Shown here: positions 1 to 64,000 of the stretch, piece by piece
Layout of the letters: each line of letters opens with the position of its first letter
How positions within the stretch are numbered: the first letter of the stretch is position 1
Source: an uncultured Hyphomicrobiales bacterium
GTDB taxonomy: Bacteria; Pseudomonadota; Alphaproteobacteria; Rhizobiales; Beijerinckiaceae
Assembly: GCA_903825465.1 (NCBI GenBank)
Contig: CAIKAR010000059.1
Span: forward strand, 11,971 to 75,970
Length of the DNA stretch: 64,000 bases
Direction of reading: 5' to 3'
Translations under genes and position numbers: made by a program
Notes under the pieces: generated by a model
Database searches by the model: none
Told to the model about the DNA's origin: nothing
What the model saw: the letters and a program-made list of their open reading frames with translations, nothing else

Positions 1-1
1 G

Positions 2-667
2 TATCCGGTGCCGGCCGAGTTCAACGACATGCGCACTCAGTTGAATTTCGTCGGGCTTCGTCACGACGTCGACGGCAAAATCTGGACGAAGGACGTCGGC
101 ACCAACAACGTGCTGCGCCTCGATATCGCCTCTCAGAAATGGGAGAAGTTCCGTCCGACCGACCAGTTGAAGGGGCCCGCGGGCATCTATCAGTTGATCT
201 CGGATTCGCGGAACAACGCGTGGCTCGCCGAATTCTCCGACGGCCATCTCGGCAAGATCGACGCGAAATCGGGCGAAACCAAGTGGTTCGACACGCCGGA
301 AGCGCACGCCCGCGCGCGGCGCATGGCGATCGACGAGAACGACAACATCCTGCTGACGCTGTATCGCGCCAACGCGGTGACCTACTTCGACACCAAGAAC
401 GAGAAATACACCGAATACAAGCTGCCGACCGCCTTCACCGCGCCCTACCGCGCGGCGACGGACAAAAACGGCGACATCTGGGTCAGCACCATGTCGACCG
501 ACCGCGCCGTCCGCCTCGACGCCAAGACCGGCAAGACGCGCGAATATCTGTTGCCGACCGAGACCAACATGCGCTCGGCTTTCGTCGACGACCGCGGCGA
601 CAAGCCGGTCTTCTGGGTCGGCTCGAACCATCAGGCCGCGCTGGTGAAAGTCGAGCCGCTGGATTGA
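2..667 (+). CDS. Vgb-like beta-propeller protein, 5'-partial; paralogue of 11390..13036
   Basis: Frame is open from the window edge. Repeated propeller motifs (GKIW, NAWLAEF, GDIWVS). C-terminus TNMRSAFVD..FWVGSNHQAALVKVEPLD matches the 11390..13036 product. Confidence 0.85.
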   Translation, partial: YPVPAEFNDMRTQLNFVGLRHDVDGKIWTKDVGTNNVLRLDIASQKWEKFRPTDQLKGPAGIYQLISDSRNNAWLAEFSDGHLGKIDAKSGETKWFDTPEAHARARRMAIDENDNILLTLYRANAVTYFDTKNEKYTEYKLPTAFTAPYRAATDKNGDIWVSTMSTDRAVRLDAKTGKTREYLLPTETNMRSAFVDDRGDKPVFWVGSNHQAALVKVEPLD

Positions 668-692
668 GCGTCGGCGATTAAGCGCGCGACAG

Positions 693-723
693 GGGCGGGA
701 TCGCGAAAGCGGTTCCGCCCTTT
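693..723. terminator. Intrinsic terminator hairpin between convergent genes
   Basis: gggcgg-gat-cgc-GAAA-gcg-gtt-ccgccc followed by ttt; GNRA loop. Confidence 0.65.
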
Positions 724-732
724 CCGCGATTG

Positions 733-2271
733 TCAGGCGGCGCGCGAGGCGAGCGCCGGCTGGCCCCGATAACTGAGCGCCTCGGCGAGGTGCGCGCGGC
801 CCACGTTCGCCGCGCCATCGAGATCGGCGAGCGTGCGCGCCAGTTTCAAAACGCGGTGATAGCCGCGCGCCGACAGCCGCAGACGCTCGGCGGCGTCGCG
901 CATGAGATTGGTTCCCGGTCCGTCGAGCGCGGCGACCGTTTCGATGACGTTGGCGGGCGCGGCGGCGTTGCAGGCGACGCCCGGCAAGCCGATCTCCTTG
1001 TAGCGCCGGGTTTGAATGGCGCGTGCGGCGATGACGCGCTCGGCGACCTCCGCCGACCCCTCCGCCGGCGGCGGCAGGATCAGGTCCGAGGCGGTGACGG
1101 CGCCGACCTCGATCGTCAGATCGAAGCGATCCAGCAACGGCCCGGAAATCCGAGCCTGATAGGAGGCCATGCAGCGGTCGTTGGGCTGGCGGCGGCAGGC
1201 GTAGCCGGGCTCCGTCGCGTGGCCGCAGCGGCACGGGTTCATGGCCGCGACCAATTGGACGCGGGCGGGATAGACGACGCGGTGGTTGGCGCGCGCGATC
1301 AAGACCTCGCCGGATTCAAGCGGCTGGCGCAGGGAGTCCAGCGCCTGCGGATGAAACTCGGGCAACTCGTCGAGAAACAACACGCCGTGGTGCGCCAGCG
1401 AGACCTCGCCGGGTCTTGCGTGCAGGCCGCCGCCGACCAGCGCCGCCATCGAGGCGGAATGGTGCGGCGCGCGAAACGGCCGCCGGTCGGTCAGTTCGCC
1501 GCCCGCGAGCGCGCCGGCGATCGAATGAACCATCGACACCTCGAGCAATTCGCGCGGCGTCAGCGGCGGCAGGATCGACGGCAAACGCGCGGCGAGCATC
1601 GACTTGCCCGAGCCCGGCGGGCCGGACATCAAAAGGTTGTGGCCGCCGGCCGTGGCGATTTCGAGGGCGCGCTTGGCGCTCTCCTGCCCCTTGATGTCCC
1701 GCAGATCGGGCTGCGGCGCGCCGATCTTGCGAACGCCGGGCTCGGGCCGCGCCATCACCTGCGCGCCCTTGAAATGGTTGGCGAGCTGGATCAGCGAACG
1801 CGGCGCGAGAATGTCGATGTCCGCCGACGCCCAGGCGGCCTCTGGCCCGCAATCATAGGGGCAGATCAATCCATGCCCGCGGGCGTTGGCGGCGACCGCC
1901 GCCGGCAAAGCGCCGGCGACCGGCGTGATCGTGCCGTCGAGCGCGAGTTCGCCGAGAATCGTGTAGCCATCGAGCGCGTCGGCGGGAATCGCGCCAATCG
2001 CCGCCATCACGCCCAGCGCGATGGGCAGGTCGTAGTGGCTGCCCTCCTTCGGCATGTCGGCGGGCGCGAGGTTGACGGTGATGCGCCGCGCCGGAAGGGC
2101 GAGCCCCGAAGCCACCAGCGCGGAGCGCACGCGCTCGCGCGATTCCGCCACCGCCTTGTCGCCGAGGCCGACGAGAATGAACTTCACATCGCCGTTGGCG
2201 ATCTGCACCTGCACATCGATGGGCTTGGCCTCGATGCCCTCGAACGCCAGCGTCGCCACCCGCACGACCAT
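733..2271 (-). CDS. comM: YifB/ComM Mg-chelatase-like AAA+ ATPase
   Basis: TVNLAPAD.PKEGSHYDLPIALG, GPPGSGKS, LFLDELPEF, AAMNPCRCG, ARGYHRVLKLARTLADL. Confidence 0.93.
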   Translation of the reverse strand: MVVRVATLAFEGIEAKPIDVQVQIANGDVKFILVGLGDKAVAESRERVRSALVASGLALPARRITVNLAPADMPKEGSHYDLPIALGVMAAIGAIPADALDGYTILGELALDGTITPVAGALPAAVAANARGHGLICPYDCGPEAAWASADIDILAPRSLIQLANHFKGAQVMARPEPGVRKIGAPQPDLRDIKGQESAKRALEIATAGGHNLLMSGPPGSGKSMLAARLPSILPPLTPRELLEVSMVHSIAGALAGGELTDRRPFRAPHHSASMAALVGGGLHARPGEVSLAHHGVLFLDELPEFHPQALDSLRQPLESGEVLIARANHRVVYPARVQLVAAMNPCRCGHATEPGYACRRQPNDRCMASYQARISGPLLDRFDLTIEVGAVTASDLILPPPAEGSAEVAERVIAARAIQTRRYKEIGLPGVACNAAAPANVIETVAALDGPGTNLMRDAAERLRLSARGYHRVLKLARTLADLDGAANVGRAHLAEALSYRGQPALASRAA

Positions 2272-2298
2272 GAAACACTCCCCAACCGGCCACGCCGC

Positions 2299-2327
2299 AG
2301 GCTAGCGCGGGATAAATTTTCGCGCAA
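2299..2327 (-). promoter_or_regulatory. sigma70-type promoter of comM
   Basis: Minus strand TTGCGC-N17-TAGCCT (-35 at 2322-2327, -10 at 2299-2304). Confidence 0.55.
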
Positions 2328-2342
2328 GAACATTTAGCGAAC
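2328..2342 (-). promoter_or_regulatory. Alphaproteobacterial LexA (SOS) box
   Basis: GAACatttagcGAAC on + (GTTC-N7-GTTC on -), directly abutting the comM -35 element. Confidence 0.8.
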
Positions 2343-2387
2343 ATTTCGATAGGGGCCGCGAGAAGGGGCGCCGGAAGGCGGCTTACG

Positions 2388-3407
2388 TCACTTTTTCCGG
2401 CGCGCCAGCCTGTCCTTGATGTCTGGAATCAGCTTCGCGACATTCGCGCCTTCGAGCACCGACTTCGCGTTGGCGTCGATGGCGCGCACGGCCTCGACAT
2501 AGCCGGCGATCTCCTCCGGGTCGCGCACGGCCTGCGGGTAGTCGGTCGCGAAAACGCATTGCGACAGCGGCACTTCCGAAAGTCCGTGGCGCACCCATCG
2601 CGCGCCCCACGTCGCCGAGGGGTCCGGCCCCGCCCAGCCGGCGAAATCGTAATAGAGGCGCTCGTTTATGTAATGGTCGAGGCTCTTTTTCGGCTCGCGG
2701 TTGTGGCGCGGAATATCCGTCGTGCCCCACACGCTTCGCTGCTGGAAACCCTTGATGCGCGTCATATAGCGGCCGATGCCGCCGGAAAAATGCGAAAACT
2801 GAACCTTCAGGTGCGGGATGTCGTCGAGCACGCCCGAATTGATCAGGCGGAGCGTCGCCGTCATCAGCGAGAATTCCCAGCCAAGAATCCGCCCGAGATC
2901 GTCGGCGTACATTTGCGGCCAGGCGATGACGTTGGGCAGCGGATGCACAAACACATAAAGGCCGAGATCGGCGACGGTTTTCCAGAACGGCCGCAGCGCC
3001 TCGTGGTCGAGCGGCAGGCCCTGGATCTCCGACGCGACGACAACGCCCGGAAAGCCGAGATCGACGGCGCAACGCTTGAGTTCAGCCGCCATTTCCGCGG
3101 GATTGAGCACGGGCGCGTGGGCGAGGCCGACGAAGCGGCCGGGATGTTCGCGCTCGATGTCCTTCATCCGGTCGTTGATGAGCTTGCACTTGCCGACATC
3201 CGGCTGGTCGAAGCCGGGTCCGCTTGACAGCACGCAGGCGTCGATGCCCGTGCGGTCCATCATGCGCAAAAACGCCGGCACGTCCGTCAGCAGCGGGTTG
3301 AGCAGGTAGTTCGGATTGCCGTTCTCGTCGAGTTGCACGGTCATGCGCGTCGGATCGCCCTTCTGCAATTCCGGCGGCGTGTAGTGGGTCTGGAAATCGA
3401 CGATCAT
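2388..3407 (-). CDS. Amidohydrolase-2 family protein (ACMSD/LigI-like)
   Basis: DFQTHY, RFVGLA, ELKRCAVDLGFPGV, FVHP, HFSGG, FATDYP. Confidence 0.85.
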   Translation of the reverse strand: MIVDFQTHYTPPELQKGDPTRMTVQLDENGNPNYLLNPLLTDVPAFLRMMDRTGIDACVLSSGPGFDQPDVGKCKLINDRMKDIEREHPGRFVGLAHAPVLNPAEMAAELKRCAVDLGFPGVVVASEIQGLPLDHEALRPFWKTVADLGLYVFVHPLPNVIAWPQMYADDLGRILGWEFSLMTATLRLINSGVLDDIPHLKVQFSHFSGGIGRYMTRIKGFQQRSVWGTTDIPRHNREPKKSLDHYINERLYYDFAGWAGPDPSATWGARWVRHGLSEVPLSQCVFATDYPQAVRDPEEIAGYVEAVRAIDANAKSVLEGANVAKLIPDIKDRLARRKK

Positions 3408-3524
3408 GTGGGCGTTCCTCGGCGTCTGTTTTCACTCCAACCGTAGCGCGAACACGCGGGCTTGCGCAACGCGCCGGCGCACAATACCGACAACAAGGAA
3501 GCATCGGCGGTCAGAGGGGAAACC

Positions 3525-4268
3525 ATGACGGAACTGGAACATCGTCCCTACGGCTGGCGCGCGCGCATTGGCTACACCTCGCCGCCGCTCACGACGGAGG
3601 GATTTCCATATGAGTTCTACCAGATCGTCCCCAAGGGCGTGTCGCTGGTCGTCACCTCGCTGGCGATCATCACGCGCACGAAGGGAGAGCTCGACGATTC
3701 CTACGACATCAGCCTGCGCGCCGCGCGCGAAATGGCGGCGGCGGGCGTCGATCTCGTCTGCCTCGGCGGCGTGCCAATCAACCAGCACAAGGGTTTCGAA
3801 AACGCGGACGAATTCTACGTCGCGCTTGAAAAAGAGCTTGGCGTCAAAGTGTCGACCAGCGCGTCGGCGCAGACGGCGGCCGGAAAGAAGCTCGGCGTCA
3901 AGAAAGCGGTGTTGGCGCATCCCTACGCCGAGAGCGACACGGCGCGCATATCCAAAAGCTACGAGCACATGTTGAATTGCGAAGTGATCGGCCGGACCTG
4001 CTGGGGCTCGCCCTTCAACCGCATCGGCGCCATCCCGCAACACGGGGCGCTGGAAATGGGCCGCAAGCTGCTGAAGGCGCATCCACAGGCCGACACGATC
4101 CTGTTTCCCTCGCCGCACTGGCCGACCGCCCACGCGCTCGACATTCTGGAAGCCGAGTTCGGCGTCAACGCGCTCGGCGCGCATCAGGGCATCGTGTGGG
4201 ACGCGCTTCGAAGGTGCGGCGTCGACGACAAGATCGCGGGTTTCGGACGGCTGTTGAGGGAGTTTTGA
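3525..4268 (+). CDS. Asp/Glu racemase / maleate isomerase / arylmalonate decarboxylase superfamily protein
   Basis: YGWRARIG, HPY, family-like layout; RBS gagggg before ATG 3525. Catalytic Cys positions appear replaced. Confidence 0.75.
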   Translation: MTELEHRPYGWRARIGYTSPPLTTEGFPYEFYQIVPKGVSLVVTSLAIITRTKGELDDSYDISLRAAREMAAAGVDLVCLGGVPINQHKGFENADEFYVALEKELGVKVSTSASAQTAAGKKLGVKKAVLAHPYAESDTARISKSYEHMLNCEVIGRTCWGSPFNRIGAIPQHGALEMGRKLLKAHPQADTILFPSPHWPTAHALDILEAEFGVNALGAHQGIVWDALRRCGVDDKIAGFGRLLREF

Positions 4269-4273
4269 GCGTG

Positions 4274-5341
4274 ATGGCGACCGCCCTGTCCGGAGCGACG
4301 TGCGCGCTCCCTCGCTTTGGAAAAGCGCTTGTTGTCGCCGCGTTCTGCGCCATCGCCGCGCCGGCGCGCGCCGACCCGGTCGAGGACTTTTACCACAACA
4401 GGCAAATCACGCTGCTTGTCGGCAGCGGCGCCGGCGGCGGCTACGATTCCTACGCGCGCGTCTTCGCGCGGTTCATGACCGCGCATATCCCCGGCGCGCC
4501 CGCGATTGTCGTCAAGGATGTTCCGGCCGCCGGCGGCATGGCGGCCGCCAACCAGCTTTATTCCAACGTCGACCACGACGGCCTCACGATCGCCGCGCAC
4601 ACCAACGGCGTCGCGATGGACCCGTTGTTCGGCAACACGGCGGCGCATTTCGACGGCAGGAAATTCAACTGGCTCGGCTCCATCGGCAAGCTGCAGAACA
4701 TCTGCATGACCTGGCACACGAGCAAGGTCGCGACGATCGAGGACGCGCGCAAGACCGAAGTCACCGTCGCCGGCGCCGGCGCCACGTCGAATTCGGTGAT
4801 CGTGCCGAAAATCCTCAACGAGGTTCTGGGCACGAAATTCAAGGTCATCGCCGGTTACGAGCCAGGCCAGGGCGACGCCATCGCGGTGGAGGCGGGCGAA
4901 GTCGACGGCGTTTGCGGATTGGGCTGGTCGACGATCAAGGCGTCGCGGGCGATGTGGCTCGAACCCGGCAAAATCCATGTGCTGGTGCAGATGGCGCTGC
5001 AAAAATTGCCCGATCTGCCCGACGTGCCGAGCGCGCTGGACCTCGTGACAAACCCCGCGGACAAGCGCGTGCTTGAACTCATTCTCATCCGTCAGGAGAT
5101 GGGCCGGCCCTTCGCGGCGCCGCCCGGCGTGCCCGCCGAACGCGTCGCGGCGCTGCGGCGCGCGTTCGACGCCACATTGAAAGACCCGGGTTTCATCGCC
5201 GAGGCCGCGACCGCGAAAATGGAAATCGACCCGCTGACGGGCGAGGCGATCGACGCGCTTCTGGCGCGCGCCTACGACGCGCCGAAGGATGTCGTCGCGC
5301 GCGCCGCCGCGTTGGTCACGCCCGAAGGCGCCGGGCGGTAG
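4274..5341 (+). CDS. Bug/TctC tripartite tricarboxylate transporter substrate-binding protein
   Basis: Signal peptide; DFY..ITLLVGSGAGGGYDSYAR; PAAGG..AAN; GRPFAAPPGVPAER. Confidence 0.88.
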   Translation: MATALSGATCALPRFGKALVVAAFCAIAAPARADPVEDFYHNRQITLLVGSGAGGGYDSYARVFARFMTAHIPGAPAIVVKDVPAAGGMAAANQLYSNVDHDGLTIAAHTNGVAMDPLFGNTAAHFDGRKFNWLGSIGKLQNICMTWHTSKVATIEDARKTEVTVAGAGATSNSVIVPKILNEVLGTKFKVIAGYEPGQGDAIAVEAGEVDGVCGLGWSTIKASRAMWLEPGKIHVLVQMALQKLPDLPDVPSALDLVTNPADKRVLELILIRQEMGRPFAAPPGVPAERVAALRRAFDATLKDPGFIAEAATAKMEIDPLTGEAIDALLARAYDAPKDVVARAAALVTPEGAGR

Positions 5342-5378
5342 AGGGGCTTGCGCGCCGCGACCGCTTCGCCGACCTTCC

Positions 5379-7073
5379 CTACTTGATCAACGCGACGTTC
5401 AAAATCGCCGACTTGCCCGCCTTGTTGGCGGCGAAGGCGTCCTTGAAGGCCTTGCGCAATTCCGCCGCGTTCGACGCCGTGGCGCCGAAGAAGCCGAACT
5501 CGTCGCCGAGCCGCTCGTAGCGCGGGCCGGAGATGTTGACGCCGAAGTGCGTTTTCGTCGTGTCGGCGACGCCGCCCTCGTAATAGAGCACGTGACCCTT
5601 GCGCATGGCCTCGTACTTCTGGTTGTTGCAGACGACGATCGTGATCGGAAGGTCGTAGGTTTTCGAGGCGCCGAAGGCCTGGATGATCGGGTTGTAGAGG
5701 AACGACCCGTCGCCGATGAAGATCACCACCTGCCGGTCGCGCGCGGCGAGCTTGGCGCCGAGCGCCGCGCCAATGCCCTGGCCCAGCGCGCCGCCGGTGA
5801 CGCGGAAGAAGCTTTGCGGCTCGTTCAGCGGCAGATGAGCGCGCATCTGGGGCATGTGGGTGATGGTCTCGTCGCAGACGAGGATGTCCTTCGGAAAAAC
5901 CTCCGCGGCGATCGAGGCCAGCGCGACGCAGTCGAGCGTGTCGGCCGCCGCCGCTTTCTCGCCCGCGGCTTTCAGGCCGGCGACGAGCTTGTCGTGCTCG
6001 GCGGTCCATTTGGCGCGGCGCGCCGAAACGACGCCCTGGTCCGCCGACGCGGACGCCTTCGCCAGCGCGCGCAACGCGTGCGCCACGTCGCCTTCGATGT
6101 AGTGGTCCGCGAACAGCACCTGATAGGCGAGGCTCATCTTCAGCGGGTTCTCGCCGATGGCGACGATCTTGCCCTTGCCGGGCCGGTTCGACGGCGGATA
6201 CCAGGGCGCCTTGCCGCTGACGAGCAGGATCAGGTCCGCGTCGTCGAGGAGGCCGAAGTTGGAAAATCCCATCCACATCGGATTGGATTTCGGGAAGTTC
6301 GTGTAAACGCTCGCGCGCCCGTTCACCACGGGGATGGCGAGGCTGTCGGCGAGTTCCACCAGCGCGTGGAACGCCTGGGGATCGCGGCCCGCGCCTTCGA
6401 CAACCACGACCGGGCTTTTCGCCGCCCGCAACAGCGCCGCGACGGTTTCGATATCCTGGGGCAACGCGGCGGTCTTCGGGGCCGGCGGCACCATCGGCAA
6501 ATCGCTCGGCTTCTTCCATTCGTGCAGCATGCATTCGAGGCCGACATTGATGTAAACCGGTCCCTGCGGCTGCCGCTGCGCGAGTTCCATCGACCGCGTC
6601 ACGGTGTGGTAGAGCGTCGGCGCGGAGGTCACCTGCGTCGCCCATTTCACGATCGGATCGACGAAGCGGTGCGCGCCGCCGACGCTGACGCCGCCATAGA
6701 ATTGCGGTTCGACGGGTTGGTCGGGGTCGTCGCCGAAGGTCGTCGCCTCGCCCGACATGACGAGCATCGGGATTTCCTGCTGCGCGGCCGAAACGACCGC
6801 CATGGAACCGTGCATGAGGCCCACGCCGGCGTGCAGGAGCACGGCTTGCGGCTTGCCGGTGTAAGCGGTGTAGCCGAGCGCCATGTCGACGGCGACGGTC
6901 TCGTGCCAGCAGTCGAGGAATTGCGGGCCGGCGTTCTTCTCGACGGTCTGGCGGGCCATCGCCTCCCAAACCGGGCTCCATTCCGAGCCGGGCGAGGACA
7001 TGATGTAGTCGACGCCGAGGTTGCGGAACGCCTCGAGAATCGCTTCGCCGCCGTCCTGATAATTCTTTTTCAT
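5379..7073 (-). CDS. Thiamine-diphosphate-dependent enzyme (acetolactate synthase / benzoylformate decarboxylase-like)
   Basis: SPGSE, WHE, LHAGVG, ThDP motif GDGSFLYN..NNQKY. Confidence 0.9.
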   Translation of the reverse strand: MKKNYQDGGEAILEAFRNLGVDYIMSSPGSEWSPVWEAMARQTVEKNAGPQFLDCWHETVAVDMALGYTAYTGKPQAVLLHAGVGLMHGSMAVVSAAQQEIPMLVMSGEATTFGDDPDQPVEPQFYGGVSVGGAHRFVDPIVKWATQVTSAPTLYHTVTRSMELAQRQPQGPVYINVGLECMLHEWKKPSDLPMVPPAPKTAALPQDIETVAALLRAAKSPVVVVEGAGRDPQAFHALVELADSLAIPVVNGRASVYTNFPKSNPMWMGFSNFGLLDDADLILLVSGKAPWYPPSNRPGKGKIVAIGENPLKMSLAYQVLFADHYIEGDVAHALRALAKASASADQGVVSARRAKWTAEHDKLVAGLKAAGEKAAAADTLDCVALASIAAEVFPKDILVCDETITHMPQMRAHLPLNEPQSFFRVTGGALGQGIGAALGAKLAARDRQVVIFIGDGSFLYNPIIQAFGASKTYDLPITIVVCNNQKYEAMRKGHVLYYEGGVADTTKTHFGVNISGPRYERLGDEFGFFGATASNAAELRKAFKDAFAANKAGKSAILNVALIK

Positions 7074-7274
7074 AGAGCCTCCCGGAGAATTCTTGACTGA
7101 AAGATGGCGGGCTCTAGCACGATTTTCCCGTGGGGGGCAGGGGCCTTTGCCGCCCCTTCATCCGGAGAGGCCGGAAAAAGCCCGCCAAGCGTCGGCGCCG
7201 CCGCGTCCTTCGCGTCCTTCGCGTCGCGCGGGAGCGCACGAAACCGATTTAGTCAATCCTGGCGGTGTTCCGGA

Positions 7275-7628
7275 TCAATCCCGGCAGGTGACGAGCACGT
7301 CGTCGGCTCGATGCTTCGGCGCGGCCTCGCCGATGGAGCCCGTGACATCCGAGGCGAGCCCAAAGGCTGTCGCCACGCTTTGGCCGTGCGCCTCGCACCA
7401 GGAATCCGCGACGACGCGGCCACACTCGACGCCATCGACGAGGCAGTCGATCACGCCGTAGCCCTCGTTCGCCGAAATGACATAGGTGGTGGTTTGCGGC
7501 TTGACGGGCGCGTTCTCTTCCGCCTGGGCCGGCGAGCGCGCCAACGTCGACAGGATGAGCAGTCCGGCGGCCAAAGGCACAATGATGCGGCCAAGCGAGG
7601 GATTGTTTTGATTGCAGGAAAGCAGCAT
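7275..7628 (-). CDS. Small exported four-Cys hypothetical protein
   Basis: Hydrophobic signal ending AQA; YGVIDCLVDGVECGRVVADSWCEAHG. Start uncertain. Confidence 0.7.
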   Translation of the reverse strand: MLLSCNQNNPSLGRIIVPLAAGLLILSTLARSPAQAEENAPVKPQTTTYVISANEGYGVIDCLVDGVECGRVVADSWCEAHGQSVATAFGLASDVTGSIGEAAPKHRADDVLVTCRD

Positions 7629-7727
7629 GACCGACTCGTTCAACGACGCCTGTGTGACGAGCCCGACTATCGCTCCGTCACGTGAAAAATGCCTTAATTC
7701 CTCCTACGAAACGCGAGCGATTCCGCC

Positions 7728-7756
7728 TTGGCGCGCGCGCCGGCAATGGTTAGGCT
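7728..7756 (+). promoter_or_regulatory. Candidate sigma70 promoter of the NHL-crotonase operon
   Basis: TTGGCG-N17-TAGGCT upstream of GGAGG and ATG 7781. Confidence 0.4.
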
Positions 7757-7780
7757 GCGCGGGAAAACCGGAGGAACGCC

Positions 7781-8881
7781 ATGCGCCTGTCCCGTCCCGC
7801 CGCCGGCCTGTTCGCCTGCCTCGCGCTGGCGCTCGGCTGCGCCGCCGCGCGGGCGGAAGGCCCGACCTTCAAGGTCGATCCGTTTTGGCCGAAGCCGCTG
7901 CCGAACAACTGGATTCTCGGCCAGGTGGCGAGCGTGACGGTGGACGCCATAGGCCACATCTGGATCAACCAGCGGCCAAATTCGCTGACCATCGACGAGA
8001 AGGGCGCGTTCACGACGCCCAAGACCTCGAAATGCTGCGTGCCAGCGCCCTCGATCATCGAGTTCGATCAGGAGGGCAACGTCGCGCAGGCCTGGGGCGG
8101 CCCGGGGCAGGGCTATGAATGGCCAAAGCAGGAGCATGGCATCCTGCTCGACAACAAGGACCGCGTCTGGCTCGCCGGCAACGGCGACAACGACGGGATG
8201 GTGTTGAACTTCACCCGCGACGGCAAGTTCATCAAGCAATGGGGCCACATGGGGCCGAACAACGGCTCGCTCGATCCAAAGCAGTTTGGACAGGTCGCCG
8301 ATTTCGCCATCGACGCCGACGCGAACGAAATCTACATGGCCGACGGCTATGGCAACCACCGCGTCATCGTGCTCGACATGGACACCGGCGCCCTCAAGCG
8401 CATGTGGGGCGCCTATGGCAAGCCGCCGACCGACAACAGGGTTGTCGGCTACAATCCCGACGATCCGCAGTTCGCCAACCCCGTGCATTGCGTGAAGATA
8501 GCCAACGACGGGCTGGTCTATGTCTGCGACCGCGTCAACAACCGCGTGCAGGTGTTCCACAAGGACGGCTCGTTCGTGAAGCAGTTCGTCTACCTGCCGG
8601 AGACCCGCAAATCGGGCTCGACATGGGACGTGGCGTTCTGGCCCGACAAGGACCAGAGCTATCTGATCATGGTCGACGGCACGAACAACGAGATGCGCGT
8701 GTTGCGCCGCTCGGACGGCGAGGTTCTCTCGACCTTCGGCCGCTCGGGCCGCATGGCGGGCGAGTTCCACTGGGTCCACACTGTCGCCGTGGACAAGGAC
8801 GGCAACGTCTACACGACGGAAGTCGACACGGGAAAACGCCTGCAAAAATGGACGCCGACGAATGGCGCGCCACAGCGGTAG
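7781..8881 (+). CDS. Exported NHL-repeat beta-propeller, peptidyl-alpha-hydroxyglycine alpha-amidating lyase (PAL)-like
   Basis: Signal peptide; FKVDPFWPKPLP, EHG, ADGYGNHRV, VHCV, DRVNNRVQVF, VHTVAVD. Confidence 0.82.
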   Translation: MRLSRPAAGLFACLALALGCAAARAEGPTFKVDPFWPKPLPNNWILGQVASVTVDAIGHIWINQRPNSLTIDEKGAFTTPKTSKCCVPAPSIIEFDQEGNVAQAWGGPGQGYEWPKQEHGILLDNKDRVWLAGNGDNDGMVLNFTRDGKFIKQWGHMGPNNGSLDPKQFGQVADFAIDADANEIYMADGYGNHRVIVLDMDTGALKRMWGAYGKPPTDNRVVGYNPDDPQFANPVHCVKIANDGLVYVCDRVNNRVQVFHKDGSFVKQFVYLPETRKSGSTWDVAFWPDKDQSYLIMVDGTNNEMRVLRRSDGEVLSTFGRSGRMAGEFHWVHTVAVDKDGNVYTTEVDTGKRLQKWTPTNGAPQR

Positions 8882-8896
8882 CGCGACGGCGGCGAA

Positions 8897-9742
8897 ATGG
8901 AGGAAGCATTGACCGACAGTTGGATCAACCTGAAAACGTGGCCCGAGCTGGTCCTCGACAAGCTCGAGGGCGCCGGCGTGGCGCGCGTCACGCTCAACCG
9001 GCCGGAGAAGCGCAATTGCTGGAACCAGGCGATGTGCGACGCGTTCTTCGCCTCGCTTGAAATCGTCCGCGCCGACAAGGAGATAAAGGCCGTGATCACG
9101 CGCGGCGCGGGGCCGTGCTTTTCATCCGGCCTCGACCTCAACTTCCTCAAGGCCATGAGCGACGGCGCGTTGATGGATTGGGACCGCGCGTCGCCAACGA
9201 TCCGCCTCGCGGAGACGCTGCGCGGCTTTCCGCGCATCATGATCGCGCAGGTGCATTCCTATTGCCTCGGCGGCGCGCTTGGCATCATGAATTGCCACGA
9301 CCTTGTCTACGCCGCCGACGACGCCCAGCTCGGCATGCCCGAAATTCTGCGCGGCAGCTTCGGCCAGCTCGTGACCTCGACGCTGCTGCACGGCGGCGTG
9401 CCGATCAAGAAGCTCTCCCACATCGCGCTCGTCGGCCGCAACCTGTCCGGCGTCGAGGCCAGCGCTCTCGGCATCGTTTCGCAGTCGGTGCCGGCGGCGG
9501 AGCTGGAATCGTTCACGCTCGGAATCGCGCGCGAAATCGGCACGCGCCACCTCGCGCCGCTCGAACACCACAAGATCACCGCGCAGATGGGCCGCGACCT
9601 CTCGTTGTCGCAGGCGATCCAGCTCGATCAACTGGTCGGCCAGCGCCTGCGCCGCGCCATGGATCCGCTCGGCGATGTGAAATCCTATCTGAAAAGCCAG
9701 AAGGGCGGACCGAATCTCGACTTCAAGCGCGAGGATGTCTAG
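8897..9742 (+). CDS. Enoyl-CoA hydratase/isomerase (crotonase) family protein
   Basis: TLNRPEKRN, FSSGLDL, IAQVHSYCLGGA, GMPEI. Confidence 0.88.
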   Translation: MEEALTDSWINLKTWPELVLDKLEGAGVARVTLNRPEKRNCWNQAMCDAFFASLEIVRADKEIKAVITRGAGPCFSSGLDLNFLKAMSDGALMDWDRASPTIRLAETLRGFPRIMIAQVHSYCLGGALGIMNCHDLVYAADDAQLGMPEILRGSFGQLVTSTLLHGGVPIKKLSHIALVGRNLSGVEASALGIVSQSVPAAELESFTLGIAREIGTRHLAPLEHHKITAQMGRDLSLSQAIQLDQLVGQRLRRAMDPLGDVKSYLKSQKGGPNLDFKREDV

Positions 9743-9783
9743 GACGGCGGGAAAGGCCCCGCGCGGGCCTGGACCCGCAAGCG

Positions 9784-10188
9784 CTAGTTTTCGGACATGA
9801 ACCGATCGGCCGGGGGCAGCGCGCCAAAAGGCGTGTCCGGCGGCCGGCTTCCCGCGATGGAGGCGGCGGACGAGGCTGTCGCCGCGGCGGAAATGATATC
9901 AACGGACTTGGACGACGGCGCGTAGGCGAGCGGCGAGGCGTCGTCGTCGCTGGCCGGTTCCGTCGACCGCAGCGCGGCGACCTGCGCGGCCGGCGGCGGT
10001 AGCTTCGCGGTTGACGCGTGTTTCGTTTCGCCACGCATGTATTTCAGGTTCGCGGCCTTCGACGCGCACACATGGAGGGACACGCGGTAGATTTGCCCGG
10101 AGGGGCATTGCGCGGCGTCCGCGCCGTTGAAACCGGCCGACGCCGCGCACAAGGCGAACGCGCCCAGCGGCGCGAGCGATTTGATCAT
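9784..10188 (-). CDS. Small exported hypothetical protein
   Basis: Signal peptide MIKSLAPLGAFALCAASAG; CPSGQIYRVSLHVC; Ala/Pro/Ser-rich tail; fills the gap between convergent genes. Confidence 0.6.
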   Translation of the reverse strand: MIKSLAPLGAFALCAASAGFNGADAAQCPSGQIYRVSLHVCASKAANLKYMRGETKHASTAKLPPPAAQVAALRSTEPASDDDASPLAYAPSSKSVDIISAAATASSAASIAGSRPPDTPFGALPPADRFMSEN

Positions 10189-10290
10189 CGTGGACTCCAA
10201 CAAACCACAACGCCCGAAGGCGTTTTCACGGTCGGCCCCGTTGCCCGCCCCTGAAATCCATACGCGCCCGCGAAAAAGGCGAGAATATGT

Positions 10291-11313
10291 CTACGCCGGA
10301 CCGATATCCTTCAACGCCGCTTGCAAAAACGAGAGATCGACCGCTTTTTCGATCGTCACGGGGTTTTCGATGAGCCCCGCTTTTTTGAAATAATCGAGAT
10401 CGCCGCGCAGGCTTTCCATGTTGAGTTTTCCGTTGGGGTCGGAATAGCTCGTGTTGAACGACTTGTAGATCGCGGGATCGCGGAAAGGCCCGTATTCCGC
10501 GAGGATGGCGGCGACCGCGTCGCCCTTGGCGCCGGCGTAGCGGCCATCGACCAGCGCGTCGTTGAAATCGCGCACGCCGCGCAGCAGCGCGCCGAGGAAG
10601 CCCCGGGCGGCGTCCGCCTTTTGTTTCGCGAATTGTCCGGCGAACTGCGTGACCGACAATTGATGAAAGGGATAGACCTCGTCGTCGCCCATGATGCGAA
10701 CGGCCGAGCCCTGTCGAACAGCCTCCGAAGCGGAGGGCTCCACGGTGAAGGAGGCGTCGACGGCCTTGTTGGCGAGCGCCACGACGTGCTGTGGAAATCC
10801 CAGCGCGATCTGATCGACATCCGCCGCGGTCAGACCGCCCTTCTCGAGCGCGCGGCCAATGGTTGCCATCGACGACGTGCCAGGCGCGGCCATCGCGATC
10901 TTCATGCCCTTCAGGTCGGCGAGCGTCTTGTAGCGGCCGCTTTCCACGTGGTCGCGGCGCACGAGAAGGGGCTGCGTGCCGCGGCCCGGCGGGGTTGAAT
11001 TCTTGTCGCAGACGATGCGCACGTCGATGCCGCGTCCAATCGCGTTGTAGAAAGCGGCGGAGACGGCGCCCGTGCCGACGTCCACGTCGCCGGCGACGAA
11101 CGGCGCGATCATTCGCGCCGCGGAATCGAACTGGATGAATTCCACGTCGAGCCCGGCCGCGGCGAAGTAGCCGCGCTTATGCGCGATGAACAGGCTCACA
11201 TCGCTGGCGGAATTGGTGATGCCAACGCGAACGGCTTGCCCCGCCCGCGCGCGCCCGGCCGCGGCGGACACAACCGCCGCGCCAACAAAAATCCGGCGGT
11301 TCAACAAAGCCAT
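10291..11313 (-). CDS. ABC transporter substrate-binding protein, NMT1/THI5-SsuA-like (orphan)
   Basis: Tat-like NRR; KRGYFAAAGLDVEF; DLKGMKIA; VEP. Confidence 0.87.
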   Translation of the reverse strand: MALLNRRIFVGAAVVSAAAGRARAGQAVRVGITNSASDVSLFIAHKRGYFAAAGLDVEFIQFDSAARMIAPFVAGDVDVGTGAVSAAFYNAIGRGIDVRIVCDKNSTPPGRGTQPLLVRRDHVESGRYKTLADLKGMKIAMAAPGTSSMATIGRALEKGGLTAADVDQIALGFPQHVVALANKAVDASFTVEPSASEAVRQGSAVRIMGDDEVYPFHQLSVTQFAGQFAKQKADAARGFLGALLRGVRDFNDALVDGRYAGAKGDAVAAILAEYGPFRDPAIYKSFNTSYSDPNGKLNMESLRGDLDYFKKAGLIENPVTIEKAVDLSFLQAALKDIGPA

Positions 11314-11340
11314 TGCGTGGAACTCTTCGACATGGGCGCG

Positions 11341-11376
11341 AAAAGAAGAAGCGCCGCCGACCCGCGTCGGCGGCGC
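11341..11376 (-). terminator. Intrinsic terminator after the CxxCH/Vgb gene
   Basis: 11-bp stem gcgccgccgac/gtcggcggcgc with 4-nt loop, followed by ttcttctttt on the minus strand. Confidence 0.7.
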
Positions 11377-11389
11377 CGCCGGGAGGTGT

Positions 11390-13036
11390 TCAGTCCTGCG
11401 GTTCGACCTTGACGATCGACGCGCCGTGGTTGGAGCCAACCCAGAAGGTCGGGATGGGCGTGGAGTTGTCGACGAAGACGCGGCGCATGTTGGTGTCGCG
11501 CGGCAGCGGGTATTCGACGGCGGCGCCGGTTTTCGGATCGAGGCGCACGACGCGGTCGGTGGTCATGCCGCCCGTCCACAGGTCGCCGTTCTTGTCCCAG
11601 ACGACGTCGTAGGGGCTGGTGAACTTCGTCGGCATCGGGAACTCGGTTGTCTTTTCCGTCGTGGTGTCGAGCATGCCGATGTTGTTGCCGCGGAATTCCG
11701 CGAACCAGAACCGCCCCTGCGCGTCCATGTGGCCGCGCCGGTTGCGCGCCACCGGCGTCGCGACCTGGTAGGTCTTGGTCGAGAAGTCCTTCGCGTCGAC
11801 GCGCATGATCGTGTTCGACTGGAAGTCGGTGAGGAAGAGGTTGTTCGAGGCGTCGGGCGCTATGTCGTAGAAGGAATGTTGCGCCTTGCCGCCGGGCAAC
11901 ACCGCGATCGGATTGAGATCCTCGTATTTTCCGGTGTTGACATCGAGACGCAGAATGCCTTGCGAGCCCGCGTCGTTTGTCCAGATTTTTCCGTCGAGAT
12001 CCTGATGCAGCGTCACCATGTTGAGCTGCGTGTCGTCCTTGTTGCGCTCGGCCGACACGGGGAAATAGGTGAACTGCTCGGTCTTCGGATCGAACTTGGC
12101 GAGGGCGGCCTGATACATCATGCCCACCCAAAGATTGCCGTCCTTGTCGGGGTTGATGTCGAGGTTGCCCGTCGGCCAGCCCGGCTTGAAAACCTTCATC
12201 TCGTATTCGGAGGGCTTGCCCGTCGTCATGTCGAGCTTGCCGAGGAACTGCTCGCCGAAGTTCGTGTAATAGACCGAGCCGTTGAACACGATCACGTCGT
12301 GCGGCTCGATGGTTTTGCGCGGCAGGTCGTATTCGGTGATGACGACATGCGTGCCCCGGCCCTTCACGCGCGGCATTGTCTTTAGTTCATAGTTCCACGT
12401 CGGGCTCTCGCTCAGGTTGATGGTGGCGAGGTAGTCGGCCATCTTGCGGAAGCGCTTCTCGGGATCCTCCGAGCGCGAGAACTCCTTGCGCGGCTGAGGC
12501 TTGATCGGCTGGCTCACCTGCGCGTAGCTCGACATGCGCGTCTGGATGGCGACGAAGCCGTCGGAATCGTAGGACGACCGCACGATGCGCTCGAGCGTAT
12601 GGCAGCTCACGCAGTTGATCATGTCGCGCTTCTGGTCGTCGGTGCCGGGAATGCTGGCCATCCACTCGGCGTTGGTGAGTTGTTTGGCGAGGTTCTTGGT
12701 CTTCTTGAGCTTCACGTCGTTGGTCGCCGCGGCGTCGGCGAGATCGAGCGACTTGGCGCTGTCGAGTTCCCAGCCCGCGGCGCGGATCGTGATCGCGTAT
12801 TTGCCCGGCGAGAGCTTGTCAGCGGGGAAGGCGTAATGGCCCTTGTCGTCGGAAATCACGCTGACGGTGATGTTGGAGCCGTCCTTGTGGGCGCTGACGA
12901 TGACGCCTTCCATCGCGCCCTCTTCGGCCGAGGAGACAACGCCGGTCAGGGCCGCGGCTTGCGCGGCGGCGAAGGGAAAACCAAACACCGCGAGCGCGGC
13001 GGCGCCGACGGTCGACAGCAATCTGTGCTTGCTCAT
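11390..13036 (-). CDS. Exported protein: carboxypeptidase-regulatory-like domain + CxxCH haem motif + Vgb-like beta-propeller
   Basis: Signal peptide ending AQA; TGVVSS..GAMEGVIVSA..TVSVISDDKGHY; CVSCH; propeller repeats GNLWVG, GKIWTN, GRFWF, GDLWTG. Confidence 0.85.
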   Translation of the reverse strand: MSKHRLLSTVGAAALAVFGFPFAAAQAAALTGVVSSAEEGAMEGVIVSAHKDGSNITVSVISDDKGHYAFPADKLSPGKYAITIRAAGWELDSAKSLDLADAAATNDVKLKKTKNLAKQLTNAEWMASIPGTDDQKRDMINCVSCHTLERIVRSSYDSDGFVAIQTRMSSYAQVSQPIKPQPRKEFSRSEDPEKRFRKMADYLATINLSESPTWNYELKTMPRVKGRGTHVVITEYDLPRKTIEPHDVIVFNGSVYYTNFGEQFLGKLDMTTGKPSEYEMKVFKPGWPTGNLDINPDKDGNLWVGMMYQAALAKFDPKTEQFTYFPVSAERNKDDTQLNMVTLHQDLDGKIWTNDAGSQGILRLDVNTGKYEDLNPIAVLPGGKAQHSFYDIAPDASNNLFLTDFQSNTIMRVDAKDFSTKTYQVATPVARNRRGHMDAQGRFWFAEFRGNNIGMLDTTTEKTTEFPMPTKFTSPYDVVWDKNGDLWTGGMTTDRVVRLDPKTGAAVEYPLPRDTNMRRVFVDNSTPIPTFWVGSNHGASIVKVEPQD

Positions 13037-13151
13037 TGTAACCTCCCAATGCCCAGGCGTTCGCCGCCAGCGGGTTCATTTCACAGGGGGAAGTTGCGCC
13101 CAACCCGGCGCGAACGCAAGCGGCCCGCCTCTTTCGCCGGGAGGACGCGGA

Positions 13152-14252
13152 CTAAAATTCCGTCGCGCCGACCAAATCGTCGAGCAGGTCGGCGCCGTCG
13201 AACGCGGGCGCGGCGGCTGTCTTCGCGGGCAGGTGGGAACGGCCCTCGAACACGCCCTTCAACGTGTAGTGCGCGAGCGGCATCGCGCCGGCGGCGCGCA
13301 CGTCCGGGTTCAGCGCGAGATAGGCCGCGGGGTTCCAGCCGGCGGGGCGCCAGCCGCGCTCGCGGGGCGGCGGCGCGTCGACGGCGTAGGGGCGAAAGCC
13401 GAGATAGCGCCGCCATTTGTCGCGGCCCTCGGCGCCCTCTTCGACGGCGCCGTAGTTGACGAACTCGACGCCCGCGACATGCGCGTCGGCGGAGTCCAGC
13501 AGCCATTTCATCAGATCGAACATCAACAGCTTCGTCACGCCGTCGCGGAGAGCCGCGCCGTGGCCCATGAAGAACACCACTTCGACCAGGTTGCCGGAGC
13601 GGCCGAGCGTCGCCTTGGCCACCATGCGCTCGGGCTCGGCGTTGTTGAAGACGCCAAAGTCGATCTGCCAGTGCTCGGCGCAGGGCGGCGGCGAGAAGGC
13701 GATGGCTTTGTTTTCGCGAGGCGCCGGCGATGTCTCGGCGGACCGCAAGGCGACGGCCACGACGCCGCCCGACCGGATCAGTTTGGAACCGATGATGTCG
13801 CGCAGCGAACCCGCGTGGGAGCCGACGCCGACGCGCCGGGTGGCGTATCCCAGTTTGCGCGCCCGCGCCGCCTCCCGGCGGTCGTTGCCGTCGGAAATCC
13901 GCGAGACCGCGCGCAGGTAGTCGTCGAAGGAATTGTAGTCGCCAAGCTCGATCATGGCGGCGAAAGGGCTGATCATGGCGCGCGGCGAAGCGGACCGGGC
14001 GTCGCGTGAGAACCCCCCCAGCCCCTCCCAGCGCGCGGAAACATGGCACGCGCATCGGGTGTCGTGGCAATGGCCGCGAAAACGGATCGGGGCGACAGGC
14101 GCGAGCGCGCCTTTAGCCAAGCCATTGCGACGCAGCCTACCCTTGTGCCGCAGCGTTTCAATCACCTTGAAAAACCGCGCGGCGCGCCAGACGGTTTCAA
14201 AAGTAGTCCAGTAAACGTTTGAAATGAAATCTAAAATGCCGACGCTTGCCAT
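13152..14252 (-). CDS. Hypothetical protein with a GNAT-like core and a C-terminal YLxxNPDV module
   Basis: FFMGHGAALRDGVTKLLM..YG..GRDKWRRYLGF; WNPAAYLALNPDVRAAGAMPLAHYTLKGVFEGR. Start uncertain. Confidence 0.6.
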   Translation of the reverse strand: MASVGILDFISNVYWTTFETVWRAARFFKVIETLRHKGRLRRNGLAKGALAPVAPIRFRGHCHDTRCACHVSARWEGLGGFSRDARSASPRAMISPFAAMIELGDYNSFDDYLRAVSRISDGNDRREAARARKLGYATRRVGVGSHAGSLRDIIGSKLIRSGGVVAVALRSAETSPAPRENKAIAFSPPPCAEHWQIDFGVFNNAEPERMVAKATLGRSGNLVEVVFFMGHGAALRDGVTKLLMFDLMKWLLDSADAHVAGVEFVNYGAVEEGAEGRDKWRRYLGFRPYAVDAPPPRERGWRPAGWNPAAYLALNPDVRAAGAMPLAHYTLKGVFEGRSHLPAKTAAAPAFDGADLLDDLVGATEF

Positions 14253-14319
14253 CAAAAACCCAACCCGAAACACAAGCCAACCTTTTCCGGGAAGCGGCTC
14301 GCAAGCCCGGAACGCACAC

Positions 14320-14335
14320 ATTACATAAATGTAAT
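14320..14335. promoter_or_regulatory. Perfect AT-rich inverted repeat, putative operator
   Basis: ATTACAT-aa-ATGTAAT about 70 bp upstream of the 13152..14252 gene. Confidence 0.4.
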
Positions 14336-14399
14336 ATAGCTAAGAATTCCTCCCCGGCCAACCCCGTGAAGGGGGGTAATCGCCGTCATCGGACCGTTT

Positions 14400-16502
14400 T
14401 CAACCCGCGCGGAGCAGCCGCGCCGCCTCCTCGCGCTCGAATAAATCGAGCAACAGCCGCAGGGCCTCGCCACGCCCGCTCGTCAATTCGGGGTCGTCGC
14501 GCAACGCGCTGGCGGCCTCCTCCCGAGCGGCGGGAAGCAGGCCGGCGTGGGCCGCGAGGTCGGCGAGGCGGAAACCGGGCGTGCCGGACTGGCGCGAGCC
14601 GAGCACCTCGCCCTCGCCGCGAAGCCGGAGGTCTTCCTCGGCGATACGGAAACCATCCTCTGTCTCGCGCATGATGGCGAGGCGCCCGTTCGCGACTTCT
14701 CCCAGGGGCGCGCGATACAGCAACACGCACGACGACTTTCCCGCGCCGCGCCCGACGCGGCCGCGCAACTGATGGAGTTGGGCGAGGCCGAAGCGCTCGG
14801 CGTGCTCGATGATCATGATCGTCGCGTTGGGCACGTCGACTCCGACCTCGATGACCGTGGTGGCGACCAGCACCCGTGTCTCGCCGCGCTGAAAGGCCGC
14901 CATCGCCGCGTCCTTGTCGGCGCCCTTCATCTGGCCATGGACCAGGCCGACGCCCTCGCCGAAAATACCCTTGAGGTCGTCGAACCGGTCCCGCGCGGCG
15001 GAAAGGTCCAGCTCCTCGTTCTCCTCGACGAGAGGGCACACCCAGTAGGCTTGCGCGCCGGCGGCGGTGGCGCGCTTGAGCCCCTCCACCACCTCGCCAA
15101 CGCGCTCAAGCGGCATCGCGCGCGTTTCGATGGGTTGGCGTCCCGCCGGCTTCTCGCGCAGCGTCGAGACATCCATGTCGCCGAAGTAGGTCAGCACCAG
15201 CGTGCGCGGGATGGGCGTCGCCGTCATCACGAGAATGTCGACGCGATCGCCTTTTTCGCCGAGGGCGAGCCGTTGGTGGACGCCAAACCGGTGCTGCTCG
15301 TCGACCACCGCGAGAGCCAGGTCGCGGAAATCCACGCCGTCCTGGAAAATCGCGTGGGTGCCAACAAGAATATCGACGCCGCCGGCGGCCAGCGCGGCGA
15401 GCGTTCGACGGCGATGGGCGGCGGAGTCGCGGCCCGTGACGAGGGCGAGGCGCATTCCAGCGGCCGCGCATTGGGGCTCAAGCCGCTCGAAATGCTGGCG
15501 GGCCAAGATTTCAGTCGGCGCCATGAGCGCCGCCTGCCGGCCCGCTTCCACCGCGGTGGCCATCGCGAGCAGCGCGACGAGCGTCTTGCCGGAGCCGACA
15601 TCGCCCTGCAACAAGCGCAACATGCGATTGTGCGACGCCATGTCGGCGCGAATTTCCGCGACCGCCGCGGTTTGCGCGTCCGTCGGTGAAAACGGCAGGC
15701 CCTCGAGGACAAGTTCGGCGAGGCGTCCGTCCCCGGCTGTCGCGCGGCCGCGGTCGTCGCGCATGCGGGCGCGCACCATGATCAGCGCGAGCTGGCTGGC
15801 GAGAAGCTCGTCATAGGCGAGGCGAACTCGGGCCGGCGCGTCCAGCGCGACATCCGCCGGCGCGTTTGGCGCGTGGACGCTCGCCAGCGCCCGCGCGAAA
15901 GAGGGAAGCCCGCGCTGCCCCAGCCAGGCCTCGTCGCGCCATTCGGGCAGGTCGGGAAGACGTTTCAACGCCTCTCCCGCGGCCTTCGCGACGACGCGCT
16001 GATAAAGCCCCTCGGTCAAGCCATACACAGGCTCGACCGGGGGCAGCCGCTCAAGACCCGCCGCGTCCAGAATTTTGTCGGGATGGGTCATTTGCAAATG
16101 ACCCTCGTAGAGTTCGAGCCGCCCCGAAATCCACCGCGTCGCGCCGATGGGCAGCGCTTTTTCGATCCACTCGGCGTTGGCGCGGAAAAACACGAGTTGC
16201 ATGTCGCCGGTGTCGTCCTCCAGCAGCACGCGATAGGGCCCCTTGGCGTAGCGGCCTTGCGGAACGCGGTGCTCGACGACGCGCGCCTCGATCAGCACGA
16301 CCTGGTCGCGCGGGGCGTCGCGGATTTTGGGCCGCTCGCGCCGGTCGATGGTGGATTGCGGCAAATGAAACAGGAGATCGACGACGCGCGCGCCCTCGCC
16401 GCCGCGGTCGAGCAGGCGGTCGAACAGCTTGCCGGTCTTCGGCCCGACGCCGGTCAGGCTCGCCAAGGGCGCGAAGAGCGGATTGAGGATCGTCTGGCGC
16501 AT
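14400..16502 (-). CDS. recG: ATP-dependent DNA helicase RecG
   Basis: LLQGDVGSGKT, MAPTEILARQH, DEQHRFGV, MTATPIPRTL, AERFGLAQLHQLRGRVGRG, EEDLRLRGEGE. Confidence 0.97.
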   Translation of the reverse strand: MRQTILNPLFAPLASLTGVGPKTGKLFDRLLDRGGEGARVVDLLFHLPQSTIDRRERPKIRDAPRDQVVLIEARVVEHRVPQGRYAKGPYRVLLEDDTGDMQLVFFRANAEWIEKALPIGATRWISGRLELYEGHLQMTHPDKILDAAGLERLPPVEPVYGLTEGLYQRVVAKAAGEALKRLPDLPEWRDEAWLGQRGLPSFARALASVHAPNAPADVALDAPARVRLAYDELLASQLALIMVRARMRDDRGRATAGDGRLAELVLEGLPFSPTDAQTAAVAEIRADMASHNRMLRLLQGDVGSGKTLVALLAMATAVEAGRQAALMAPTEILARQHFERLEPQCAAAGMRLALVTGRDSAAHRRRTLAALAAGGVDILVGTHAIFQDGVDFRDLALAVVDEQHRFGVHQRLALGEKGDRVDILVMTATPIPRTLVLTYFGDMDVSTLREKPAGRQPIETRAMPLERVGEVVEGLKRATAAGAQAYWVCPLVEENEELDLSAARDRFDDLKGIFGEGVGLVHGQMKGADKDAAMAAFQRGETRVLVATTVIEVGVDVPNATIMIIEHAERFGLAQLHQLRGRVGRGAGKSSCVLLYRAPLGEVANGRLAIMRETEDGFRIAEEDLRLRGEGEVLGSRQSGTPGFRLADLAAHAGLLPAAREEAASALRDDPELTSGRGEALRLLLDLFEREEAARLLRAG

Positions 16503-16738
16503 GTTCCCGGTTTAGACCCGCGGCGCGGCCGCGGACAAGCCGGCGGCGACAGGAAACGACGACGTTGGCGAAATCAGGCGCGCGGAATTTCGCGTCGGCT
16601 TTCAGTTTCTCCCCGAAGGAACGCCGCGTCGGCGTCCCGGCTCGCGCGATTGTCAACGCGCGGCAAAAACTCTATCCGTTCATCGGACTATCAAAATGGT
16701 TCCGCGCGCCGGCGCGAAACGTCAACGGAGGACGTCGA

Positions 16739-18760
16739 TTGCTGTTCGTCGCGGTGGATATCGGAGGCACATTCACCGATCTTGTCGGGTTCGACGACGC
16801 CAGCGGCGCGCTGTATTCCGCCAAGCGCCTGACCACTCCCGACAATCTTGTGCGCGGCGTGCTCAATTGCGTCGATCGCGGCGGGGTGCCCATCGCCGAC
16901 ATCACGCGGCTCATTCACGGCTCCACCGTGGCGATCAACACGCTGATCGAGCGCAAGGGCGCGCCGACGGCGCTGTTGGTCACGAAAGGCACGCGCGATG
17001 TCTACGCAATCGGGCGCGGCAACCGTCCCGACGCCTACAACCTGTTCTTCAAGCGGCCGAAGCCCATCGTGCCGCGCCGCGACATCCACGAGATCGACGA
17101 GCGCATGCTGGCGGGCGGAATCGTCCGGACGGGACTGAACCTGTCGGAGGTCGCGGCGGCGGCGGCGGAAATCCGCAAATCGGGCCAGACCGCCGTCGCC
17201 GTCTGTTTCCTGCATTCCTACGCCAACACCTCGCACGAACACGACGCGGCGGAAACGCTGCGCGCCGAGCTTCCCGGCGCCTATGTGTCGGCGTCGCACG
17301 AAATCATGCGCGAATACCGCGAGTACGAGCGCATCTCGACGACGGTGGTGAACGCCTACATTGGGCCGACGGTGAGCGGCTATGTCGGCCGCCTCGAAGA
17401 GGGCCTGCGCGGGCACGGCTTCCGCGGCGAACTTTCGATCATGCAATCCAACGGCGGCGTCATGTCGCCCGAGGTCGCGGTGAAGCGGCCGGTGATGATG
17501 ATGGAATCAGGCCCCGTCGGCGGCGTCATCGCCAGCGCCGAAGTCGCCCGGACGCTTGGCCATGGCAACGTGATTTCCTTCGACATGGGTGGCACGACCG
17601 CCAAGACGAGCCTCGTGCGCGACAGCGCGGTCGCCATGGCGGAGGGTTATTACGTCGGAGGCTATTCGAGCGGCGATCCGGTGATGGCGCCCGTCGTCGA
17701 CATCGTCGAAGTCGGCGCCGGCGGCGGCAGCGTCGCCTGGATCGACGAGGCCGGCGCGCTGAAAGTGGGGCCGCTCAGCGCGGGCTCGGCGCCTGGCCCG
17801 ATCTGCTATGGACTGGGCGGAACGCAGCCGACGATCACCGACGCCAACGTCGTGCTCGGACGGCTTGGCGCGGAAGAGTTTCTCGGCGGCGAAATGCGCC
17901 TCGACGCGAAGGCGGCGGAAGAGGGCGTCGCCAACGCCATCGGCAAGCCGCTAGGTCTCGACACGCGGGCCGCGGCGCGCGCCATCGTCGAAATCGCGGT
18001 GGCGAAAATGTCGCTGGCCGTGCGGCAGGTCTCCGTCGAAAAGGGCTACGATCCCCGCGATTTCGCGCTTGTGGCGTCCGGCGGCGCCGGGCCTTTGCAC
18101 GCGGCGATGATCGCCAGGGATCTGCGCATCCCGAAGGTGATCATCCCGTGGTTCCCGTCGCATTTCTCCGCCATGGGCATGTTGATGGCGGACGAGCGCC
18201 ACGACGCCGTGCGCACCTATCCCGCCGCGCTTGAGCGGCTCGACTTCGCCGACCTCGAACGCGTTGTGAACGAGCTTGAGCGCGGCCTGCGCGGCATGTG
18301 CCGCGGCGGCGATCCCGAGATCCAGATCCAACTGGACCTGCGATATGTGGGGCAGGAGTTCAGCCTGTCCGTGCCGACGCCGCGCGGCCTGATTTTGAAA
18401 GGCGACCGGGCGGCGATCCGCGCCGCCTTCGACGCGCTGCACCAGCGGCGCTACGCCCACAGCGCCGACGACGAGCCCGTTGAAATCATCAACGTGCGCC
18501 TCGTCGCCTCGTCGCGCCGCGCCAAGCCGGCGATGCCGAAGCCCGGCACGGACAACCCGCGGCCGCGCGCGCGGCTGGCGACGATGGGGCCCGGCCCCGC
18601 GGTGAGTTGCGAGGTGATCGACCGCGCGGCGTTGAGCGCGGGGCAAATCGTCGAGGGCCCCGCGCTGATCCAGGAATACGGCTCCACGACCGTGGTGTTT
18701 CCGCGCGATGTCTGCGAAGTCGCCGCCACCGGCGAAATCATCATTTCAATCGGAGCGTGA
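16739..18760 (+). CDS. Hydantoinase/oxoprolinase family, A (ATP-binding) subunit, copy 1
   Basis: TTG start after GGAGG; DIGGTFTD, HGSTVAIN, SFDMGGTTAK, GAGGGS, SAGSAPGPICYG. Confidence 0.92.
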   Translation: MLFVAVDIGGTFTDLVGFDDASGALYSAKRLTTPDNLVRGVLNCVDRGGVPIADITRLIHGSTVAINTLIERKGAPTALLVTKGTRDVYAIGRGNRPDAYNLFFKRPKPIVPRRDIHEIDERMLAGGIVRTGLNLSEVAAAAAEIRKSGQTAVAVCFLHSYANTSHEHDAAETLRAELPGAYVSASHEIMREYREYERISTTVVNAYIGPTVSGYVGRLEEGLRGHGFRGELSIMQSNGGVMSPEVAVKRPVMMMESGPVGGVIASAEVARTLGHGNVISFDMGGTTAKTSLVRDSAVAMAEGYYVGGYSSGDPVMAPVVDIVEVGAGGGSVAWIDEAGALKVGPLSAGSAPGPICYGLGGTQPTITDANVVLGRLGAEEFLGGEMRLDAKAAEEGVANAIGKPLGLDTRAAARAIVEIAVAKMSLAVRQVSVEKGYDPRDFALVASGGAGPLHAAMIARDLRIPKVIIPWFPSHFSAMGMLMADERHDAVRTYPAALERLDFADLERVVNELERGLRGMCRGGDPEIQIQLDLRYVGQEFSLSVPTPRGLILKGDRAAIRAAFDALHQRRYAHSADDEPVEIINVRLVASSRRAKPAMPKPGTDNPRPRARLATMGPGPAVSCEVIDRAALSAGQIVEGPALIQEYGSTTVVFPRDVCEVAATGEIIISIGA

Positions 18761-18767
18761 GGCCGCG

Positions 18768-20495
18768 ATGCTCGATCCCGTCACCCTCGAAGTCATCCGC
18801 AACACGCTGCCCGCCATCGCCAACGAAATGGCGGCGGACTTGCAGCGCACCTCCTACAACATGATGATCTACGAGGTCTGCGACTTCTGCACGACGCTCA
18901 CCGACGCGCGCGGCCGGTTGATTTCGCAGAACGTCGGCGGCGTCTCGCACTTCGTCGCCGACCTCGGCGTCATCATCGAGGACATCGTCGCGCGGGAGGG
19001 ACCGGACGGCTTCCACCCCGAGGACGTGTTCATCACCAACCACCAGCGCGTGGCGGGGCAGCACCTCAACAACGTCGTCATCTACACGCCCTTTGTGCAC
19101 AAGGGGAGGCTGCTCGGCTTCGCCATGACGCGCGCGCACTGGATCGACGTCGGCGGCTCGTCGACCGGGCTTGGCGCCGGCGCCTTCGTGCTCGACCCGT
19201 GGTTCGAGGGCCTGCAAATCGACCAGCTGCGCATCTACGAGGCGGGAAAACTCAACAAGACGCTGCACGCGATGATCCGCGACAACATCCGCTATCCCGA
19301 GGCCTCGCTCGGCGACATGCGCGCGCAGATCGCCTCGTGCCGCATGGCGACACGCCGGCTGGAGGAACTCGTCGAGCGCTATTCGCCCGAGGTTGTCGAG
19401 GAAGCCATCGAAACCATCTTCGGCGAAACCGAAAGGCGTTGCCGCAACATCGTCGCCAAAATTCCGGACGGCGTTTACGAGGCGAGCGCGATCTACGACG
19501 ACGACAGCGTCAAGCACGACGAGCCAATTCAACTGCACGCGAAGGTGACGGTGGCCGGCGGCGACATGATCATCGACCTCTCGGGTTGCTCGCAACAGCG
19601 CGTCGGCGGCGTCAATTCGCGCACGCTCGCGGGCGCGCGCGTCGCCTACAAGGCGCTGACGGAGCCCGAAGCGCCGGTGAACGAGGGCTCGTTCCGCGCG
19701 CTCCAGGCGATCATCCCCGAAGGCAACGTCATGATGGCCAAATACCCGGCGCCCATGGGCGGCTGGAGCATGATCGTGCCGACGGTCGTCGACACCATCT
19801 TCAAGGCGCTGGCGCCCGCGATACCAGACCGCATTCCGGCGGCGCATCACGGCCTGCTCGGCGGCTCCATTGTTTTCATCGGCAAGGATCCGAAGACCGG
19901 CGGCAATTTCGTGTTGCAAAGCCTCGAAGGCGGGGGCTGGGGCGGCCGCCCGATGGAAGACGGCGAATCCGCTTCGGTTTCCGTGTGTCAAGGCAACGTC
20001 AAGAACTCGCCCATCGAAAGCATGGAAATCAAGACGCCGGTCGTTGTCGAAGAACGCTCGCTGCGCGTCGACTCCGGCGCGCCCGGCCGCTTTCGCGGCG
20101 GTCTCGGCGTCGATGTGCGCGTGCGCAACCTTGTCGACGGCAAATGGAATCTCGCGCGTCCGCGCCGACGCAAATGCCCGCCCTGGGGCTTGTGGAACGG
20201 CGGCGAGGGCGGCGGCGCCGAATTCCTGATGCGGCTCGCCGGCGAGAACGATTTCGAATCGATGGACCAGGTCATGCGGCCGGTGCCCGTCGACTCCGAA
20301 GTCATCATCCGCACCGGCGGCGGCGGCGGCTGGGGCGACCCGTTCGAGCGCGAACCGGAGGCGGTGCTGGGCGACGTGCGCGAGGGCCTGGTGAGCGTCG
20401 AGAAGGCGCGCGCCGACTACGGCGTCGCCGTCGACGCGCAGGCCACGCGCGTGGACGAGGCCGCGACGCGGGCGCTGCGCGCGGCGAGGGCGTGA
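18768..20495 (+). CDS. Hydantoinase B/oxoprolinase family subunit, copy 1
   Basis: DPVTLEVI, MIYEVCDF, HWIDVGG, DSGAPGRFRGG, TGGGGGWGDP. Confidence 0.92.
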   Translation: MLDPVTLEVIRNTLPAIANEMAADLQRTSYNMMIYEVCDFCTTLTDARGRLISQNVGGVSHFVADLGVIIEDIVAREGPDGFHPEDVFITNHQRVAGQHLNNVVIYTPFVHKGRLLGFAMTRAHWIDVGGSSTGLGAGAFVLDPWFEGLQIDQLRIYEAGKLNKTLHAMIRDNIRYPEASLGDMRAQIASCRMATRRLEELVERYSPEVVEEAIETIFGETERRCRNIVAKIPDGVYEASAIYDDDSVKHDEPIQLHAKVTVAGGDMIIDLSGCSQQRVGGVNSRTLAGARVAYKALTEPEAPVNEGSFRALQAIIPEGNVMMAKYPAPMGGWSMIVPTVVDTIFKALAPAIPDRIPAAHHGLLGGSIVFIGKDPKTGGNFVLQSLEGGGWGGRPMEDGESASVSVCQGNVKNSPIESMEIKTPVVVEERSLRVDSGAPGRFRGGLGVDVRVRNLVDGKWNLARPRRRKCPPWGLWNGGEGGGAEFLMRLAGENDFESMDQVMRPVPVDSEVIIRTGGGGGWGDPFEREPEAVLGDVREGLVSVEKARADYGVAVDAQATRVDEAATRALRAARA

Positions 20496-20521
20496 GGGAC
20501 GGGAACGTGAGGGACGCGGCG

Positions 20522-21643
20522 ATGCCGGTGGAAAACGCGCGGATGCTGGCGGCGAGAGCCTGGCTCGCCGAGAACAAGCTCGACGGCTTCGTCGCCTTCA
20601 ACGACGGGCAGAATTCGTTTCTGGAATCGAACGCCGTGTTCGTCTTCGCGGATGTTCGCGCGCTGGGGCGAAGCGCCGTGATTGTGGCGCGCGACGGCGC
20701 TTCCACGTTGGTCGCCGAACCCGCCTTCGACGACGCGCGGCTAAGGGAGCTCGCGACCACGCGGGAAGCGATGGGCACGGACGACTTCGTCGGCGCGTTG
20801 CGCGCGACGCTCGTTCGGCTTGGCCTCGACAAGGCGAATTGCGCGACCGTCGGGTTGTCGAAGCAAAGCCGCAAGCTGGCGCGGGCCGTCGGCGACATGT
20901 TTTCGAAGCCGCCGCGCGCGGAGGACAACCTGTCGTCGCATCTCGCGCGCGTGCGCCTGCCGCAGGAACTCGCCGCGTCGCGCAAAGCGACGTGGATCGC
21001 CGAGCGCGGCTACGAGCGACTGTTGCGATCCGCGAAGCCCGGCGTGCGCGAATACGAGCTCGCCGCCGACATCTACACCTACATGAAGGGCATCGGCGCC
21101 GAGGACAATTTCCTCCTGATGAGCGCCTCCCAGCACAATCTCGCGGTGCGCGCCGCCGGCGGCCGCGTGCTGGAAGAGGGCGACATTATTTTGGGCGAGA
21201 TCACGCCCTGTTATCAAGGCCAGTTCGCGCAGATTTGCCGCACCGCCGTCATCGGCGAGGCGTCGCCGACGCTGCGCGACAAATACGCGCTCCTGCAAGC
21301 CGCGATGCGCGCCGGCATGGACGCGGCGCGCCCCGGCGTCCCCGTGGCGCAGGCGACCCTCGCCATGAACGACGTGCTGACGAAGGCCGGCTACGGCGAT
21401 TATTGCAAGCCGCCCCACATGCGCGTGCGCGGACACGGGCTCGGCATCACGTCGAGCCAGCCGGGCGACCTGCACGACGAAAGCCAGACGGTGTTCGAAG
21501 AAGGCATGGTGTTCGTCATGCATCCCAACCAGTACATTCCCGAAACCGGCTACCTCATGTGCGGCGAGCCCGTGGTGATCTCGCACAACGGCGCGATCTC
21601 GCTGTCGGACCGGGACGCCGAACTCGACTTCGTCGCGGCATAG
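20522..21643 (+). CDS. M24 (Xaa-Pro peptidase/creatinase) family protein with non-canonical ligands, copy 1
   Basis: Creatinase-like N-domain; KPGVREYEL, GDIILGEITPC, AQICRT, GHGLG, MHPNQY. Confidence 0.85.
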   Translation: MPVENARMLAARAWLAENKLDGFVAFNDGQNSFLESNAVFVFADVRALGRSAVIVARDGASTLVAEPAFDDARLRELATTREAMGTDDFVGALRATLVRLGLDKANCATVGLSKQSRKLARAVGDMFSKPPRAEDNLSSHLARVRLPQELAASRKATWIAERGYERLLRSAKPGVREYELAADIYTYMKGIGAEDNFLLMSASQHNLAVRAAGGRVLEEGDIILGEITPCYQGQFAQICRTAVIGEASPTLRDKYALLQAAMRAGMDAARPGVPVAQATLAMNDVLTKAGYGDYCKPPHMRVRGHGLGITSSQPGDLHDESQTVFEEGMVFVMHPNQYIPETGYLMCGEPVVISHNGAISLSDRDAELDFVAA

Positions 21644-21652
21644 GAGCGCGCT

Positions 21653-22732
21653 GTGATCACCACGCATCCTTCGATCATGCTCGGCTCCTACGTCCTGGAC
21701 GAGGACCGGCTGCCGCGCGACGAGTTCGACATCCGCCTGGCTCCGCTGCGCGAGGCGATGACGCGCGAAGGCCACGCCGCGACGCTGATCTACGGCGACG
21801 CGAAGGAGCACGAAGCGCTGGCGTTCTTCACCAATTTCATCCCGCGCATGCGCTGGGCGATGGCGATGATCCCCGCCAAAGGCGAGCCCCGGCTGCTGAT
21901 TTCCATCAGTTCGCGCGACATGCCCGCGATGAAGGCCATGACATGGATCGCCGATGTCAAGTCGGGTTGGGAATGGAAGTGGTTCGAAGACCATGTCGCG
22001 AAACTGCCCGCGCCGGGAATCTTGGCGACCATCAACCTCGACATGATGACGCCGCTGCTGTTCGGGCAATTGTCGAAGTCGATCGACGGCGTGTTCACGC
22101 TCGCCGAGGCCGACCACGTCGCGTCGAAAGCGCGCGAAAAACACCGGCCGCGCGAAATCGCGATGATCAGGGCCGCGGCGAAAATCGGCGACGCGGCGGG
22201 GAACGCCATCGCCGAGCGTTGGCGCGCCGGCGACGATGTCGAGAACGCCGCGCTCGCCGGCGAGCGCTTGGCGCGCGCGATGGCGGCGCAGGATGTTCGC
22301 ACACTCGTCAGCCGCGACGGCGGCTTGACGCTCGAGCCCTACCGCGCCCGTTTCGACGACAGGCCGAAGGCCTTGCTCGCCTATGTCGCGGTGAAATACA
22401 TGGGTTATTGGGCCGAGGCGTTCGTTTCGCTCGGCGGCCCCGCGCAAAAGGCCAACACCGCGCTGGACGACATGTTGAAGCGCTTCAAGCCGGGCGCGCC
22501 CATCGCGGCGTCCGCGCATCCCGCGCTTGACGGCTCCGCCGGGCATCGGATCGGCTTGTCGCTCGTGGAGGGCCCCGAACTCCGCGCCGGCGCGGAAGCG
22601 CCGGCGGCGGGCGTGGTTTACGCGTTGCGCGCCGGCGAAACGGACACGGGCGCGGGCGCGGTCGCCTCGGCCATGGTTCTGCCGCGCGGCGACGGGTCTT
22701 TCGAAATTTTGTCGCGGAGCGTTTGCGCGTGA
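21653..22732 (+). CDS. Degenerate M24-fold protein (creatinase N-domain, eroded C-domain), copy 1
   Basis: DEDRLPRDEF..RLAPLREAM..LIYGD; REIAMIRAA; YMGYWAE; no canonical metal ligands. Confidence 0.7.
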   Translation: MITTHPSIMLGSYVLDEDRLPRDEFDIRLAPLREAMTREGHAATLIYGDAKEHEALAFFTNFIPRMRWAMAMIPAKGEPRLLISISSRDMPAMKAMTWIADVKSGWEWKWFEDHVAKLPAPGILATINLDMMTPLLFGQLSKSIDGVFTLAEADHVASKAREKHRPREIAMIRAAAKIGDAAGNAIAERWRAGDDVENAALAGERLARAMAAQDVRTLVSRDGGLTLEPYRARFDDRPKALLAYVAVKYMGYWAEAFVSLGGPAQKANTALDDMLKRFKPGAPIAASAHPALDGSAGHRIGLSLVEGPELRAGAEAPAAGVVYALRAGETDTGAGAVASAMVLPRGDGSFEILSRSVCA

Positions 22733-22774
22733 CCGCGCGGCCGCCGGAATAACAAACGGGAAACGGGGGAAACA

Positions 22775-23857
22775 ATGTTGCGAACATCCACGCGCCGGCG
22801 GTTCGCGATCGCCGCGTTCGCCCTCGGGTTGGCGCCGCGCCTCGCGGCCGCCGCCGACTTGAACGCCGACCTCAAGGCGCTCGTCGCCGCGGCCGACAAG
22901 GAGGGCAACGTCAATTTGAGCTGGAGCCAGTCGACGCTTGGCGGGAGCCAGGGCGCGGAGCTGCTGCGCGACGGCGTCAACAAGGTGTTCGGCTCCCATA
23001 TCAAGGTGACGTTCACGCCGGGGCAGGAGATGGCCCGCATCGCCAACCAGCTCGTGATCGAAAAAGGCGCGAAACAACCGGCGAGCGTCGATATTTACCT
23101 CGGCGCGGCGGCGCAGCTCGCGCCCCTCGCCGCGACCGATTTGTTCGAGCCGGTGGAGTGGGCGAAATATCTGCCCGGCCGCGTCGACGCGAAAAACGTC
23201 GAGACCGGCGGCAAATTCCTGCGCGTCACGACCGGTCTTTCTGGCGTCACCTACAACACGGCGCTGGCGCCATCGACCCCGACGTCGCTGCGGGATTTTT
23301 TGAAGCCGGAGTGGAAGGGCAAGATCGCCACCACGGCCTACGCCGCCAGTTTCGACGTGCTGCTCGCCAACGACATGTGGGGCCGGGACAAGATCATCGA
23401 CTACATGCGCGAATTGAACGCGCAGGTCGCGGGCCTCATCCGCTGCGGCGACGGCGAGCGCATCGCGACGGGCGAATTCGCCGCGCTTGTCATGGACTGC
23501 ACGGGCCAGGACTCGCTCGTGTGGCGCGAGCGTGGCGCGCCGATGGATCAGGCGATCCCAGCCGACGCCGCGCAATTGCGCTATTACTACGTCGCCGTGC
23601 CGACGAACGCGCGAAACCCCGCCGCCGCGAAGCTGGTGTCGCTCTTCCTGGAGACGCCGGAGGGCCAGAAAATCGCCTACGACACATGGAAGGCCGATCT
23701 GCACACTTATGCCGGCGCGCATATCTCGAAACAGATCGCCGACAACGAGGCGAAGGGAACGGTGTTCAAGGAAATCACGATCGACTGGTGGCGCGCGCAT
23801 CCCGAGATCGACGCGAACAAGGGCGAGTTCGTCAAAATCCTGTCGTCGCGGAATTAA
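22775..23857 (+). CDS. ABC transporter substrate-binding protein (FbpA/AfuA-thiamine-like)
   Basis: RRR signal; LVAAADKEG; DFLKPEWKGKI; NARNPAAAKL. Confidence 0.82.
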   Translation: MLRTSTRRRFAIAAFALGLAPRLAAAADLNADLKALVAAADKEGNVNLSWSQSTLGGSQGAELLRDGVNKVFGSHIKVTFTPGQEMARIANQLVIEKGAKQPASVDIYLGAAAQLAPLAATDLFEPVEWAKYLPGRVDAKNVETGGKFLRVTTGLSGVTYNTALAPSTPTSLRDFLKPEWKGKIATTAYAASFDVLLANDMWGRDKIIDYMRELNAQVAGLIRCGDGERIATGEFAALVMDCTGQDSLVWRERGAPMDQAIPADAAQLRYYYVAVPTNARNPAAAKLVSLFLETPEGQKIAYDTWKADLHTYAGAHISKQIADNEAKGTVFKEITIDWWRAHPEIDANKGEFVKILSSRN

Positions 23858-23864
23858 GCGCGGC

Positions 23865-25604
23865 ATGGCGGCGGACCCGGACATCGCCGGCCGGCGGGAG
23901 GGCGACGGGCCGCTGCGCGCCGCGATACTGGCCTGCGTTCTGATCGTTTGCTTCGTCATTCTCGCGCACCTGGCCGCGTTGTTCTGGCTCAGCCTGGCGG
24001 ACGGCTCGCCCGGCGCGACGGCGCTGACCTACGGCTGGCGAAACTACGCCGAGGTGTTTTCGGATTCCCGAACCGTCGACGTCCTGTGGAACACCGCCGG
24101 GTTCGCGACGCTCAGCCTGCTCGTCGCTTTGGGTTTCGGCCTTCCCGCGGCGTGGCTCGCCGAGCGCACGGACCTGCCCGGCAAAACCTTCCTTTTCACG
24201 ATGATGACCATCGGCATGCTCATCCCCGGCTTTTCGGCGGCGATGGGCTGGCTGTTTCTGCTGCATCCCCGTATCGGGATCGTCAACACATGGCTCGTCG
24301 GCGGGTTTGGCCTGCGGCAGCCGCCGTTCAACATCGCCAGCGTCGGCGGCATGGCCTGGGTTCAGGGTTTGAACATGGCGCCGCTCGCCTTCATCATGAC
24401 GGCGGCGGTTTTCCGCGCGCTTGATCCGGCGTTGGAGGAGGCCGCGCAAATGAGCGGCGCGGGGCCCGCGACGACGATCCGCCGCGTTGCGTTGCCGCTG
24501 GCGTGGCCCGGCGTGCTGGCGGCGGCGATCTATGTTTTCACGATCGGCTTCGCGGCCTTCGACATTCCGGCCATCATCGGCTGGAGCAACCGCATTTTCA
24601 CCTTCTCGACCTACGTCTATTTGCTGCTCAGCCCGCAGGACGTGTTGCCGCGCTACGGCGTCGCCGCCGCGTTGAGCGTGGTCGTCGTCGCGATCGCGGC
24701 CGCGCTGAGCTGGTGGTACGGCGCGATGCAGGAGAGGTCGCGCCGCTTCGCGGTGATCACGGGAAGGGCCTATCGGCCCGCGCTGTCGAGGCTCGGCGGC
24801 AAGGTCTGGCCCGCCTGGCTGTTTCTCGGGTTCTATTTCCTGATGGCGAAAATCCTGCCGATTCTGCTGCTGGTCTGGAGCTCGCTGCTGCCGTTTTTCC
24901 AGCCGCCGTCGCTGCGGGCGCTGAGCTTCGTTTCGACGAAGCACTACGCGTCGCTGCCGTGGGATCTCGCGTTGACGGGCGCGCGCAACACCGCGGTGTT
25001 GATGATTCTCACGCCGACGCTGGCGCTGGCAGTGGCGACCGGGTTTTCGTGGACGTTGTTGCGGACCGGCAATCCCTTCCGCAAATTCTTCGATTTCGTC
25101 GCGTTTTTGCCGCACGCTATTCCCAGCGTCGTTTTCGGCGTGGCGGCGCTGTTGATCGCGCTTTACGTGTTGCAAAACATGGCGCCGATCTACGGCACGA
25201 TCTGGCTGCTGCTGCTGGTGTTCTTCATCGCGCGGCTTTCATACGCGACGCGCATGACCAACAGCGCGCTGATTCAAATCCACCCCGAGCTCGAGGAATC
25301 CGCGCGGATGAGCGGCGCCGGCCTCGGCCAGGTGCTGTCGCGCGTGCTGGCGCCGCTGCTGTCGCCGACGCTGATTTACGCGTGGCTTTGGATCGCGCTT
25401 CTGGTTTTCCGCGAGTTGACGCTGGCGGTGATTTTGTCGTCCGGCGGCAATGTCACTCTGCCCGTCGTCATCTGGAGCCTGTGGCTCGGCGGCGGTCTTG
25501 GGCAGGCGTCGGCGCTGGCCGTGGCGATGCTCGCGGTCATGGCGCCGATCATGGCGTTGTACTGGATCGTGGCGCGCCGTCGCGGATTCATGGCGTCGAC
25601 ATAG
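23865..25604 (+). CDS. Fused two-domain ABC permease (FbpB-like)
   Basis: Two EAA loops (LEEAAQMSGA, LEESARMSGA); many transmembrane segments. Confidence 0.9.
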   Translation: MAADPDIAGRREGDGPLRAAILACVLIVCFVILAHLAALFWLSLADGSPGATALTYGWRNYAEVFSDSRTVDVLWNTAGFATLSLLVALGFGLPAAWLAERTDLPGKTFLFTMMTIGMLIPGFSAAMGWLFLLHPRIGIVNTWLVGGFGLRQPPFNIASVGGMAWVQGLNMAPLAFIMTAAVFRALDPALEEAAQMSGAGPATTIRRVALPLAWPGVLAAAIYVFTIGFAAFDIPAIIGWSNRIFTFSTYVYLLLSPQDVLPRYGVAAALSVVVVAIAAALSWWYGAMQERSRRFAVITGRAYRPALSRLGGKVWPAWLFLGFYFLMAKILPILLLVWSSLLPFFQPPSLRALSFVSTKHYASLPWDLALTGARNTAVLMILTPTLALAVATGFSWTLLRTGNPFRKFFDFVAFLPHAIPSVVFGVAALLIALYVLQNMAPIYGTIWLLLLVFFIARLSYATRMTNSALIQIHPELEESARMSGAGLGQVLSRVLAPLLSPTLIYAWLWIALLVFRELTLAVILSSGGNVTLPVVIWSLWLGGGLGQASALAVAMLAVMAPIMALYWIVARRRGFMAST

Positions 25605-25694
25605 TTCCACCGCTTGCAAATCGCCGTCCGAAAACGCAATCTCCCGGCATCAATCAACGGCGCGCCGCCCGGCGCCCGGCCAGGGAGGACGCAA

Positions 25695-27458
25695 ATGACG
25701 ATGAATCGACGCGACATATTGACCGGAGGCGCCGGCGCCGCGCTCGCGGCGACGGCGGAAATCGCCGCGACCTCGCCAGCCTCGGCGCAGGCCATCGAAT
25801 GGAACATCGACGCCGACATCGTCGTTGTCGGCGGCGGGGCGTCGGGCATGCCGGCGGCGATCGTGGCGCGCGAGGCGGGCAACAAGGTCGTTCTCGTCGA
25901 GGCGGAAAAGCACGCCGGCGGCCACGGGATTTGCAGCGGCGGCAATCTGCCGCTTGGCGGCGGCACCAGCTATCAGAAGAAATGGGGCATCAAGGACTCG
26001 CCCGACCTCGTGTATCAGGACCTCACCGACTGGTCCGTCGTCAGCGCCAACGGCGCGGCCGACTACCGCTACAACGACCGCGAAATCATCCGCGCCTTCG
26101 CCGACAATTGCGCGCCGGCCTACGAATTCCTCAAGGCGCACGGAGTCGTTGTTCACGACAAGCCGCCGGACACGCAGGGCGGCAACTCCGTCGGCGCCTC
26201 GGTGCCGCGCGAAATGCACTGCTCGCCCCAGGATTGGCCGCTGATCCAGACGGGCCAGCCGGCGACGCCCGAGCAAAAGGCGTCGTTGTCCACGGGCAAC
26301 GGCCTGATGCACCCGCTAATCGAAGCGGCGGCCAAGGCGGAAGTCGAAGTTCTGCTTGAGCACCGCATGAAGACGCTGCACCGCCAGGGTCCGCATTCCG
26401 GCGCGGTGATTGGAATCGCCGTCGAGCACGACGGCAAGATGATCAACATCCGCGCCCGCAAGGCCGTCATTCTCTGCACCGGTGGCTCGACGTCGAACGT
26501 GAATTTCCGCCGCATGTTCGATCCGCGCCTGACGGAAGAATACTGCGGCGTCGCCGGCACGCCCTGGTCCTATCAGGACGCCAGCGGCGAGCTCGCGGGC
26601 ATGGCCGTTGGCGCCTCGCTGTGGGGCCTCGCCAACAACCCCGCCGAAATGGGCTCCGTCATCACCAAACCCGGCACCATCGGCGGCCAGTTCGGCTACG
26701 TGAACCTGCAATTCCACCCTGGCAGCGAGGTGTTCGACAAGGCGCGGGCGGTCGGCCTGCGCGTCAAGGACTGGCAGAACGTCGTCACCGTCAACATGCT
26801 CGGCAAGCGCTTCTACGACGAGACGGGCCCGCAATACGCGTCGGACAACTACGGCGTCAACAAGGACTACGTGCCCGGCTCCTATCTCAACGCCAAGAAC
26901 ATGAAGTGGAATCCGCACAACTGGCTCGCGGCCGCCATGCAGGGCATCGGCGACGGCCAGAACGGCGGCGGACCGATCTGGGCGATCTTCGACGCCGACG
27001 CCGTCGAGCGCGAGAAATGGGACCCGAAGGCGCCGAACGTCGACGAGGCCAACGGCTTCTTCTACAAGGCCGACACGCTCGCCGAGCTCGCCAAGAAAAT
27101 CCAGATGCGCTTTCAGCGCGTGCCAATGCCGCCCGAAAACCTCGAGCAGACGGTGGCGCGTTACAATTCCTTCGTCGATTCCGGCAAGGACGACGATTTC
27201 GGCAAGCCAAAGCCCCTGTTCAAAATCGCCAAGGGGCCGTTCTACGCGGCGTGGGCGACGCCTGTGTTGCACGACACCCGCGCGGGGCTGCGCATCAACG
27301 CGAAATGCCAGGTTGTGGACATGAACGGCGAGATCATTCCCGGCCTCTTCGCCGGCGGCGAGACGGCGGGCGGCTTCAGCATGCACGGCATCGCCCGCGC
27401 GACGTGCCAGGGCTACATCGCCGGCAACTGGGCGATCAAGGAGCCGAGACGGGCGTAG
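25695..27458 (+). CDS. Tat-exported FAD-dependent oxidoreductase (FAD_binding_2, flavocytochrome c/FrdA-like)
   Basis: NRRDIL twin-Arg; VVVGGGASG; NMLGKRFYDE; LHDTRAGLRIN; GLFAGGE; GGAGG RBS. Confidence 0.88.
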   Translation: MTMNRRDILTGGAGAALAATAEIAATSPASAQAIEWNIDADIVVVGGGASGMPAAIVAREAGNKVVLVEAEKHAGGHGICSGGNLPLGGGTSYQKKWGIKDSPDLVYQDLTDWSVVSANGAADYRYNDREIIRAFADNCAPAYEFLKAHGVVVHDKPPDTQGGNSVGASVPREMHCSPQDWPLIQTGQPATPEQKASLSTGNGLMHPLIEAAAKAEVEVLLEHRMKTLHRQGPHSGAVIGIAVEHDGKMINIRARKAVILCTGGSTSNVNFRRMFDPRLTEEYCGVAGTPWSYQDASGELAGMAVGASLWGLANNPAEMGSVITKPGTIGGQFGYVNLQFHPGSEVFDKARAVGLRVKDWQNVVTVNMLGKRFYDETGPQYASDNYGVNKDYVPGSYLNAKNMKWNPHNWLAAAMQGIGDGQNGGGPIWAIFDADAVEREKWDPKAPNVDEANGFFYKADTLAELAKKIQMRFQRVPMPPENLEQTVARYNSFVDSGKDDDFGKPKPLFKIAKGPFYAAWATPVLHDTRAGLRINAKCQVVDMNGEIIPGLFAGGETAGGFSMHGIARATCQGYIAGNWAIKEPRRA

Positions 27459-27459
27459 G

Positions 27460-28782
27460 CTACAACGCCTGCCAAAACCTCACCGCCTCGCCCCGCGCGG
27501 GCGAGGCGAGTTCGCCTTCCCACATGACGCGCGCGCCGCGCACGATTGTTCCGACCGGCCAGCCTGTCACGGTCTTGCCGTCGTAGGGCGTCCAGCCGCA
27601 GCGCGAGGCGATCCAGGCGTCGCGGATGGTCTCGCGCCGCTTGAGATCGACCACCGTGAAATCGGCGTCGTAGCCCACCGCGACGCGGCCCTTGCCGGCG
27701 ACGCCAAACAAGCGCGCCGGGCTGGCGCTCGTCATGTCGACGAAGCGCTCCAGCGTCAGCCGCCCGGCCGCGACGTGATCGAGCATGACGGGCACGAGCG
27801 TCTGCGCGCCGGGCATGCCCGAAGGGCTCTGCGGATAGGGCTTCGCCTTCTCCTCCAGCGTGTGCGGGGCGTGGTCGGAGCCCAGAATATCGGCGATCCC
27901 CTGTGACAATCCCCACCAGATTTTCTTCTGGTGCGAGATGTCGCGCACCGGCGGGTTCATCTGCAACTTCGTGCCGATGGTGTCGTAGAGCGCGGCGTCC
28001 AGCGTGAGGTGATGAGGCGTCAGTTCGACGCTGGCGACATCCTTGTGGTCCCTCAGGAAGTCGATTTCCTCGCCTGTCGAGACATGCAGCACATGGATCG
28101 CCGCGCGTTGCGCGCGCGCGATCCGCACCAGCCGTTGCGTGCATTGAAGCGCGGTCGTCACGTCGCGCCAAACGGGATGCGAACGCGGGTCGCCGGGAAC
28201 GCGCTCGCCCTTGCGCTCCTCGAGCCGGTATTCGTCTTCGGAATGGAAAGCCGCGCGGCGGCGGGTTTTCGCCAAAATCGCCGCGACGCCCGGGTCGTCC
28301 TCGACGAGCAGCGATCCCGTCGACGAGCCCATGAACACCTTGATTCCCGCCGCCCCGGGCAACCGCTCCAACTCGGGAATGTCGTTCGCGTTCTCGTGCG
28401 TGCCGCCGACCCAGAAGGCGAAATCGCAATGCATGCGGTGGCGCCCGCGTTTCACCTTGTCCGCCAGCGCCTCGGCGCTCGTGGTCAGCGGATTGGTGTT
28501 GGGCATTTCGAACACGGCGGTGACGCCGCCCATGACCGCGGCGCGGGAGCCGGTTTCGAGGTCTTCCTTATGCTCCAGGCCAGGCTCGCGGAAATGCACC
28601 TGGCTGTCGATGACGCCGGGCAGGATGTGCAGGCCCTTGCAATCCACGACGTCGCCCGCCGAAGCCGCCGAGAGGTCGCCGATGGCCGCGATCCGGCCGC
28701 GGGTCACGCCAATGTCGCGCGCGCCAACGCCGTCGTGGTTGACGAGCACGCCGCCCTTGAGAATGAGATCGTATGTCGCCAT
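27460..28782 (-). CDS. pyrC: Dihydroorotase
   Basis: LPGVIDSQVHFREPG, GGVTAVFEMPNT, HSED, QMNPPVR, GSDHAPH, GYDADF. Confidence 0.92.
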   Translation of the reverse strand: MATYDLILKGGVLVNHDGVGARDIGVTRGRIAAIGDLSAASAGDVVDCKGLHILPGVIDSQVHFREPGLEHKEDLETGSRAAVMGGVTAVFEMPNTNPLTTSAEALADKVKRGRHRMHCDFAFWVGGTHENANDIPELERLPGAAGIKVFMGSSTGSLLVEDDPGVAAILAKTRRRAAFHSEDEYRLEERKGERVPGDPRSHPVWRDVTTALQCTQRLVRIARAQRAAIHVLHVSTGEEIDFLRDHKDVASVELTPHHLTLDAALYDTIGTKLQMNPPVRDISHQKKIWWGLSQGIADILGSDHAPHTLEEKAKPYPQSPSGMPGAQTLVPVMLDHVAAGRLTLERFVDMTSASPARLFGVAGKGRVAVGYDADFTVVDLKRRETIRDAWIASRCGWTPYDGKTVTGWPVGTIVRGARVMWEGELASPARGEAVRFWQAL

Positions 28783-28866
28783 GACAAGCTCCCGCCGCGC
28801 GGCCCTTGCCTTGCCGCGCAAGGCGCTTACTTAGAGCGTGCTGAAGGTTCAGGCAAAGGCGCGAAA

Positions 28867-29673
28867 ATGCCGTCGGCGTTTCTTGAGGATAGGGGCGTTG
28901 TCCGCGTGGCGGGCGTCGACGCGCGCGGTTTTTTGCAGGGCCTCGTCTCCTGCGACATGGACAAGGTGTCGCCGGACAGCGCGGCCTATGGCGCCTTGCT
29001 GACGCCGCAAGGCAAGATTGTCTGCGATTTCATCGTGTCGATGGAAGGCGGGGCGTTCGATCTCGACTGCCCGCGCGCGCTCGCCGCCGATCTCGCCAAG
29101 CGGCTGCGCTTCTACAAGCTGCGGGCCAAGGTCGAGATCGCCGACGTCTCCGAAACCCTCGGCGTCGTCGCGACCTGGGGCGAGCCATCGGGGGGTGTTC
29201 GTGATCCACGGCGTCTGGACATGGGAGCCCGGAAAATCGTCGAGCGCGCGGGGCAGGCCGCGGACGCCGCCGAGCGCGCCGCCTACACGGCCCTTCGCAT
29301 GGCGCGCATCGTGCCCGAAGGTGGCGCGGATTTCGCCTATGGCGACGCGTTTCCCCATGAGGCCAACTTGGACCTGCTCAATGGCGTCGATTTCAAAAAG
29401 GGCTGCTATATCGGTCAGGAAGTCGTCTCCCGCGTCGAGCATCGTGGCAGCGCCCGCAAGCGGATCGCGCGCGCGGAATTCGAGGGCGAAGCGGCGGCTG
29501 GCGCGGTTCTGATGGCTGGGGATATCGAGATCGGAACCCTCGGCGCGACCGCGCCGGGCATGGCGCTGGCCATGGTCCGCGTCGATCGCGCGCAAGAGGC
29601 CACGGCGGCGGGAACGCCGATCACAATCGAGGGACGCCACGCCACCCTCGCGCTCCCGGAAAAGCGCGGCTAA
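28867..29673 (+). CDS. ygfZ: YgfZ folate-binding Fe-S assembly/repair protein
   Basis: LLTPQGKI; signature KGCYIGQE; FPHEANLD. Confidence 0.93.
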   Translation: MPSAFLEDRGVVRVAGVDARGFLQGLVSCDMDKVSPDSAAYGALLTPQGKIVCDFIVSMEGGAFDLDCPRALAADLAKRLRFYKLRAKVEIADVSETLGVVATWGEPSGGVRDPRRLDMGARKIVERAGQAADAAERAAYTALRMARIVPEGGADFAYGDAFPHEANLDLLNGVDFKKGCYIGQEVVSRVEHRGSARKRIARAEFEGEAAAGAVLMAGDIEIGTLGATAPGMALAMVRVDRAQEATAAGTPITIEGRHATLALPEKRG

Positions 29674-29682
29674 ACTGGCGGC

Positions 29683-30411
29683 ATGACCAAATCGCCCCCG
29701 CCGAAACCCGCTAAATCCGCGCCCAAGTCGGGGCCCAAGCCCGCGCCCAAGTCGGTGCCCAAGCCCGCGTCAAAGTCCGGGTCCACGCCCGCTCCAAAGC
29801 CGGCCCCCAAGCCGCGCCCAGCGCCTATCCTGCACGACGATGGCAAGCGTCGCTGCGCTTGGCCCGGCCTCGACCCGCTCTATGTCGCCTATCACGACGA
29901 GGAATGGGGCGTGCCGGAATACGATTCGCGCGCGCTGTTTGAAAAGCTTTTGCTCGACGGCTTTCAGGCTGGCCTGTCGTGGATCACCATTCTGCGCAAG
30001 CGCGACAACTTCCGCGCCGCCTTCGACGGCTTCGACCCCCACAAAATCGCCCGCTACGACGCCCGCAAGCTCGAAGCTTTGATGGGCGACGCGGGCATCG
30101 TGCGCAACCGCGGCAAGATCGAGAGTTCCGTGAATTCCGCGCGCGCGTTTCTCGCCATTGAAGAGAAGCGGGGGTTCTCGAATTTCCTGTGGAATTACGT
30201 CGATGGCGCGCCGCTGCAAAACAATCTCGATTCCCTTGATGAAATGCGGGCCGAAACCGACCTGTCGAAGAAAATCTCGAAAGAGCTGAAGACCGCGGGC
30301 TTCAATTTCGTCGGGCCGACGATCGTTTACGCCTTCATGCAGGCGGTCGGCATGGTCAACGACCATGTCGTCGGCTGCCACCGCCACGCCGAACTCGGTG
30401 GCGGAAAATAA
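29683..30411 (+). CDS. tag: DNA-3-methyladenine glycosylase I with a Pro/Lys-rich N-terminal tail
   Basis: RCAW, YHDEEWG, FQAGLSWITILRKR, IVRNRGKI, FVGPTIVYAFMQAVGMVNDH. Confidence 0.93.
   Translation: MTKSPPPKPAKSAPKSGPKPAPKSVPKPASKSGSTPAPKPAPKPRPAPILHDDGKRRCAWPGLDPLYVAYHDEEWGVPEYDSRALFEKLLLDGFQAGLSWITILRKRDNFRAAFDGFDPHKIARYDARKLEALMGDAGIVRNRGKIESSVNSARAFLAIEEKRGFSNFLWNYVDGAPLQNNLDSLDEMRAETDLSKKISKELKTAGFNFVGPTIVYAFMQAVGMVNDHVVGCHRHAELGGGK
29719..29814 (+). repeat. Four degenerate 24-nt tandem repeats in the tag 5' end
   Basis: Units encode APKSGPKP, APKSVPKP, ASKSGSTP, APKPAPKP; the first two differ at one base. Confidence 0.8.
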
Positions 30412-31025
30412 TGGCGCGCAAGCCCGAGCGGCCGCGCGCCTGGCAGCGCATGTTGTCCGGGCGCAGGCTCGACCTGCTCGATCCCTCGCCCCTGGACGTC
30501 GAGATCGAGGACATCGCCCATGGGCTCGCCCGCGTCGCGCGCTGGAACGGCCAGACGCGGGGCCCGCATATTTTTTCCGTCGCGCAGCATTCGCTGCTGG
30601 TGGAGCGAATCGCCGACGCGCTCGATCCTGGCCTGCCGGCGCGGTGGCGGATGACGGCCCTGCTTCACGACGCTCCCGAATATGTGATCGGCGATATTAT
30701 TTCGCCATTCAAGGCGGCCGTCGGCGACAGCTACAAAAGCGTGGAAAACCGCATTCTGGCGGCGATTCACGTCCGCTTTTCGCTGCCCGCGACGGCGCCG
30801 ACGGCTCTGGCGAAGCTGATAAAAAAAGCCGACCACGCCGCCGCCTTCATCGAAGCGACTCATTTGGCTGGTTTCACACACGAGGAAGCCGAGCGATTCT
30901 TCGGATTGCCCGAAGCGCGCCCGCGCGACCTCGACGCGCTGATCGCGCCCGCGCCGTCGAACGAAGCCGAGGCGCGCTTCCTCGAGGGGTTTCGACGCCT
31001 CGAGGCCGAGATGGCTGGAGATTAG
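30411..31025 (+). CDS. HD-domain hydrolase, YfbR-like
   Basis: EDIAHGLA..RWNGQT, SVAQHS, ALLHDAPEY; TAATG overlap with tag. Confidence 0.88.
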   Translation: MARKPERPRAWQRMLSGRRLDLLDPSPLDVEIEDIAHGLARVARWNGQTRGPHIFSVAQHSLLVERIADALDPGLPARWRMTALLHDAPEYVIGDIISPFKAAVGDSYKSVENRILAAIHVRFSLPATAPTALAKLIKKADHAAAFIEATHLAGFTHEEAERFFGLPEARPRDLDALIAPAPSNEAEARFLEGFRRLEAEMAGD

Positions 31026-31028
31026 CCC

Positions 31029-31541
31029 ATGCCGCGCATCCATGTGTGTCCACTGTCGCGCGTCGACGAGGTCGCCAGGCGCGTCGGCGCGGCCTCGCTG
31101 GTGACGCTAATCAATCCGGATTTCGACGTGAGGCGGCCGTCCTGCATCGACGCCTCGCGGCATCTGCGCCTGTCGCTGGCGGACATCGACGCGCCGGCGG
31201 AGGAGCATGTCGCGCCGGGGGAGGACCATGTGCGCGACCTCGTCGCCTTCGCGCGCGCTTGGGGCCGCCGGGAGCCCATGCTGATCCATTGCTACGCGGG
31301 CGTCAGCCGCTCGACCGCCGCGGCGTTGATCGTCGCCGCCGCGCTGTGCCCGACGCGCGACGAGCGCGAACTGGCCCGCGACCTGCGCGAGGCCTCGCCG
31401 ACCGCGACGCCCAACAGCTTGCTGATCCGCCACGCCGACGCTGTGCTCGCGCGCCGCGGCAGGCTGGTCGCGGCGGCGGCGTCCATCGGACGCGGCGCCG
31501 ATTGTTGCGAAGGCGAGCCTTTCGCGCTGGAAGTGGCGTGA
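31029..31541 (+). CDS. Predicted protein-tyrosine/dual-specificity phosphatase
   Basis: P-loop HCYAGVSRS; ATPN. Confidence 0.85.
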   Translation: MPRIHVCPLSRVDEVARRVGAASLVTLINPDFDVRRPSCIDASRHLRLSLADIDAPAEEHVAPGEDHVRDLVAFARAWGRREPMLIHCYAGVSRSTAAALIVAAALCPTRDERELARDLREASPTATPNSLLIRHADAVLARRGRLVAAAASIGRGADCCEGEPFALEVA

Positions 31542-31551
31542 GGCGGGCGCC

Positions 31552-32529
31552 TCACTCGCCTTCGATCTTGTTGGCGACGATGACTTCCTTCCAGCGCAGG
31601 CTGTCTTTTTTGATATAGGCGGCGGCGTCGACGGCGCTGTTCAAAACCGGAACCGCGTGCAGATTGGCGAAGGCCTTGCGCGCGTCCGGCTGCTCGAACG
31701 CCGCGCGGATTTCGGCGGAGATTTTCTCGGCCAGCGGCAAGGGCGTCTTCGCCGGCGCGGCGACCGCGAACCAAGCCGTGGACACATAGCCCGGCAACAC
31801 CGAGCCGATGGTGGGCACGCCGGGCAATTCGAGCGACGGCGCCTCGGAGCCCACGGCGAGCGCGCGCAACGCGCCGCTCTGAAGAGACGGAAACAGGTCG
31901 AGCAGCGGCGCGAACGTCAGATCGACGCGGCCGGCCTGCAGTTCGGTAACGACTTGCGTGACGCCCGTGAAGGGCACGTGCAGCATATCGACGCCGGTCT
32001 TGTTCTTGAACGCCTCCGCCGCCAGGTGAAGCGTCGAGCCCTTGCCGGTCGAAGCGTAGGTCAGCTTTCCCGGATTGGCCTTGGCGTAGGCGATCAGCGC
32101 CGGAATATCCTTGAAATCGAGGCCTGGCCGCAGCGCCAGCACCGTCGGCACATCGGCCATCACGGTGACGGGCACGAACGCCTCGGGATCGTAGCCGAGC
32201 TTGGGAAACAGGTATTTGTTGACGGCGAGCGAGGGCGGCGGCGCGGTCAACAAGGTATAGCCATCGGGCGCCGCGCGCGAAAACAGTTCCGCGCCGATGT
32301 TGTGCGAGGCGCCGACGCGGTTCTCGATGACGAAGGGCTGGCCGAACTTTTCCTGCAGGCCCTTGGCGTAGATGCGGGCCAGCAAGTCGGCCGAACTGCC
32401 CGCCGGCACCGGCACGATGATCCTGACGCCATGGTTTGGCCAATCCGCCTGCGCCAGCGCGGGCGTCGTCAGGGCGGACATGGGCAGGGCGGCGACAAGC
32501 GCGGCGATGGCCCAGCGGGAAAAAAGCAT
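31552..32529 (-). CDS. Bug/TctC substrate-binding protein (canonical Bordetella-type)
   Basis: WPNHGVRIIVPVPAGSSAD, VIENRVGASHNIG, APDGYTL, HVPFTG. Confidence 0.9.
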   Translation of the reverse strand: MLFSRWAIAALVAALPMSALTTPALAQADWPNHGVRIIVPVPAGSSADLLARIYAKGLQEKFGQPFVIENRVGASHNIGAELFSRAAPDGYTLLTAPPPSLAVNKYLFPKLGYDPEAFVPVTVMADVPTVLALRPGLDFKDIPALIAYAKANPGKLTYASTGKGSTLHLAAEAFKNKTGVDMLHVPFTGVTQVVTELQAGRVDLTFAPLLDLFPSLQSGALRALAVGSEAPSLELPGVPTIGSVLPGYVSTAWFAVAAPAKTPLPLAEKISAEIRAAFEQPDARKAFANLHAVPVLNSAVDAAAYIKKDSLRWKEVIVANKIEGE

Positions 32530-32673
32530 TATCAGGGCCTTTCGTTTCGATGTTGGCGTCCGACTATCAACGGCAGGCGGCGCGGGTCAACAGCCCAAGC
32601 GGACAGGCTCTATCAGTTGGCCGCCGGGCTTGCTACAAACCCGGCGCGATTCCCCCCTGCAAGGAAACATTCC

Positions 32674-33198
32674 ATGACGTTCAGTCTTTCCCACGCCGCC
32701 TTTCCCTCGATCGAAACGACCCTCAACGCGCTTTCGGCCAATCTCGACAAGGGCGAGGCCTACGCCGCGGCGAAAAAGATCGACGCGTCGGTGCTTTTAC
32801 AGACGCGGATCGCGCCCGACATGTTCCCGCTGACGCGCCAGGTGCTGATCGCCTGCGACGTCGCGAAGAACGGCTTGTCGCGTCTCGCCGGCGTCGAAGC
32901 GCCCAAATTCGAGGACAACGAAACCACCGTCGCGCAGCTCAAGGAGCGGATCGCCAAGACCGTCGCTTTCATCAAGACGCTCGACCGCGCCAAGATCGAC
33001 GCTTCGGTCGCCGCGGACATCACGTTCCCGACGGGCCAGACCAGCAAAGGCGTGATGAAGGGCGGCGACTATTTGACCATGTTCATCCTGCCCAACGTCC
33101 ATTTCCACGCGGCGACGGCTTACGGGATTCTCCGTCATTGCGGCGTCGAGGTCGGCAAGAAGGATTTCCTCGGCGCGATTCCGATGACAGCGGCTTGA
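32674..33198 (+). CDS. DUF1993 family protein
   Basis: RIAPDMFPLTRQVLIACD, PNVHFHAATAYGILRHCGVEVGKKDFLG. Confidence 0.88.
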   Translation: MTFSLSHAAFPSIETTLNALSANLDKGEAYAAAKKIDASVLLQTRIAPDMFPLTRQVLIACDVAKNGLSRLAGVEAPKFEDNETTVAQLKERIAKTVAFIKTLDRAKIDASVAADITFPTGQTSKGVMKGGDYLTMFILPNVHFHAATAYGILRHCGVEVGKKDFLGAIPMTAA

Positions 33199-33204
33199 TT
33201 TAAA

Positions 33205-33236
33205 GCGCGCGGCGGCATTTGACCGCCGCCGCGCGC
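33205..33236 (+). terminator. GC-rich hairpin downstream of the DUF1993 gene
   Basis: 12-bp stem gcgcgcggcggc/gccgccgcgcgc; only a distant short U-run. Confidence 0.5.
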
Positions 33237-33277
33237 GCCCGTATTTTCCGCTGAACAATTTCCGCCGGGAGGATGCC

Positions 33278-34315
33278 ATGCTCAAGACCCTCGCGCTTCT
33301 CGCCGCGCTGGCGCCGCTCGGCGCGGCCACGCCGGCTGGCGCGCAATCCGCCGATCCCGCGACATGGTACAAGACACACACGACGCGCTTCATTTCGGGC
33401 GGCGGGCCGGGCGGCGGCTACGACAACTACGCGCGGCTGCTGGCGCCGCACATGGCGCTCGCGCTCGGCGGCAACGTGGTGGTGGAGAACCAGCCCGCGG
33501 CCGGTGGCATCGTCGGGCTCAACCGCATCTACGCCAACGAGCCCGACGGCCTGCAATTCATCATCCTGAACGGCGGCGCTGCGGTCATCTCGCAATTGTT
33601 CGACCTGCCAACGGTGCAATACAACCTCGCGAAGGTGAATTTTCTGGCGACGGTCAGCTCATCGCCGTGGATCGTGCTGGTCAAGCCGGATTCTCCCTAC
33701 AATTCCCTGGCCGACCTTGCGAAGGCGGGCAAAACAATCCGCTGGCCGGCGACGGGCCCCATCGACGGCTTGTCGGACGGCGCCTCGATGCTCTGCGCGG
33801 CCTATGAAATGCAGTGCCGTGTCGTGCTCGGCTACAAATCGTCGAGCGAAGGCGCGCTCGCCGTCGAGCGCGGCGAGATGGACGCGCTCTATGTGTCGGA
33901 CACCTCCGCCAACAGTTACATCAAGAACCACGAGGCGCGCGCCATCGCCGTGATCTCGCGCGAGCGCTCGCGCTTCCTCCCCGACACGCCGACGATTTTC
34001 GAACAGGGCGGCCTGAGCGAGCAGCAGGACTGGTGGTTGCAAGCGCGCGCCGACATCGACGCGCTTGGCCGCATCGTTATCGCCGGGCCGAACGTCAATC
34101 CCGAGCGCATGGCCTATTTGCAGGCGACGATGAAGAAGGTCGTCACCGACCCCGCCATCATGGCGGAAGGCGACAAGCTTGAGCGCTATCTGGACTTCCA
34201 GAGCCCCGAGGCGACAAGCAAGCGCGCGCTGGGCCTGATCAACGGCGTCACAGGCGAGCGCAAGGCGACGCTGAAGGACGTGGTGATGAGGAAATATCTG
34301 CCGGGCGCGGAGTGA
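33278..34315 (+). CDS. Bug/TctC substrate-binding protein
   Basis: Signal peptide; GGGPGGGYDNYAR; VENQPAAGG; AVERGEMD. Confidence 0.87.
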   Translation: MLKTLALLAALAPLGAATPAGAQSADPATWYKTHTTRFISGGGPGGGYDNYARLLAPHMALALGGNVVVENQPAAGGIVGLNRIYANEPDGLQFIILNGGAAVISQLFDLPTVQYNLAKVNFLATVSSSPWIVLVKPDSPYNSLADLAKAGKTIRWPATGPIDGLSDGASMLCAAYEMQCRVVLGYKSSSEGALAVERGEMDALYVSDTSANSYIKNHEARAIAVISRERSRFLPDTPTIFEQGGLSEQQDWWLQARADIDALGRIVIAGPNVNPERMAYLQATMKKVVTDPAIMAEGDKLERYLDFQSPEATSKRALGLINGVTGERKATLKDVVMRKYLPGAE

Positions 34316-34340
34316 CGCGGCTTTTCGCGCGGCGCCCGGC

Positions 34341-35453
34341 TCATCCGTTGAAATACCTCTCCATCGCCGGGGTGACGCCGGCCTTTTTCATCTCCTCCAG
34401 CCAGATCTGGTGGATGCGCTTGTCCTGATCCTCGTATTCGATCTGGTTGCCGCCTTCCTTCACGCTGAGCGACGACGCCTGCCGCTTGGCGCCCTTTTCG
34501 CCGACCATCGAGCGGCGCTTCGCCGACGTGAAGGGATAGCGCACGTTGCCGACGCCGGTGGCGAGATAGCGCGCGGGCTCGTTGCTCGTGTTGAAATGCT
34601 GATGGAACTGGGCCTCGCAGGGCGGGAAGGCGACGCCGTGCTTCCATTCGATGCGGGTGAACTCGGTTTCGCCAGCGAACCACAGCAGCGAATAGCCGTG
34701 GCCGGAAACGCATACGACATGCGTGCCGGCGCCGTGCTTATGGCCTTTTTTATATGTGCCCACCGGCATTTCCGACATGTGGCCCGACATGATGCCGTCG
34801 GCGAGCACGAACTTGATGTTGCTGGAGCCGCCGCCGCGGTCGGCGTAGGATTGCAGGCCGAGAACCGACATGTCGGGCACGAAATTCGTTTCCCAGATGT
34901 GGTTGCCGGGACGAATTGAAATGAGGTCGCCTTCGCCGGCGTAGTATTTCTCCTGGCCGACGCGGTCGGCGAAATCATACCCGTTGTCGAAGACGAAGCC
35001 GGGGTTGTGGAACGTGTTGAGAATCAGCGGCAGGTTCGTGGTGCTGACGATCAACGCGCGTTTCCTTCCATCGGCGTTGAAAAAGCGGTGCGTCACGTTC
35101 ACGGGCACGGAGAACATCGACTTCGGCGACCATTCGAAGCTGCGCTTGCGCCCGTCGGGGAATTCGATCTGCGTGCTGCCGTGGCCTTCGAGCACGTAGT
35201 AAACGTCCTCGTAGATGTGCCGCATCGGCGCGGTCGACTTGCCCTGCGCGACCTCGAACAGGAACATGTTGCAGAAATCGCCGCGGCCCTTGAAATGCAC
35301 CGTCGCGCCCTTGGCGCCGATGCGCGGCCAATGGCCGTTTTGAACCTCGAAAAGATCGACCGCGTAGTCGCCCTCGACGACCGGCATGCCCTCCGCGTGA
35401 ACCCAGTCGAGGTAGGGGTCGATGCCATAGACGGGCGCTGCGGCGTCGGGCAT
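34341..35453 (-). CDS. Bicupin protein (gentisate-dioxygenase-like fold)
   Basis: MRHIYEDVYYVLEGHG; KGHKHGAG..GHGYSLLW; FHQHFN. Confidence 0.78.
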   Translation of the reverse strand: MPDAAAPVYGIDPYLDWVHAEGMPVVEGDYAVDLFEVQNGHWPRIGAKGATVHFKGRGDFCNMFLFEVAQGKSTAPMRHIYEDVYYVLEGHGSTQIEFPDGRKRSFEWSPKSMFSVPVNVTHRFFNADGRKRALIVSTTNLPLILNTFHNPGFVFDNGYDFADRVGQEKYYAGEGDLISIRPGNHIWETNFVPDMSVLGLQSYADRGGGSSNIKFVLADGIMSGHMSEMPVGTYKKGHKHGAGTHVVCVSGHGYSLLWFAGETEFTRIEWKHGVAFPPCEAQFHQHFNTSNEPARYLATGVGNVRYPFTSAKRRSMVGEKGAKRQASSLSVKEGGNQIEYEDQDKRIHQIWLEEMKKAGVTPAMERYFNG

Positions 35454-35597
35454 TGCGCGGGTTCCTCCGAAACCGTTTCGACGTCCGCGACGCGGCCATC
35501 GCATATGACAACCGCGGCGAACGGGTGTTAGAAAGCTTTATCCGACAAGTCGCGCGGACGCGCAACGGTTGGCCGGGCGGGGCGGGGCGAGGACGGG

Positions 35598-36614
35598 ATG
35601 AGGATTTTTCCGCGCGTTCTTTTGTCGGCCATTCTGGCGTTCGCCGCGGCCACCGCGCGCGCGCAGACGGCCGACTTCTACGCGGGCAAGACGGTGTCGC
35701 TGATCATCGGCTCCGGCGAGGCCGGCGGCTACGACATGGGTGGCCGCTTGATGGCGCGCTATCTGCGCAAATACATTCCCGGCAATCCCGCCGTCGTTCC
35801 GCGCAACATGCCGGGCGCGTCGAGCGTCGTGGCGGCGGAATATCTCTACAACGTCGCGCCGCGCGACGGATTGACGCTGGCGACGACGCAGCCGGGAATC
35901 GTGTTGAACAAGAGCCTCGACGCGAAAGCGAAATACGAGCCCGCGAAATTCTCCTGGATCGGCCGCGTCCAACCCGTCGTGTTGATCGGCGTCGGCTGGG
36001 GCGCGAGCGGCTACAAAACGTTCGAGGACGCGCGCGGGCGTGAATTCGCGGTCAGCGCCAGTGGCGGGGCGGGCCTCGCCGCCATTGTGCCCTGGGCGCT
36101 CAACAAGATGGCGGGCGCGAAATTCAAGGTCATCCGCGGATATGAATCGGTGCGGCCGCAGTTCACGGCGATGGAGCGCGGCGAGGTCGCTGGCATTGGC
36201 AGCGCCAGCCTGCCGGACGCGCTGGCGCGCCCCGACTGGCTGAGCGACGGAAAGATGACCTTGCCCTACACCATCGGCATGAAGCGCTCGAAATTCGCGC
36301 CGGGTTCGCCGGCGATCGTGGAATTCGCGGCCAACGACCTCGACCGCAAAGTGCTTGGGATGCTCGGCAACTCAAACGACATCGGCCAGCAATTATACGC
36401 GCCGCCCGGCGTGCCGGCCGAGCGCGTCGCCATTCTCCGCGCGGCTTTCGACAAAATGGCCGCCGATCCCGACTTCGCCGTCGAGGCGGAAAAGCTCGGC
36501 ATCTTCGTCGAGCCTTTGACGGGCGCCGAACTCGCGGCGCTGGTGACATCGTCAAGCGAGGCGACGCCCGAAGCGCGGGCGCGGCTGCGCGACGTTTCGG
36601 CGCCGCCCGATTGA
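35598..36614 (+). CDS. Bug/TctC substrate-binding protein
   Basis: ADFYAGKTVSLIIGSGEAGGYD, NMPGASS, AMERGEV, YAPPGVPAER. Confidence 0.88.
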   Translation: MRIFPRVLLSAILAFAAATARAQTADFYAGKTVSLIIGSGEAGGYDMGGRLMARYLRKYIPGNPAVVPRNMPGASSVVAAEYLYNVAPRDGLTLATTQPGIVLNKSLDAKAKYEPAKFSWIGRVQPVVLIGVGWGASGYKTFEDARGREFAVSASGGAGLAAIVPWALNKMAGAKFKVIRGYESVRPQFTAMERGEVAGIGSASLPDALARPDWLSDGKMTLPYTIGMKRSKFAPGSPAIVEFAANDLDRKVLGMLGNSNDIGQQLYAPPGVPAERVAILRAAFDKMAADPDFAVEAEKLGIFVEPLTGAELAALVTSSSEATPEARARLRDVSAPPD

Positions 36615-36637
36615 CCGTCAACGCGAAAGGATCCGCG

Positions 36638-37804
36638 ATGCCGGGCCGCCGGACATTGAAAATCGCCATCGTCGGCGCCGGCATTGGCGGCCTCGCGGCG
36701 GCGCGCGCGCTGCGCTTGCGCGGCTTCGACGTCGACGTATACGAGCGCGCCGCGCGGCTCGGCGAAGTGGGCGCGGGCCTGCAACTCGGCCCCAACGCCT
36801 ACAAGGTGCTGCGCGCCCTCGGTCTTGAGGACGCTGTGCGCAAGGCGGCCTATGAACCCCGGCGCCGCGTCGTGTTGAACTGGAACGACGCCAGCCCGCG
36901 CGGCGCCGGCGCGATCAACGGCGACGATATCGCGCTTTACGGCGGCCGCTATCTCACCGCGCACCGCGCCGATCTGCACGAGATGCTGCGCGCCGGACCG
37001 CCGGAAGCGAATATCCACCTTGGGCGCGCCTGCGTGTCCGTCGCCACGCGCGAAAACACCGCCGTCGCGCGCTTCGCGGACGGCGCGGAGGTCGAAGCCG
37101 ACGTGGTTGTCGGCGCCGACGGTGTCCGCTCGATTGTCCGCGAGACGCTGTTTGGCGCCGACCAGCCGCGGTTCACGAATTCGATGTGCTGGCGCTGCGT
37201 GCTGCCGATGTCCGATATGCCGACGCGCGTCGGGCCCGGCGGATCGGTGACATTGACGCCCGGGGATCATCTCTCCTGGTATGGGCCGGAGGGGCAGGTG
37301 ATCTGCTATCCGCTCGGCGATGGCTCGCGGCTCAATATTTTCGCCGGCCATGTGAGCGATCAATGGGTTGAGGAATCCTGGTCGACGCCGAGTTCGCGGG
37401 CGGAATTGCTGGCCGCCTACGCGGGTTGGAACGAAGCGCTGCTCGGCATGTTCGACAAGGTCGCGGATTGTTTCAAGTGGGGCATTTTCGACCGGGAGCC
37501 ACGCGCCGAATGGACGGTCGGCCGCGTTACGCTGCTCGGCGACGCCGCGCATCCCACCATGCCAAACCTCGCTCAGGGCGCCAACATGGCCATCGAAGAC
37601 GGCTACGTGCTGGGGCGCGTGTTGGCGGGCGAAGCCGGTGTCGAAGCGGCGTTGGCACGCTACGTCCGCGAGCGGCGGCCGCGCACGGCGGAAATCACGC
37701 TCAAGAGCCGCGAGAACTTCGAGCGCACGCGGCTGTGGCCGCCGGCGCCGCCTCTCGACCGCTCGTGGATTTTCAAATTCGACGCGACTAAGGAGCCGGT
37801 ATGA
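36638..37804 (+). CDS. Group A flavin monooxygenase (salicylate / 3-hydroxybenzoate hydroxylase-like)
   Basis: IVGAGIGG, VGAGLQLGPN, GADGVRS, LLGDAAHPTMPNLAQGANMAIEDG. Confidence 0.9.
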   Translation: MPGRRTLKIAIVGAGIGGLAAARALRLRGFDVDVYERAARLGEVGAGLQLGPNAYKVLRALGLEDAVRKAAYEPRRRVVLNWNDASPRGAGAINGDDIALYGGRYLTAHRADLHEMLRAGPPEANIHLGRACVSVATRENTAVARFADGAEVEADVVVGADGVRSIVRETLFGADQPRFTNSMCWRCVLPMSDMPTRVGPGGSVTLTPGDHLSWYGPEGQVICYPLGDGSRLNIFAGHVSDQWVEESWSTPSSRAELLAAYAGWNEALLGMFDKVADCFKWGIFDREPRAEWTVGRVTLLGDAAHPTMPNLAQGANMAIEDGYVLGRVLAGEAGVEAALARYVRERRPRTAEITLKSRENFERTRLWPPAPPLDRSWIFKFDATKEPV

Positions 37805-38175
37805 CGAAATCGATTTTGATCGCCGCGTTTTTCTGCGCCTTCGCCGGCGCCGCCCGCGCCGAATGCGGCACGGACCTGGAGGCCGAGGAGGCGAAGGTGA
37901 GCGCGGCGAAAACCTGCCGCGAGGCGCGCGCGATTTACGAGGGTTGCCTGTGGGGTTCGACAGCCGACGTCGGCCGCGGCGCGACGGCGCGGACGAAATG
38001 CGAGGCGGATTTCCTTCCCGGCGCGAACGCGGCGACGAAAGCCCGCTACAACCGCGCGCTTTCCGCCTGCGCGAAAAAATACGCGCGTATGGACGGCTCG
38101 ATGTACCGGTCCGCCGCGGCGTCCTGCGCCGCCGACGCGGCCTTCGCCTTCGCGCGGAAAGCGAGGGCGCCATGA
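37801..38175 (+). CDS. Small exported Cys-rich hypothetical protein
   Basis: Signal ending ARA; six Cys in the mature part; ATGA overlaps with both neighbours. Confidence 0.75.
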   Translation: MTKSILIAAFFCAFAGAARAECGTDLEAEEAKVSAAKTCREARAIYEGCLWGSTADVGRGATARTKCEADFLPGANAATKARYNRALSACAKKYARMDGSMYRSAAASCAADAAFAFARKARAP

Positions 38176-39620
38176 AACGCGAGGTCAAATACGACAGTCT
38201 TCGCGACTGGCTCGCGCTCGCCGACGGAATGGGGGAACTGCGGACCATCCGCGGCGCCAATTGCGAGGAGGAGATCGGCGCGCTGAGCGATGTCGCCCAA
38301 CACGACGAGGGCGCGCCGGCGCTTCTGTTCGACGATATTCCCGGCTATCCGAAAGGCCATCGCGTGCTTGTCAACGCCTTCGGCGGCAAGCGGCAGAACG
38401 TCATACTGGGCTTTCCCGCGACGCTGTCGAAAGTCGAGCTTTCAACGGCCTTTCTCGGCGAATACCGCGCGGCCAAGGCGGGGCGCGTGCCCTTTCAAGT
38501 CGTCGACGACGGCCCGGTTTTGGAAAACATTCTCGAAGGCGCCGAGGCCGACGCGCTGAAATTCCCGACTCCGTTCTGGCATCCCGGCGACGGTGGCCGC
38601 TACATCGGCACGGGCTCGTTCAACGTGACGATGGACCCCGAGGATAAATGGATCAACGCGGGCACCTACCGCGTCATGATCCACGATTCTCACAAACTTG
38701 GCTTCTACATCTCGCCGGGCAAGCACGGCCGCATCCACCGCGACAAATACGCGGAGCGCGGCGAGCCCATGCCCGTCGCGATGGTGCTTGGCGTCGATCC
38801 CCTGACGTTCCTGATCGCGTGCAGCGCCATGCCGAGCGGCGTCTGCGAATACGACATCGTGGGCGCCTATCGCGAGCGTCCGCTGAAAGTGGTGAAGGGC
38901 CGCCACACCGGCCTGCCCTTTCCGGCCGACGCGGAAATCGTGGTCGAGGGTTTTGTGCAACCCGGCGCCACCGCGCCCGAAGGACCGTTCGGCGAATGGA
39001 CCGGCTATTACGGCAGCCCCGGCGACGAGGCGCCCGTGCTCGACATCAAGGCGATCTATCACCGCGACAATCCGATCCTCGTGGGCTGTCCACCGCAGCG
39101 GCCGCCGGGCGAAAGCTCGCGCTCACGCGCCATTCTGCGCTCGGCGCTGATCCGCGAGGACATGCAAAAGGCGGGCGTGCCGGATGTGACGGGCGTGTGG
39201 GCGCACGAGGTCGGCGGCGCGCGCATGCTCGTCGGCGTGTCGATCAAGCAGCGCTATCCCGGCCACGCCAAACAGGCCGGCCACATAGCGGCGCAATGCG
39301 CCGCGGGCGCATACGCGGGAAAATACGTCGTTGTCACGGACGAGGATGTCGACGTGTCGGACCTCGGCGATTTGATCGGCGCGATGGTGTTCCGCTCAGA
39401 CCCCGCGACCTCGATGGATTTCATCACCAACGCGTGGAGCACGGCGCTCGACCCGCGCATCGAGCCCGAGCGCAAGAAGGCCGGCGACTTCACCAATTCG
39501 CGGGTGATCATCGACGCCTGCAAACCCTATCACTGGAAGGGCGAGTTTCCGAAGCTGTGCCTGCCCGATCCCGACGCTGTGGCGCGGGCGATGAGGAAGT
39601 TCGGGCATTTGATGAAGTGA
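38172..39620 (+). CDS. UbiD family prFMN-dependent decarboxylase
   Basis: SLRDWL, DGGRYIGT, NAGTYRVM, EIVVEG, EGPFGEWTGYY. Confidence 0.92.
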   Translation: MKREVKYDSLRDWLALADGMGELRTIRGANCEEEIGALSDVAQHDEGAPALLFDDIPGYPKGHRVLVNAFGGKRQNVILGFPATLSKVELSTAFLGEYRAAKAGRVPFQVVDDGPVLENILEGAEADALKFPTPFWHPGDGGRYIGTGSFNVTMDPEDKWINAGTYRVMIHDSHKLGFYISPGKHGRIHRDKYAERGEPMPVAMVLGVDPLTFLIACSAMPSGVCEYDIVGAYRERPLKVVKGRHTGLPFPADAEIVVEGFVQPGATAPEGPFGEWTGYYGSPGDEAPVLDIKAIYHRDNPILVGCPPQRPPGESSRSRAILRSALIREDMQKAGVPDVTGVWAHEVGGARMLVGVSIKQRYPGHAKQAGHIAAQCAAGAYAGKYVVVTDEDVDVSDLGDLIGAMVFRSDPATSMDFITNAWSTALDPRIEPERKKAGDFTNSRVIIDACKPYHWKGEFPKLCLPDPDAVARAMRKFGHLMK

Positions 39621-39646
39621 GGGGCGCCGCGTTCGCTCGCGGCCGC

Positions 39647-40078
39647 TCAAACGCCCTTCAGGCGCACCACGACGTCGATCGCTTCGATGACCGTGCCTTC
39701 CGGCGCGGCGATGTTCAGCAGCGGCACCATCGCGTCGGGAATATCGAACAATTCCTCGCGGTCGCCCCGGTAAAAATGGAAGTGCGGCCCCGTCTTGGTG
39801 TCGTACCAGGCCTTCGCCCCGTAGATCGCGATCTCGCGCAACAAGCCGTGTTCCGCGAACAGATGCAGCGTGTTGTAAACAGTCGCCAGCGACGGCGGAT
39901 GCCGCACTGTCCGCGACTCCGTGTGGATCATCTCAGCGGTGAAGTGCCGATCCTCGCCGTTAAACAGGATTTTCGCGAGATCGACGCGCTGGCGTGTCGG
40001 CCGCAACCCCGCCTCGAGGAGCTTCGCGCGAGCCGGCGCCGCGGGTAAAGCGGCCACATGTTTGATCATCGCCGGCAT
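39647..40078 (-). CDS. irr: Fur-family iron response regulator (Irr-like)
   Basis: GLRPTRQR, HFTAE, SLATVYNTLH, YDT..HFHF, DVVVRL. Start uncertain. Confidence 0.8.
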   Translation of the reverse strand: MPAMIKHVAALPAAPARAKLLEAGLRPTRQRVDLAKILFNGEDRHFTAEMIHTESRTVRHPPSLATVYNTLHLFAEHGLLREIAIYGAKAWYDTKTGPHFHFYRGDREELFDIPDAMVPLLNIAAPEGTVIEAIDVVVRLKGV

Positions 40079-40168
40079 CTTCGAAGAACTCACGCGGTTT
40101 TAGATCGCCGCACACAGCGATCATTCCACACCATCCTAGTCCTAAACGGCCCGATCTTCAAGTCCGCC

Positions 40169-40666
40169 TTATTTTGCCCCGAATGGGGCGAATTCGGCTA
40201 CAACGCGCTCATAGACACCGCGCTTGAAGGGGATGATCAGCTCGGGAAGCCGCTCCATGCGCTCCCAGCGCCAGGCGTCGAATTCCGCCTTGTGACCGTC
40301 GGGCGCGTCGATGTTTATGTCGCTGTCGCGTCCTTCGAAGCGGAGCGCGAACCATTTTTGCCGCTGGCCGCGGTAGCGGCCGCTCCACGATTTCAGCGCC
40401 ACGTCGTCGGGCAGATCGTAGGCGAACCAGTCCGACGCCTCCGCCAGAACCTGGGCGCGCCGAACGCCCGTTTCCTCCCGCAATTCGCGCAGGCAGGCTT
40501 CGAGCGGCGTCTCGCCATCGTCGATGCCGCCCTGCGGCATCTGCCATTCGTGGTCCGCGTCGACATGTTCGACGAGATGCTTGTCCTTCCGGCGCCCGAC
40601 GAAAACGAGCCCGGCCGGGTTGATCAACATGATGCCGACGCAGGGGCGGTAGGCGGAATGCGGCAT
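40169..40666 (-). CDS. rppH: RNA pyrophosphohydrolase
   Basis: [38 protein letters not shown]. Confidence 0.94.
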
Positions 40667-40691
40667 GGGGGCTCCGGCGGATCGAAGAATT

Positions 40692-41939
40692 CTATCGGTT
40701 CAGCCGCGCCACCGGCGCCGTCCCTTTGGCGGCCACCGCGCTCAAGGGGGCGAGCACAACGCCGCGCTTTTCAAGGCCGGCGAGAAAGACGCCCGTTTGA
40801 TCGACAACGGCGGGCAGCGCGCTCATGGCGCCGATGGCGCCGCCGTTGTCGCGCGCGAGCTTCTCAAGCCTCGCCAACGCGGCGTCTATGGCGGCGGGCG
40901 ACCGGTCCGCGTCGATCACCACGTCGGCGCGCGCCACGGGCGCGCCAAGGCCTGGGGCGAGGGTAGCCGCGAGCCCCGTCGCCGACACGCCGTCGTCGAG
41001 ATAGAGAAGTCCACGCGCCGCGACATCCTTCAGGACGACGCCGAGGGTTTCCTCCCGGGCGGTGAAGCGGTTGCCGAGGAAATTCTCGACGCCGACATAT
41101 CCCGTGAACCGCGACATCAGCCACGCCAGCCTGTCGGTCAATTGCTCCCGTGGAAGGTCTGGATCGAGCGCGTGGGGGCCGCTGGATTCAACGCCGGCGG
41201 GGCCGTCCATCGGCAGTTGCAGAATGACTTCGTGCCCGTCGCCGCGCGCTTTCGCCACCTGCCCCGGCAAATCGGAGCCATAGGGCGCGAAAGCGAAGGT
41301 GACTTCGGAAGGGAGCTTGTCGATGGCGTCGCGCGTGGCGTTCACGCTCAGGCCCATGCCGCCGACGACGATCGCCACGCGCGGCGCGCGGGCCGGAACG
41401 CCCAGCGGCATGACCATCGGGCGGGAATAGACGTCCAGTGGACGCGATCCGTCGGCGCCGATTTTCGGCAACGGGCCATATTTGCCTTTTTCAACGAGGC
41501 GGCGGTCGGGCGCCGGGGCCAGCTCGACGCTCGATTTGCGGGGCACCTCTATGATCAACCCGCCGGGCGGCAAGGCGCCGCCGGGACGAACGACCTTCAC
41601 GCCGCTTGACGCCTCGACATCGGCGGCGTTGTCGCGCGACCGCATCGAGGTGACTTTGATCGTGCCGGTTTCGTCGTCTGTCGGAACGACGGAAATAATC
41701 GCTGGATTCGCGGGCGCTGCGGCGGGCGACGACTTGGGCGGCGCCTTGGGCGCGGTTTCAATGCGGGCGACAGCGAAGGGCTCGCCACCCATGCCGTCGT
41801 CGTATAAACGCGCGAAGACGAAGAGACCCGCGCCAAGGACGGCAAGTCCACATAGGCCGACCACGTTCCAGGGAATGTCGCGCCCGATTTTCTGGTCGCG
41901 GTCGAGTCCGAGCGGTTTGTTCAGATCGTCGCCAGGCAT
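40692..41939 (-). CDS. Divergent polysaccharide deacetylase (YibQ) family protein
   Basis: [44 protein letters not shown]. Confidence 0.88.
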
Positions 41940-41971
41940 TCGAGGTCTCGTTGGTCGCGGCGGGGCGAATC

Positions 41972-42010
41972 AAAAGGCCCGGCGGGCATTGTCATGCCTT
42001 CCGCCGGGCC
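41972..42010 (-). terminator. Terminator downstream of ctpA
   Basis: 10-bp stem ggcccggcgg/ccgccgggcc with a U-run on the minus strand; a second 8-bp hairpin lies at 42041-42065. Confidence 0.6.
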
Positions 42011-42071
42011 CGTCGAGCCCCGAGGGGCGCTTTTCGGTCATTTCGCGGTGGTTAAAGCCGCGAAAGCCCTG

Positions 42072-43421
42072 TCAATTCGCCGCTTTTGCCGGCTCGGCCG
42101 GCTTGTCGGCTGTGTTGGAAGCCTTCTTGACGCCGCGCAGAATGTCGAGCGCGGCGTTGAGCTGCGTGTCCTTGGAGACATCGGTCGGGATCGGCAGGGC
42201 TTGAGAACCGCTGCCTTCGTCGGAGCCGTTTGTCAGATGGCCCTTGAGCGAAGCCTCCCCCTTCGACTCGATGTCCTTGCCCTTGAACTCGTCGGGCACA
42301 TCCGCGAGCACCTGCACGTCTGGCGTGATGCCCTTGGCCTGGATCGAGCGGCCCGACGGCGTGTAGTAGCGCGCCGTCGTGAGGCGCAGGGCGCCGTTGT
42401 TCTGGCCCAGCGGCAGAATGGTCTGCACCGAGCCCTTGCCGAACGAGCGCGTGCCGAGGATCGTCGCGCGCTTGTGGTCCTGCAGGCCGCCGGCGACGAT
42501 TTCCGACGCGGAGGCCGAACCGCCGTTGATCAGCACCACCAACGGCTTGCCCTTCGACAGGTCGTTGCCGGGGCGGGCGTTGTAGCGCTGCGTCTCGTCG
42601 GCGTTGCGGCCGCGGGTGGAAACAATCTCGCCGCGGTCGACGAAGGCGTTGACGACGGCGATCGACTGGTCGAGCAGGCCGCCCGGATTGTTGCGCAAAT
42701 CAAGCACAAAGCCCTTGAACTTGTCGGCGGGGATGTCCTTCAACTGCTGCTGCATCGCCTTGCGCAGGCCTTCGTCGACCTGCTCGTTGAACTGGGTGAT
42801 GCGGATGTAGCCGACATCGTCCATCACGTTCGACTTCACCGAGGCGATGTGGATTTCCTCGCGCGTCAGCTTGAAATCCTTGGTTTCCTTGTTGTCTTTC
42901 GAGGCGCCGCGCAGAATGGTCAGCTTGACCGACGTGTTGATCGCGCCACGCATCTTGTCGACGGCCTGGTTGAGCGTCAGGCCCTGCACCGAGTCGTCGT
43001 CGATGGCGCTGATGAGGTCGCCGGAGAGAATGCCGGCCTTCGAGGCGGGAGTGTCGTCGATCGGGGTGACGACCTTGACGAAGCCGTCCTCCTGCGTGAC
43101 CTCGATGCCGAGGCCGCCGAACTTGCCCGACGTCTGCACGCGCATGTCGTCGAAGCTCTTGGCGTCCATGTAGCTCGAATGCGGATCGAGCGAGGTCAGC
43201 ATGCCGCTTATCGCGGCCTCCACCATTTTCTGCTCGTCGGGCTTCTCGACGTAGTCGGTGCGCACCTTCTCGAACACATCGCCGAACAGGCTGAGGCTGC
43301 GGTAGGTGTCGGAGGCCGCCGCGCGCGCGGAACCGCCGGTCGCCCATTGGGACTCGGTGCCAAGGGTGAAGGCGGTTGCGCCAAGGAGCGCGCCCATAAA
43401 CGCCAATGAAATCTTGCGCAT
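42072..43421 (-). CDS. ctpA: S41 carboxyl-terminal processing protease
   Basis: LDPHSSY, FGGLGIEV, PDZ domain, LDLRNNPGGLL, SASASEIVAG, GKGSVQ. Confidence 0.95.
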   Translation of the reverse strand: MRKISLAFMGALLGATAFTLGTESQWATGGSARAAASDTYRSLSLFGDVFEKVRTDYVEKPDEQKMVEAAISGMLTSLDPHSSYMDAKSFDDMRVQTSGKFGGLGIEVTQEDGFVKVVTPIDDTPASKAGILSGDLISAIDDDSVQGLTLNQAVDKMRGAINTSVKLTILRGASKDNKETKDFKLTREEIHIASVKSNVMDDVGYIRITQFNEQVDEGLRKAMQQQLKDIPADKFKGFVLDLRNNPGGLLDQSIAVVNAFVDRGEIVSTRGRNADETQRYNARPGNDLSKGKPLVVLINGGSASASEIVAGGLQDHKRATILGTRSFGKGSVQTILPLGQNNGALRLTTARYYTPSGRSIQAKGITPDVQVLADVPDEFKGKDIESKGEASLKGHLTNGSDEGSGSQALPIPTDVSKDTQLNAALDILRGVKKASNTADKPAEPAKAAN

Positions 43422-44728
43422 TATCCGCGAACCTTTTCCAATTCAGGCTTCGCCCACCATGGGCCGGGATCGATGGTCGATCCGTCTTTCCAAAACTCAA
43501 CATAAAGAACCGGCTGCGCCGCGCCAACGGAAATCGTGACCGCGTTTGTGGCCGGCGCGTCGCCCATGGCCGCGACCGGTTCTCCCGCTAGGACGAACTG
43601 ACCGACAACCACGTTCACGCGATCCATGCCCGCTAATAGCATATAATATCCCCCGCCGGCGTTTATGATCAAGATTTGTCCGAAGGACCGCCACGGCCCG
43701 GAATAGGACACCCAGCCATCGCCAGGGGCCGCGACGACGGCCCCGCGCGCCGCCGCGAAGGACACGCCCTTGGCGGTCGCGCCGAGATTGTCAGGCTCCC
43801 CGAAATTTCTCACGATGGCCCCCACAACAGGCCGCGCCACAGCGCCTTTCTCGTCCGCGAAAGGGATCGCCGGGGTCAGCCGCGCGGGGTCGCGCGGGGT
43901 CGCCATCGCCACCTTTTCCGGAGCGGCGTCGGCGTTTTTCGCGGCTTGGGCCGCCCGGCCAGCGGCGGCGATTTCGATCTCGGACCGCGCGATCAAATCT
44001 TTGAGATCGGTCGATTTGCGCGCCAGAGCCGCCATCTCGTCGGCCTGGGAAGCGAGAGCGTGGCCGGCGTCGGTTATCGCCGCCTGCCGCGCTTCGACCA
44101 ATTTGGCCAGACGCTCCCGTTCGGCGTCGAGGGTCGTCTTCTCGTCGGCGAGCCGCTGCCGTTCGTCGTCGATGGCTTTCCGCGCCCGAATCAGGTCTTC
44201 GAGATCGGAGGCGAGAGCGTCGGTTTCGCCGCGCAATTCCGGCAACACGGCGCCCAGAAGCATCGAAGCCCGCACCGCGCGCAGAATGTCGTCGGGCGTC
44301 GCCAACACCGCTGGCGGCGGTTTGCGGCCGATGCGCTGCAAGGCGGCCAGAACATCGGCGAGCGTGTCGCGCCTCGCGTCGAGGGAGCGTCGGATGGACT
44401 GCTCGCTCGCGCGGGCCGTGTCCAACCGCGTCTGCGCCTCGCTCACGCCGGTCTCCGCCGCGCGTTCGCGGCCCGTCGTGTCGATCAGCGCCTGCGACAG
44501 CCGCGCGCGGTCGTTGCGCATCGCTTCGATGTCGGCTTCCGCCTTGCGGCGGGCGTCCTCGCGCGTTTTCAGAGAGTCTTCGACGCCGCGCAACTGCATT
44601 TGCGTCTGGTCGATGTCGCCGCGCGACGGCGGCGCAACCTGCGCGCGGGCGCCGACGACGCACGCGGCCAGCGCGGCGAGAGCGAGCGCCGCCTTTCGTC
44701 CCGCCCTATGGTCGCGCCACGGACGCAT
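43421..44728 (-). CDS. envC: Murein hydrolase activator EnvC (coiled coil + degenerate M23)
   Basis: Long coiled coil; VVAAPGDGWVSYSGP; VLYVEF..IDPGPWW; TAATG overlap with ctpA. Confidence 0.88.
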   Translation of the reverse strand: MRPWRDHRAGRKAALALAALAACVVGARAQVAPPSRGDIDQTQMQLRGVEDSLKTREDARRKAEADIEAMRNDRARLSQALIDTTGRERAAETGVSEAQTRLDTARASEQSIRRSLDARRDTLADVLAALQRIGRKPPPAVLATPDDILRAVRASMLLGAVLPELRGETDALASDLEDLIRARKAIDDERQRLADEKTTLDAERERLAKLVEARQAAITDAGHALASQADEMAALARKSTDLKDLIARSEIEIAAAGRAAQAAKNADAAPEKVAMATPRDPARLTPAIPFADEKGAVARPVVGAIVRNFGEPDNLGATAKGVSFAAARGAVVAAPGDGWVSYSGPWRSFGQILIINAGGGYYMLLAGMDRVNVVVGQFVLAGEPVAAMGDAPATNAVTISVGAAQPVLYVEFWKDGSTIDPGPWWAKPELEKVRG

Positions 44729-44771
44729 CAGTTCCACTCCGTCGCCAATTCCATCCCCTCGCCGCGCGGTG

Positions 44772-45254
44772 TCACGCGCGATGATAGGGATGTCCCGCGA
44801 GAATCGTCGTGGCGCGGTAAATCTGCTCCGCCGCCATGATTCGCGCGAGTTGATGCGGCCACGTCATGGCGCCGAAAGCAAGAACCATATGCGCCGCCGC
44901 GCGAAATTCCGGGTCGAACCCGTCCGCTCCACCGAGGGCGACCACGTAGGCGGGGATCCCTGAATCGCGGGCCTTGCCGATATCCACCGCGAAGATTTCG
45001 CTGGTGGGGGCGTCGCCGCGTTCATCCAGCGCCACAATGCGCGCGCCCGCCGGAATCAACGTCCGCAGCGCTTTCGCTTCGTCCACGCGGCGGTCTTCGG
45101 CCCTGCGGGCGCGGCTTTCGTCGAGTTCGCGAAGATCGACGCCCGCCAGCCCGACGGAACGCGCCCCCGCCGCCGCGCGCGCCAGATAACGGGCGGCGAT
45201 GTCGCGCTCCGGACCGGCCTTCAAACGGCCGATGGCGGCCAAAATCAGCCGCAC
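44772..45254 (-). CDS. rlmH: 23S rRNA pseudouridine-1915 N3-methyltransferase
   Basis: IGRLK, ALDERG, LGGADG, MTWPHQLAR..EQIYRA..GHPYHR. Confidence 0.94.
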   Translation of the reverse strand: MRLILAAIGRLKAGPERDIAARYLARAAAGARSVGLAGVDLRELDESRARRAEDRRVDEAKALRTLIPAGARIVALDERGDAPTSEIFAVDIGKARDSGIPAYVVALGGADGFDPEFRAAAHMVLAFGAMTWPHQLARIMAAEQIYRATTILAGHPYHRA

Positions 45255-45261
45255 CGCGCGC

Positions 45262-45705
45262 TCAAACGGGCTTGCGCTCGCGTCCGCCGATTTCCGCCGG
45301 CCGGTCGCCGCCCCACAATTTCTCGAGATTGTAGAACTGGCGAACCTCAGGCCGGAAGACATGGACGATCACGTCGCCAGCGTCGATCAGCACCCAATCG
45401 CAGGCGGGCACTCCTTCGACGCGCGGCGCCGCGAGGCCCGCTTCCTTGCAGGCGGTGACGACGCGCTCGGCGACGGCTCCAACATGCGTGGTCGAACGCC
45501 CGCTCGCCACCAACAGCATGTCGGCAAGCGTCGTTTTTCCCCGCAGATCAATGGAGACGATGTCCTCGGCTTTCGCGTCTTCGAGGCTGTGCAGGATGTT
45601 GCGCACCAGTTTCCCGGTGTCCGACCCCAAGCCCGAAGCGGTTTTGCCCACCACCACCGTATGAGGCGTTTTTGAAACAGCCTCGCTGTGTACAGTTAAT
45701 GTCAG
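45262..45705 (-). CDS. rsfS: Ribosome silencing factor (Iojap)
   Basis: LEDAKAEDIV, VASGRSTTHV, DWVLIDAGDVIVHVFRPEVRQFYNLEKLW. Start uncertain (CTG after GGGAG assumed). Confidence 0.9.
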   Translation of the reverse strand: MTLTVHSEAVSKTPHTVVVGKTASGLGSDTGKLVRNILHSLEDAKAEDIVSIDLRGKTTLADMLLVASGRSTTHVGAVAERVVTACKEAGLAAPRVEGVPACDWVLIDAGDVIVHVFRPEVRQFYNLEKLWGGDRPAEIGGRERKPV

Positions 45706-45751
45706 CGCCGTCTTGCTCCCATGGCTCGCAACCCCGCGAACCGATCGATTC

Positions 45752-45780
45752 AACATGGATGTGATTCGCGAAAACTGCAA
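45752..45780 (-). promoter_or_regulatory. Candidate internal sigma70 promoter of rsfS
   Basis: Minus strand TTGCAG-N17-CATGTT. Confidence 0.4.
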
Positions 45781-45797
45781 GACAGCGGCGCGCGGGC

Positions 45798-46463
45798 TCA
45801 AGCGGGGGCGTCGCCCGCCTTCGCTTCGCGAAGCCGCGTGGAGGACATCTCGCTGCGGGGGCCATGCAGGAATACAAAGGCCGGGGGCTTTAAATTGGGT
45901 AAATCCACCGCCTCGTGTTCGCGCAACTGAAAGGCGGACAGATACGCGCCCGCGGGCGATCGCGTCGCGCGCAGCGTGGAAGCGGGGCGATCCACGACCG
46001 CGACGCCGACCATGTCGGCGATCCCGCGCCAATTCCGCCAACGGTTAAAGCCCGCGAGGTTGTCGGCGCCCATGATCCAGACAAAACGCGTGTCGGGGCA
46101 ACGCCGCCTCAGCCAGCCGATCGTGTCGGCGGTGTAGCGGGCCCCAATCTCGGCTTCGAAACCGGTGACATCGATGCGGGGATGGCGCGCCATGTCGCGG
46201 GCCGCCGCCATGCGTTCGGCGAGATCGGGCAAACCGTTGTTTTGCTTGAGCGGATTGCCCGGCGTGACGAGCCACCAGACGCGGTCGAGGCCAAGCCGCG
46301 ACAGGGCGATCAGGCTGGCGAGCCGGTGCCCCTCGTGCGGCGGATTGAACGTGCCGCCGAACAGGCCGACGCGCAGCCCCGCGGCGCGGCTCGGCAAGCG
46401 GACAGGCCCGTTGCGCGCCCCGGCCGCGCGCCGCCATTCCGGTTTCGGAGGGCTTTTGCTCAT
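45798..46463 (-). CDS. nadD: Nicotinate-nucleotide adenylyltransferase
   Basis: GLFGGTFNPPHEGH, TPGNPLK, WIMGADNL, SSTRLR. Confidence 0.95.
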   Translation of the reverse strand: MSKSPPKPEWRRAAGARNGPVRLPSRAAGLRVGLFGGTFNPPHEGHRLASLIALSRLGLDRVWWLVTPGNPLKQNNGLPDLAERMAAARDMARHPRIDVTGFEAEIGARYTADTIGWLRRRCPDTRFVWIMGADNLAGFNRWRNWRGIADMVGVAVVDRPASTLRATRSPAGAYLSAFQLREHEAVDLPNLKPPAFVFLHGPRSEMSSTRLREAKAGDAPA

Positions 46464-46580
46464 TATGATCAAAATGAAGGGAGACGCGGGGGAAGGCAAG
46501 GGCGCGCGAGTCGCCGCGAGTCCAATTGACACCCGCGCCCTCGCCGCGCGACGATGCGCCACTTACGGGAGGACCGCGCG

Positions 46581-47540
46581 TTGCAGGGCAAGATTGTCAT
46601 CGAGGAGCATTTCGCCATACCGGAGACGAACGGCGTCAAGAACCGCGTCGCCTCGCCTTATTGGGACGGACTCAACGCCAAGCTGCTTGATTTTGAAAAC
46701 ATGCGGTTGGACGAGATGGACAAGGGCGGCATCGAGCTTGCCATCGTCTCGCTCAACGCGCCCGCGGTGCAGGGCGTCGATTCGCCGAAGGAAGCCGTCG
46801 ATGTCGCGCGGCGCGCCAACGACGCGCTGGCCGAGCAGGTCCGCCGCCGGCCCGAGCGCTTCCAGGGTTTCGCGGCTTTGCCCTTGCAGGACCCGGACGC
46901 CGCCGCGCGGGAATTTCAACGCTGCGTGCGCGACCTCGGCTTCAAGGGCGCGCTCGTCAACGGCTATTCCAACGGGCCGGACGGCAAGACCGGGCTCTAT
47001 TACGACGCGCCGATGTATCGGCCCTTCTGGGCGGAGGTCGAAAAGCTCGGTGTTCCCTTTTACCTGCACCCCCGCGATCCCCCGCCGAGCGACCGCTACG
47101 CCGGCATTCCATGGCTGGTGGGCTCGGCCTGGAGTTTCGCGGAAGAAACCTCGCTGCACGCCCTGCGCTTGTTGAGCGGCGGCTTGTTCGACGAACACCC
47201 GAAGCTGCAACTCATTCTAGGCCACCTTGGCGAGCGTATTCCCTACGACATCTGGCGGTTGGAGCACCGGCTGAAATACCGCCCGGATTGTCCGGCGAAA
47301 AAGCCGTTGTCGCAATATCTGCGCGAGAATGTGTGGTTGACCACGTCGGGGCATTTCCGCACCCAGACGCTGATAAACGCGATGCTCGAAGTCGGCGCCG
47401 ACCGCATCCTGTTTTCCGTGGACTACCCCTACGAAGACACGCAACCGGGCACGACCTGGTTCGATCACGCCGAAATCTCGGAGACCGACCGGTTGAAAAT
47501 CGGGCGGACCAACGCGATGAAACTATTCAACCTCGGATAA
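46581..47540 (+). CDS. gamma-Resorcylate (2,6-dihydroxybenzoate) decarboxylase-like amidohydrolase
   Basis: TTG start after GGAGG; QGKIVIEEHFAIPET, SLNAPAVQ, ALPLQDPDAA, FYLHPR, FRTQTLI..GADRILFSVDYP closely follow the Rhizobium enzyme as I recall it. Confidence 0.88.
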   Translation: MQGKIVIEEHFAIPETNGVKNRVASPYWDGLNAKLLDFENMRLDEMDKGGIELAIVSLNAPAVQGVDSPKEAVDVARRANDALAEQVRRRPERFQGFAALPLQDPDAAAREFQRCVRDLGFKGALVNGYSNGPDGKTGLYYDAPMYRPFWAEVEKLGVPFYLHPRDPPPSDRYAGIPWLVGSAWSFAEETSLHALRLLSGGLFDEHPKLQLILGHLGERIPYDIWRLEHRLKYRPDCPAKKPLSQYLRENVWLTTSGHFRTQTLINAMLEVGADRILFSVDYPYEDTQPGTTWFDHAEISETDRLKIGRTNAMKLFNLG

Positions 47541-47567
47541 AAATCCAGGATCACAAGGGAGGCTCTC

Positions 47568-48323
47568 ATGCGCAAGTCGTCATTCGGATTGGCTTTTGGT
47601 TTTGTTCTCGCGACAGGCGCGGCGGGCGCCGCCGATCTCAAGGTGCTGACGGTGGGCGGGTTGCAAAAGCCGATCACGCCAATCTCCGCGGATTTTGAAA
47701 AGGAGAGCGGCAACAAGGTCGCCTTCACTTTCACCAACCCGGCTGAACTCGACAAGGCGCTGGCGGGAGGCGCCTACGACGCCGTCGTCGTCGCCGACGC
47801 CTCTATCGACGCTCTCGAAAAGGCGGGCAAGATCGTCGCCGCGAGCCACGCGAAAGTGGTGCGCGGCGGCATCGGCGTCGCGGTGAAGGAGGGCGCGAAA
47901 TTCCCCGATGTCTCGACCCCCGACGCGTTGAAGGCGACGCTGATCGCGGCGAAGTCCATCGCCTACACGGACCCGGCCACGCCCAACGGAAGCGGCGAAA
48001 AAACCAAACAAATCCTTGAAGGGATTGGCGTCTGGGACGTGGTCGTCGCCAAGGGCAAGAAGATGAGCCTCGGGGCGGGCAAGGAAGCCGTCGCCAAGGG
48101 CGAAGAGGACATCGGCCTGTTCAACGCCAGCGAATCCGAAGCGCCGGGATGTGTGCTCGCGGGCATCATGCCCGCCTCGATCCAGCGCTACACCAACTAT
48201 GACGCTGGCGTGATGGCCGGCGGCGCCAACGCCGCCGCGGCGGAGGCTTTCGTGAAGTATTTAACGGGCAAGGCCGCGGCGGCGCGATGGACAGCGGGGC
48301 ATATGACCCCCGTAGGTGGATAA
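47568..48323 (+). CDS. Orphan ModA-like periplasmic binding-fold protein
   Basis: Signal peptide; LKVLTVGG; IGVAVKEGAKFPDVST..AKSIAYTDP. Confidence 0.8.
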   Translation: MRKSSFGLAFGFVLATGAAGAADLKVLTVGGLQKPITPISADFEKESGNKVAFTFTNPAELDKALAGGAYDAVVVADASIDALEKAGKIVAASHAKVVRGGIGVAVKEGAKFPDVSTPDALKATLIAAKSIAYTDPATPNGSGEKTKQILEGIGVWDVVVAKGKKMSLGAGKEAVAKGEEDIGLFNASESEAPGCVLAGIMPASIQRYTNYDAGVMAGGANAAAAEAFVKYLTGKAAAARWTAGHMTPVGG

Positions 48324-48349
48324 GAGGGCTTTCAACAATTGGCGGTTTG

Positions 48350-48370
48350 GGGCGGTGGTATTCACCGCCC
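48350..48370. terminator. Hairpin between convergent ModA-like and PilZ genes
   Basis: gggcggtg-gtatt-caccgccc, overlapping the PilZ stop codon. Confidence 0.5.
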
Positions 48371-48727
48371 TTGCGTCAAGGCCAGCCTGCGCAAATCCGC
48401 CAGGGGTATCTTGTTCGCCGGGGCGATAGCGACGGGGACTGGCGCGGGCGCGGCCGCCGGGATTTCGTTCCAATTGACAAACCGCAGACCTATTTCGCGG
48501 CCCTTCCGCCACACCAGTTCGGCGGCCTGTTCCGGCGCGTGGCGGCTGGCGTAAAAATAGAATCGCTGCGGAATCACGTCGGCGATGGCGACTTCGATGC
48601 GCGCGCCGGTCGCCGAAATGTCGCGAACTTTGACTTCCGTGACGTAGCCGCCGGCGTTGATGACGCGCCCGTTTGAATCCTTGACCACACGTTCGCCCAG
48701 TCGTCTGCCTGTCTCGGTGTTCATCAT
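48362..48727 (-). CDS. Single-domain PilZ protein
   Basis: RLGER (RxxxR) and DISATG (DxSxxG); VWR..EIGLRF. Confidence 0.82.
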   Translation of the reverse strand: MMNTETGRRLGERVVKDSNGRVINAGGYVTEVKVRDISATGARIEVAIADVIPQRFYFYASRHAPEQAAELVWRKGREIGLRFVNWNEIPAAAPAPVPVAIAPANKIPLADLRRLALTQGR

Positions 48728-48905
48728 GGCTCTACGTCCTTTTTTTGATCGATTAACGTCCTCTTTTTTGGTCTGCTGATGAATAATGATGCTATACAAT
48801 AATGAAAAAAGTGTCGCTTTTACGTCGATAAGACTAAAGTTATACACTGCCTCGCGGAACTCTTGCTCAAGCCAAGCTGCGGAAAATAAACCTCGCAAAA
48901 GGCGC

Positions 48906-48921
48906 TGGCACCCGCCTTGCT
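48906..48921 (+). promoter_or_regulatory. sigma54 (RpoN) -24/-12 promoter of the FNT-nirA operon
   Basis: TGGCAC-ccgcc-TTGCT, exact GG-N10-GC spacing. Confidence 0.85.
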
Positions 48922-48992
48922 TGCTCTTTCGACAGCCCCGACGTCGGCCAGGCTCATCCACGCCGCCGCCGTGATTCGAGAAAGGACAGGCC

Positions 48993-49829
48993 ATGAGTGA
49001 CTATGTGAAGCCGGCCGATGTCGCGATATCGATGCTCAACGCCGGGGTGGGCAAACTGGCGCTGCCGCCGCGCGATCTTGTCATCCGGGGCATGCTTTCC
49101 GGCGCTATTCTGGGCGTTGCCACCACGCTCGCCTTCACCGGCGCGGTGACAACAGGCCAACCCATTGTAGGCGCCATCATCTTCCCGGTCGGCCTCGTCA
49201 GCATCGTCCTGCTGGGGCTCGAACTGGTGACTGGCAGCTTCGCGCTTGTGCCCCTGCCGTGGCTCGAAGGTCGCGCCACAGCGGGCGATGTGCTTAAAAA
49301 TTGGGCATGGGTGATGCTCGGCAATCTCTTGGGCAGCGTCCTTTATGGCGTTCTCGCCGCGATTGTCCTGACCAACATGTGGACGCTCGCGCCCGCCGGT
49401 GTCGCGGCGCGCGTGGTGAGTGTCGCCGAGGCTAAAACCAACGCCTATGCGGCCATCGGCGCCGCCGGATGGATCACCTGCTTCGTTCGCGCCATGCTGT
49501 GCAACTGGATGGTGTGCCTCGCCGTCGTGCTGGCGATGACAACAACCTCCGCCGCGGGCAAGGTGATCGCCGCCTGGCTTCCCATTTTCATCTTCTTCGC
49601 GCAGGGGTTTGAGCACCTCGTCGTCAACTTCTTCATCATTCCCACGGGGATGATGATGGGCGCGAAGGTTTCCCTGTTCAGCTGGCTGTTCTGGAACGCG
49701 ATTCCCGTCACCCTCGGCAACATTGTCGGCGGCTTCGTCTTCACCGGTCTCGCCATCTACTGGACATATCGGCCGAAAGCCTCGGTTCCGGACGCGATGC
49801 CGGCCGCCGTGCCCGCCGCCGCAGAATAA
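48993..49829 (+). CDS. Formate/nitrite transporter (FNT, NirC-like)
   Basis: LELVTGS, GNLLG, AMLCNWMVCLA, GFEHLVVNF, TLGNIVGG. Confidence 0.92.
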   Translation: MSDYVKPADVAISMLNAGVGKLALPPRDLVIRGMLSGAILGVATTLAFTGAVTTGQPIVGAIIFPVGLVSIVLLGLELVTGSFALVPLPWLEGRATAGDVLKNWAWVMLGNLLGSVLYGVLAAIVLTNMWTLAPAGVAARVVSVAEAKTNAYAAIGAAGWITCFVRAMLCNWMVCLAVVLAMTTTSAAGKVIAAWLPIFIFFAQGFEHLVVNFFIIPTGMMMGAKVSLFSWLFWNAIPVTLGNIVGGFVFTGLAIYWTYRPKASVPDAMPAAVPAAAE

Positions 49830-49843
49830 TCGAAGCCCGTAAA

Positions 49844-51628
49844 ATGAGCGATATGAGCCAAGACTTTTCGGCGGAGCAGAAGCGTTTTCTCGAAGGCTTC
49901 ACCTCCGGTCTCCAAATCGCGCGCGCCGCCGGCGCGGTGGCGGTGGGTGGCGTGCCTGTTCCCTCCGCTCCCGCGGCGCCGTCGGGTCCCGACGCGGCGC
50001 ATCTCGCCGCCATGGCGAGGACGGAAGCCGACGGCAAAAAGCTGGTCGATCAGGAGAAGTGGAAGCGGTCCGAACATCCGTTCGACGCCTACGAGCGGTT
50101 TCGGCGTCAGGCGCGCTCGGGGGCGTTTCCGAAACCCGACGACAACTTCCGCTGGCGCTTCCACGGCCTGTTTTATGTCGCGCCCAATCAAGATTCCTAC
50201 ATGTGCCGGCTGCGCCTGCCCAACGGAATTCTAACCGGTTGGCAGATGAAGGGCGCCGCCGACATCGCCGAGACTCTCGGTGGCGGCTACGCTCATGTGA
50301 CGACGCGCGCCAATCTGCAAATCCGCGAAATCAAGGCGGCGGCCGCCCCCGACGTGCTCGAAGGCCTGGCGTGTCTTGGCCTCGCCACCAAGGGCTCCGG
50401 GGCCGACAACATTCGCAACGTCACGGGCTCGGCGACGGCTGGCATCGACCCCGGCGAATTGCTCGACACCCGCGCGCAGGCGCGCGACTGGCACCACCAC
50501 ATCCTCAACGACCGCTCGCTCTATGGCTTGCCGCGCAAGTTCAACGTCGCCTTCGACGGCGGCGGCGTGGTGGCGACGCTGGAAGACACCAACGACATCG
50601 GCTTTCAAGCGGTGCGCGTTAAGGAAGGCGCGGGCGTCGCGCCGGGAATATGGTGCCGCCTCGCGCTTGGCGGCATCACCGGACACCGCGACATGGCCCG
50701 CGACACGGGCGTCGTTGTCGCGCCGGACCAGACAACGGCTGTCGCCGACGCCATCACGCGGGTCTTCGTCGACAAGGGCGACAGGACGAACCGGACGAAG
50801 GCGCGTTTGAAATACGTTCTGGATTCGATGGGGTTCGAAGCCTTTCTCGCCGCGGTCGAGGAAAAGCTCGGCGGCAAATTGCCGCGCGTGGACCCGGCGT
50901 TCGTCGAGACGCGCCCAGCGGTCGACCGGCTCGCGCATAACGGCGTCCACAAGCAGAGGCAGGCGGGCCTTAACTGGATCGGCGTTTGGACGCCGCTCGG
51001 CAAAATGACCGCCGCGCAGATGCGCGCGCTCGGCGACATCGCCAACACGCTTGGCGACGGCGATATCAGGCTTACCGTGTGGCAAAACCTTTTGATCTCC
51101 GGCGTCGCCGACGCGAACGTTTCGCGCGTGAGGGAACTGATCGCCGCGGCCGGCCTCGCGGTCGAGGTGTCGAACGCGCGCGCCGGGCTTGTCGCCTGCA
51201 CCGGCAACAAGGGCTGCAAATTCGCGGCTTCCGACACAAAGAGCCACGCGCTCGAAATCGCCGACCATCTCGACGCGCGATTGACGCTCGACACGCCAGT
51301 CAACATTCACCTCACCGGCTGCCACCACTCCTGCGCGCAGCACTATATCGGCGACATCGGACTGCTCGCCGTGAAAGTGACGGTGAACGCCGACGGCGAT
51401 CAGGTCGAGGGCTATCACCTCTGCGTAGGCGGCGGTTACGCGGACAAAGGCAAGATCGGCCGGGAAATCCATCCCGACATGAAGGCCGCCGACGCGCCAA
51501 AAGTCGTGGAATCATATCTGCGCGCCTATCTGAAACACCGCGCAAGCCCCGACGAGGCCTTCTTCGGCTTCGCCAATCGCCTCGACGACGACGCCTTGCG
51601 CAAGCTCGCGGCGGAGGAAATGTCGTGA
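49844..51628 (+). CDS. nirA: Siroheme nitrite reductase, NirA family
   Basis: RWRFHGLF, HVTTRANLQIR, GSGADNIRN, LPRKFN, ACTGNKGC, GCHHSCAQH. Confidence 0.88.
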   Translation: MSDMSQDFSAEQKRFLEGFTSGLQIARAAGAVAVGGVPVPSAPAAPSGPDAAHLAAMARTEADGKKLVDQEKWKRSEHPFDAYERFRRQARSGAFPKPDDNFRWRFHGLFYVAPNQDSYMCRLRLPNGILTGWQMKGAADIAETLGGGYAHVTTRANLQIREIKAAAAPDVLEGLACLGLATKGSGADNIRNVTGSATAGIDPGELLDTRAQARDWHHHILNDRSLYGLPRKFNVAFDGGGVVATLEDTNDIGFQAVRVKEGAGVAPGIWCRLALGGITGHRDMARDTGVVVAPDQTTAVADAITRVFVDKGDRTNRTKARLKYVLDSMGFEAFLAAVEEKLGGKLPRVDPAFVETRPAVDRLAHNGVHKQRQAGLNWIGVWTPLGKMTAAQMRALGDIANTLGDGDIRLTVWQNLLISGVADANVSRVRELIAAAGLAVEVSNARAGLVACTGNKGCKFAASDTKSHALEIADHLDARLTLDTPVNIHLTGCHHSCAQHYIGDIGLLAVKVTVNADGDQVEGYHLCVGGGYADKGKIGREIHPDMKAADAPKVVESYLRAYLKHRASPDEAFFGFANRLDDDALRKLAAEEMS

Positions 51629-53226
51629 GCGCGCCCATCCTCGCGACGCCGATGTTGTTGATCCCCGAGAGCGCGCCTTTCACGGCGGAGCAGCGCGCCT
51701 GGCTTTCAGGCCTGTTCGCCGCGACCCTGACCCATGGAGTCCAGGGCGCGACCGCGTTGTCGCCGGGAGAGGCTCAGAACCTCGCGCCCTCGGCGCCGGC
51801 GCTGGCCAGCAACGACGACGCGCCCTGGCACGATCCAGCGATGGCGCTCGACGACCGCATGAAGCTCGCCGAAGCCAAGCCTCTCGCGCCGAAACTGATG
51901 GCCGCGATGGCGCAGCAGGATTGTGGCCAATGCGGCTACAATTGCGCCGACTACGCCAACGCGCTTTTCGAAAAAAAGGAGGAGCGTCTCAACCTCTGCG
52001 CGCCCGGGGGCAAGGACACCGCGCGCATGTTGAAGCTGCTCGCCCTGGAAATCGGCGCGGCTCCAAAGGCCTCGACGGAGCCCGCCGCCGCGGAGGCGGG
52101 GCCGGTAATCGCGCCCGGAAGCGGGCGTGAGAACCCCGTCGCCGCGCGCTTCGCCGGCCGTCGAAAGCTCACCGGCGAAGGTTCCGGCAAGGACGCCTGG
52201 CACATCGACTTCGACCTTTCCGACACGGGTCTCGACTATTCCGTCGGCGATTCCTTCGGCATTTTTCCGACCAACGATCCGGGGCTTTGCGACCAGATCG
52301 CGGCGATGCTCGGCGCGTCGCCGGCGATGGAGGCGCGTGGCAAGACCCTGCGCGACGCGCTGCGCGAAGACGTTTCGCTTGGCGCGGCGCCCGACACATT
52401 GTTCGAGTTGCTGTCCTACGTCACCGGCGGCAAGGCGCGGGACAAGGCCCGCGCGCTGGCGCAGGGCGGCGACCCCGACGGCGACGCCGCGACGCTCGAC
52501 GTGATGGCGGCGCTGCAGAAATTTTTCGGCGCGCGCGTGCACCCAGAGGCGTTTCTCGACGCGCTCGAACCGATGCAGCCGCGGCTCTATTCGATCTCGT
52601 CGTCGCCCAAAGCCGCGCCGGGCAAGCTGTCGCTGACAGTGGACGCGGTTCGCTATGTCGTCGGCAAGCGGAAACGCGTCGGCGTCGCCTCGACGTTCCT
52701 CGCCGACCGCGTGGAAACCGGCGGCATCGTCAAGACCTATGTTCAAAAGGCCCACAACTTCGCGCTCCCCGCCGATCCCGCGACGCCGATCGTCATGATT
52801 GGCCCCGGCACCGGCGTCGCGCCCTTTCGCGCGTTCCTGCAGGAGCGCGAGGCGACGAAGGCGCCCGGCAAAAACTGGCTCTTCTTCGGCCACCAGCGTC
52901 AAATGTCGGATTTCTTCTACCGCGACGAACTCGACAGAATGCGCGAAACCAAAGTCCTGACGCGCCTGTCGTTGGCGTGGTCGCGCGACGGCGCCACGAA
53001 ATACTACGTGCAGGACCGCATGCGCGAGGTTGGCGCGGCGCTGTGGCAATGGCTCGCCGAGGGCGCGCATATCTATATTTGCGGCGACGCCAAGCGGATG
53101 GCGAAAGACGTCGAAGCGGCGCTCGTCGACATTGTGGCTCAACATGGCGCGCGCGCGACCGAGGACGCCATCGATTTCGTCAGGGGCCTGAAGAAAAACG
53201 GCCGCTTCCAGGCCGACGTTTACTGA
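51625..53226 (+). CDS. Fe-S domain + FAD/NADPH reductase (CysJ-alpha-like, no flavodoxin domain)
   Basis: GTGA overlap; QQDCGQCGYNC..CAPGG; PRLYSISSS; MIGPGTGVAPFR; YVQDRM; YICGDA; RFQADVY. Confidence 0.88.
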   Translation: MSAPILATPMLLIPESAPFTAEQRAWLSGLFAATLTHGVQGATALSPGEAQNLAPSAPALASNDDAPWHDPAMALDDRMKLAEAKPLAPKLMAAMAQQDCGQCGYNCADYANALFEKKEERLNLCAPGGKDTARMLKLLALEIGAAPKASTEPAAAEAGPVIAPGSGRENPVAARFAGRRKLTGEGSGKDAWHIDFDLSDTGLDYSVGDSFGIFPTNDPGLCDQIAAMLGASPAMEARGKTLRDALREDVSLGAAPDTLFELLSYVTGGKARDKARALAQGGDPDGDAATLDVMAALQKFFGARVHPEAFLDALEPMQPRLYSISSSPKAAPGKLSLTVDAVRYVVGKRKRVGVASTFLADRVETGGIVKTYVQKAHNFALPADPATPIVMIGPGTGVAPFRAFLQEREATKAPGKNWLFFGHQRQMSDFFYRDELDRMRETKVLTRLSLAWSRDGATKYYVQDRMREVGAALWQWLAEGAHIYICGDAKRMAKDVEAALVDIVAQHGARATEDAIDFVRGLKKNGRFQADVY

Positions 53227-53270
53227 GCTTCGCGCGAATAGCTAAATCCGCGCGCTCAGGCGCAGCCGCG

Positions 53271-54314
53271 TCAAATCGGCCGCGTCGCCACCCAGTTCAC
53301 GCCGTCGATGGTGGCATGCGCCGTCAAAACGGCGCAAGCGCCGGCCGGCGCGTCGCCGAGATCGCCGCCGGCGACGGCCTCAAGCGGATAGGAGCCGCGG
53401 CATTCCTCAAGCAGCCAGCGATCCAGCCGCGCGCCCGGCACGCGCGCGATCGCGGCCGCGGCTTGCGGGCCGATATCGGCGGCCGGATCGTTGCGCGCGA
53501 TGAGCGCGTCGAGCGCCGCCTCCAGCGTGGCGAAGCGCGCGGCGATGGCGGCGTTCGTCGAGAGCGAGCGCGTCCGCCGGACCCATGTCGACTTGTAGGC
53601 GATGGACGCGCGGATGGCGAAGGACGCGCCCGTTTCGCCGGCGCGGTCGACGCGCGCGAAGCCGACGCCGCGCCCGAGGTCCGGCGCGATGGTGATGTTG
53701 ACGTCCTCCGCCCGCGCGTCGCGCGCCGATTTTTCGATGGCGCCGGCGAGCGTGTTGGCGCCGCGTTCCGGCGACGAGTCGATCAGCGCCAGCGCGTCGC
53801 GCGCGATCACCGCTGCGTGCGCGAACAATCCGCGCTCGGCGTCGTCGCGCTTCGCGCGTTCGGCGGCGAACAGCGCGGTCGCGTCGACCAGCGCGAGGCC
53901 GGGCGCCGTTTCCAGCAATTCCGCGGCCTGAACGCTCGGCAGCATGTCGAGGTCCAGCACGCCGAGCCTCCGCGCGCCGCTGGCTTTCAGGCGCTTGGCG
54001 AAATATTCGGCGGGCTTCGGCGTCGTCGTCAATTCGCCGACGGGCGTCACCGCGCGCATCCATTCGGCGACGCGCTTCGACAGCGCCGTCGCGAAATCCA
54101 GCTCCCCCGCGGGCGGCGCGAAGAGCAGGCCTTCGGACCAGTAGGGCGTGAAGCCGATGAGCCACGACACCGCCGCGGGCCGCGCGATGTTGGTGTAGAT
54201 CACGAGGCCGTCGAGGTTTTCGCGCGCCATCGCCGATTGCAGGCGCGCGCGCCGCGCGGCGAGCGCGGCTTTCGGCAGTTCGGCTTCGTCCCAGCCATAA
54301 TATCCGCGGCGCAT
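53271..54314 (-). CDS. Degenerate M24-fold protein, copy 2
   Basis: MRRGYYGWDEAELP..RARLQSAM..LVIY; GFTPYWSE; YKSTWVRRTR; no metal ligands. Confidence 0.7.
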   Translation of the reverse strand: MRRGYYGWDEAELPKAALAARRARLQSAMARENLDGLVIYTNIARPAAVSWLIGFTPYWSEGLLFAPPAGELDFATALSKRVAEWMRAVTPVGELTTTPKPAEYFAKRLKASGARRLGVLDLDMLPSVQAAELLETAPGLALVDATALFAAERAKRDDAERGLFAHAAVIARDALALIDSSPERGANTLAGAIEKSARDARAEDVNITIAPDLGRGVGFARVDRAGETGASFAIRASIAYKSTWVRRTRSLSTNAAIAARFATLEAALDALIARNDPAADIGPQAAAAIARVPGARLDRWLLEECRGSYPLEAVAGGDLGDAPAGACAVLTAHATIDGVNWVATRPI

Positions 54315-54323
54315 GGCGAGCCC

Positions 54324-55430
54324 TCAGTAAGCGACTTGAAACAATTCGCGGGACAGCGAGCCAAGCGACTCGTGGCCATTCTCGCGCACGACGATGGTGT
54401 CGCCAAGCACCATGTAGCCGGCGTCGGGATGGTAGGTGTTGGGGTGCACGATGATCGTCGAGTCGCCGACGACCGGCAGCGCGACATCCTCGAGGATTTG
54501 CGGGCGCTGGTCGGGGAACAACCCGATGCCGTGGCCGCGCACGCGCGTGTATTCCGACGTGACGTAGTCGCCGAGGCCATATTTGCGAAACACGTCGTTC
54601 TCGGCCTTGGCGATGTCGCTCGCCTTCACGCCCGACTTCACCACCGCGAGGCCGGCGTCGAGCGCCTCCTGGTAAACCGCGAAGGACTTGAGCTGGACGT
54701 CGCTCGCCTTGCCCGCGACAAGCGTGCGGCACACCTGCGCGTAATATCCATCGACGCAGGGCGTGAGCTCGGTTGTCACGAGGTCGCCCGCTTTGACGAT
54801 CTTGCCGACCGGCGGCGCCATGCCGCGCACCTCGACGCCGCCGACGCCGATGATCATGAAGTTTTCCGGCACCTTATGGACCCGGAAAAACGCCTCGATG
54901 GCGGCGATCAACTCGTAGTCCTTGGCGCCGGGAACAGCCGCGTCGCGGAAAACCTTGTAGCCCTCGTCGGCGAGCTTGGCGGCGCGGCGCGCGGCGTCGA
55001 GTTCGAAGTCGCGCTTGGCCATCAACAAATGTTCGATCAAGGCGGCGCCGTCGGATATGCGCAAATCCTTCGCCTCGCGCGTGAGGCCGTAGGGCATCAG
55101 CCGCCACGGCGCGGCGGCGACGCGGCGGTTGCCGGCGCGGCCGAGCATGCTTTTGGCGGCCTCGATCAACTTTGGAGCGAAGACCACGTCGCACGCGGTT
55201 TCAAGCTTCGCGCGCTCGGCTTCGCCGGCGTCGTCGAGCAACAGCGTCGTCGTTCCGTCGCGCCCAACGAGCGCCAACGCCTGCCCCTCTTGAATCCCGA
55301 AATCCGTCGCGTAGCGCAGCGAATCCGCGTGCCAGTTGTTGCCGTAGACAAGCAGCGCGTCGATGTCGGCGCGGGCCATCTCCTCGCGCAGGATCGCGCT
55401 TCGAGCGTTGTGCAGGGCCGAGGCGTTCAT
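54324..55430 (-). CDS. M24 family protein with non-canonical ligands, copy 2
   Basis: KRDFELDAARRAA, GDLVTTELTPC, AQVCRT, RVRGHGIG, VHPNTY. Confidence 0.85.
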   Translation of the reverse strand: MNASALHNARSAILREEMARADIDALLVYGNNWHADSLRYATDFGIQEGQALALVGRDGTTTLLLDDAGEAERAKLETACDVVFAPKLIEAAKSMLGRAGNRRVAAAPWRLMPYGLTREAKDLRISDGAALIEHLLMAKRDFELDAARRAAKLADEGYKVFRDAAVPGAKDYELIAAIEAFFRVHKVPENFMIIGVGGVEVRGMAPPVGKIVKAGDLVTTELTPCVDGYYAQVCRTLVAGKASDVQLKSFAVYQEALDAGLAVVKSGVKASDIAKAENDVFRKYGLGDYVTSEYTRVRGHGIGLFPDQRPQILEDVALPVVGDSTIIVHPNTYHPDAGYMVLGDTIVVRENGHESLGSLSRELFQVAY

Positions 55431-55438
55431 TTCAACTC

Positions 55439-57112
55439 CTATTCGGCGGCGGACACGCGGACGAATCCCTCGCGCAGGTCGTTCTCGACGGCGGCTTTCG
55501 AGCGCGCCCCGGGGTCGCCGTAGCCGCCGCCGCCCGCCGTGAAGAAAGCCACGGAATCGCCGGCTTGCAAGGGGATTTGCGTGCCCTTCAGCACGCGCGT
55601 TTCCGGCGCGCCGCTCGCGTGGCGGATGATCGCGTAATTGGCGCCGCCCGAGCCGCCGCCATGCAGGCCCCATGGCGGCAGTTTCGTGCGCTCGAAATTG
55701 ATGTTCACTTGGCAGGGCACGAGGCATTTGTAGGTGAGTTCGACGCCGAGCCCGCCGCGGAATTTGCCCACCCCGCCGCTGCCGTCCCGCAGGCGATGGT
55801 TTTCCACCAGGAATGGATAGCGTATTTCCTGCAATTCCACCGGCGAATTGCGCACGTCGCCCTGGCACACCGAGACGCTGGCGTCCTCGCCGTCTTCGTG
55901 CGGGCGGCCTCCCCATCCCCCGCCGAAGATGTTCATCAGCAGGAAGCGCTGGTTGTCCCCGGTGACGCCGTAGAACGAGCAGCCGCCCATGTCGCCCTTG
56001 TGCGCGGCGGGAATCGCCTCCGGCAGCGCCGGCGCCAGCGCCTTCAAAATCGTGTCGATGGTGGTGGGCAGCGCGATGCTCCACAGGCCGAGCGCGGCGG
56101 GCGGACGCGCGCTGACAAGCGTGCCCTCGGGGAGGATCACCTCAAGCGAGCGGAAGCAGCCCTCGTTCACGTCGAGGTCGGGCGAGGTCAGCGCCTTGAA
56201 GGCGACGCGCGCCGCCGCCACGCCGCCCGAGCGGCCCGAATTGACGGGGCTGTTCGTCTGGGGGTTCATCTCGGAGAAGTCGATCGACATGGTCGAGCCC
56301 TTGACGCGCACGGTGACCTTTATGCGCAGCGTCTTTTCCAGGTCGCGGCCGTCGTTGTCGAGGAAGCTCTCGGCCGTGTAGACGCCATCCGGAATCTTCT
56401 CGACGACCTTGCGCACCGCGAGGTCCGCCTGGTCCCACACGCGGGCGACGCATGCTTCCACGGTCGCGCGGCCGTAGCGCTGGAGCAGTTCCACATAGCG
56501 CCGCGCGCCCAGCTGGCACGAGGCGATTTGCGCGCGCATGTCGCCGAGCGCCGCGTCGGGAAACCGCGTGTTGTCGGTGATGATCTGCCACAGCGTGTCG
56601 TTGCGCTTGCCGGCCTCGTAGATTTTCAGCGAGCGCATCTGAACGCCCTCCGCGAAAATCTCCGTGGTCGCCGACGAGCCGAAGCCGATGCGCGCGCCGC
56701 CGATGTCGACCCAGTGCGCGCGGTTGGCGGTGAAGGCGACGATCTCGCCCTCGAAGAAGACGGGGCAGTAGAGCACGACGTTGTTGAGATGCTGTCCGCA
56801 GGTCTCGCCGTGGTTCATGATCAACACGTCGCCCGGCGCGAAGCCGTCGAGGCCCCAGCGGCGCACGCCGTCCTCGATGGCGATGCCGAGGTCGGCGAGG
56901 AAGATCGGCAAGCCGCCGCGGTTCTGCGAAATCATGCGGCCTTGGAGGTCGATGAGGCCGCAGCAATAGTCGCGCACCTCGTAGATCATCATGTTGTAGG
57001 CCGCCTTGCAGAGCGCGTTGCCCATCTCGTCGGCGTAGGCGACGATGGCGTTGCGCACGACCTCGACGGTGATTGGATGAGCCTCGGCGGCGCTTGATGT
57101 CTCGGGGGTCAT
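55439..57112 (-). CDS. Hydantoinase B/oxoprolinase family subunit, copy 2
   Basis: HPITVEVV, YNMMIYEVRDY, HWVDIGG, DGSGGVGKFRGG, TAGGGGYGDP. Confidence 0.92.
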   Translation of the reverse strand: MTPETSSAAEAHPITVEVVRNAIVAYADEMGNALCKAAYNMMIYEVRDYCCGLIDLQGRMISQNRGGLPIFLADLGIAIEDGVRRWGLDGFAPGDVLIMNHGETCGQHLNNVVLYCPVFFEGEIVAFTANRAHWVDIGGARIGFGSSATTEIFAEGVQMRSLKIYEAGKRNDTLWQIITDNTRFPDAALGDMRAQIASCQLGARRYVELLQRYGRATVEACVARVWDQADLAVRKVVEKIPDGVYTAESFLDNDGRDLEKTLRIKVTVRVKGSTMSIDFSEMNPQTNSPVNSGRSGGVAAARVAFKALTSPDLDVNEGCFRSLEVILPEGTLVSARPPAALGLWSIALPTTIDTILKALAPALPEAIPAAHKGDMGGCSFYGVTGDNQRFLLMNIFGGGWGGRPHEDGEDASVSVCQGDVRNSPVELQEIRYPFLVENHRLRDGSGGVGKFRGGLGVELTYKCLVPCQVNINFERTKLPPWGLHGGGSGGANYAIIRHASGAPETRVLKGTQIPLQAGDSVAFFTAGGGGYGDPGARSKAAVENDLREGFVRVSAAE

Positions 57113-57124
57113 GGCGGCTCTCCC

Positions 57125-59176
57125 TTAAAACGCGACGTCGATGACGAGGTGGCCGGCGTCCGTCACGCGCGCCTTGTCGCCGGGGTGGATCAGTATCGTC
57201 GAATTCGGCTCCTCGACGACGGCGGGGCCGTCGAAAACGAAGCCCGCGGGCAAGGACGGGCGCCACAGAATGCGCGCGTCGACGGGCTTTTCCGGATCGC
57301 CAAACACCACCTTGCGCGATGTCTCGGGCGCGTCGCTCGTCGGCGTCCACGGGCGGGACATGGATTCCTCCGCCACGGTGTCGGCGCGCGGCGCCGTCAG
57401 CACGAGGCGGATATTGACGATTTCGAGCGCCTCTTCCGCGGCCGCTTGGCCATAGCGCTGGTCGTGCTCGACATGGAAGAGCTCGCGGATTTTCGACACG
57501 TCGCCGGTCAGCATGTCGGGCCCGTCGACGGGAATGTGCAGCGCGTGTTCCTGGCCGACGTAGCGGAGGTCGGCGTTGAATTGCGTTTTCGCGATCCCGC
57601 GCGCGACGCCGTCGAGCTTCAACTGCTCGTCGCCGGCGGCGGCGAGCTCCTTGAATATGGTCGCGACCCCGGAGGGATCGAGCTGGCCGAGCCGCCCCAC
57701 GATCGTGCGCACGAAATCCTGCCGCCACGAGGCCATCAACATGCCGAGCGCCGAAAACGCGCCGGGCAGCTTGGGAATGATGACGCGCGGAATGAATATC
57801 TCGCGCGCGACGGCGACCGCGTGCATCGGGCCCGCGCCGCCGAAGGCGATCATCGTCGTTTCCCGCGGGTCCACGCCCTTGTTCACCGAGACCGCGCGCA
57901 CCGACAGCGACATGTTGGCGTCGGCGATGGTGGCGACGCCGATGGCCGCTTCCTCCACCGACAGCTTCAGCGGATCGGCGACTTTCGCCTTGATCGCCCC
58001 GCGCGCCGCCTCCACGTCGAGCGGCATGCCGCCGTTGAGGAACCGCTTGGGATTGATGCGGCCGAGCACGAGGTCGGCGTCGGTGATGACGGGCGTGTCC
58101 GAGCCCCTGCCGTAGCACGCGGGGCCGGGATCGGCGCCGGCGCTTTGCGGCCCGACATGCAATCCGCCGGTGTCGTCCACCCAGGCGATGGAACCGCCGC
58201 CGGTGCCGACTTCGACGATATCGACGACGGGCAGCTGCATGGGCTGGCCGCTCGCCAGCGGGCCAATCACATAGCCTTCTTCGACCGCGGGCGCGCCGTG
58301 AAGGATGAGGCTCGATTTCGCCGTCGTGCCGCCCATGTCGAAGCCGATGGCCTGTTCGATGCCAAGCTGCTTGCACAGGATGCCCGCCGCGATCATGCCG
58401 GCGACGGGGCCGGATTCCATCATGGACACCGGCTGCGAGCGCGCCATCGACGCGGACATGACGCCGCCGTTCGAGCGCATGAGGCGCATCTTGCCGGAAA
58501 ACCTCTCGCCGCGAAGCCACGTTTCGAGGTTGCCAAGATAGTCGCGCACGCGCGGCCCGACATAGGCGTTGAGCACGGTCGTCGACGTGCGCTCGTACTC
58601 GCGGAACTCGCGCAGGATTTCGTGCGACAGCGTGACGAAGAGGCCGGGGCTCGCCTCGCGAAGGGCCTCGCCGATGGCGCGTTCGTGCGCGGGGTTGGCG
58701 TAGGAATGCAGAAGACACACGGCGACGGAGGCCGCGTTCGCGTCGAGGACCGCCTTCACGACGGCGTCGATCCCGCCGCGCGACAACTCCTTCAGCGCGC
58801 GGCCCGCGGGATCGAGCCGCTCGTCGACCTCGAACGTCAGGTGGCGCGCCACGAGCGGCTTCGGCCTGTGAAAGAACAGGTTGAACGCTTCGATGCGGTT
58901 GCCCCGGCCAATGGCGTAGACATCGCGAAAACCCTTGGTCGTGATCAGCGCCGTCTTCGCGCCCTTGCGCTCGAGGACGGTGTTGATCGCGATGGTCGAG
59001 CCATGCAGCAACTCGCCAAGGCCCGGCAGGTCGCATTTCGCGAGCCGCAGGCTTTCGGCGACGCCTTCGCTCGGATCGGCCGGCGTCGTGGACGTCTTCG
59101 ACGAGACGATTTCGCCGTCGAGAACGCCGACGAGGTCGGTGAACGTGCCGCCAATATCAACGCCAACCATGTTCAT
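57125..59176 (-). CDS. Hydantoinase/oxoprolinase A subunit, copy 2
   Basis: DIGGTFTD, HGSTIAIN, GFDMGGTTAK, GTGGGS, SAGADPGPACYG; ATGA overlap with the upstream permease. Confidence 0.92.
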   Translation of the reverse strand: MNMVGVDIGGTFTDLVGVLDGEIVSSKTSTTPADPSEGVAESLRLAKCDLPGLGELLHGSTIAINTVLERKGAKTALITTKGFRDVYAIGRGNRIEAFNLFFHRPKPLVARHLTFEVDERLDPAGRALKELSRGGIDAVVKAVLDANAASVAVCLLHSYANPAHERAIGEALREASPGLFVTLSHEILREFREYERTSTTVLNAYVGPRVRDYLGNLETWLRGERFSGKMRLMRSNGGVMSASMARSQPVSMMESGPVAGMIAAGILCKQLGIEQAIGFDMGGTTAKSSLILHGAPAVEEGYVIGPLASGQPMQLPVVDIVEVGTGGGSIAWVDDTGGLHVGPQSAGADPGPACYGRGSDTPVITDADLVLGRINPKRFLNGGMPLDVEAARGAIKAKVADPLKLSVEEAAIGVATIADANMSLSVRAVSVNKGVDPRETTMIAFGGAGPMHAVAVAREIFIPRVIIPKLPGAFSALGMLMASWRQDFVRTIVGRLGQLDPSGVATIFKELAAAGDEQLKLDGVARGIAKTQFNADLRYVGQEHALHIPVDGPDMLTGDVSKIRELFHVEHDQRYGQAAAEEALEIVNIRLVLTAPRADTVAEESMSRPWTPTSDAPETSRKVVFGDPEKPVDARILWRPSLPAGFVFDGPAVVEEPNSTILIHPGDKARVTDAGHLVIDVAF

Positions 59177-60006
59177 TTCGATTTGGCTCCGGAAAGACCA
59201 AGTTTGGCCGGCGCGCGCGCGCCCGGCGTCAGGCGACGCTCGGCGACCCGCACCAGCGAGTTGAACAAAACCGCGATCAGCGCGAGCGTGCCGATCAGCG
59301 CGAACAGCGGCGCGGGATTGAAGTTTTCCGCGTAAAGCCGCGTGAAATAGCCGATGCCGCCGGTCGACACGTAAAGCTCGGCGAGAATCACGCCAAGCAT
59401 GGTCAACGTCATCGACAGGCGCAGGCCGGTGAAAAAAGCGGGCGCCATGTTGGGAGCGATCACGTGGCGCAGCAGGTCGGCGCGCGCGCCGCCCATCGAG
59501 GCGATGGCGCTGCGATGGAGCGGGTTGATGTCGCGCATCCCCGCGACCACGTTGACGATGATGGGAAAGATTCCATGCGTGAACCCAAACGCGATCTTGC
59601 CCGCCGCGCCCAGCCCGAAGATCAGGATGAACAGCGGCATCAGCGTGACTTGCGGAATGGCGTAAAGCAGCAACACGATGGGCAGGAAGCTGGCGCGGGC
59701 GAAGTTGGACACGCCGATTGAAATTCCGATCGCCGCGCCGAAAACGATGGACAACGCGTAGGCGACGGCGATTTCGAACACCGCCATGGAAAGCGCCCAA
59801 AAAATGCGCTCGTCGCTCATAACCGGGTTGAACCACGCGCCGACGATCGCCGAGACCGGCCGAATGAAGGCGGGGTCGGCGAAAAACCTGCCGTAGATTT
59901 CGAGCGCCGCCGCCGCCGCGAGGATGATCGCCCAGCGCGTCAACGACACCGCGCGCGCCCGCGGCATGCCCATGATGATTTCGCGCGGCGCGTCGATCAT
60001 GCTCAT
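59173..60006 (-). CDS. ABC permease, TauC/SsuC-like
   Basis: LYAIPQVTLMP, FPIIVNVVAG, FFTGLRL, LAELYVSTGGIG. Confidence 0.88.
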   Translation of the reverse strand: MSMIDAPREIIMGMPRARAVSLTRWAIILAAAAALEIYGRFFADPAFIRPVSAIVGAWFNPVMSDERIFWALSMAVFEIAVAYALSIVFGAAIGISIGVSNFARASFLPIVLLLYAIPQVTLMPLFILIFGLGAAGKIAFGFTHGIFPIIVNVVAGMRDINPLHRSAIASMGGARADLLRHVIAPNMAPAFFTGLRLSMTLTMLGVILAELYVSTGGIGYFTRLYAENFNPAPLFALIGTLALIAVLFNSLVRVAERRLTPGARAPAKLGLSGAKSK

Positions 60007-60767
60007 CGCCGCGCGGCCTCGCTGGCCGTCGCCCGGTTCTCGATGGAGGTCATGACGAAATTGAGCGAGACCGCGAAGCAAATGACGACGACGATCCAGG
60101 CGTACATGCGCGCCGAATCCATCAGTTCCGCGGCGAGCGCGATATTGCGCCCGACGCCGGCGATCGACGACAGCGCCTCGCCGCCGAGCACCGACGCGAA
60201 ACAGATGAAGAATCCGACGCGCAGCCCCGTCACAAGCACCGGAAACGCGGAAGGCAACAACACGTGCCGAAATGTTTCCAGCGACGACGCGCCCATCGAG
60301 CGCGCGGCGCGCAGGTAGCGCTCGTCCGCGCGGCCAAGCCCGGCGATGGTGTTGAGCGCGATGGGAAAGAAGCCGTAGACCGCCCCGTAAGCGACCTTGG
60401 AGCCGGCGCCGATGCCGAAGAAAAGGATGAACATCGGGAAGAACAGCGTGATGGGAATGGTGAAAAGGCCGGCGATGATCGGCTCGAACACCTCGGTCCA
60501 GAATTTCGAGCGCGTCACCAGCCAGCCGGCGAAGACGCCGGCGACGACCGCGATGCCATAAGCCTTGGCGATGGTGGCCAGCGTCACCCCGACGGCCGAC
60601 CAGAACGGCGCCGCGACGACAAGCCGCGACACGGCGGTGTAAACCGCTTCGGGCGGCGGCAAAAACAGCGGGCTGACGGCGTGGCTCGATGTGAGCAGCC
60701 ACCACGCGCCGCCGACGACGCCCAAGAACGCGATTTGAATCGAGCGTTGGGCGAAGGCGCCGGTCAC
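60003..60767 (-). CDS. ABC permease, TauC/SsuC-like
   Basis: FFPIALNTIAG, EAA-like LRAARSMGAS, VTGLRVG, GGEAL. Confidence 0.88.
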   Translation of the reverse strand: MTGAFAQRSIQIAFLGVVGGAWWLLTSSHAVSPLFLPPPEAVYTAVSRLVVAAPFWSAVGVTLATIAKAYGIAVVAGVFAGWLVTRSKFWTEVFEPIIAGLFTIPITLFFPMFILFFGIGAGSKVAYGAVYGFFPIALNTIAGLGRADERYLRAARSMGASSLETFRHVLLPSAFPVLVTGLRVGFFICFASVLGGEALSSIAGVGRNIALAAELMDSARMYAWIVVVICFAVSLNFVMTSIENRATASEAARR

Positions 60768-61630
60768 GCGCCGCCTCCGTCCGCGTCGCGTTGCAGCGCC
60801 ATCGCCCGCCGGATTTCATCGCGCAGCAGGGCGAACAGCTCGTTGCGCATTTCGCCGAAGCGCGGCTCGAGCATGAAGTCGGGCGCGCGCGGATGCCTCT
60901 CGTTGACGTTGACGATGGTTTTCACCCGGCCGGGCCGCGCCGTCATGACAACGATTCTGTCCGAGAGGAAAACGGCTTCGGCCAGCGAGTGCGTCACGAA
61001 GACAATGGTCTTGCCCGTCTTCGCCAGCAGCGTCGAAAGGTCCTCGCCGAGCACCATGCGGCTTTGCTCGTCGAGCGCCGCGAAAGGCTCGTCCATCAAG
61101 AGGATGTTGGTGCGCACGCAGATGCCGCGCGCCATGTTGACGCGCTGGCGCATGCCGACCGAAAGCTGCGTTGGATAATGCCGCGCGAATCCGCCCATGC
61201 CGACGGCCTTCAGCGCGTCCATCGCCAGGTCGTCCCGCTCGGATTTCGGCACGCCCTGGAATTTCAGCGCGATGCGGAAATTCTCGATGATCGTGTACCA
61301 GGGAAACAGCGTGCTTTCCTGAAACACAAACGCGATCTCGTCCGGACGCGGCGCGCCGTCGACGCGCTTGCCGGCGACCGTCACCTCCCCGCTGGTCGGC
61401 TTGAACAGGCCGCCGATGATGTTCAGCAGCGTGCTCTTGCCGCAGCCCGACGGCCCCAGCAGGCAGACGAATTCACCTGGCGCGATGTCGAGCGAAATGT
61501 CGTCGAGCGCCAGGACGCCCTGCGCCGCGCCGACCGCGCCAAAGCGCTGCGTCACGCCGCGAATAGATATGGCCGGCGCGAGCCCCGCCGCCGTCGCGCC
61601 GGCGCCAATGGCCGTGGCGGCCTCGCTCAA
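60764..61630 (-). CDS. ABC ATP-binding protein, TauB/SsuB-like
   Basis: GPSGCGKST, LSVGMRQR, LLMDEPF, VFVTH. Confidence 0.93.
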   Translation of the reverse strand: MSEAATAIGAGATAAGLAPAISIRGVTQRFGAVGAAQGVLALDDISLDIAPGEFVCLLGPSGCGKSTLLNIIGGLFKPTSGEVTVAGKRVDGAPRPDEIAFVFQESTLFPWYTIIENFRIALKFQGVPKSERDDLAMDALKAVGMGGFARHYPTQLSVGMRQRVNMARGICVRTNILLMDEPFAALDEQSRMVLGEDLSTLLAKTGKTIVFVTHSLAEAVFLSDRIVVMTARPGRVKTIVNVNERHPRAPDFMLEPRFGEMRNELFALLRDEIRRAMALQRDADGGGA

Positions 61631-62607
61631 AGCCTCACCGGCGTGAAATCCGGATCGTACATCGCCGCCGCCGCCGGCTCGGCGTCGGTGATGCCGAGCT
61701 CCTTCAACGAGGCGCGGATCGTGTCAACCGCCTTTGGCGAGAAGGCCCCGTCGAAGGAGATCATGCTCATCTCGGTGTCGTAGGATTCGTCGACGATCTT
61801 TTCGCTGTAGTTCGTCGCCTTGGCGAGGACGCGCACGGCGTCGGCCCTGTGGTCGCGGATGTAGGCGACGGTGGTGAACCAGCCGTGGAGGAAACGCCTC
61901 AGCAATTCGGGGTTCTTTTGTATCAACGCGTCGGTGGCGAAAATCACATGCGTGATGAAGTCCGGCGTGATCTGGCCGAAGTTCATCAGGATGTCGCCGC
62001 CTCCTTGCGCCTTGTAGTCGTAGCCTTCCTCGATCGCGGTGACGCTGCCTTGCAACTCGCCGGCCTTCATCGCGATGGCGCGGGTGCGCACCTCGCCCAT
62101 CGGCACGGTTTGAATGCCGTCGGGGCCCCAGCCCTCCCTGGTTGAAATCGCGCGCACCAGCCAGTCCGTCAGCGAGCCGGCGGTGCTGACGCCGATTTTC
62201 TTGCCGCGCAGGTCGGCGATGGATTTCACCGGCCCGTCCTTCGGCACAACGAGGCACATGTTGCGGGGTGGATTGGCCATCACCGCGACAGCGTGGGCCG
62301 GCACGCCCTTGGACGCGTAGCCCATGCCGGGGCCCGAGCCGAAGCCAATGTCGATGGCCCCGGCGGTCAGGGCTTGTTGGATCTGCCCGTCGCCGCGAAA
62401 CGTGGAGATCGTCACATCGATGTTTTCGGCGGTGAAAACTCCGGCCTGCTGGCCGACATCGACGCCCGCCATTGGGAAGGAGTTGACGATCGTCTTGCCA
62501 ACGCGCAGCGAATCCGCCGCGCGCGCGACGGTCGGCGCGAGAGCCATCGCCGCGGCGCCCGTGGCGATGGCGCGCCGTCTCGATATTGGCCGGAATAGGA
62601 CGGGCAT
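61627..62607 (-). CDS. ABC substrate-binding protein, NMT1/SsuA-like
   Basis: SRRR Tat-like signal; DLRGKKIGVSTAGSLTD. Confidence 0.87.
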   Translation of the reverse strand: MPVLFRPISRRRAIATGAAAMALAPTVARAADSLRVGKTIVNSFPMAGVDVGQQAGVFTAENIDVTISTFRGDGQIQQALTAGAIDIGFGSGPGMGYASKGVPAHAVAVMANPPRNMCLVVPKDGPVKSIADLRGKKIGVSTAGSLTDWLVRAISTREGWGPDGIQTVPMGEVRTRAIAMKAGELQGSVTAIEEGYDYKAQGGGDILMNFGQITPDFITHVIFATDALIQKNPELLRRFLHGWFTTVAYIRDHRADAVRVLAKATNYSEKIVDESYDTEMSMISFDGAFSPKAVDTIRASLKELGITDAEPAAAAMYDPDFTPVRL

Positions 62608-62766
62608 CGCTGAATCCCCCAGCGCCGGAGTGGCGCTCCCGGTCGCGCGCCCTTTTACGGATTTGGCGCTGTCGCGCAAGGGGTGGTTGCCTTGGCGGCG
62701 GAAAGCGCCTTACCATCGCCCAAACGCCGGCGCCCTCGAGGCGGCCGATTTGGGAGGGACGCGCCG

Positions 62767-63852
62767 ATGCCGATGGGTTGGGGTCTCCGCCGCGCGCGGA
62801 CTTTTCCCTCCGTTCACGGCAAGCGGGTGGCCGGGCGGGGAAAAGGCGCGCGCGCCGCGATTTGCGCCCTTTCCCTCCTTTCCGCCATCCCCGCCCGCGC
62901 GCAATCCGTCGCCGACTTCTACAAGACCCACAATCTCACGATTGTGGTCGGCATTGTGGCCGGCAGCACCTATGACCTCAGCGCCCGCCTGATCGCGCGC
63001 GGCATGACGCGCCATCTGCCGGGCAATCCCGCGGTTGTCGTGCAAAATATGCACGGCGCCAATTCCATCATCTCGGCGAACTACGTCTACAACGCCGCGC
63101 CAAAGGACGGATCCGTGATCTGGACGGGATCGCGCCTCGCCGCGTTCGAGCCGCTGTTCGGCAATTCCAACGCCAAATACGACGCGCTCAAGGCGCGCTG
63201 GCTTGGCAGCACCGCGAGCGAAAACGGCGTCGTCGCCGTCTGGCACGCCGCGCCGCATCTCACCGCGCAAGACCTGTTCGACAAGGAACTGATCGTCGGC
63301 GCGACCGATCCCGGCGGCGACACCTATATGTACCCGACCGCCCTCAATCGGCTGCTTGGCGCGAAGTTCAAGCTCATCGGCGGCTACGCCGGACCGGAGC
63401 CGATCGCGCTCGCCATGGAGCGTGGCGAGGTGCAGGGCAACGGCAGTTGGTCCTGGTCGAACATTCCCTTCGCCCATCCGCAATGGCTGGCGGAAAAGAA
63501 AATCCGCGTGTTGATGCAACTTGGCGTCGACAAGCATCCCGATTTGCAGGACGTGCCGCTGGCGACGGAGTTCGCGAAGACCGACGAACAGCGGCAGGTG
63601 TTGTCGATCCTCATGGGCATGAAGAAATTCTCGTTCCCGTTTTTCGCGCCGCCGGGCGTGCCCGAAGACCGCGCGGCGGCTTTGCAAAAAGCGTTCGAGG
63701 AAACATTGCGGGACGAGGAGTTCCTGGCCGATTCGAAAACGCAGGGACGCGGCGTCGGCATGGCCGGCGGCGCGGAGACAACGGCCGCCTACAGAGCCGC
63801 GTACGCGCTGCCGGAGAACGTGATTGAACGGGCGCGGGAGGTGGCGCGGTGA
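62767..63852 (+). CDS. Bug/TctC substrate-binding protein
   Basis: AQSVADFYK, NMHGANSI, AMERGEVQG, FFAPPGVP. Start uncertain. Confidence 0.87.
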   Translation: MPMGWGLRRARTFPSVHGKRVAGRGKGARAAICALSLLSAIPARAQSVADFYKTHNLTIVVGIVAGSTYDLSARLIARGMTRHLPGNPAVVVQNMHGANSIISANYVYNAAPKDGSVIWTGSRLAAFEPLFGNSNAKYDALKARWLGSTASENGVVAVWHAAPHLTAQDLFDKELIVGATDPGGDTYMYPTALNRLLGAKFKLIGGYAGPEPIALAMERGEVQGNGSWSWSNIPFAHPQWLAEKKIRVLMQLGVDKHPDLQDVPLATEFAKTDEQRQVLSILMGMKKFSFPFFAPPGVPEDRAAALQKAFEETLRDEEFLADSKTQGRGVGMAGGAETTAAYRAAYALPENVIERAREVAR

Positions 63853-64000
63853 GGGAATGGCCAAGGCTTGGCGCCGCGCTCGCCGGGTTGGCCACGATAG
63901 TCGCTGCCGCCTTCCCCGCCCGCGCGCAGTCCGTCGCCGACTTCTACCGGGGCAAGACACTCACCATTGTTCTGGGCCTCGATCCCGGCGGCACCTATGA
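63849..64000 (+). CDS. Bug/TctC substrate-binding protein, 3'-partial
   Basis: GTGA overlap; signal peptide then AQSVADFYRGKTLTIVLGLDPGGTY. Confidence 0.8.
   Translation, partial: MREWPRLGAALAGLATIVAAAFPARAQSVADFYRGKTLTIVLGLDPGGTY

Follow-up and report, generated by a model that had tools for sequence, protein, structure and literature searches.

A haem-c/Vgb-type propeller protein of an uncultured Hyphomicrobiales bacterium, a putative periplasmic haem-relay oxidoreductase

The haem-c/propeller gene of the window (the whole analysed stretch of 64,000 nucleotides from an uncultured Hyphomicrobiales bacterium) encodes an exported protein, P0001, which we read, with a modest lean in favour of this view, as a periplasmic haem-relay oxidoreductase. 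P0001 is built of a signal peptide, a beta-sandwich, a haem-c module, and a Vgb-type propeller; no paper on this architecture was found in a literature search. The protein has thousands of full-length homologues, and its family ranks among the larger exported haemoprotein families still uncharacterised. A redox role of P0001 is supported indirectly, i.e., via the pairing of a sister subfamily with a small cytochrome c and via a haem module related to that of QHNDH.

Gene Structure and Domain Architecture

According to the ORF list and its translation, the gene is a complete ORF of 548 codons plus the stop codon at 11390–13036 (minus strand), exactly where the initial annotation had placed it. 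A ribosome-binding site, GGGAGG, can be read from the sequence 5 nt 5′ of the ATG (13042–13047, minus strand). At the other end, 13 nt 3′ of the stop codon, begins an intrinsic-terminator-like hairpin (11350–11377, minus strand), revealed by a terminator scan and the sequence itself and comprising 12 pairs (10 of them G-C) followed by TTCTTCTTTTC. The gene is monocistronic.

The signal peptide spotted in the initial annotation turned out to be of the Sec type. As read from the sequence, it comprises residues 1–27 (12956–13036, minus strand), runs MSKHR-LLSTVGAAALAVFGFPFAAAQA/AA with the predicted cleavage after AQA, and possesses neither a lipobox nor a twin-Arg motif. This region is variable in the homologue alignments and has a low pLDDT in the AF2 model.

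The mature protein starts with a CarboxypepD_reg-like beta-sandwich (residues 30–107; 12716–12949, minus strand), recognized by PF13620 CarboxypepD_reg with 37.5 bits (GA 32.3) and displaying, in the AF2 model, beta strands across residues 28–112 with a pLDDT of about 90 and above; the earlier description of a beta-sandwich-type N-domain therefore holds. It is followed by a helical haem-c module delineated by AF2 and profile matches (residues 112–232; 12341–12703, minus strand), which includes the conserved linker P222-R223-x-x-G226 and, modelled alone, reaches a pLDDT of 90.4.

The remainder of the chain (residues 231–548; 11393–12346, minus strand) forms a seven-bladed Vgb/NHL-type beta-propeller, as evidenced by Pfam, Foldseek, and a PDB profile search. 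The Pfam model PF24684 Vgb_lyase matches it with 92.6 bits (GA 50); the match of PF08450 SGL is marginal (30.0 bits, GA 26.3) and confined to residues 396–496. The AF2 model features seven blades of four strands each, and its best Foldseek matches are the Vgb structures 2qc5, 2z2n, and 2z2o, with a TM-score of 0.85–0.89 on the target at 20% identity. The profile of the distant homologue alignment retrieves Vgb from PDB at E 1.9e-39. The Vgb-like propeller repeats noticed initially are confirmed. The Pfam search revealed no transmembrane or signalling output domain in P0001.

The Haem Module

The single CVSCH motif pointed out in the initial annotation is a hallmark of the whole family. In P0001, this haem-attachment motif, C142-V-S-C145-H146, is located at residues 142–146 (12599–12613, minus strand), and C142 and C145 are the only Cys residues of the protein. 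Exactly one CxxCH is present in 166 of the 167 full-length homologues, and exactly two Cys residues follow the signal peptide in 145 of the 167. The motif is invariant in both homologue alignments, at identities down to 31%, as well as in the divergent homologues (55/55); its conservation, a check proposed along with the initial annotation, is thus established. A motif that is single-copy in nearly all homologues and invariant down to 31% identity is not a chance one. Covalent attachment of haem at this site is predicted from the sequence, and the genome encodes components of the Ccm system, i.e., CcmF (TIGR00353, 619.6 bits, cut-off 569) and CcmC (TIGR01191, 272 bits, cut-off 186).

By its conservation and fixed spacing, Met168 (12533–12535, minus strand) is a candidate for the sixth haem ligand. 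It is retained in 54 of the 55 divergent homologues, and a Met at the fixed +22 spacing after CxxCH occurs in 161 of the 166 motif-carrying homologues. This pattern suggests that M168 serves as the distal iron ligand.

The best PDB profile match of the haem module is the QHNDH alpha dihaem domain, at an E-value (0.05) below significance. At the same time, the HMM of the module matches, at E 1e-8, a small cytochrome from the same genome in both of its haem repeats; this dihaem protein is a member of PF09098, the quinohaemoprotein amine dehydrogenase haem-binding family (46.7 bits, GA 25.2); PF09098 yielded no Pfam match to P0001 itself. The module shares with QHNDH (1jju/1pby, 1jmx; alpha domain PF09098) the unit CxxCH-(~20 residues)-[R/K/D]M together with a C-terminal ‘YL’ helix. 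In the QHNDH enzyme, too, c-haem occurs together with beta-sandwich domains and a propeller subunit of seven blades. Still, P0001 harbors one haem unit instead of the two of QHNDH alpha, its propeller is a Vgb-type one on the same polypeptide, unlike that of QHNDH, its locus is devoid of adjoining qhp maturation genes, and there is no gamma subunit with cysteine tryptophylquinone.

Cytochrome cd1 nitrite reductase and the alcohol dehydrogenases of the PQQ quinohaemoprotein type are functional analogues of P0001: in these periplasmic proteins, a monohaem cytochrome c domain is fused to a catalytic propeller, and haem c carries electrons from the propeller site to soluble carriers or back. However, the propellers of these enzymes have eight blades and accommodate haem d1 or PQQ, whereas that of P0001 is seven-bladed and preceded by a cytochrome module which, unlike in these enzymes, sits between a beta-sandwich and the propeller. 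No cd1 or PQQ-propeller Pfam family matches P0001.

The Conserved Ring of the Propeller

A conserved ring composed of H246-D247, Y390, R433-R434, Y476, and R518 marks the beginnings of the inner strands in blades 1, 4, 5, 6, and 7. Its retention in the divergent homologues is high: 53/55 for R433 and R434, 51/55 for H246 and Y390, 50/55 for D247, 49/55 for Y476, and 47/55 for R518. The ring is mostly kept in all 15 paralogues of the same genome, with variation at the adjoining loop positions. It lies where the central channel opens, the position class in which the chemistry of Vgb and SGL-type propellers takes place. Since the ring is cationic, it should hold an anionic group, be it a carboxylate, another oxyanion, or the haem propionates. 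The His, Cys, and acidic residues of the ring are too few to build a Cu or Fe centre of the classical kind, and the propeller shows no evident redox cofactor.

Vgb (2z2n/2z2o/2z2p, 2qc5; PF24684) and P0001 have in common the seven-bladed fold, the repeat motif, and functional residues at the starts of inner strands. However, Vgb is a single-domain protein of ~300 aa without a signal peptide or haem, whereas P0001 (548 aa) carries a signal peptide, a beta-sandwich, and a haem module in front of its propeller; the Mg2+ site of Vgb is on blades 6–7, whereas the His-Asp/Tyr2/Arg3 ring of P0001 spans blades 1, 4, 5, 6, and 7. The catalytic residues of Vgb, reportedly described by Korczynska et al. 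in 2007, are H228, E268, H270, and E284 (the Mg2+ site plus the base). With the Vgb numbering checked against the 2z2n sequence, the collinear alignment places Y476 opposite H228, N516 opposite E268, and R518 opposite H270, and E284 falls opposite a gap (N536 by the motif register). The Vgb-catalytic columns read Y, N, and R across the haem-c/propeller family. The SNH motif, whose conservation was also proposed for checking, did not stand up as a family signature: it is invariant only in close relatives, and the divergent homologues keep N536 in 28 and H537 in 30 cases out of 55.

Family Distribution and Genomic Context

More than 6,700 non-redundant relatives of P0001 were found among 8,000 scored candidates, and ~520 of the clusters formed at 50% identity are matched with E <= 1e-30. 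The main hosts of the family are uncultured Xanthobacteraceae/Hyphomicrobiales, Acidobacteriota, Rokubacteria, and Burkholderiales from peat and forest soils. It is abundant in soil metagenomes yet patchy: within one genus, the copy number varies from 0 to 17 per species. The source genome (3.9 Mb) possesses ~15 family copies; 12 of the 25 genomes of the genus carry the family (1–17 copies each), and among 151 class-wide genomes it occurs only in the window's own genome. Such an all-or-many pattern within a single genus points to a niche-specific metabolic capability.

The gene neighbourhood was surveyed by calling and clustering ORFs in 84 loci of homologues. No conserved universal partner gene emerged across these loci, synteny being only clade-specific. 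The clade-specific neighbours include RecG or ParE-like genes upstream, a cobW-like GTPase gene together with znuABC, and genes for MFS, TonB-type OMP, and POT proteins. Small cytochromes adjoining members of the target's own subfamily are rare (2/84 loci), and next to the P0001 gene itself there is neither a cytochrome gene nor another conserved partner. As the gene is monocistronic and lacks a conserved partner, an electron-transfer partner has to be assumed. In the 611-aa sister subfamily, a gene for a small cytochrome c (PF13442) lies directly upstream in all 21 copies (13 genomes).

Proposed Function and Alternative Explanations

In the oxidoreductase reading, P0001 would be a Sec-exported three-domain periplasmic haemoprotein, in which the Ccm system would join one haem to C142/C145 after export. 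The axial ligands would be H146 and probably M168, giving a six-coordinate electron-transfer haem. The Vgb-fold propeller would bear an active site unlike that of Vgb, made up of the His-Asp pair (H246-D247), Tyr (Y390/Y476), and Arg (R433/R434/R518) residues. Oxidation or reduction of a substrate would take place at the propeller face, with the fused haem c exchanging single electrons with the pool of soluble cytochrome c. The chemistry of P0001 is what we infer from these features, and this holds for a catalytic role of the ring and for the direction of the electron flow as well. The ~15 old, divergent paralogues per genome, which keep the haem site and the ring and vary the loops, are as expected of a substrate-diversified enzyme set. 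The initial annotation had spoken of an undescribed periplasmic redox enzyme or sensor, and this suggestion gains support from the export, the conserved CxxCH and Met, the Ccm genes, the sister-subfamily cytochrome c, and the QHNDH-related haem module. Once found, the substrate and the interplay of the haem with the Vgb-type propeller would define a new periplasmic enzyme type, and the family could point to an electron source or sink so far overlooked in the turnover of soil carbon.

A bolder version of the same idea, which we consider tentative and rather doubtful, is that the family represents a new class of periplasmic haem-c oxidoreductases with an undescribed catalytic centre in a Vgb-type propeller. 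Such a centre might be cofactor-free, combining His-Asp/Tyr/Arg with the fused haem, or might rely on a Tyr-based or other unknown cofactor, and it would operate without PQQ, haem d1, or a classical metal cluster. In uncultured soil bacteria, the class would then have grown into sets of up to 17 substrate-diversified enzymes per genome, which would feed electrons from soil compounds to the respiratory chain.

The strongest competitor, albeit an unlikely one, is a non-redox propeller enzyme, i.e., a beta-elimination lyase or a lactonase/esterase acting on a carboxylate or ester compound, with haem c as a structural element or a redox- or gas-sensing regulator. The nearest solved relative is, after all, the C-O lyase Vgb, PF08450 SGL scores narrowly above its gathering threshold, the conserved residues are at the strand-start positions holding Y18, H228, and H270 in Vgb, and the propeller lacks an evident redox cofactor. 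Metal-independent beta-elimination lyases also use His/Tyr/Arg sites, and metal-independent lyases typically pair His and Tyr as base and acid and employ Arg residues as neutralisers. On the other hand, the Mg2+ and base residues of Vgb are missing from P0001, and no propeller residue is conserved more strictly than the haem site, be it among the ~15 paralogues or in several phyla. Moreover, every copy of the sister subfamily shares an operon with a gene for a soluble cytochrome c, a partner that a purely structural haem would not call for.

A periplasmic binding protein or electron carrier appears somewhat less probable still. Here, the propeller would offer a platform for ligand binding or docking, and the haem would reduce the bound ligand, e.g., a metal chelate such as a ferric siderophore delivered by a TonB-dependent receptor, or report the redox state. 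A lead in this direction comes from the pockets of ferric-catecholate binding proteins, which resemble the His/Tyr/tri-Arg pocket. The second-closest solved relatives of P0001 by sequence profile (E 1e-20 to 1e-11) are the ligand-sensing propellers of the Bacteroides hybrid two-component sensors BT4663 and BT4673 (4a2l, 3ott, 3v9f; Reg_prop). These, however, are extracytoplasmic ligand-binding tandem propellers without haem mounted on a membrane kinase, whereas P0001 is devoid of a transmembrane or signalling output domain. Acidobacteriota homologues often come after a gene for a TonB-dependent-type outer-membrane protein, and the copies of one alphaproteobacterial clade lie between cobW-like and znuABC genes, but both contexts are clade-specific and neither is present at most loci. 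The many old paralogues per genome suit enzymes and binding proteins alike.

We deem a PQQ-dependent quinohaemoprotein dehydrogenase, with the three Arg residues holding PQQ and the His-Asp pair acting as the base, very improbable. The layout of cytochrome c plus propeller and the Arg-rich pocket do recall quinohaemoproteins, and there is a very weak match to TIGR03606 (15.7 bits, cut-off 434). The PQQ cofactor is nevertheless disfavoured: none of the 25 genomes of the genus, 12 of which carry the family, was found to contain pqqC in a search whose positive control gave 321–333 bits in two genomes of the same order; no PqqA-like peptide was found, and none of the PQQ-propeller Pfam families recognizes P0001.

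A genuine streptogramin B (virginiamycin B) lyase is scarcely credible: PF24684 is above its gathering score and JGI names relatives ‘virginiamycin B lyase’ or ‘streptogramin lyase’, but the curated NCBIfam models for Vgb(A)/Vgb(B) reach 44.2–58.4 bits, ~1/10 of their cut-off (600), H228/E268/H270/E284 are replaced by Y476/N516/R518/gap, the identity to Vgb is 20%, and P0001 is exported, 250 residues longer, and predicted to bear haem.

Implications for Annotation

These findings agree with the initial suspicion that the protein is probably mis-annotated as virginiamycin B lyase: JGI does use this name, the catalytic residues are replaced, and the curated models remain far below their cut-off. 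Soil resistome surveys are inflated if haem-c/propeller proteins are counted as resistance genes. Thousands of soil-metagenome proteins carry the virginiamycin/streptogramin B lyase label, among them members of the haem-c/propeller family without the Vgb catalytic residues.

Domain Architecture and Gene Structure

The target gene (11390–13036, minus strand) encodes 548 residues and is preceded by the ribosome-binding site GGGAGG 5 nt before the ATG. The product starts with MSKHR, a hydrophobic stretch and AQA/AA, i.e., a Sec signal peptide with neither a lipobox nor a twin-arginine motif, followed by three domains: a beta-sandwich (residues 30–107; CarboxypepD_reg, above the Pfam gathering score), a helical module (approximately residues 120–230 in the AlphaFold2 model), and a propeller in the C-terminal half (Pfam Vgb_lyase, 92.6 bits; SGL marginal). 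The model (mean pLDDT 81, pTM 0.82) is least confident in the helical module, with the lowest pLDDT at the CxxC, and assembles the propeller from 27 strands and an N-terminal closing strand into seven four-stranded blades. In Foldseek, structures of virginiamycin B lyase (Vgb) ranked first (TM 0.85–0.89, normalised to Vgb; 20% identity), and the family profile matched Vgb structures at E 1.9e-39. Thus, the ORF, Pfam, AlphaFold2, and Foldseek bear out the initial annotation of an exported protein joining a beta-sandwich N-domain, a CVSCH motif, and a Vgb-type propeller; no paper describing this architecture was found in the literature searched.

The gene looks monocistronic, since 115 nt separate it from the end of the upstream gene, and a 12-bp, G+C-rich hairpin with a T-rich tail, starting 13 nt past the stop codon, precedes the downstream gene for an NMT1-like binding protein. 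The hypothetical protein encoded between recG and the target (13152–14321, minus strand) matches no Pfam family, lacks a signal peptide, and probably begins at an internal start codon; the nearest relatives of the target have a gene without Pfam hits in the matching position. The window also encodes a 366-aa NHL-repeat six-bladed propeller protein (7781–8881, plus strand) with two relatives elsewhere in the genome, both a few genes from paralogues of the 611-aa sister subfamily (609–617 aa, same three domains as the target); one of these relatives has a signal-peptide-like N-terminal start.

Haem Module

The CVSCH motif (residues 142–146) holds the only two cysteines of the target. C142, C145, and H146 are invariant in close homologues (60–88% identity) and in 33 cluster representatives (31–52% identity). 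Exactly one CxxCH occurs in 166 of the 167 full-length homologues, and exactly two cysteines follow the signal peptide in 145 of them. A methionine at fixed spacing after the motif (M168) is present in 161 of the 166 motif-bearing homologues and in 54/55 divergent sequences. The genome encodes CcmF and CcmC, both above curated cut-offs.

The best PDB matches of the haem-module profile, all sub-threshold, were c-type cytochromes, led by both haem units of the alpha subunit of quinohaemoprotein amine dehydrogenase (QHNDH). A dihaem protein of 166 aa encoded elsewhere in this genome, a member of PF09098 (the QHNDH haem-binding family), was also matched by the module HMM, in both of its repeats (E 1e-8). 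On the strength of these matches, the module is read as a divergent c-haem unit of the QHNDH-alpha type with putative haem attachment and His/Met ligation, single in the target, whereas QHNDH alpha has two.

Conserved Ring of the Propeller

The conserved positions of the propeller form a ring, predicted from the AlphaFold2 strand boundaries to start the innermost strands, i.e., the position class of Vgb Y18/H228/H270. Among 55 divergent homologues, it comprises H246-D247 in blade 1 (kept in 51 and 50, respectively), Y390 in blade 4 (51), R433-R434 in blade 5 (53 each), Y476 in blade 6 (49), and R518 in blade 7 (47); Y236, D438, D494, and R498 are also conserved in the family. Both CxxCH and SNH had been singled out earlier for a check of conservation: the former is invariant down to 31% identity, and roughly half of the divergent members retain the latter. 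Vgb uses polar residues in blades 6 and 7 to bind its substrate and Mg2+ (PMC8916777), whereas the residues conserved in the target family differ.

Cytochrome Partners of the Paralogues

The informative gene context comes from paralogues of the target. The four sister copies in the genome (C35:4008–6194, C17:22949–25151, C112:42331–44491, C30:322122–324284) each lie 13–43 nt after a small PF13442 cytochrome c gene, and such a gene is immediately upstream in 21/21 copies from 13 genomes of the genus (these four and 17 places in 12 other genomes). Across the sister pairs, divergence has brought the propeller proteins down to 47–65% identity and the cytochromes to 33–57%. Another paralogue, on C82, is downstream of two tandem pairs of a Tat-signal thiamine-diphosphate (TPP) enzyme and a small cytochrome c. 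At C82:10405–15060 and C17:125727–128126, each Tat-signal TPP enzyme is followed by a small cytochrome c (117–119 aa) or a PF09098 dihaem cytochrome, which is an unusual pairing for a periplasmic TPP enzyme; a related gene in the window (5379–7073, minus strand) lacks the Tat signal.

Putative Function

Judging from sequence, the target is most likely a periplasmic oxidoreductase, since the haem site and the ring are strictly co-conserved, the haem module is of the electron-carrier type, and the sister subfamily has an obligatory cytochrome c partner. The fused haem would serve as an electron relay linking the propeller site with soluble cytochromes. Being cationic, the His-Asp/Tyr2/Arg3 ring is expected to hold an anionic group; the residues around it differ among paralogues, as expected for different substrates.

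With the haem as an accessory, the protein would instead be a non-redox lyase or hydrolase, which we consider unlikely; a binding or electron-carrier role, e.g., for metal chelates, appears somewhat less probable again. A pocket rich in arginine and holding a His-Asp pair, beside a cytochrome c, is suggestive of a PQQ enzyme, but pqqC was not found in the gene search of this genome and 24 other species of the genus (matches at 321–333 bits in two same-order genomes served as the positive control), the species lacking it include 12 with 1–17 copies of the haem-propeller family, and a PqqA-like peptide was looked for and not found; hence, PQQ as the cofactor is very improbable. A true Vgb lyase can be practically dismissed, as the two curated models, for Vgb(A) and Vgb(B), give bit scores of 44 and 58 where the cut-off is 600 and, in the collinear alignment (2z2n residue positions), the catalytic H228, E268, H270, and E284 are replaced by Y476, N516, R518, and a gap, so the lyase label had rightly been suspected of being a mis-annotation.

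Gene Neighbourhoods

Across 84 loci, no universal neighbour gene was found. The nearest relatives of the target adjoin RecG and a hypothetical gene, a ParE/GyrB-like gene is clade-specific, and Acidobacteriota loci feature an MFS gene and a gene for an outer-membrane protein of the TonB type that itself carries a CarboxypepD_reg domain; tandem duplicates occur at 7 loci. About 10 loci of one alphaproteobacterial clade (L010, L011, L014, L015, L018, L022–L025, L027, L029) have the homologue flanked by a cobW-like GTPase and znuA-znuB-znuC, a placement that hints at zinc-limitation (Zur) control.

Distribution and Paralogues

More than 6,700 relatives were recognised among 8,000 scored candidates, and 14,762 representatives of the 50%-identity library match at E <= 1e-3 (521 at E <= 1e-30). 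Among species-representative genomes, the best 80 of 417 matches all fall in metagenome-assembled genomes recovered from peat, forest, and agricultural soils and assigned to Xanthobacteraceae/Hyphomicrobiales, Acidobacteriota, Rokubacteria, Burkholderiales, and other groups. The distribution is patchy: in an even class-wide sample of 151 genomes, the family occurs only in the genome of the window itself; 12/25 species of the genus have it, and complete genomes in the genus carry either none or many copies (up to 17).

The 3.9-Mb genome holds about 15 paralogues (contigs C32, C82, C56, C20, C67, C27, C89, C76, C30, C35, C17, C112, C132), thirteen with CxxCH at the same place, one with two motifs, and one divergent copy (C76:16218–17840, plus strand) with CFQSCH, i.e., CX3CH spacing. 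In the tree, they are old and scattered over clades shared with other genomes, and an Acidobacteriota clade is nested among the alphaproteobacterial ones. The 5' edge of the window (1–667, plus strand) falls inside a second paralogue (C59:10763–12637; CTSCH; 51% identical to the target), so two family members lie within 13 kb; a Rieske (LigXa-like) oxygenase gene precedes it outside the window. An exported 740-aa protein (C35:424–2646, plus strand) with a CarboxypepD_reg-like start, a CNTCH motif, and a C-terminal part without a Pfam match may pair this N-terminal cassette with a different type of enzyme. Homologues on contigs placed in a Saccharimonadales bin and a Verrucomicrobiia bin (L037 and L051) are near-identical to Acidobacteriota ones (branch lengths 0.01–0.02), which probably reflects binning errors rather than gene transfers.

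Follow-up and report, generated by a model that had tools for sequence, protein, structure and literature searches.

M24-A, a two-domain protein that is encoded twice in the stretch of DNA analysed here (64,000 nucleotides, hereafter the window), belongs to the M24 superfamily of metal-dependent peptidases and carries Glu, Gln, His, His and Gly at the five positions where M24 prolidases hold their metal ligands. The same residue set recurs across a large group of homologues with the pita-bread fold. Each M24-A gene is followed by a gene for a degenerate full-length homologue, which we call M24-B, and the pairs are linked in the genome to the two subunits of an ATP-dependent hydantoinase/lactamase, HyuA and HyuB. 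M24-A is probably a small-molecule hydrolase and not a peptidase, and we suggest below that it works together with M24-B in the same pathway as HyuAB.

Results

The metal-ligand positions of M24-A

Copy 1 of M24-A (20522..21643, + strand) encodes a two-domain pita-bread protein of 373 aa, with a GAGGGA ribosome-binding site 9 nt 5' of its ATG, and a database record of 373 aa (P0008) is identical to it. Copy 2 (54324..55430, - strand; 368 aa) was located by tblastn of the copy 1 protein against the window and is 31% identical to copy 1. The copy 1 protein scores 109.5 bits against the Pfam model Peptidase_M24 (PF00557), for which the cut-off is 23, and is thus a member of the superfamily. Every motif quoted in the earlier note on this DNA was found in both copies: GDIILGEITPC, AQICRT, RVRGHG, HPNQY and CGEP in copy 1, and GDLVTTELTPC, AQVCRT, RVRGHG, HPNTY and LGDT in copy 2.

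The earlier note stated that aminopeptidase P and prolidase bind two metals through a D/D/H/E/E set and that creatinase is without metal binding, and it read the corresponding residues of the present proteins as E/Q/H/H/E-D. We mapped the ligands through HMMER alignments of M24-A to the solved prolidases 1pv9 (P. furiosus), 4ege (M. ulcerans) and 5cdl (D. radiodurans), which are gap-free at the M24-A motifs and mutually concordant. Counted along 1pv9, Asp209 is aligned to Glu226 of M24-A, Asp220 to Gln237, His284 to His305, Glu313 to His334 and Glu327 to Gly348, and these five positions read E/Q/H/H/G in all three prolidase alignments, the set that both copies carry. The first four residues of the claimed set are therefore borne out by the three alignments and the fifth is not: the ligand position itself is an invariant Gly, and the acid that had been taken for the ligand lies one residue downstream, where Asp328 of 1pv9 pairs with Glu349 in copy 1 and with an Asp in copy 2. 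Four of the five canonical ligands are replaced, the His (H305) being the only one kept, and both of the carboxylates that bridge the metals are gone, D220 having given way to Gln and E327 to Gly (1pv9 numbering).

The residues that assist catalysis in M24B Xaa-Pro peptidases have fared no better. In the prolidase alignments the position of the 'PH' His lies inside a 2-residue gap of M24-A, the His of the 'HE/HD' that follows GHGxG falls in column 312, which is variable in the M24-A family, and the Arg of GxRxED is Met346; we take these three residues to correspond to H243, H361 and R404 of E. coli PepP. M24-A has neither the five-ligand Asp/Asp/His/Glu/Glu set nor the auxiliary His/His/Arg set of the M24B Xaa-Pro peptidases. 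It has an arginine, Arg303, two residues N-terminal to His305 and on the same strand.

Conservation of the replaced residues

From 68 loci of species-representative genomes we obtained an alignment of 63 full-length homologues, in all of which E226, Q237, H305, H334 and G348 are invariant, as are R303, N336, R240, C239, D221, N196, F197 and Y344. An exhaustive HMMER search of 1.84 billion cluster representatives, which gave 130 matches at E <= 1e-30 (50%-identity clusters), widened the set, and 85 full-length sequences were compared, namely 83 representatives of 50%-identity clusters and the two window copies. The exact E-Q-H-H-G set is present in 77 of these 85, at identities to the query as low as ~29%. 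Among its carriers R303 is found in 99% and Y344 in 97%, and Glu/Asp349 and C239 in only ~88%. One representative at a greater distance, P0268, shows D/D/H/E/E, the canonical set, and, by these residues, marks the border of the subfamily. More than 1400 homologues of M24-A are present in a large sequence collection, members of the subfamily come mostly from soil Alphaproteobacteria and Betaproteobacteria, and the databases name the homologues 'Xaa-Pro dipeptidase/aminopeptidase' or 'M24 family metallopeptidase'. Judged by the alignments, the E/Q/H/H/G set is conserved beyond chance; it is invariant across the subfamily, which therefore points to strong purifying selection on these polar residues and argues for a working site and not for decay.

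None of the solved structures carries E/Q/H/H/G, and the best sequence match among them (E 1e-25) has the canonical ligands. With M24-A, none of the NCBIfam equivalog models comes near its cut-off: PepQ_Arch gives 88.8 bits (cut-off 630), the YpdF-type PRK09795 81.1 bits (393), PepP PRK10879 35.3 bits (465), and the DoeA models TIGR02993 and NF038259 give 40.6 and 46.1 bits (613 and 575). A full-text literature search found nothing on this M24 subfamily or on a HyuAB-M24 operon. The proposal that these proteins form a distinct subfamily is strongly supported, since the residue set is kept across ~130 50%-identity clusters and the collection of homologues has no matching NCBIfam equivalog or solved structure. 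The loci L069-L074, which we had considered as DddP or creatinase references, are neither and belong to another variant family.

An AlphaFold2 model of M24-A, built on a 47-sequence alignment, reached a pLDDT of 95.1 and a pTM of 0.91. The structure prediction and superposition that had been proposed as a check place the predicted fold among those of known M24 enzymes: Foldseek against the PDB gave TM scores of 0.83-0.85 with two-domain prolidases and Xaa-Pro peptidases, 0.82 with creatinase and 0.77 with DoeA, and the range over M24B, creatinase and DoeA structures was 0.75-0.85, as expected of a pita-bread protein.

What the rebuilt site may hold is constrained by these residues. A canonical dinuclear centre in M24-A is very unlikely, because both bridging carboxylates (Asp220 and Glu327) have been lost. 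The mononuclear or altered metal chemistry put forward in the earlier note is plausible, and a metal-free site in the manner of creatinase would suit the sequence equally well. Under the one option a single metal would be held by His305 and His334 together with Glu226 or Gln237; under the other an acid-base site would operate without metal, and Arg303 might substitute for the positive charge of the former metals. Two further candidates for a role in the site were set aside. Cys239 (of AQxCRT) had been considered as a metal ligand or nucleophile, in a Cys/His/His arrangement like that of peptide deformylase, and is Ile, Pro or Thr in some members; Glu/Asp349 had been considered as the fifth ligand, follows the aligned ligand by one residue, and in ~12% of members has its place taken by Q, A, N, G, H or C. 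Neither residue can be an essential ligand, because each is conserved in only ~88%.

A degenerate partner encoded next to M24-A

M24-B copy 1 (21653..22732, + strand; 359 aa) starts with a GTG 9 nt past the TAG of M24-A, and its TAGGAG ribosome-binding site overlaps that stop codon; copy 2 (53271..54314, - strand; 347 aa) has its ATG 9 nt past the TGA of M24-A copy 2, where a ribosome-binding site likewise overlaps the stop. Pfam reports only a weak Creatinase_N match on M24-B, and profile-profile comparison with hhalign identifies it as a full-length homologue of M24-A (98.3% probability). At the ligand positions it reads Y/E/H/R/S. It has conserved residues of its own (K248, W253, H289, E306 and Y323), given which M24-B may be more than a structural cap. 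The pairing is nearly universal: M24-B lies directly 3' of M24-A in essentially all loci with enough downstream sequence, usually at a spacing of ~10-30 nt, the apparent M24-A loci without M24-B being frameshifted long-read assemblies or truncated loci. In Paenibacillus validus M24-B lies 4 kb from M24-A.

The four domains of the pair are unequally conserved. Over the same loci the mean pairwise identity is 69% for the C-domain of M24-A and 47% for its N-domain, and 52% for the N-domain of M24-B and 48% for its C-domain, an asymmetry that fits a single site which would be formed by the A C-domain and the B N-domain. M24-A and M24-B share a reading frame with a single TAG between them, and we folded the read-through fusion with 15 other in-frame loci. 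The resulting A-B model, which is built from 16 sequences and includes an artificial 3-residue link, has a pTM of 0.84 and a pLDDT of 82.8, disorder being confined to the linker (residues 375-390), and indirectly suggests a defined A:B packing.

HyuAB and other neighbours

Both pairs in the window form the 3' end of a HyuA-HyuB-M24A-M24B run, and a different ABC importer is linked to each. In the first run, HyuA1 (16565..18760, + strand; its exact start is uncertain) is the ATP-dependent hydantoinase/lactamase alpha subunit and HyuB1 (18708..20495, + strand) the hydantoinase B/oxoprolinase subunit. Downstream of pair 1 there follow a periplasmic solute-binding protein of the SBP_bac_8 type, part of an ABC importer (22775..23857, + strand), and an ABC permease with two BPD_transp_1 stretches (23487..25604, + strand; the true start is later than the ORF start). 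A dihydroorotase-type gene at 27460-28821, which scores above the PRK09060 cut-off, is convergent and was rejected as a part of the module. The second run (cassette 2) contains HyuB2 (55439..57112, - strand), which is 48% identical to HyuB1, and HyuA2 (57125..59335, - strand; start uncertain). Upstream of cassette 2 lies an ABC importer of three genes (60003..62679, - strand), which encode an NMT1/SsuA-type binding protein (61627-62679), an ATPase (60764-61630) and a permease (60003-60767), all on the - strand.

The closest solved structures to HyuB1 are N-methylhydantoinase 7hk5, with 252 bits, and caprolactamase 6yra, and HyuA scores 488 bits, below the cut-off, against the caprolactamase alpha model. 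On these matches HyuA and HyuB belong to the hydrolytic ATP-dependent lactam/hydantoin enzymes (PMC8453981) and not to the carboxylases. The source genome, a 3.9-Mb assembly that is 98.6% complete, contains four M24-A/B pairs, each with the E/Q/H/H/G signature in its M24-A and each adjoining HyuAB of one and the same subtype; seven other HyuAB pairs are without M24.

Across other genomes adjacency is less common. HyuAB is found directly upstream of M24-A/B in only ~11 of the 68 loci, and the M24-A/B pair therefore does not need HyuAB physically. The co-occurrence of the two across genomes is tight all the same. All six genomes that were checked for having an M24-A/B pair and no adjacent HyuAB carry a HyuB that is 58-68% identical to HyuB1, and in three of them a further M24-A copy is close to this HyuB, directly beside it in two genomes and at a distance of ~5 kb in the third. 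Among 200 other genomes of the same order, neither the M24-A type (E <= 1e-45) nor the HyuB1 type (E <= 1e-150) was found in any.

Genes for a LysR regulator, for PrpD-like and Amidohydro_2 proteins and for binding proteins of the TctC or NMT1 kind turn up repeatedly as operon partners. Other neighbours vary among loci (TctC, amidase, Rieske reductase, nitroreductase, class II aldolase), with a Rieske-reductase fusion, a nitroreductase-like protein and an amidase also present in the Xanthobacteraceae loci, and the neighbouring genes pointed to no consistent substrate across loci. We considered reading a substrate from the class II aldolase and MsrB neighbours in Xanthobacteraceae and rejected it; these genes are on the other strand or distant, and their position is probably inherited synteny and not an operon. 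The operon also exists in a cultured organism, the plant symbiont and laboratory strain Neorhizobium galegae HAMBI 540. Here the orthologue of cassette 2 belongs to a run of ten genes on the chromid pHAMBI540a whose start and stop codons overlap, and the operon reads LysR, HyuA, HyuB, M24-A, M24-B, PrpD-like, NMT1-ABC and Amidohydro_2. The identities to cassette 2 are 67% for HyuA, 72% for HyuB, 59% for M24-A and 40% for M24-B. The operon is present on metagenome contigs too, as in N. galegae.

Discussion

Proposed function and alternative explanations

We hypothesise that M24-A/B hydrolyses C-N bonds as an obligate alpha-beta enzyme and shares its pathway with a dedicated HyuAB, a proposal to which we would give an even chance. 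The company that M24-A keeps in its operons, that is HyuA/HyuB, binding proteins, PrpD-like and Amidohydro_2 genes, points to the breakdown of a small nitrogen compound, probably a carboxylated one, and not to peptide turnover. The earlier suggestion that the protein is probably not a peptidase gains indirect support from this catabolic-operon setting and from the loss of four of the five ligands along with the canonical substrate/proton-shuttle His and Arg.

M24-A and its degenerate paralogue M24-B would form an obligate heterodimer in which M24-A is the catalytic subunit, and the pair would be arranged like the 'embracing' homodimers of creatinase and the prolidases, with the N-domain of one chain capping the pita-bread site of the other. 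A single catalytic site would then be left, the A C-domain capped by the B N-domain. In this site the dismantled dinuclear centre would be replaced by Glu226, Gln237, Arg303, His305, His334, Tyr344 and, in most members, Glu/Asp349, and it would either hold one metal (through His305/His334 and Glu226 or Gln237) or be metal-free as in creatinase. The enzyme would hydrolyse a C-N bond, be it of an amide, a carbamoyl or an amidino group, and its substrate would be a small nitrogen compound that is probably carboxylated, and not an Xaa-Pro peptide. In its simplest role M24-A/B would act on the ring-opened product of HyuAB, for example an N-carbamoyl or N-acyl amino acid; the adjacent ABC or TctC systems would import the cyclic ureide or lactam that gives rise to this product. 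By analogy, N-carbamoyl or amidino cleavage like that of creatinase is the most attractive specific guess. We put forward only tentatively, as possible but rather doubtful, the further-reaching idea that M24-A/B represents a new catalytic type of the pita-bread fold: an obligate alpha-beta enzyme with a His2-Glu(-Gln) mononuclear or Arg-assisted metal-free site, which carries out the second hydrolysis once the dedicated HyuAB has opened the ring at the expense of ATP.

Other functions have to be weighed against a C-N hydrolase. The nearest relatives of M24-A in sequence and fold are the small prolidases, and M24-A could still cleave Xaa-Pro or other dipeptides by means of an unusual metal site, working for example on the linear dipeptide from a diketopiperazine that HyuAB has opened; a lactamase followed by a dipeptidase would be a logical two-step route. 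We nevertheless regard this as very improbable, given that the replaced ligands include both bridging carboxylates, that the 'PH' His falls in the 2-residue gap, the 'HE' His column is variable and the GxRxED Arg is Met, and that the PepQ, YpdF and PepP models of NCBIfam score 35-89 bits against cut-offs of 393-630. Moreover, we know of no prolidase that is paired with a degenerate subunit. A non-hydrolytic reaction, such as that of a lyase or isomerase on a small molecule, is in our view unlikely, although the pita-bread fold already hosts such chemistry in the DMSP lyase DddP (PMC4108388). The PrpD-like (dehydratase/isomerase) and Amidohydro_2 (decarboxylase/hydratase) partners would suit a carbon-skeleton pathway, and a His/His/Glu/Arg/Tyr site is suited to acid-base chemistry in general. 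Yet characterised M24 enzymes are mostly hydrolases, with DddP as the exception, and the PDB matches of M24-A include no sequence match to a DddP chain.

Invariant polar residues placed exactly at the old catalytic positions, and an A C-domain far more conserved than any other domain, each argue for catalysis or at least specific ligand binding, and they weigh against the idea that M24-A/B is a non-catalytic accessory of HyuAB, such as a subunit for substrate binding, regulation or assembly. Acetophenone carboxylase, which is related to HyuAB, is known to have additional subunits. All four pairs of the source genome go with one HyuAB subtype, and the M24-A and HyuB1 types co-occur at genome level elsewhere. 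Most loci, however, have M24-A/B without adjacent HyuAB, and to our knowledge the non-catalytic M24 proteins PA2G4/Ebp1 and Spt16 keep no such conserved polar site. On balance we think an accessory role quite unlikely, and we continue to favour the C-N hydrolase.

M24 enzymes are the textbook dinuclear metallohydrolase fold, and the only well-studied departures from this chemistry that we know of are creatinase, DoeA, DddP and the non-enzymes Ebp1 and Spt16. Characterising the M24-A subfamily would correct a widespread automatic misannotation as 'Xaa-Pro peptidase' and would show how a dinuclear site is rebuilt into another catalytic device. At the level of the M24-A/B pair, it would add an example of a heterodimer of active and inactive paralogues and would probably identify what substrate is used by an orphan group of ATP-dependent hydantoinases/lactamases, enzymes that are of biocatalytic interest for the hydrolysis of stable lactams. 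If the idea of a new catalytic type were true, it would mean a new class of N-carbamoyl/amidino (ureide-type) hydrolase and a soil pathway, so far undescribed, by which a cyclic nitrogen compound is metabolised. The function is directly testable, as the cultured N. galegae HAMBI 540 is a host of the operon.

Comparison with known M24 enzymes

The small two-domain M24B prolidases (1PV9; P. horikoshii 1WY2; T. maritima 2ZSG) have the Creatinase_N plus pita-bread architecture in common with M24-A and provide its best sequence matches (E 1e-25, 20-25% identity). M24-A keeps their GD, GHG and RT motifs and the metal-ligand His. Unlike the prolidases, it has E/Q/H/H/G in place of D/D/H/E/E, is without the substrate-binding/proton-relay His and Arg, has a new invariant Arg303 and a near-invariant Tyr344, and stands in catabolic operons with a degenerate paralogue as neighbour.

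Creatinase (creatine amidinohydrolase; 1CHM, 7YTO) shares the fold of M24-A (TM 0.82) and is an M24 member that has done away with the dinuclear metal centre; the C-N compound that it hydrolyses is small and carboxylated. By analogy it is probably the best model for the mode of working of the M24-A family. In creatinase the active site of each chain is completed by the N-domain of the other chain. It is a homodimer with two sites, whereas M24-A/B would be a heterodimer with one degenerate chain, and the replacement residues differ; the catalytic His232 of creatinase presumably falls in the segment that is two residues shorter in the M24-A family. No creatinase chain is among the phmmer matches of M24-A to the PDB at E <= 0.001.

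The ectoine hydrolase DoeA/EutD (6TWK) offers a second parallel, as a non-peptidase M24 enzyme, encoded in a catabolic operon, by which a small cyclic nitrogen compound is opened or cleaved. Its fold matches that of M24-A with TM 0.77 and its sequence weakly (E 6e-7), the NCBIfam cut-offs for DoeA being missed by M24-A. The partner of DoeA is the deacetylase DoeB/EutE, and DoeA has, unlike M24-A, no known pseudo-partner of its own fold. DddP has the two-domain M24 fold and non-peptidase chemistry, and, like creatinase and the prolidases, it forms 'embracing' homodimers (PMC4108388); it retains the acidic ligands and a di-iron site, whereas M24-A does not keep the acidic ligands. Set beside these enzymes, the M24-A subfamily appears as a branch of M24 that has left peptidase chemistry, with its active site rebuilt and a pseudo-subunit at its side, and as neither a new fold nor a new kind of system.

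Genomic context of the M24 pairs

Across the whole 3.9-Mb genome of the window (G000) we counted 11 HyuA/HyuB pairs, and this set of ATP-dependent hydantoinase/lactamase systems is an unusual expansion. Four of the 11 are accompanied by M24-A, the rewired M24 protein, together with M24-B, its degenerate homologue encoded directly downstream (two in C59, one each in C34 and C93). The ABC permease of cassette 1 is followed directly by a 614-aa FAD_binding_2 flavoprotein resembling flavocytochrome c and 3-ketosteroid dehydrogenase (window 25614-27458, + strand). L001, the locus most closely related, conserves this flavoprotein with 82% identity, and the protein may act in the same pathway as this cassette. 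In several operons of other genomes or contigs, an MmgE/PrpD-like gene lies immediately 3' of M24-B (L076:11123-12409, L078:11359-12684, L002:10263-11585), with a start/stop overlap between the two in N. galegae; this gene is missing from both window cassettes.

Although degenerate, M24-B (window 21653-22732 and 53271-54314) has retained a conserved residue set of its own, both in the N-domain (Y47, G48, D49, H53, F62, P64, R65, R67, W68, R80, R88 and D89) and in the C-domain (K248, W253, H289, E306 and Y323). M24-B may have a role beyond a purely structural one, either binding ligand or supplying residues to the site. Matches to M24-B in the long-read MAG loci L016, L023, L044 and L065 are broken into 2-4 frames (about 9100-10260), probably reflecting homopolymer frameshift errors of the assemblies rather than pseudogenes.

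Comparison with a stand-alone M24 variant

A second M24 variant of ~474 aa stands alone in Rhizobium, Neorhizobium, Pararhizobium, Mangrovicoccus and Poseidonocella (L069:7464-8981, L073 and L074; also L070-L072), with neither M24-B nor HyuAB within 8 kb. Its sequence led us to reject assignment as DddP or creatinase. Aligned to D. radiodurans prolidase, its five ligand positions read Y/Q/H/H/G-D, and it has a Q/H/H/G-acid core in common with the M24-A family of the window.

Follow-up and report, generated by a model that had tools for sequence, protein, structure and literature searches.

An ABC importer coupled to a second, diverged hydantoinase-type and M24B gene module in an uncultured Hyphomicrobiales bacterium

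The window analyzed here, a 64,000-nt stretch of an uncultured Hyphomicrobiales genome, contains two copies of a four-gene module (A, B, M24 and pseudo-M24; genes A to D), which raises the question of whether the second, inverted copy is a functional unit of its own and whether it serves the same substrate as the first. The reading favored here, with a probability of about 0.55, is that the eight genes of copy 2 form a self-contained operon for import and degradation, in which import would be followed by ring opening by A2/B2 and hydrolysis by C2-D2, with a substrate probably unlike that of copy 1.

Organization of the copy 2 operon

Pfam analysis bore out the order A, B, M24, pseudo-M24 on the minus strand that had been described in an earlier note on this DNA, and placed copy 2 at 30.5 kb from copy 1. 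Together with the genes preceding it, the module forms an eight-gene operon (53271..62607, minus strand) encoding a substrate-binding protein (SBP), an ATPase, two permeases, HyuA, HyuB, an M24 protein and a degenerate M24 partner. The features of the locus are as follows.

62608..62830, no strand assigned: divergent intergenic region 5' of the SBP gene, presumed promoter (ORF map)
61627..62607, minus strand: periplasmic SBP with NMT1/SsuA-like fold (Pfam NMT1, 82 bits)
60764..61630, minus strand: ABC ATPase (Pfam ABC_tran, 117 bits), start overlapping the SBP stop (TTGA)
60003..60767, minus strand: ABC permease A (Pfam BPD_transp_1, 79 bits), start overlapping the ATPase stop (GTGA)
59173..60006, minus strand: ABC permease B (Pfam BPD_transp_1, 69 bits), ATGA overlaps with permease A and A2
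57125..59176, minus strand: A2, 683 aa, ATP-binding subunit of a HyuA/CapA-like amidohydrolase of the hydantoinase/oxoprolinase type (Pfam)
55439..57112, minus strand: B2, Hydantoinase_B/CapB-type subunit, 557 aa (Pfam Hydantoinase_B, PF02538)
54324..55430, minus strand: C2, two-domain M24B-type protein, 368 aa (Pfam Creatinase_N and Peptidase_M24)
53271..54314, minus strand: D2, degenerate M24B paralogue without metal ligands, 347 aa (Pfam Creatinase_N only)
53199..53215, minus strand: terminator-like hairpin and T-run (consensus scan), 56 nt past the stop of D2, between D2 and a convergent cysJ-like gene

The eight genes were shown to be one tightly coupled unit: four of the seven junctions are 4-nt overlaps (TTGA, GTGA, ATGA and ATGA, the second ATGA joining permease B to A2), and the other three are spacers of 12, 8 and 9 nt with Shine-Dalgarno-like purine runs. 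An overlap-coupled importer is indeed located 5' of the module as the earlier note had proposed, but it comprises four genes rather than three; the overlooked second permease occupies the seeming 0.8-kb gap ahead of A2, and its orthologue was found in related operons. The hairpin downstream of D2 is weak evidence for termination, as the scan returned 12 sites of this kind and shuffled sequence would give 9.0 +/- 4.2. In the presumed promoter region, an Rfam search returned no RNA element at E<=0.1 and a sigma-70 consensus scan gave no match.

The importer genes have the composition of a type I ABC importer, with an SBP carrying an export signal, two transmembrane-domain genes and one nucleotide-binding-domain gene. 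The SBP starts with a twin-arginine signal (MPVLFRPISRRRAIATGAA...), with RRR following the ATG at 62607 and a purine-rich stretch upstream of that ATG. The NMT1/SsuA-like SBP, the TauC/SsuC-like permeases and the TauB-like ATPase resemble SsuABC/TauABC of the NitT/TauT family, although all scores lie under the equivalog or subfamily cutoffs (TauC, 110 vs. 342). The SBP itself matches the general NMT1 fold only, scoring 107.2 bits against the NCBIfam SsuA_fam cutoff of 163.5 and 30 against the taurine_ABC_bnd cutoff of 304, and its closest solved structure is 3QSL, an exported protein without assignment. Unlike SsuABC/TauABC, copy 2 has two permease genes in the order SBP-ATPase-permease-permease, and its importer is translationally fused to catabolic genes, not to sulfonate monooxygenase genes.

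Predicted active sites of the two enzyme pairs

A2 contains the domains Hydant_A_N, Hydantoinase_A and Hydant_A_C (PF05378, PF01968 and PF19278; 166, 316 and 35 bits against cutoffs of 25, 23 and 21), and B2 matches PF02538 over its full length (536 bits, profile positions 2-519 of 519). The ATP-site motifs of the ASKHA subunit CapA are DxGGTxTD, DxGGT and GxxPGP (PMC8453981). Their counterparts in A2 are DIGGTFTD at residue 7 and GADPGP at residue 347, located by script, and FDMGGT near residue 280 in the alignment of the two copies; a position-restricted script search found each motif in 62 of 63 module-linked A proteins. The best solved matches of the pair are the caprolactamase CapAB of Pseudomonas jessenii (6YRA; 334 bits for A2 against 6YRA_A, 232 for B2) and the ATP-dependent N-methylhydantoinase (7HK5/9H03; 435 bits for A2 against 7HK5, 264 for B2), with which A2/B2 shares the two-subunit architecture, the lengths, the ATP motifs of A and the B fold with an Asp/His metal site. 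Scores against the caprolactamase equivalogs NF050156/NF050157 (487.6 bits for A2, 255.4 for B2) were under the cutoff of 1000.

The metal tetrad of CapB consists of Asp41, His99, Asp102 and His124 (PMC8453981). Alignment to 6YRA_B placed Asp48, His108, Asn111 and His133 of B2 at these positions, so that three of the four ligands are kept and the third is Asn instead of Asp. This Asn was present in all 64 module-linked B proteins, making the D-H-N-H site common to all clades. A further difference is the M24B pair, which always follows A-B here and is absent from both known systems.

C2 and D2 share Creatinase_N and the pita-bread fold with prolidase (1PV9), creatinase (1CHM/1KP0) and ectoine hydrolase EutD/DoeA (6TWK), whereas they differ from them at the catalytic center. 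In C2, which carries PF00557 and Creatinase_N (88.5 and 30.2 bits) and is similar to creatinase 1CHM as a whole protein (E = 8e-14), the positions of the five M24 ligands D209, D220, H284, E313 and E327 of Pyrococcus furiosus prolidase (1PV9) are taken by E221, Q232, H300, H329 and G343 (with D344 next to it), thus keeping the His alone of the Asp, Asp, His, Glu, Glu set. These five positions were invariant in 86 of 86 homologues, across all clades. Given the Asp-to-Asn change in B2 and the replaced ligands in C2, the chemistry may differ from that of the model enzymes.

D2 was aligned to the C family with 99.6% probability over 263 columns (hhalign), and its AlphaFold2 model (pLDDT 91) has the two-domain M24B fold, with full-length Foldseek matches to prolidase, creatinase, EutD and DddP (TM 0.63-0.72; 0.69-0.72 for creatinase, as whole-fold comparison). 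None of the five metal ligands is kept in D2: the first two positions are R235 and R246, and a Ser (CRGS) stands where C has RGH. Arg235 and Arg246 occur in 69 of 69 clade-2 D proteins, while the other clades have Y/F/A and E/D/A, mostly Tyr/Glu (n = 8 non-clade-2 D proteins). The two invariant cleft arginines suggest a ligand with an anionic group.

M24B enzymes are dimers whose substrates are small amides or amidines. Whereas prolidase, creatinase and EutD are each formed as a homodimer from one gene, C and D are different chains from neighboring genes, and the adjacency and co-evolution of C and D, together with the dimeric nature of the family, point to a C-D heterodimer.

Divergence, conservation and co-evolution of the modules

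Copy 1 and its neighbors are arranged as follows.

16739..22732, plus strand: copy 1 module, with A1 (16739..18760), B1 (18768..20495), C1 (20522..21643) and D1 (21653..22732) (Pfam, start codons)
22775..27458, plus strand: downstream partners of copy 1, namely an SBP_bac_8 binding protein, a fused two-domain permease and a FAD_binding_2 flavoprotein (Pfam), with no ATPase gene adjoining

Pairwise alignment of the proteins of both copies gave identities of 47% (A), 48% (B), 30% (C) and 26% (D), and of the DNA, only stretches within A and B could be aligned (67-69%), with a longest common exact word of 25 nt. The view that copy 2 is an old paralogue and no recent duplication is thus supported, and the near-identical DNA that would signal an assembly artefact was looked for between the copies and not found. 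The 3.9-Mb genome holds four anciently diverged paralogues of the module, one per clade, and SBPs of different clades are 36-40% identical.

The different transporter classes beside the two copies had been taken as a sign of different substrates. This argument is weak, because NMT1/SsuA-type ABC systems also follow the copy 1 orthologues in two sister genomes and the third and fourth copies of this genome, so that the Fbp-like partner of copy 1 is the exception. Diversification towards different substrates nevertheless remains plausible from the clade-specific cleft residues of D, and judging from sequence, copies 1 and 2 probably have different substrates.

Orthologues of D2 (44-72% identical) were found in 10 of 24 genus-mates, five of which have the full SBP-ATPase-permease-permease-A-B-C-D order, while a sixth lacks only an SBP match. 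Of 47 colinear loci in other Alphaproteobacteria, 19 have the same eight-gene operon and 11 have no adjoining NMT1-type ABC ATPase. The operon recurs together with the flanking cysIJ genes in independent assemblies. Inheritance of the operon as a block in related Alphaproteobacteria was thereby shown. C and D are adjacent in all but about 10 of 94 non-redundant loci; in most of these exceptions, the D match failed the 80% length filter or sits at a contig end.

Phylogenetic analysis revealed a common backbone for the A, B, C and D trees, clade 2 vs. (clade 93, (clade 1, clade 34)). Among the 48 colinear modules, RF distances between gene trees were 18-28 of 90, patristic distances were correlated (Mantel p <= 0.001) at r = 0.97-0.98 for all modules and r = 0.80-0.89 for clade 2 by itself, and no incompatible pair was found among splits with aLRT >= 95. 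In AU tests, however, the alignment of each gene rejected the trees of the other genes (p < 0.02). Co-evolution of the four genes as a unit, of which congruent trees were to be the sign according to the earlier note, is therefore supported by the trees where the genes are colinear, in the sense of a congruent backbone free of strongly supported conflict; strict topological identity is rejected. The transporter genes of the copy 2 lineage form one clade (support 96-98) near transporters adjoining clade-1 and clade-34 modules, with poor support for the sister-group nodes in both trees.

The module is not indivisible, as indicated by the AU rejection of identical topology and by lone C-D pairs: clade-2 C-D occurs without colinear A-B at about 14 of 80 loci, and five of six genomes with such pairs have no clade-2 B anywhere. 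C-D thus need not act on the product of A-B.

Proposed pathway and alternative explanations

The copy 2 operon is made from enzyme families already known, and a literature search found no published description of the eight-gene operon. In the proposed pathway, the Tat-exported NMT1/SsuA-type SBP and the ABC importer (one ATPase, two permeases) would take up a small polar nitrogen compound containing a stable cyclic amide of the lactam, hydantoin or ureide type. By analogy with caprolactamase, A2/B2 would open the ring with ATP, with A2 activating the lactim and the metal site of B2 hydrolyzing it. The resulting linear amide, ureido or amidino acid would be hydrolyzed by the C2-D2 heterodimer of prolidase/creatinase fold, in which C2 would supply the invariant catalytic set and D2 the clade-specific pocket. 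In the hydantoin utilization system hyuA-hyuB-hyuC, an ATP-dependent hydantoinase is followed by an N-carbamoyl-amino-acid amidohydrolase, a peptidase-M20-type carbamoylase. The proposed pathway is alike in that ATP-dependent ring opening yields a linear product for a second hydrolase, but this hydrolase would be an M24B heteromer, and copy 2 has no carbamoylase or racemase gene.

An extension of this reading, which we consider tentative, is that C and D make up an M24B enzyme of an undescribed kind that works only as a heterodimer. The site of C would be rebuilt, possibly as a mononuclear 2-His-1-carboxylate site or a metal-free one, and D would be a specificity subunit rather than a dead pseudoenzyme, with an Arg-Arg pocket in the copy 2 lineage and Tyr-Glu in the others. 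With the Asn-variant ATP-dependent lactamase, the four paralogous operons would then represent four uncharacterized pathways by which different natural compounds of humic freshwater and soil, N-heterocyclic or with a cyclic amide, are broken down.

The order of reactions could also be reversed, which we regard as rather unlikely: the imported compound would first be attacked by C2-D2, for example through loss of an amidino, acyl or aminoacyl group or, as with ectoine hydrolase, through opening of a cyclic amidine, and A2/B2 would then open the released stable lactam with ATP. The fold matches of D2 include ring-opening and amidino-hydrolyzing M24B members (EutD, creatinase), reaction order is not fixed by gene order, and C-D can act on a primary substrate because the pair stands alone in some genomes. 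In the characterized caprolactamase, N-methylhydantoinase and HyuAB systems, however, catabolism begins with the ATP-dependent enzyme (PMC8453981 and established background), and A-B lies ahead of C-D in 48 of 48 colinear modules.

It is less probable still that copies 1 and 2 are isofunctional, serving one substrate with different regulation or affinity after neutral drift from an old duplication or separate acquisitions. The catalytic positions of C and the D-H-N-H site of B are the same in all clades and copy 1 orthologues use the transporter family of copy 2; against isofunctionality, four deeply diverged clades are kept together in one 3.9-Mb genome, the D-cleft residues are invariant in clade 2 and different elsewhere, and the SBPs have diverged to the extent given above.

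There is little to recommend placing A2/B2 in the acetone/acetophenone carboxylase branch, as a carboxylase-like ATP-dependent enzyme and not a hydrolase, with C-D processing or stabilizing its product or acting as structural subunits of one large complex. The family does have carboxylases with additional subunits, and the altered metal site of B2 (Asn111) fits neither model exactly, but the carboxylases scored 292 and 230 bits against A2 and 118 and 45 against B2, far below N-methylhydantoinase and CapAB in each case; B2 is short and CapB-like, no gamma-subunit gene was found at copy 2 by Pfam, and C-D occurs without A-B. A metagenome assembly or binning artefact (chimeric contig, collapsed or duplicated repeat) is highly improbable even for a 142-contig draft whose relatives are mostly metagenome bins, because DNA similarity between the copies is at most 69%, over partial stretches only, both lie on one 91-kb contig, G+C is uniform (0.62-0.69), and the operon with its cysIJ flanks recurs independently.

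On the favored reading of an import-and-degrade operon, copy 2 probably feeds the cell a small nitrogen compound. In practical terms, ATP-dependent lactamases attract interest as a means of hydrolyzing stable lactams under mild conditions, an aim given in the abstract of PMC11033972. Carriers include culturable strains of Neorhizobium, Chelativorans, Mesorhizobium, Methylocella and Terripilifer, and the sources of the carrier Alphaproteobacteria include lakes, groundwater and root nodules. If the model is true, the operon would mark an unassigned route for the uptake and breakdown of a stable nitrogen ring compound in Alphaproteobacteria, and the four co-evolving paralogues would be a natural series for how an enzyme/pseudoenzyme pair divides catalysis from specificity.

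Organization of the copy 2 operon

The analyses showed that copy 2, the module at 53271..62607 on the minus strand, is an eight-gene unit that looks co-transcribed, is conserved as a block, and has co-evolving parts. Pfam and NCBIfam searches identified the following minus-strand genes, together with a plus-strand pair beside them.

Genes of copy 2 and its downstream neighbours
minus strand: substrate-binding protein (SBP) of the NMT1/SsuA fold
minus strand: ABC transporter ATPase
minus strand: two BPD_transp_1 permeases (A and B), the second at 59173..60006
minus strand: A2, three-domain hydantoinase/oxoprolinase A subunit (HyuA type), 683 aa
55439..57112, minus strand: B2, full-length hydantoinase B subunit (HyuB type), 557 aa
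minus strand: C2, Creatinase_N and Peptidase_M24 domains, 368 aa
minus strand: D2, degenerate M24 partner, Creatinase_N match only, 347 aa
49844..53226, plus strand: cysI-like sulfite/nitrite reductase haemoprotein and cysJ-like flavoprotein genes, convergent on the downstream end of the operon

The earlier note had placed an SsuABC-like system ahead of copy 2; the importer was present, but the second permease, found by reading an apparent 0.8-kb gap ahead of A2, had been overlooked. The ATGA/GTGA coupling described for this importer was borne out by the junction sequences, which showed four 4-base overlaps: TTGA between the SBP and ATPase genes, GTGA between the ATPase and permease A, and ATGA both between the two permeases and between permease B and A2. 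The remaining junctions were spacers with purine-rich stretches, of 12 nt (A2/B2), 8 nt (B2/C2), and 9 nt (C2/D2). The SBP carries a twin-arginine signal, and its most likely start codon is the ATG at 62607. Upstream of its gene, neither an Rfam or riboswitch element nor a sigma-70 promoter was matched, and no regulator gene was adjacent to copy 2. A terminator-like hairpin was detected 3' of D2, although the frequency of such sites in the window was not above that in shuffled sequence. The G+C content was about 66% across the whole window.

The upstream neighbour of copy 2 is a divergent TctC-like binding-protein gene. At the other end, the cysI/cysJ-like neighbourhood was kept beside copy 2 orthologues in several genus-mates (loci L021, L023, L024, and L041-L044). 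The position of these genes beside an SsuA-like importer is suggestive, but they are encoded on the other strand, and the association is probably no more than synteny.

Divergence from copy 1 and association with importers

Copy 1, at 16739..22732 on the plus strand, carries the same four genes in the order A-B-C-D, as had been noticed from the sequence. Protein identity between the copies was 47% for A, 48% for B, 30% for C, and 26% for D, while at the DNA level only parts of A and B were alignable (67-69%) and the longest common word was 25 nt. Both copies lie on a single 91-kb contig, and this, together with the low and partial DNA similarity, ruled out a recent duplication as well as an assembly artefact, so that the description of copy 2 as a diverged paralogue held. 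The genome contains about 10 HyuA/HyuB pairs, and C and D genes go with four of these, two inside the window and two elsewhere, on other contigs; the lineages named for these four modules are clade 2, which includes copy 2, and clades 1, 34, and 93. For a 3.9-Mb genome, about 10 such pairs mean that ATP-dependent amidohydrolase/carboxylase paralogues have expanded to an unusual degree, and the Stellaceae-like genomes searched had 5-13 matches to B2 each at E <= 1e-50.

Copy 1 is followed by a different set of transport genes:

22775..27458, plus strand: SBP_bac_8 protein, fused two-domain permease, then FAD_binding_2 flavoprotein

No ATPase gene was found near these genes, and the Fbp-like system may rely on an ATPase from elsewhere or be incomplete. 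Inside the window, the contrast with the complete NMT1-type importer of copy 2 is real. The argument that the two copies are paired with different transporter classes was weakened, however, by the related modules: downstream of the copy 1 orthologues in two sister genomes are genes for an NMT1-type SBP, an ATPase, and two permeases (SBP 36-40% and ATPase 56-58% identical to those of copy 2), while in the studied genome the clade 34 module has an NMT1-type importer inserted between B and C and the clade 93 module has one downstream. NMT1-type import is thus the usual partner of the family, and the Fbp-like partner of copy 1 a lineage-specific replacement.

The importers upstream of clade 2 modules were monophyletic in both the ATPase and SBP trees (support 96-98) and grouped with the clade 1 and clade 34 importers on a long stem (support 99-100), with poorly supported inner sister relations in both trees. 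The clade 93 importer and the downstream importers of the Neorhizobium/Chelativorans type fell outside this group, forming one loosely supported branch in the ATPase tree. Outside the genus, 47 loci were colinear for A-B-C-D; the orthologous importer was upstream in 19 and a different NMT1-type importer downstream in 11 (Neorhizobium, Chelativorans, and others); six were on contigs too short upstream, and 11 had no adjacent NMT1-type ATPase. TctC/Bug-family SBP genes were dotted around all modules of the genome and its relatives, including 31552..32529 (minus strand), 33278..34315 (plus strand), and 62683..63852 (plus strand) in the window, and in two clade 93 loci of sister genomes they were the only nearby transport-related genes detected by the query set used.

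Conservation and co-evolution of the module

Ten of the 24 genomes from the same genus had an orthologue of D2 (44-72% identical). The full order SBP-ATPase-permease-permease-A-B-C-D was present in five of them, a sixth lacking only the SBP match, and cysIJ adjoins the operon in three. When 185,579 species genomes were scanned by pattern with a C-family alignment, at least 562 relatives were obtained; the top 80 were all C2 orthologues (54-86% identity), from Beijerinckiaceae-like lake MAGs, Terripilifer, Methylocella, Neorhizobium, Chelativorans, Mesorhizobium, Aquibium, Xanthobacteraceae, Stellaceae, Micropepsaceae, Paracoccaceae, and two MAGs labelled Bordetella. Cultured carriers include Neorhizobium galegae HAMBI 540, Terripilifer ovatus, Methylocella sp. 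CPCC 101449, and Chelativorans sp. J32. No true homologue outside the studied genome was present among 150 evenly sampled genomes of the order, so the distribution is patchy, and the clade 2 D profile matched only 246 cluster representatives among 1.84 billion at E <= 1e-30. C was paired with D in all but about 10 of 94 non-redundant loci, and most of these exceptions had a D match below the 80% length filter or lay at a contig end. In a plasmid collection, matches were restricted to Neorhizobium galegae chromids, where the order is LysR, HyuA, HyuB, M24, "aminopeptidase P N-terminal domain protein", hypothetical, SBP, ATPase, permease, permease, and amidohydrolase, all with generic names.

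Phylogenies of A, B, and C rooted with outgroups and of D rooted at the midpoint, with only 3-4 loci each representing clades 1, 93, and 34, all shared one backbone, clade 2 versus (clade 93, (clade 1, clade 34)). For 48 modules with colinear A-B-C-D, trees were built by fast maximum likelihood with SH-aLRT. Robinson-Foulds distances between these gene trees were 18-28 out of 90, and of the 25-28 splits with SH-aLRT >= 95, 22-28 were shared between each pair of trees and none was incompatible. Patristic distances were correlated between genes (r = 0.97-0.98 across all modules and, within clade 2, 0.80-0.89; Mantel p <= 0.001), with D evolving at about twice the rate of A, B, and C. In AU tests, each alignment was rejected on the ML trees of the other genes (p < 0.02), a rejection tentatively attributed to poorly resolved parts of the trees. 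The per-gene phylogenies proposed earlier as a check therefore gave a common backbone without strongly supported conflict, but not strict congruence.

The A-B-C-D unit is also divisible, and clade 2 C-D can occur without clade 2 A-B. About 14 of 80 loci had clade 2 C-D without colinear A-B, and in five of six genomes with lone clade 2 C-D, the best B genome-wide was at most 48% identical to B2, the level of the other clades. Hybrid modules combining clade 2 C-D with nearby clade 1/34 A-B were rejected as a firm claim because the A-B genes lie 1-8 kb away and belong to different transcription units.

Enzyme subunits and proposed function

A2 retained all three ATP-site motifs of caprolactamase A, and B2 was alignable from end to end with both the caprolactamase subunit CapB and the B half of N-methylhydantoinase. 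The metal ligands Asp41-His99-Asp102-His124 of CapB correspond to Asp48-His108-Asn111-His133 in B2, and the Asn at the third position was found in 64 of 64 module-linked B proteins. In the window, the sequence there is GQHLNN in place of G.H..D, both in B2 and in copy 1 (18768..20495, plus strand). The two nearest non-module HyuB paralogues of the genome (C19 and C65) have the same Asn, so the trait marks a subfamily wider than the module. It is possible that A/B is of the carboxylase type.

Alignment of C2 to Pyrococcus furiosus prolidase revealed a replaced ligand set, in which D209, D220, H284, E313, and E327 of prolidase correspond to E221, Q232, H300, H329, and G343 (followed by D344). 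The five residues were the same in all 86 C proteins, which covered all four clades, and position 344 was D in 78 and E in eight. By hhalign (99.6%), D2 was homologous to C in the N-domain and in the first half of the catalytic domain. Its confident structure model (pLDDT 91, pTM 0.88) matched full-length prolidases, creatinases, the ectoine hydrolase EutD, and DddP with TM scores of 0.63-0.72 at 11-20% identity, and the earlier label "pseudo-M24" was right for both fold and ligand loss.

Twenty-six residues were invariant in a 20-sequence alignment of clade 2 D. Arg235 and Arg246, homologous to the first two metal-ligand positions, were present in 69 of 69 clade 2 D sequences, whereas the eight D proteins of the other clades had Tyr/Phe/Ala and Glu/Asp/Ala. 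Six of these eight carried a GH/GNxxGL motif, with Gly or Arg replacing the His/Asn in the remaining two, as compared to CRGSYPL in clade 2. From the alignment and their beta-hairpin position in the model, both arginines are predicted to line the D2 cleft, and the pair suggests an anionic group on the ligand. Judged from sequence, these clade-specific cleft residues are a better sign of substrate divergence than the importer contrast, although copies 1 and 2 could possibly be isofunctional.

In the proposed pathway, the importer would take up a small polar molecule containing a stable cyclic amide, A2/B2 would open the ring using ATP, by analogy with caprolactamase and N-methylhydantoinase, and a C2-D2 heterodimer would hydrolyse the linear product, with catalysis from C and specificity from D. 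The reverse order of steps is possible. Neighbours in other lineages included CoxL-like Mo hydroxylases, Amidohydro_2, a PhtD-like cytoplasmic NMT1-fold protein, cupins, GFO, and LysR, which hint at N-heteroaromatic acid metabolism. Naming a substrate from these genes was rejected, since they are too variable across lineages and absent beside copy 2.

Genes for CoxL-like Mo hydroxylase large subunits were located 2-8 kb downstream of a copy 2-type module in 14 loci (L045, L046, L048, L051, L052, L056, L059, L072, L076, L091, L093, L096, L098, and L099), often alongside cupin, GFO/IDH/MocA, and Amidohydro_2 genes, and may point to an N-heteroaromatic substrate for these lineages. The cytoplasmic protein, about 330-345 aa long, lacks a signal peptide, has an NMT1/phosphonate-binding-like fold, and is reminiscent of 4,5-dihydroxyphthalate decarboxylase. 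It is absent from both window copies; it was found beside some clade 2 modules (L076, L091, L093, L096, L098, L099, and L060) and directly beside the clade 93 and clade 34 modules of the studied genome:

C93, 42850..43818, minus strand: NMT1-fold cytoplasmic protein
C34, 13191..14138, plus strand: NMT1-fold cytoplasmic protein

All components of the module belong to known superfamilies. Neither the literature searched, including hydantoinase with creatinase/M24 and the caprolactamase family, nor the curated models consulted yielded a description of HyuAB with an M24B enzyme/degenerate-partner pair, of the replaced C ligand set, or of the Asn variant of B. The present analysis contributes the actual extent of the operon (eight genes), evidence that related genomes conserve it, and a congruence test, as well as a correction of the importer argument and clade-specific D-cleft residues as a better sign of substrate divergence.
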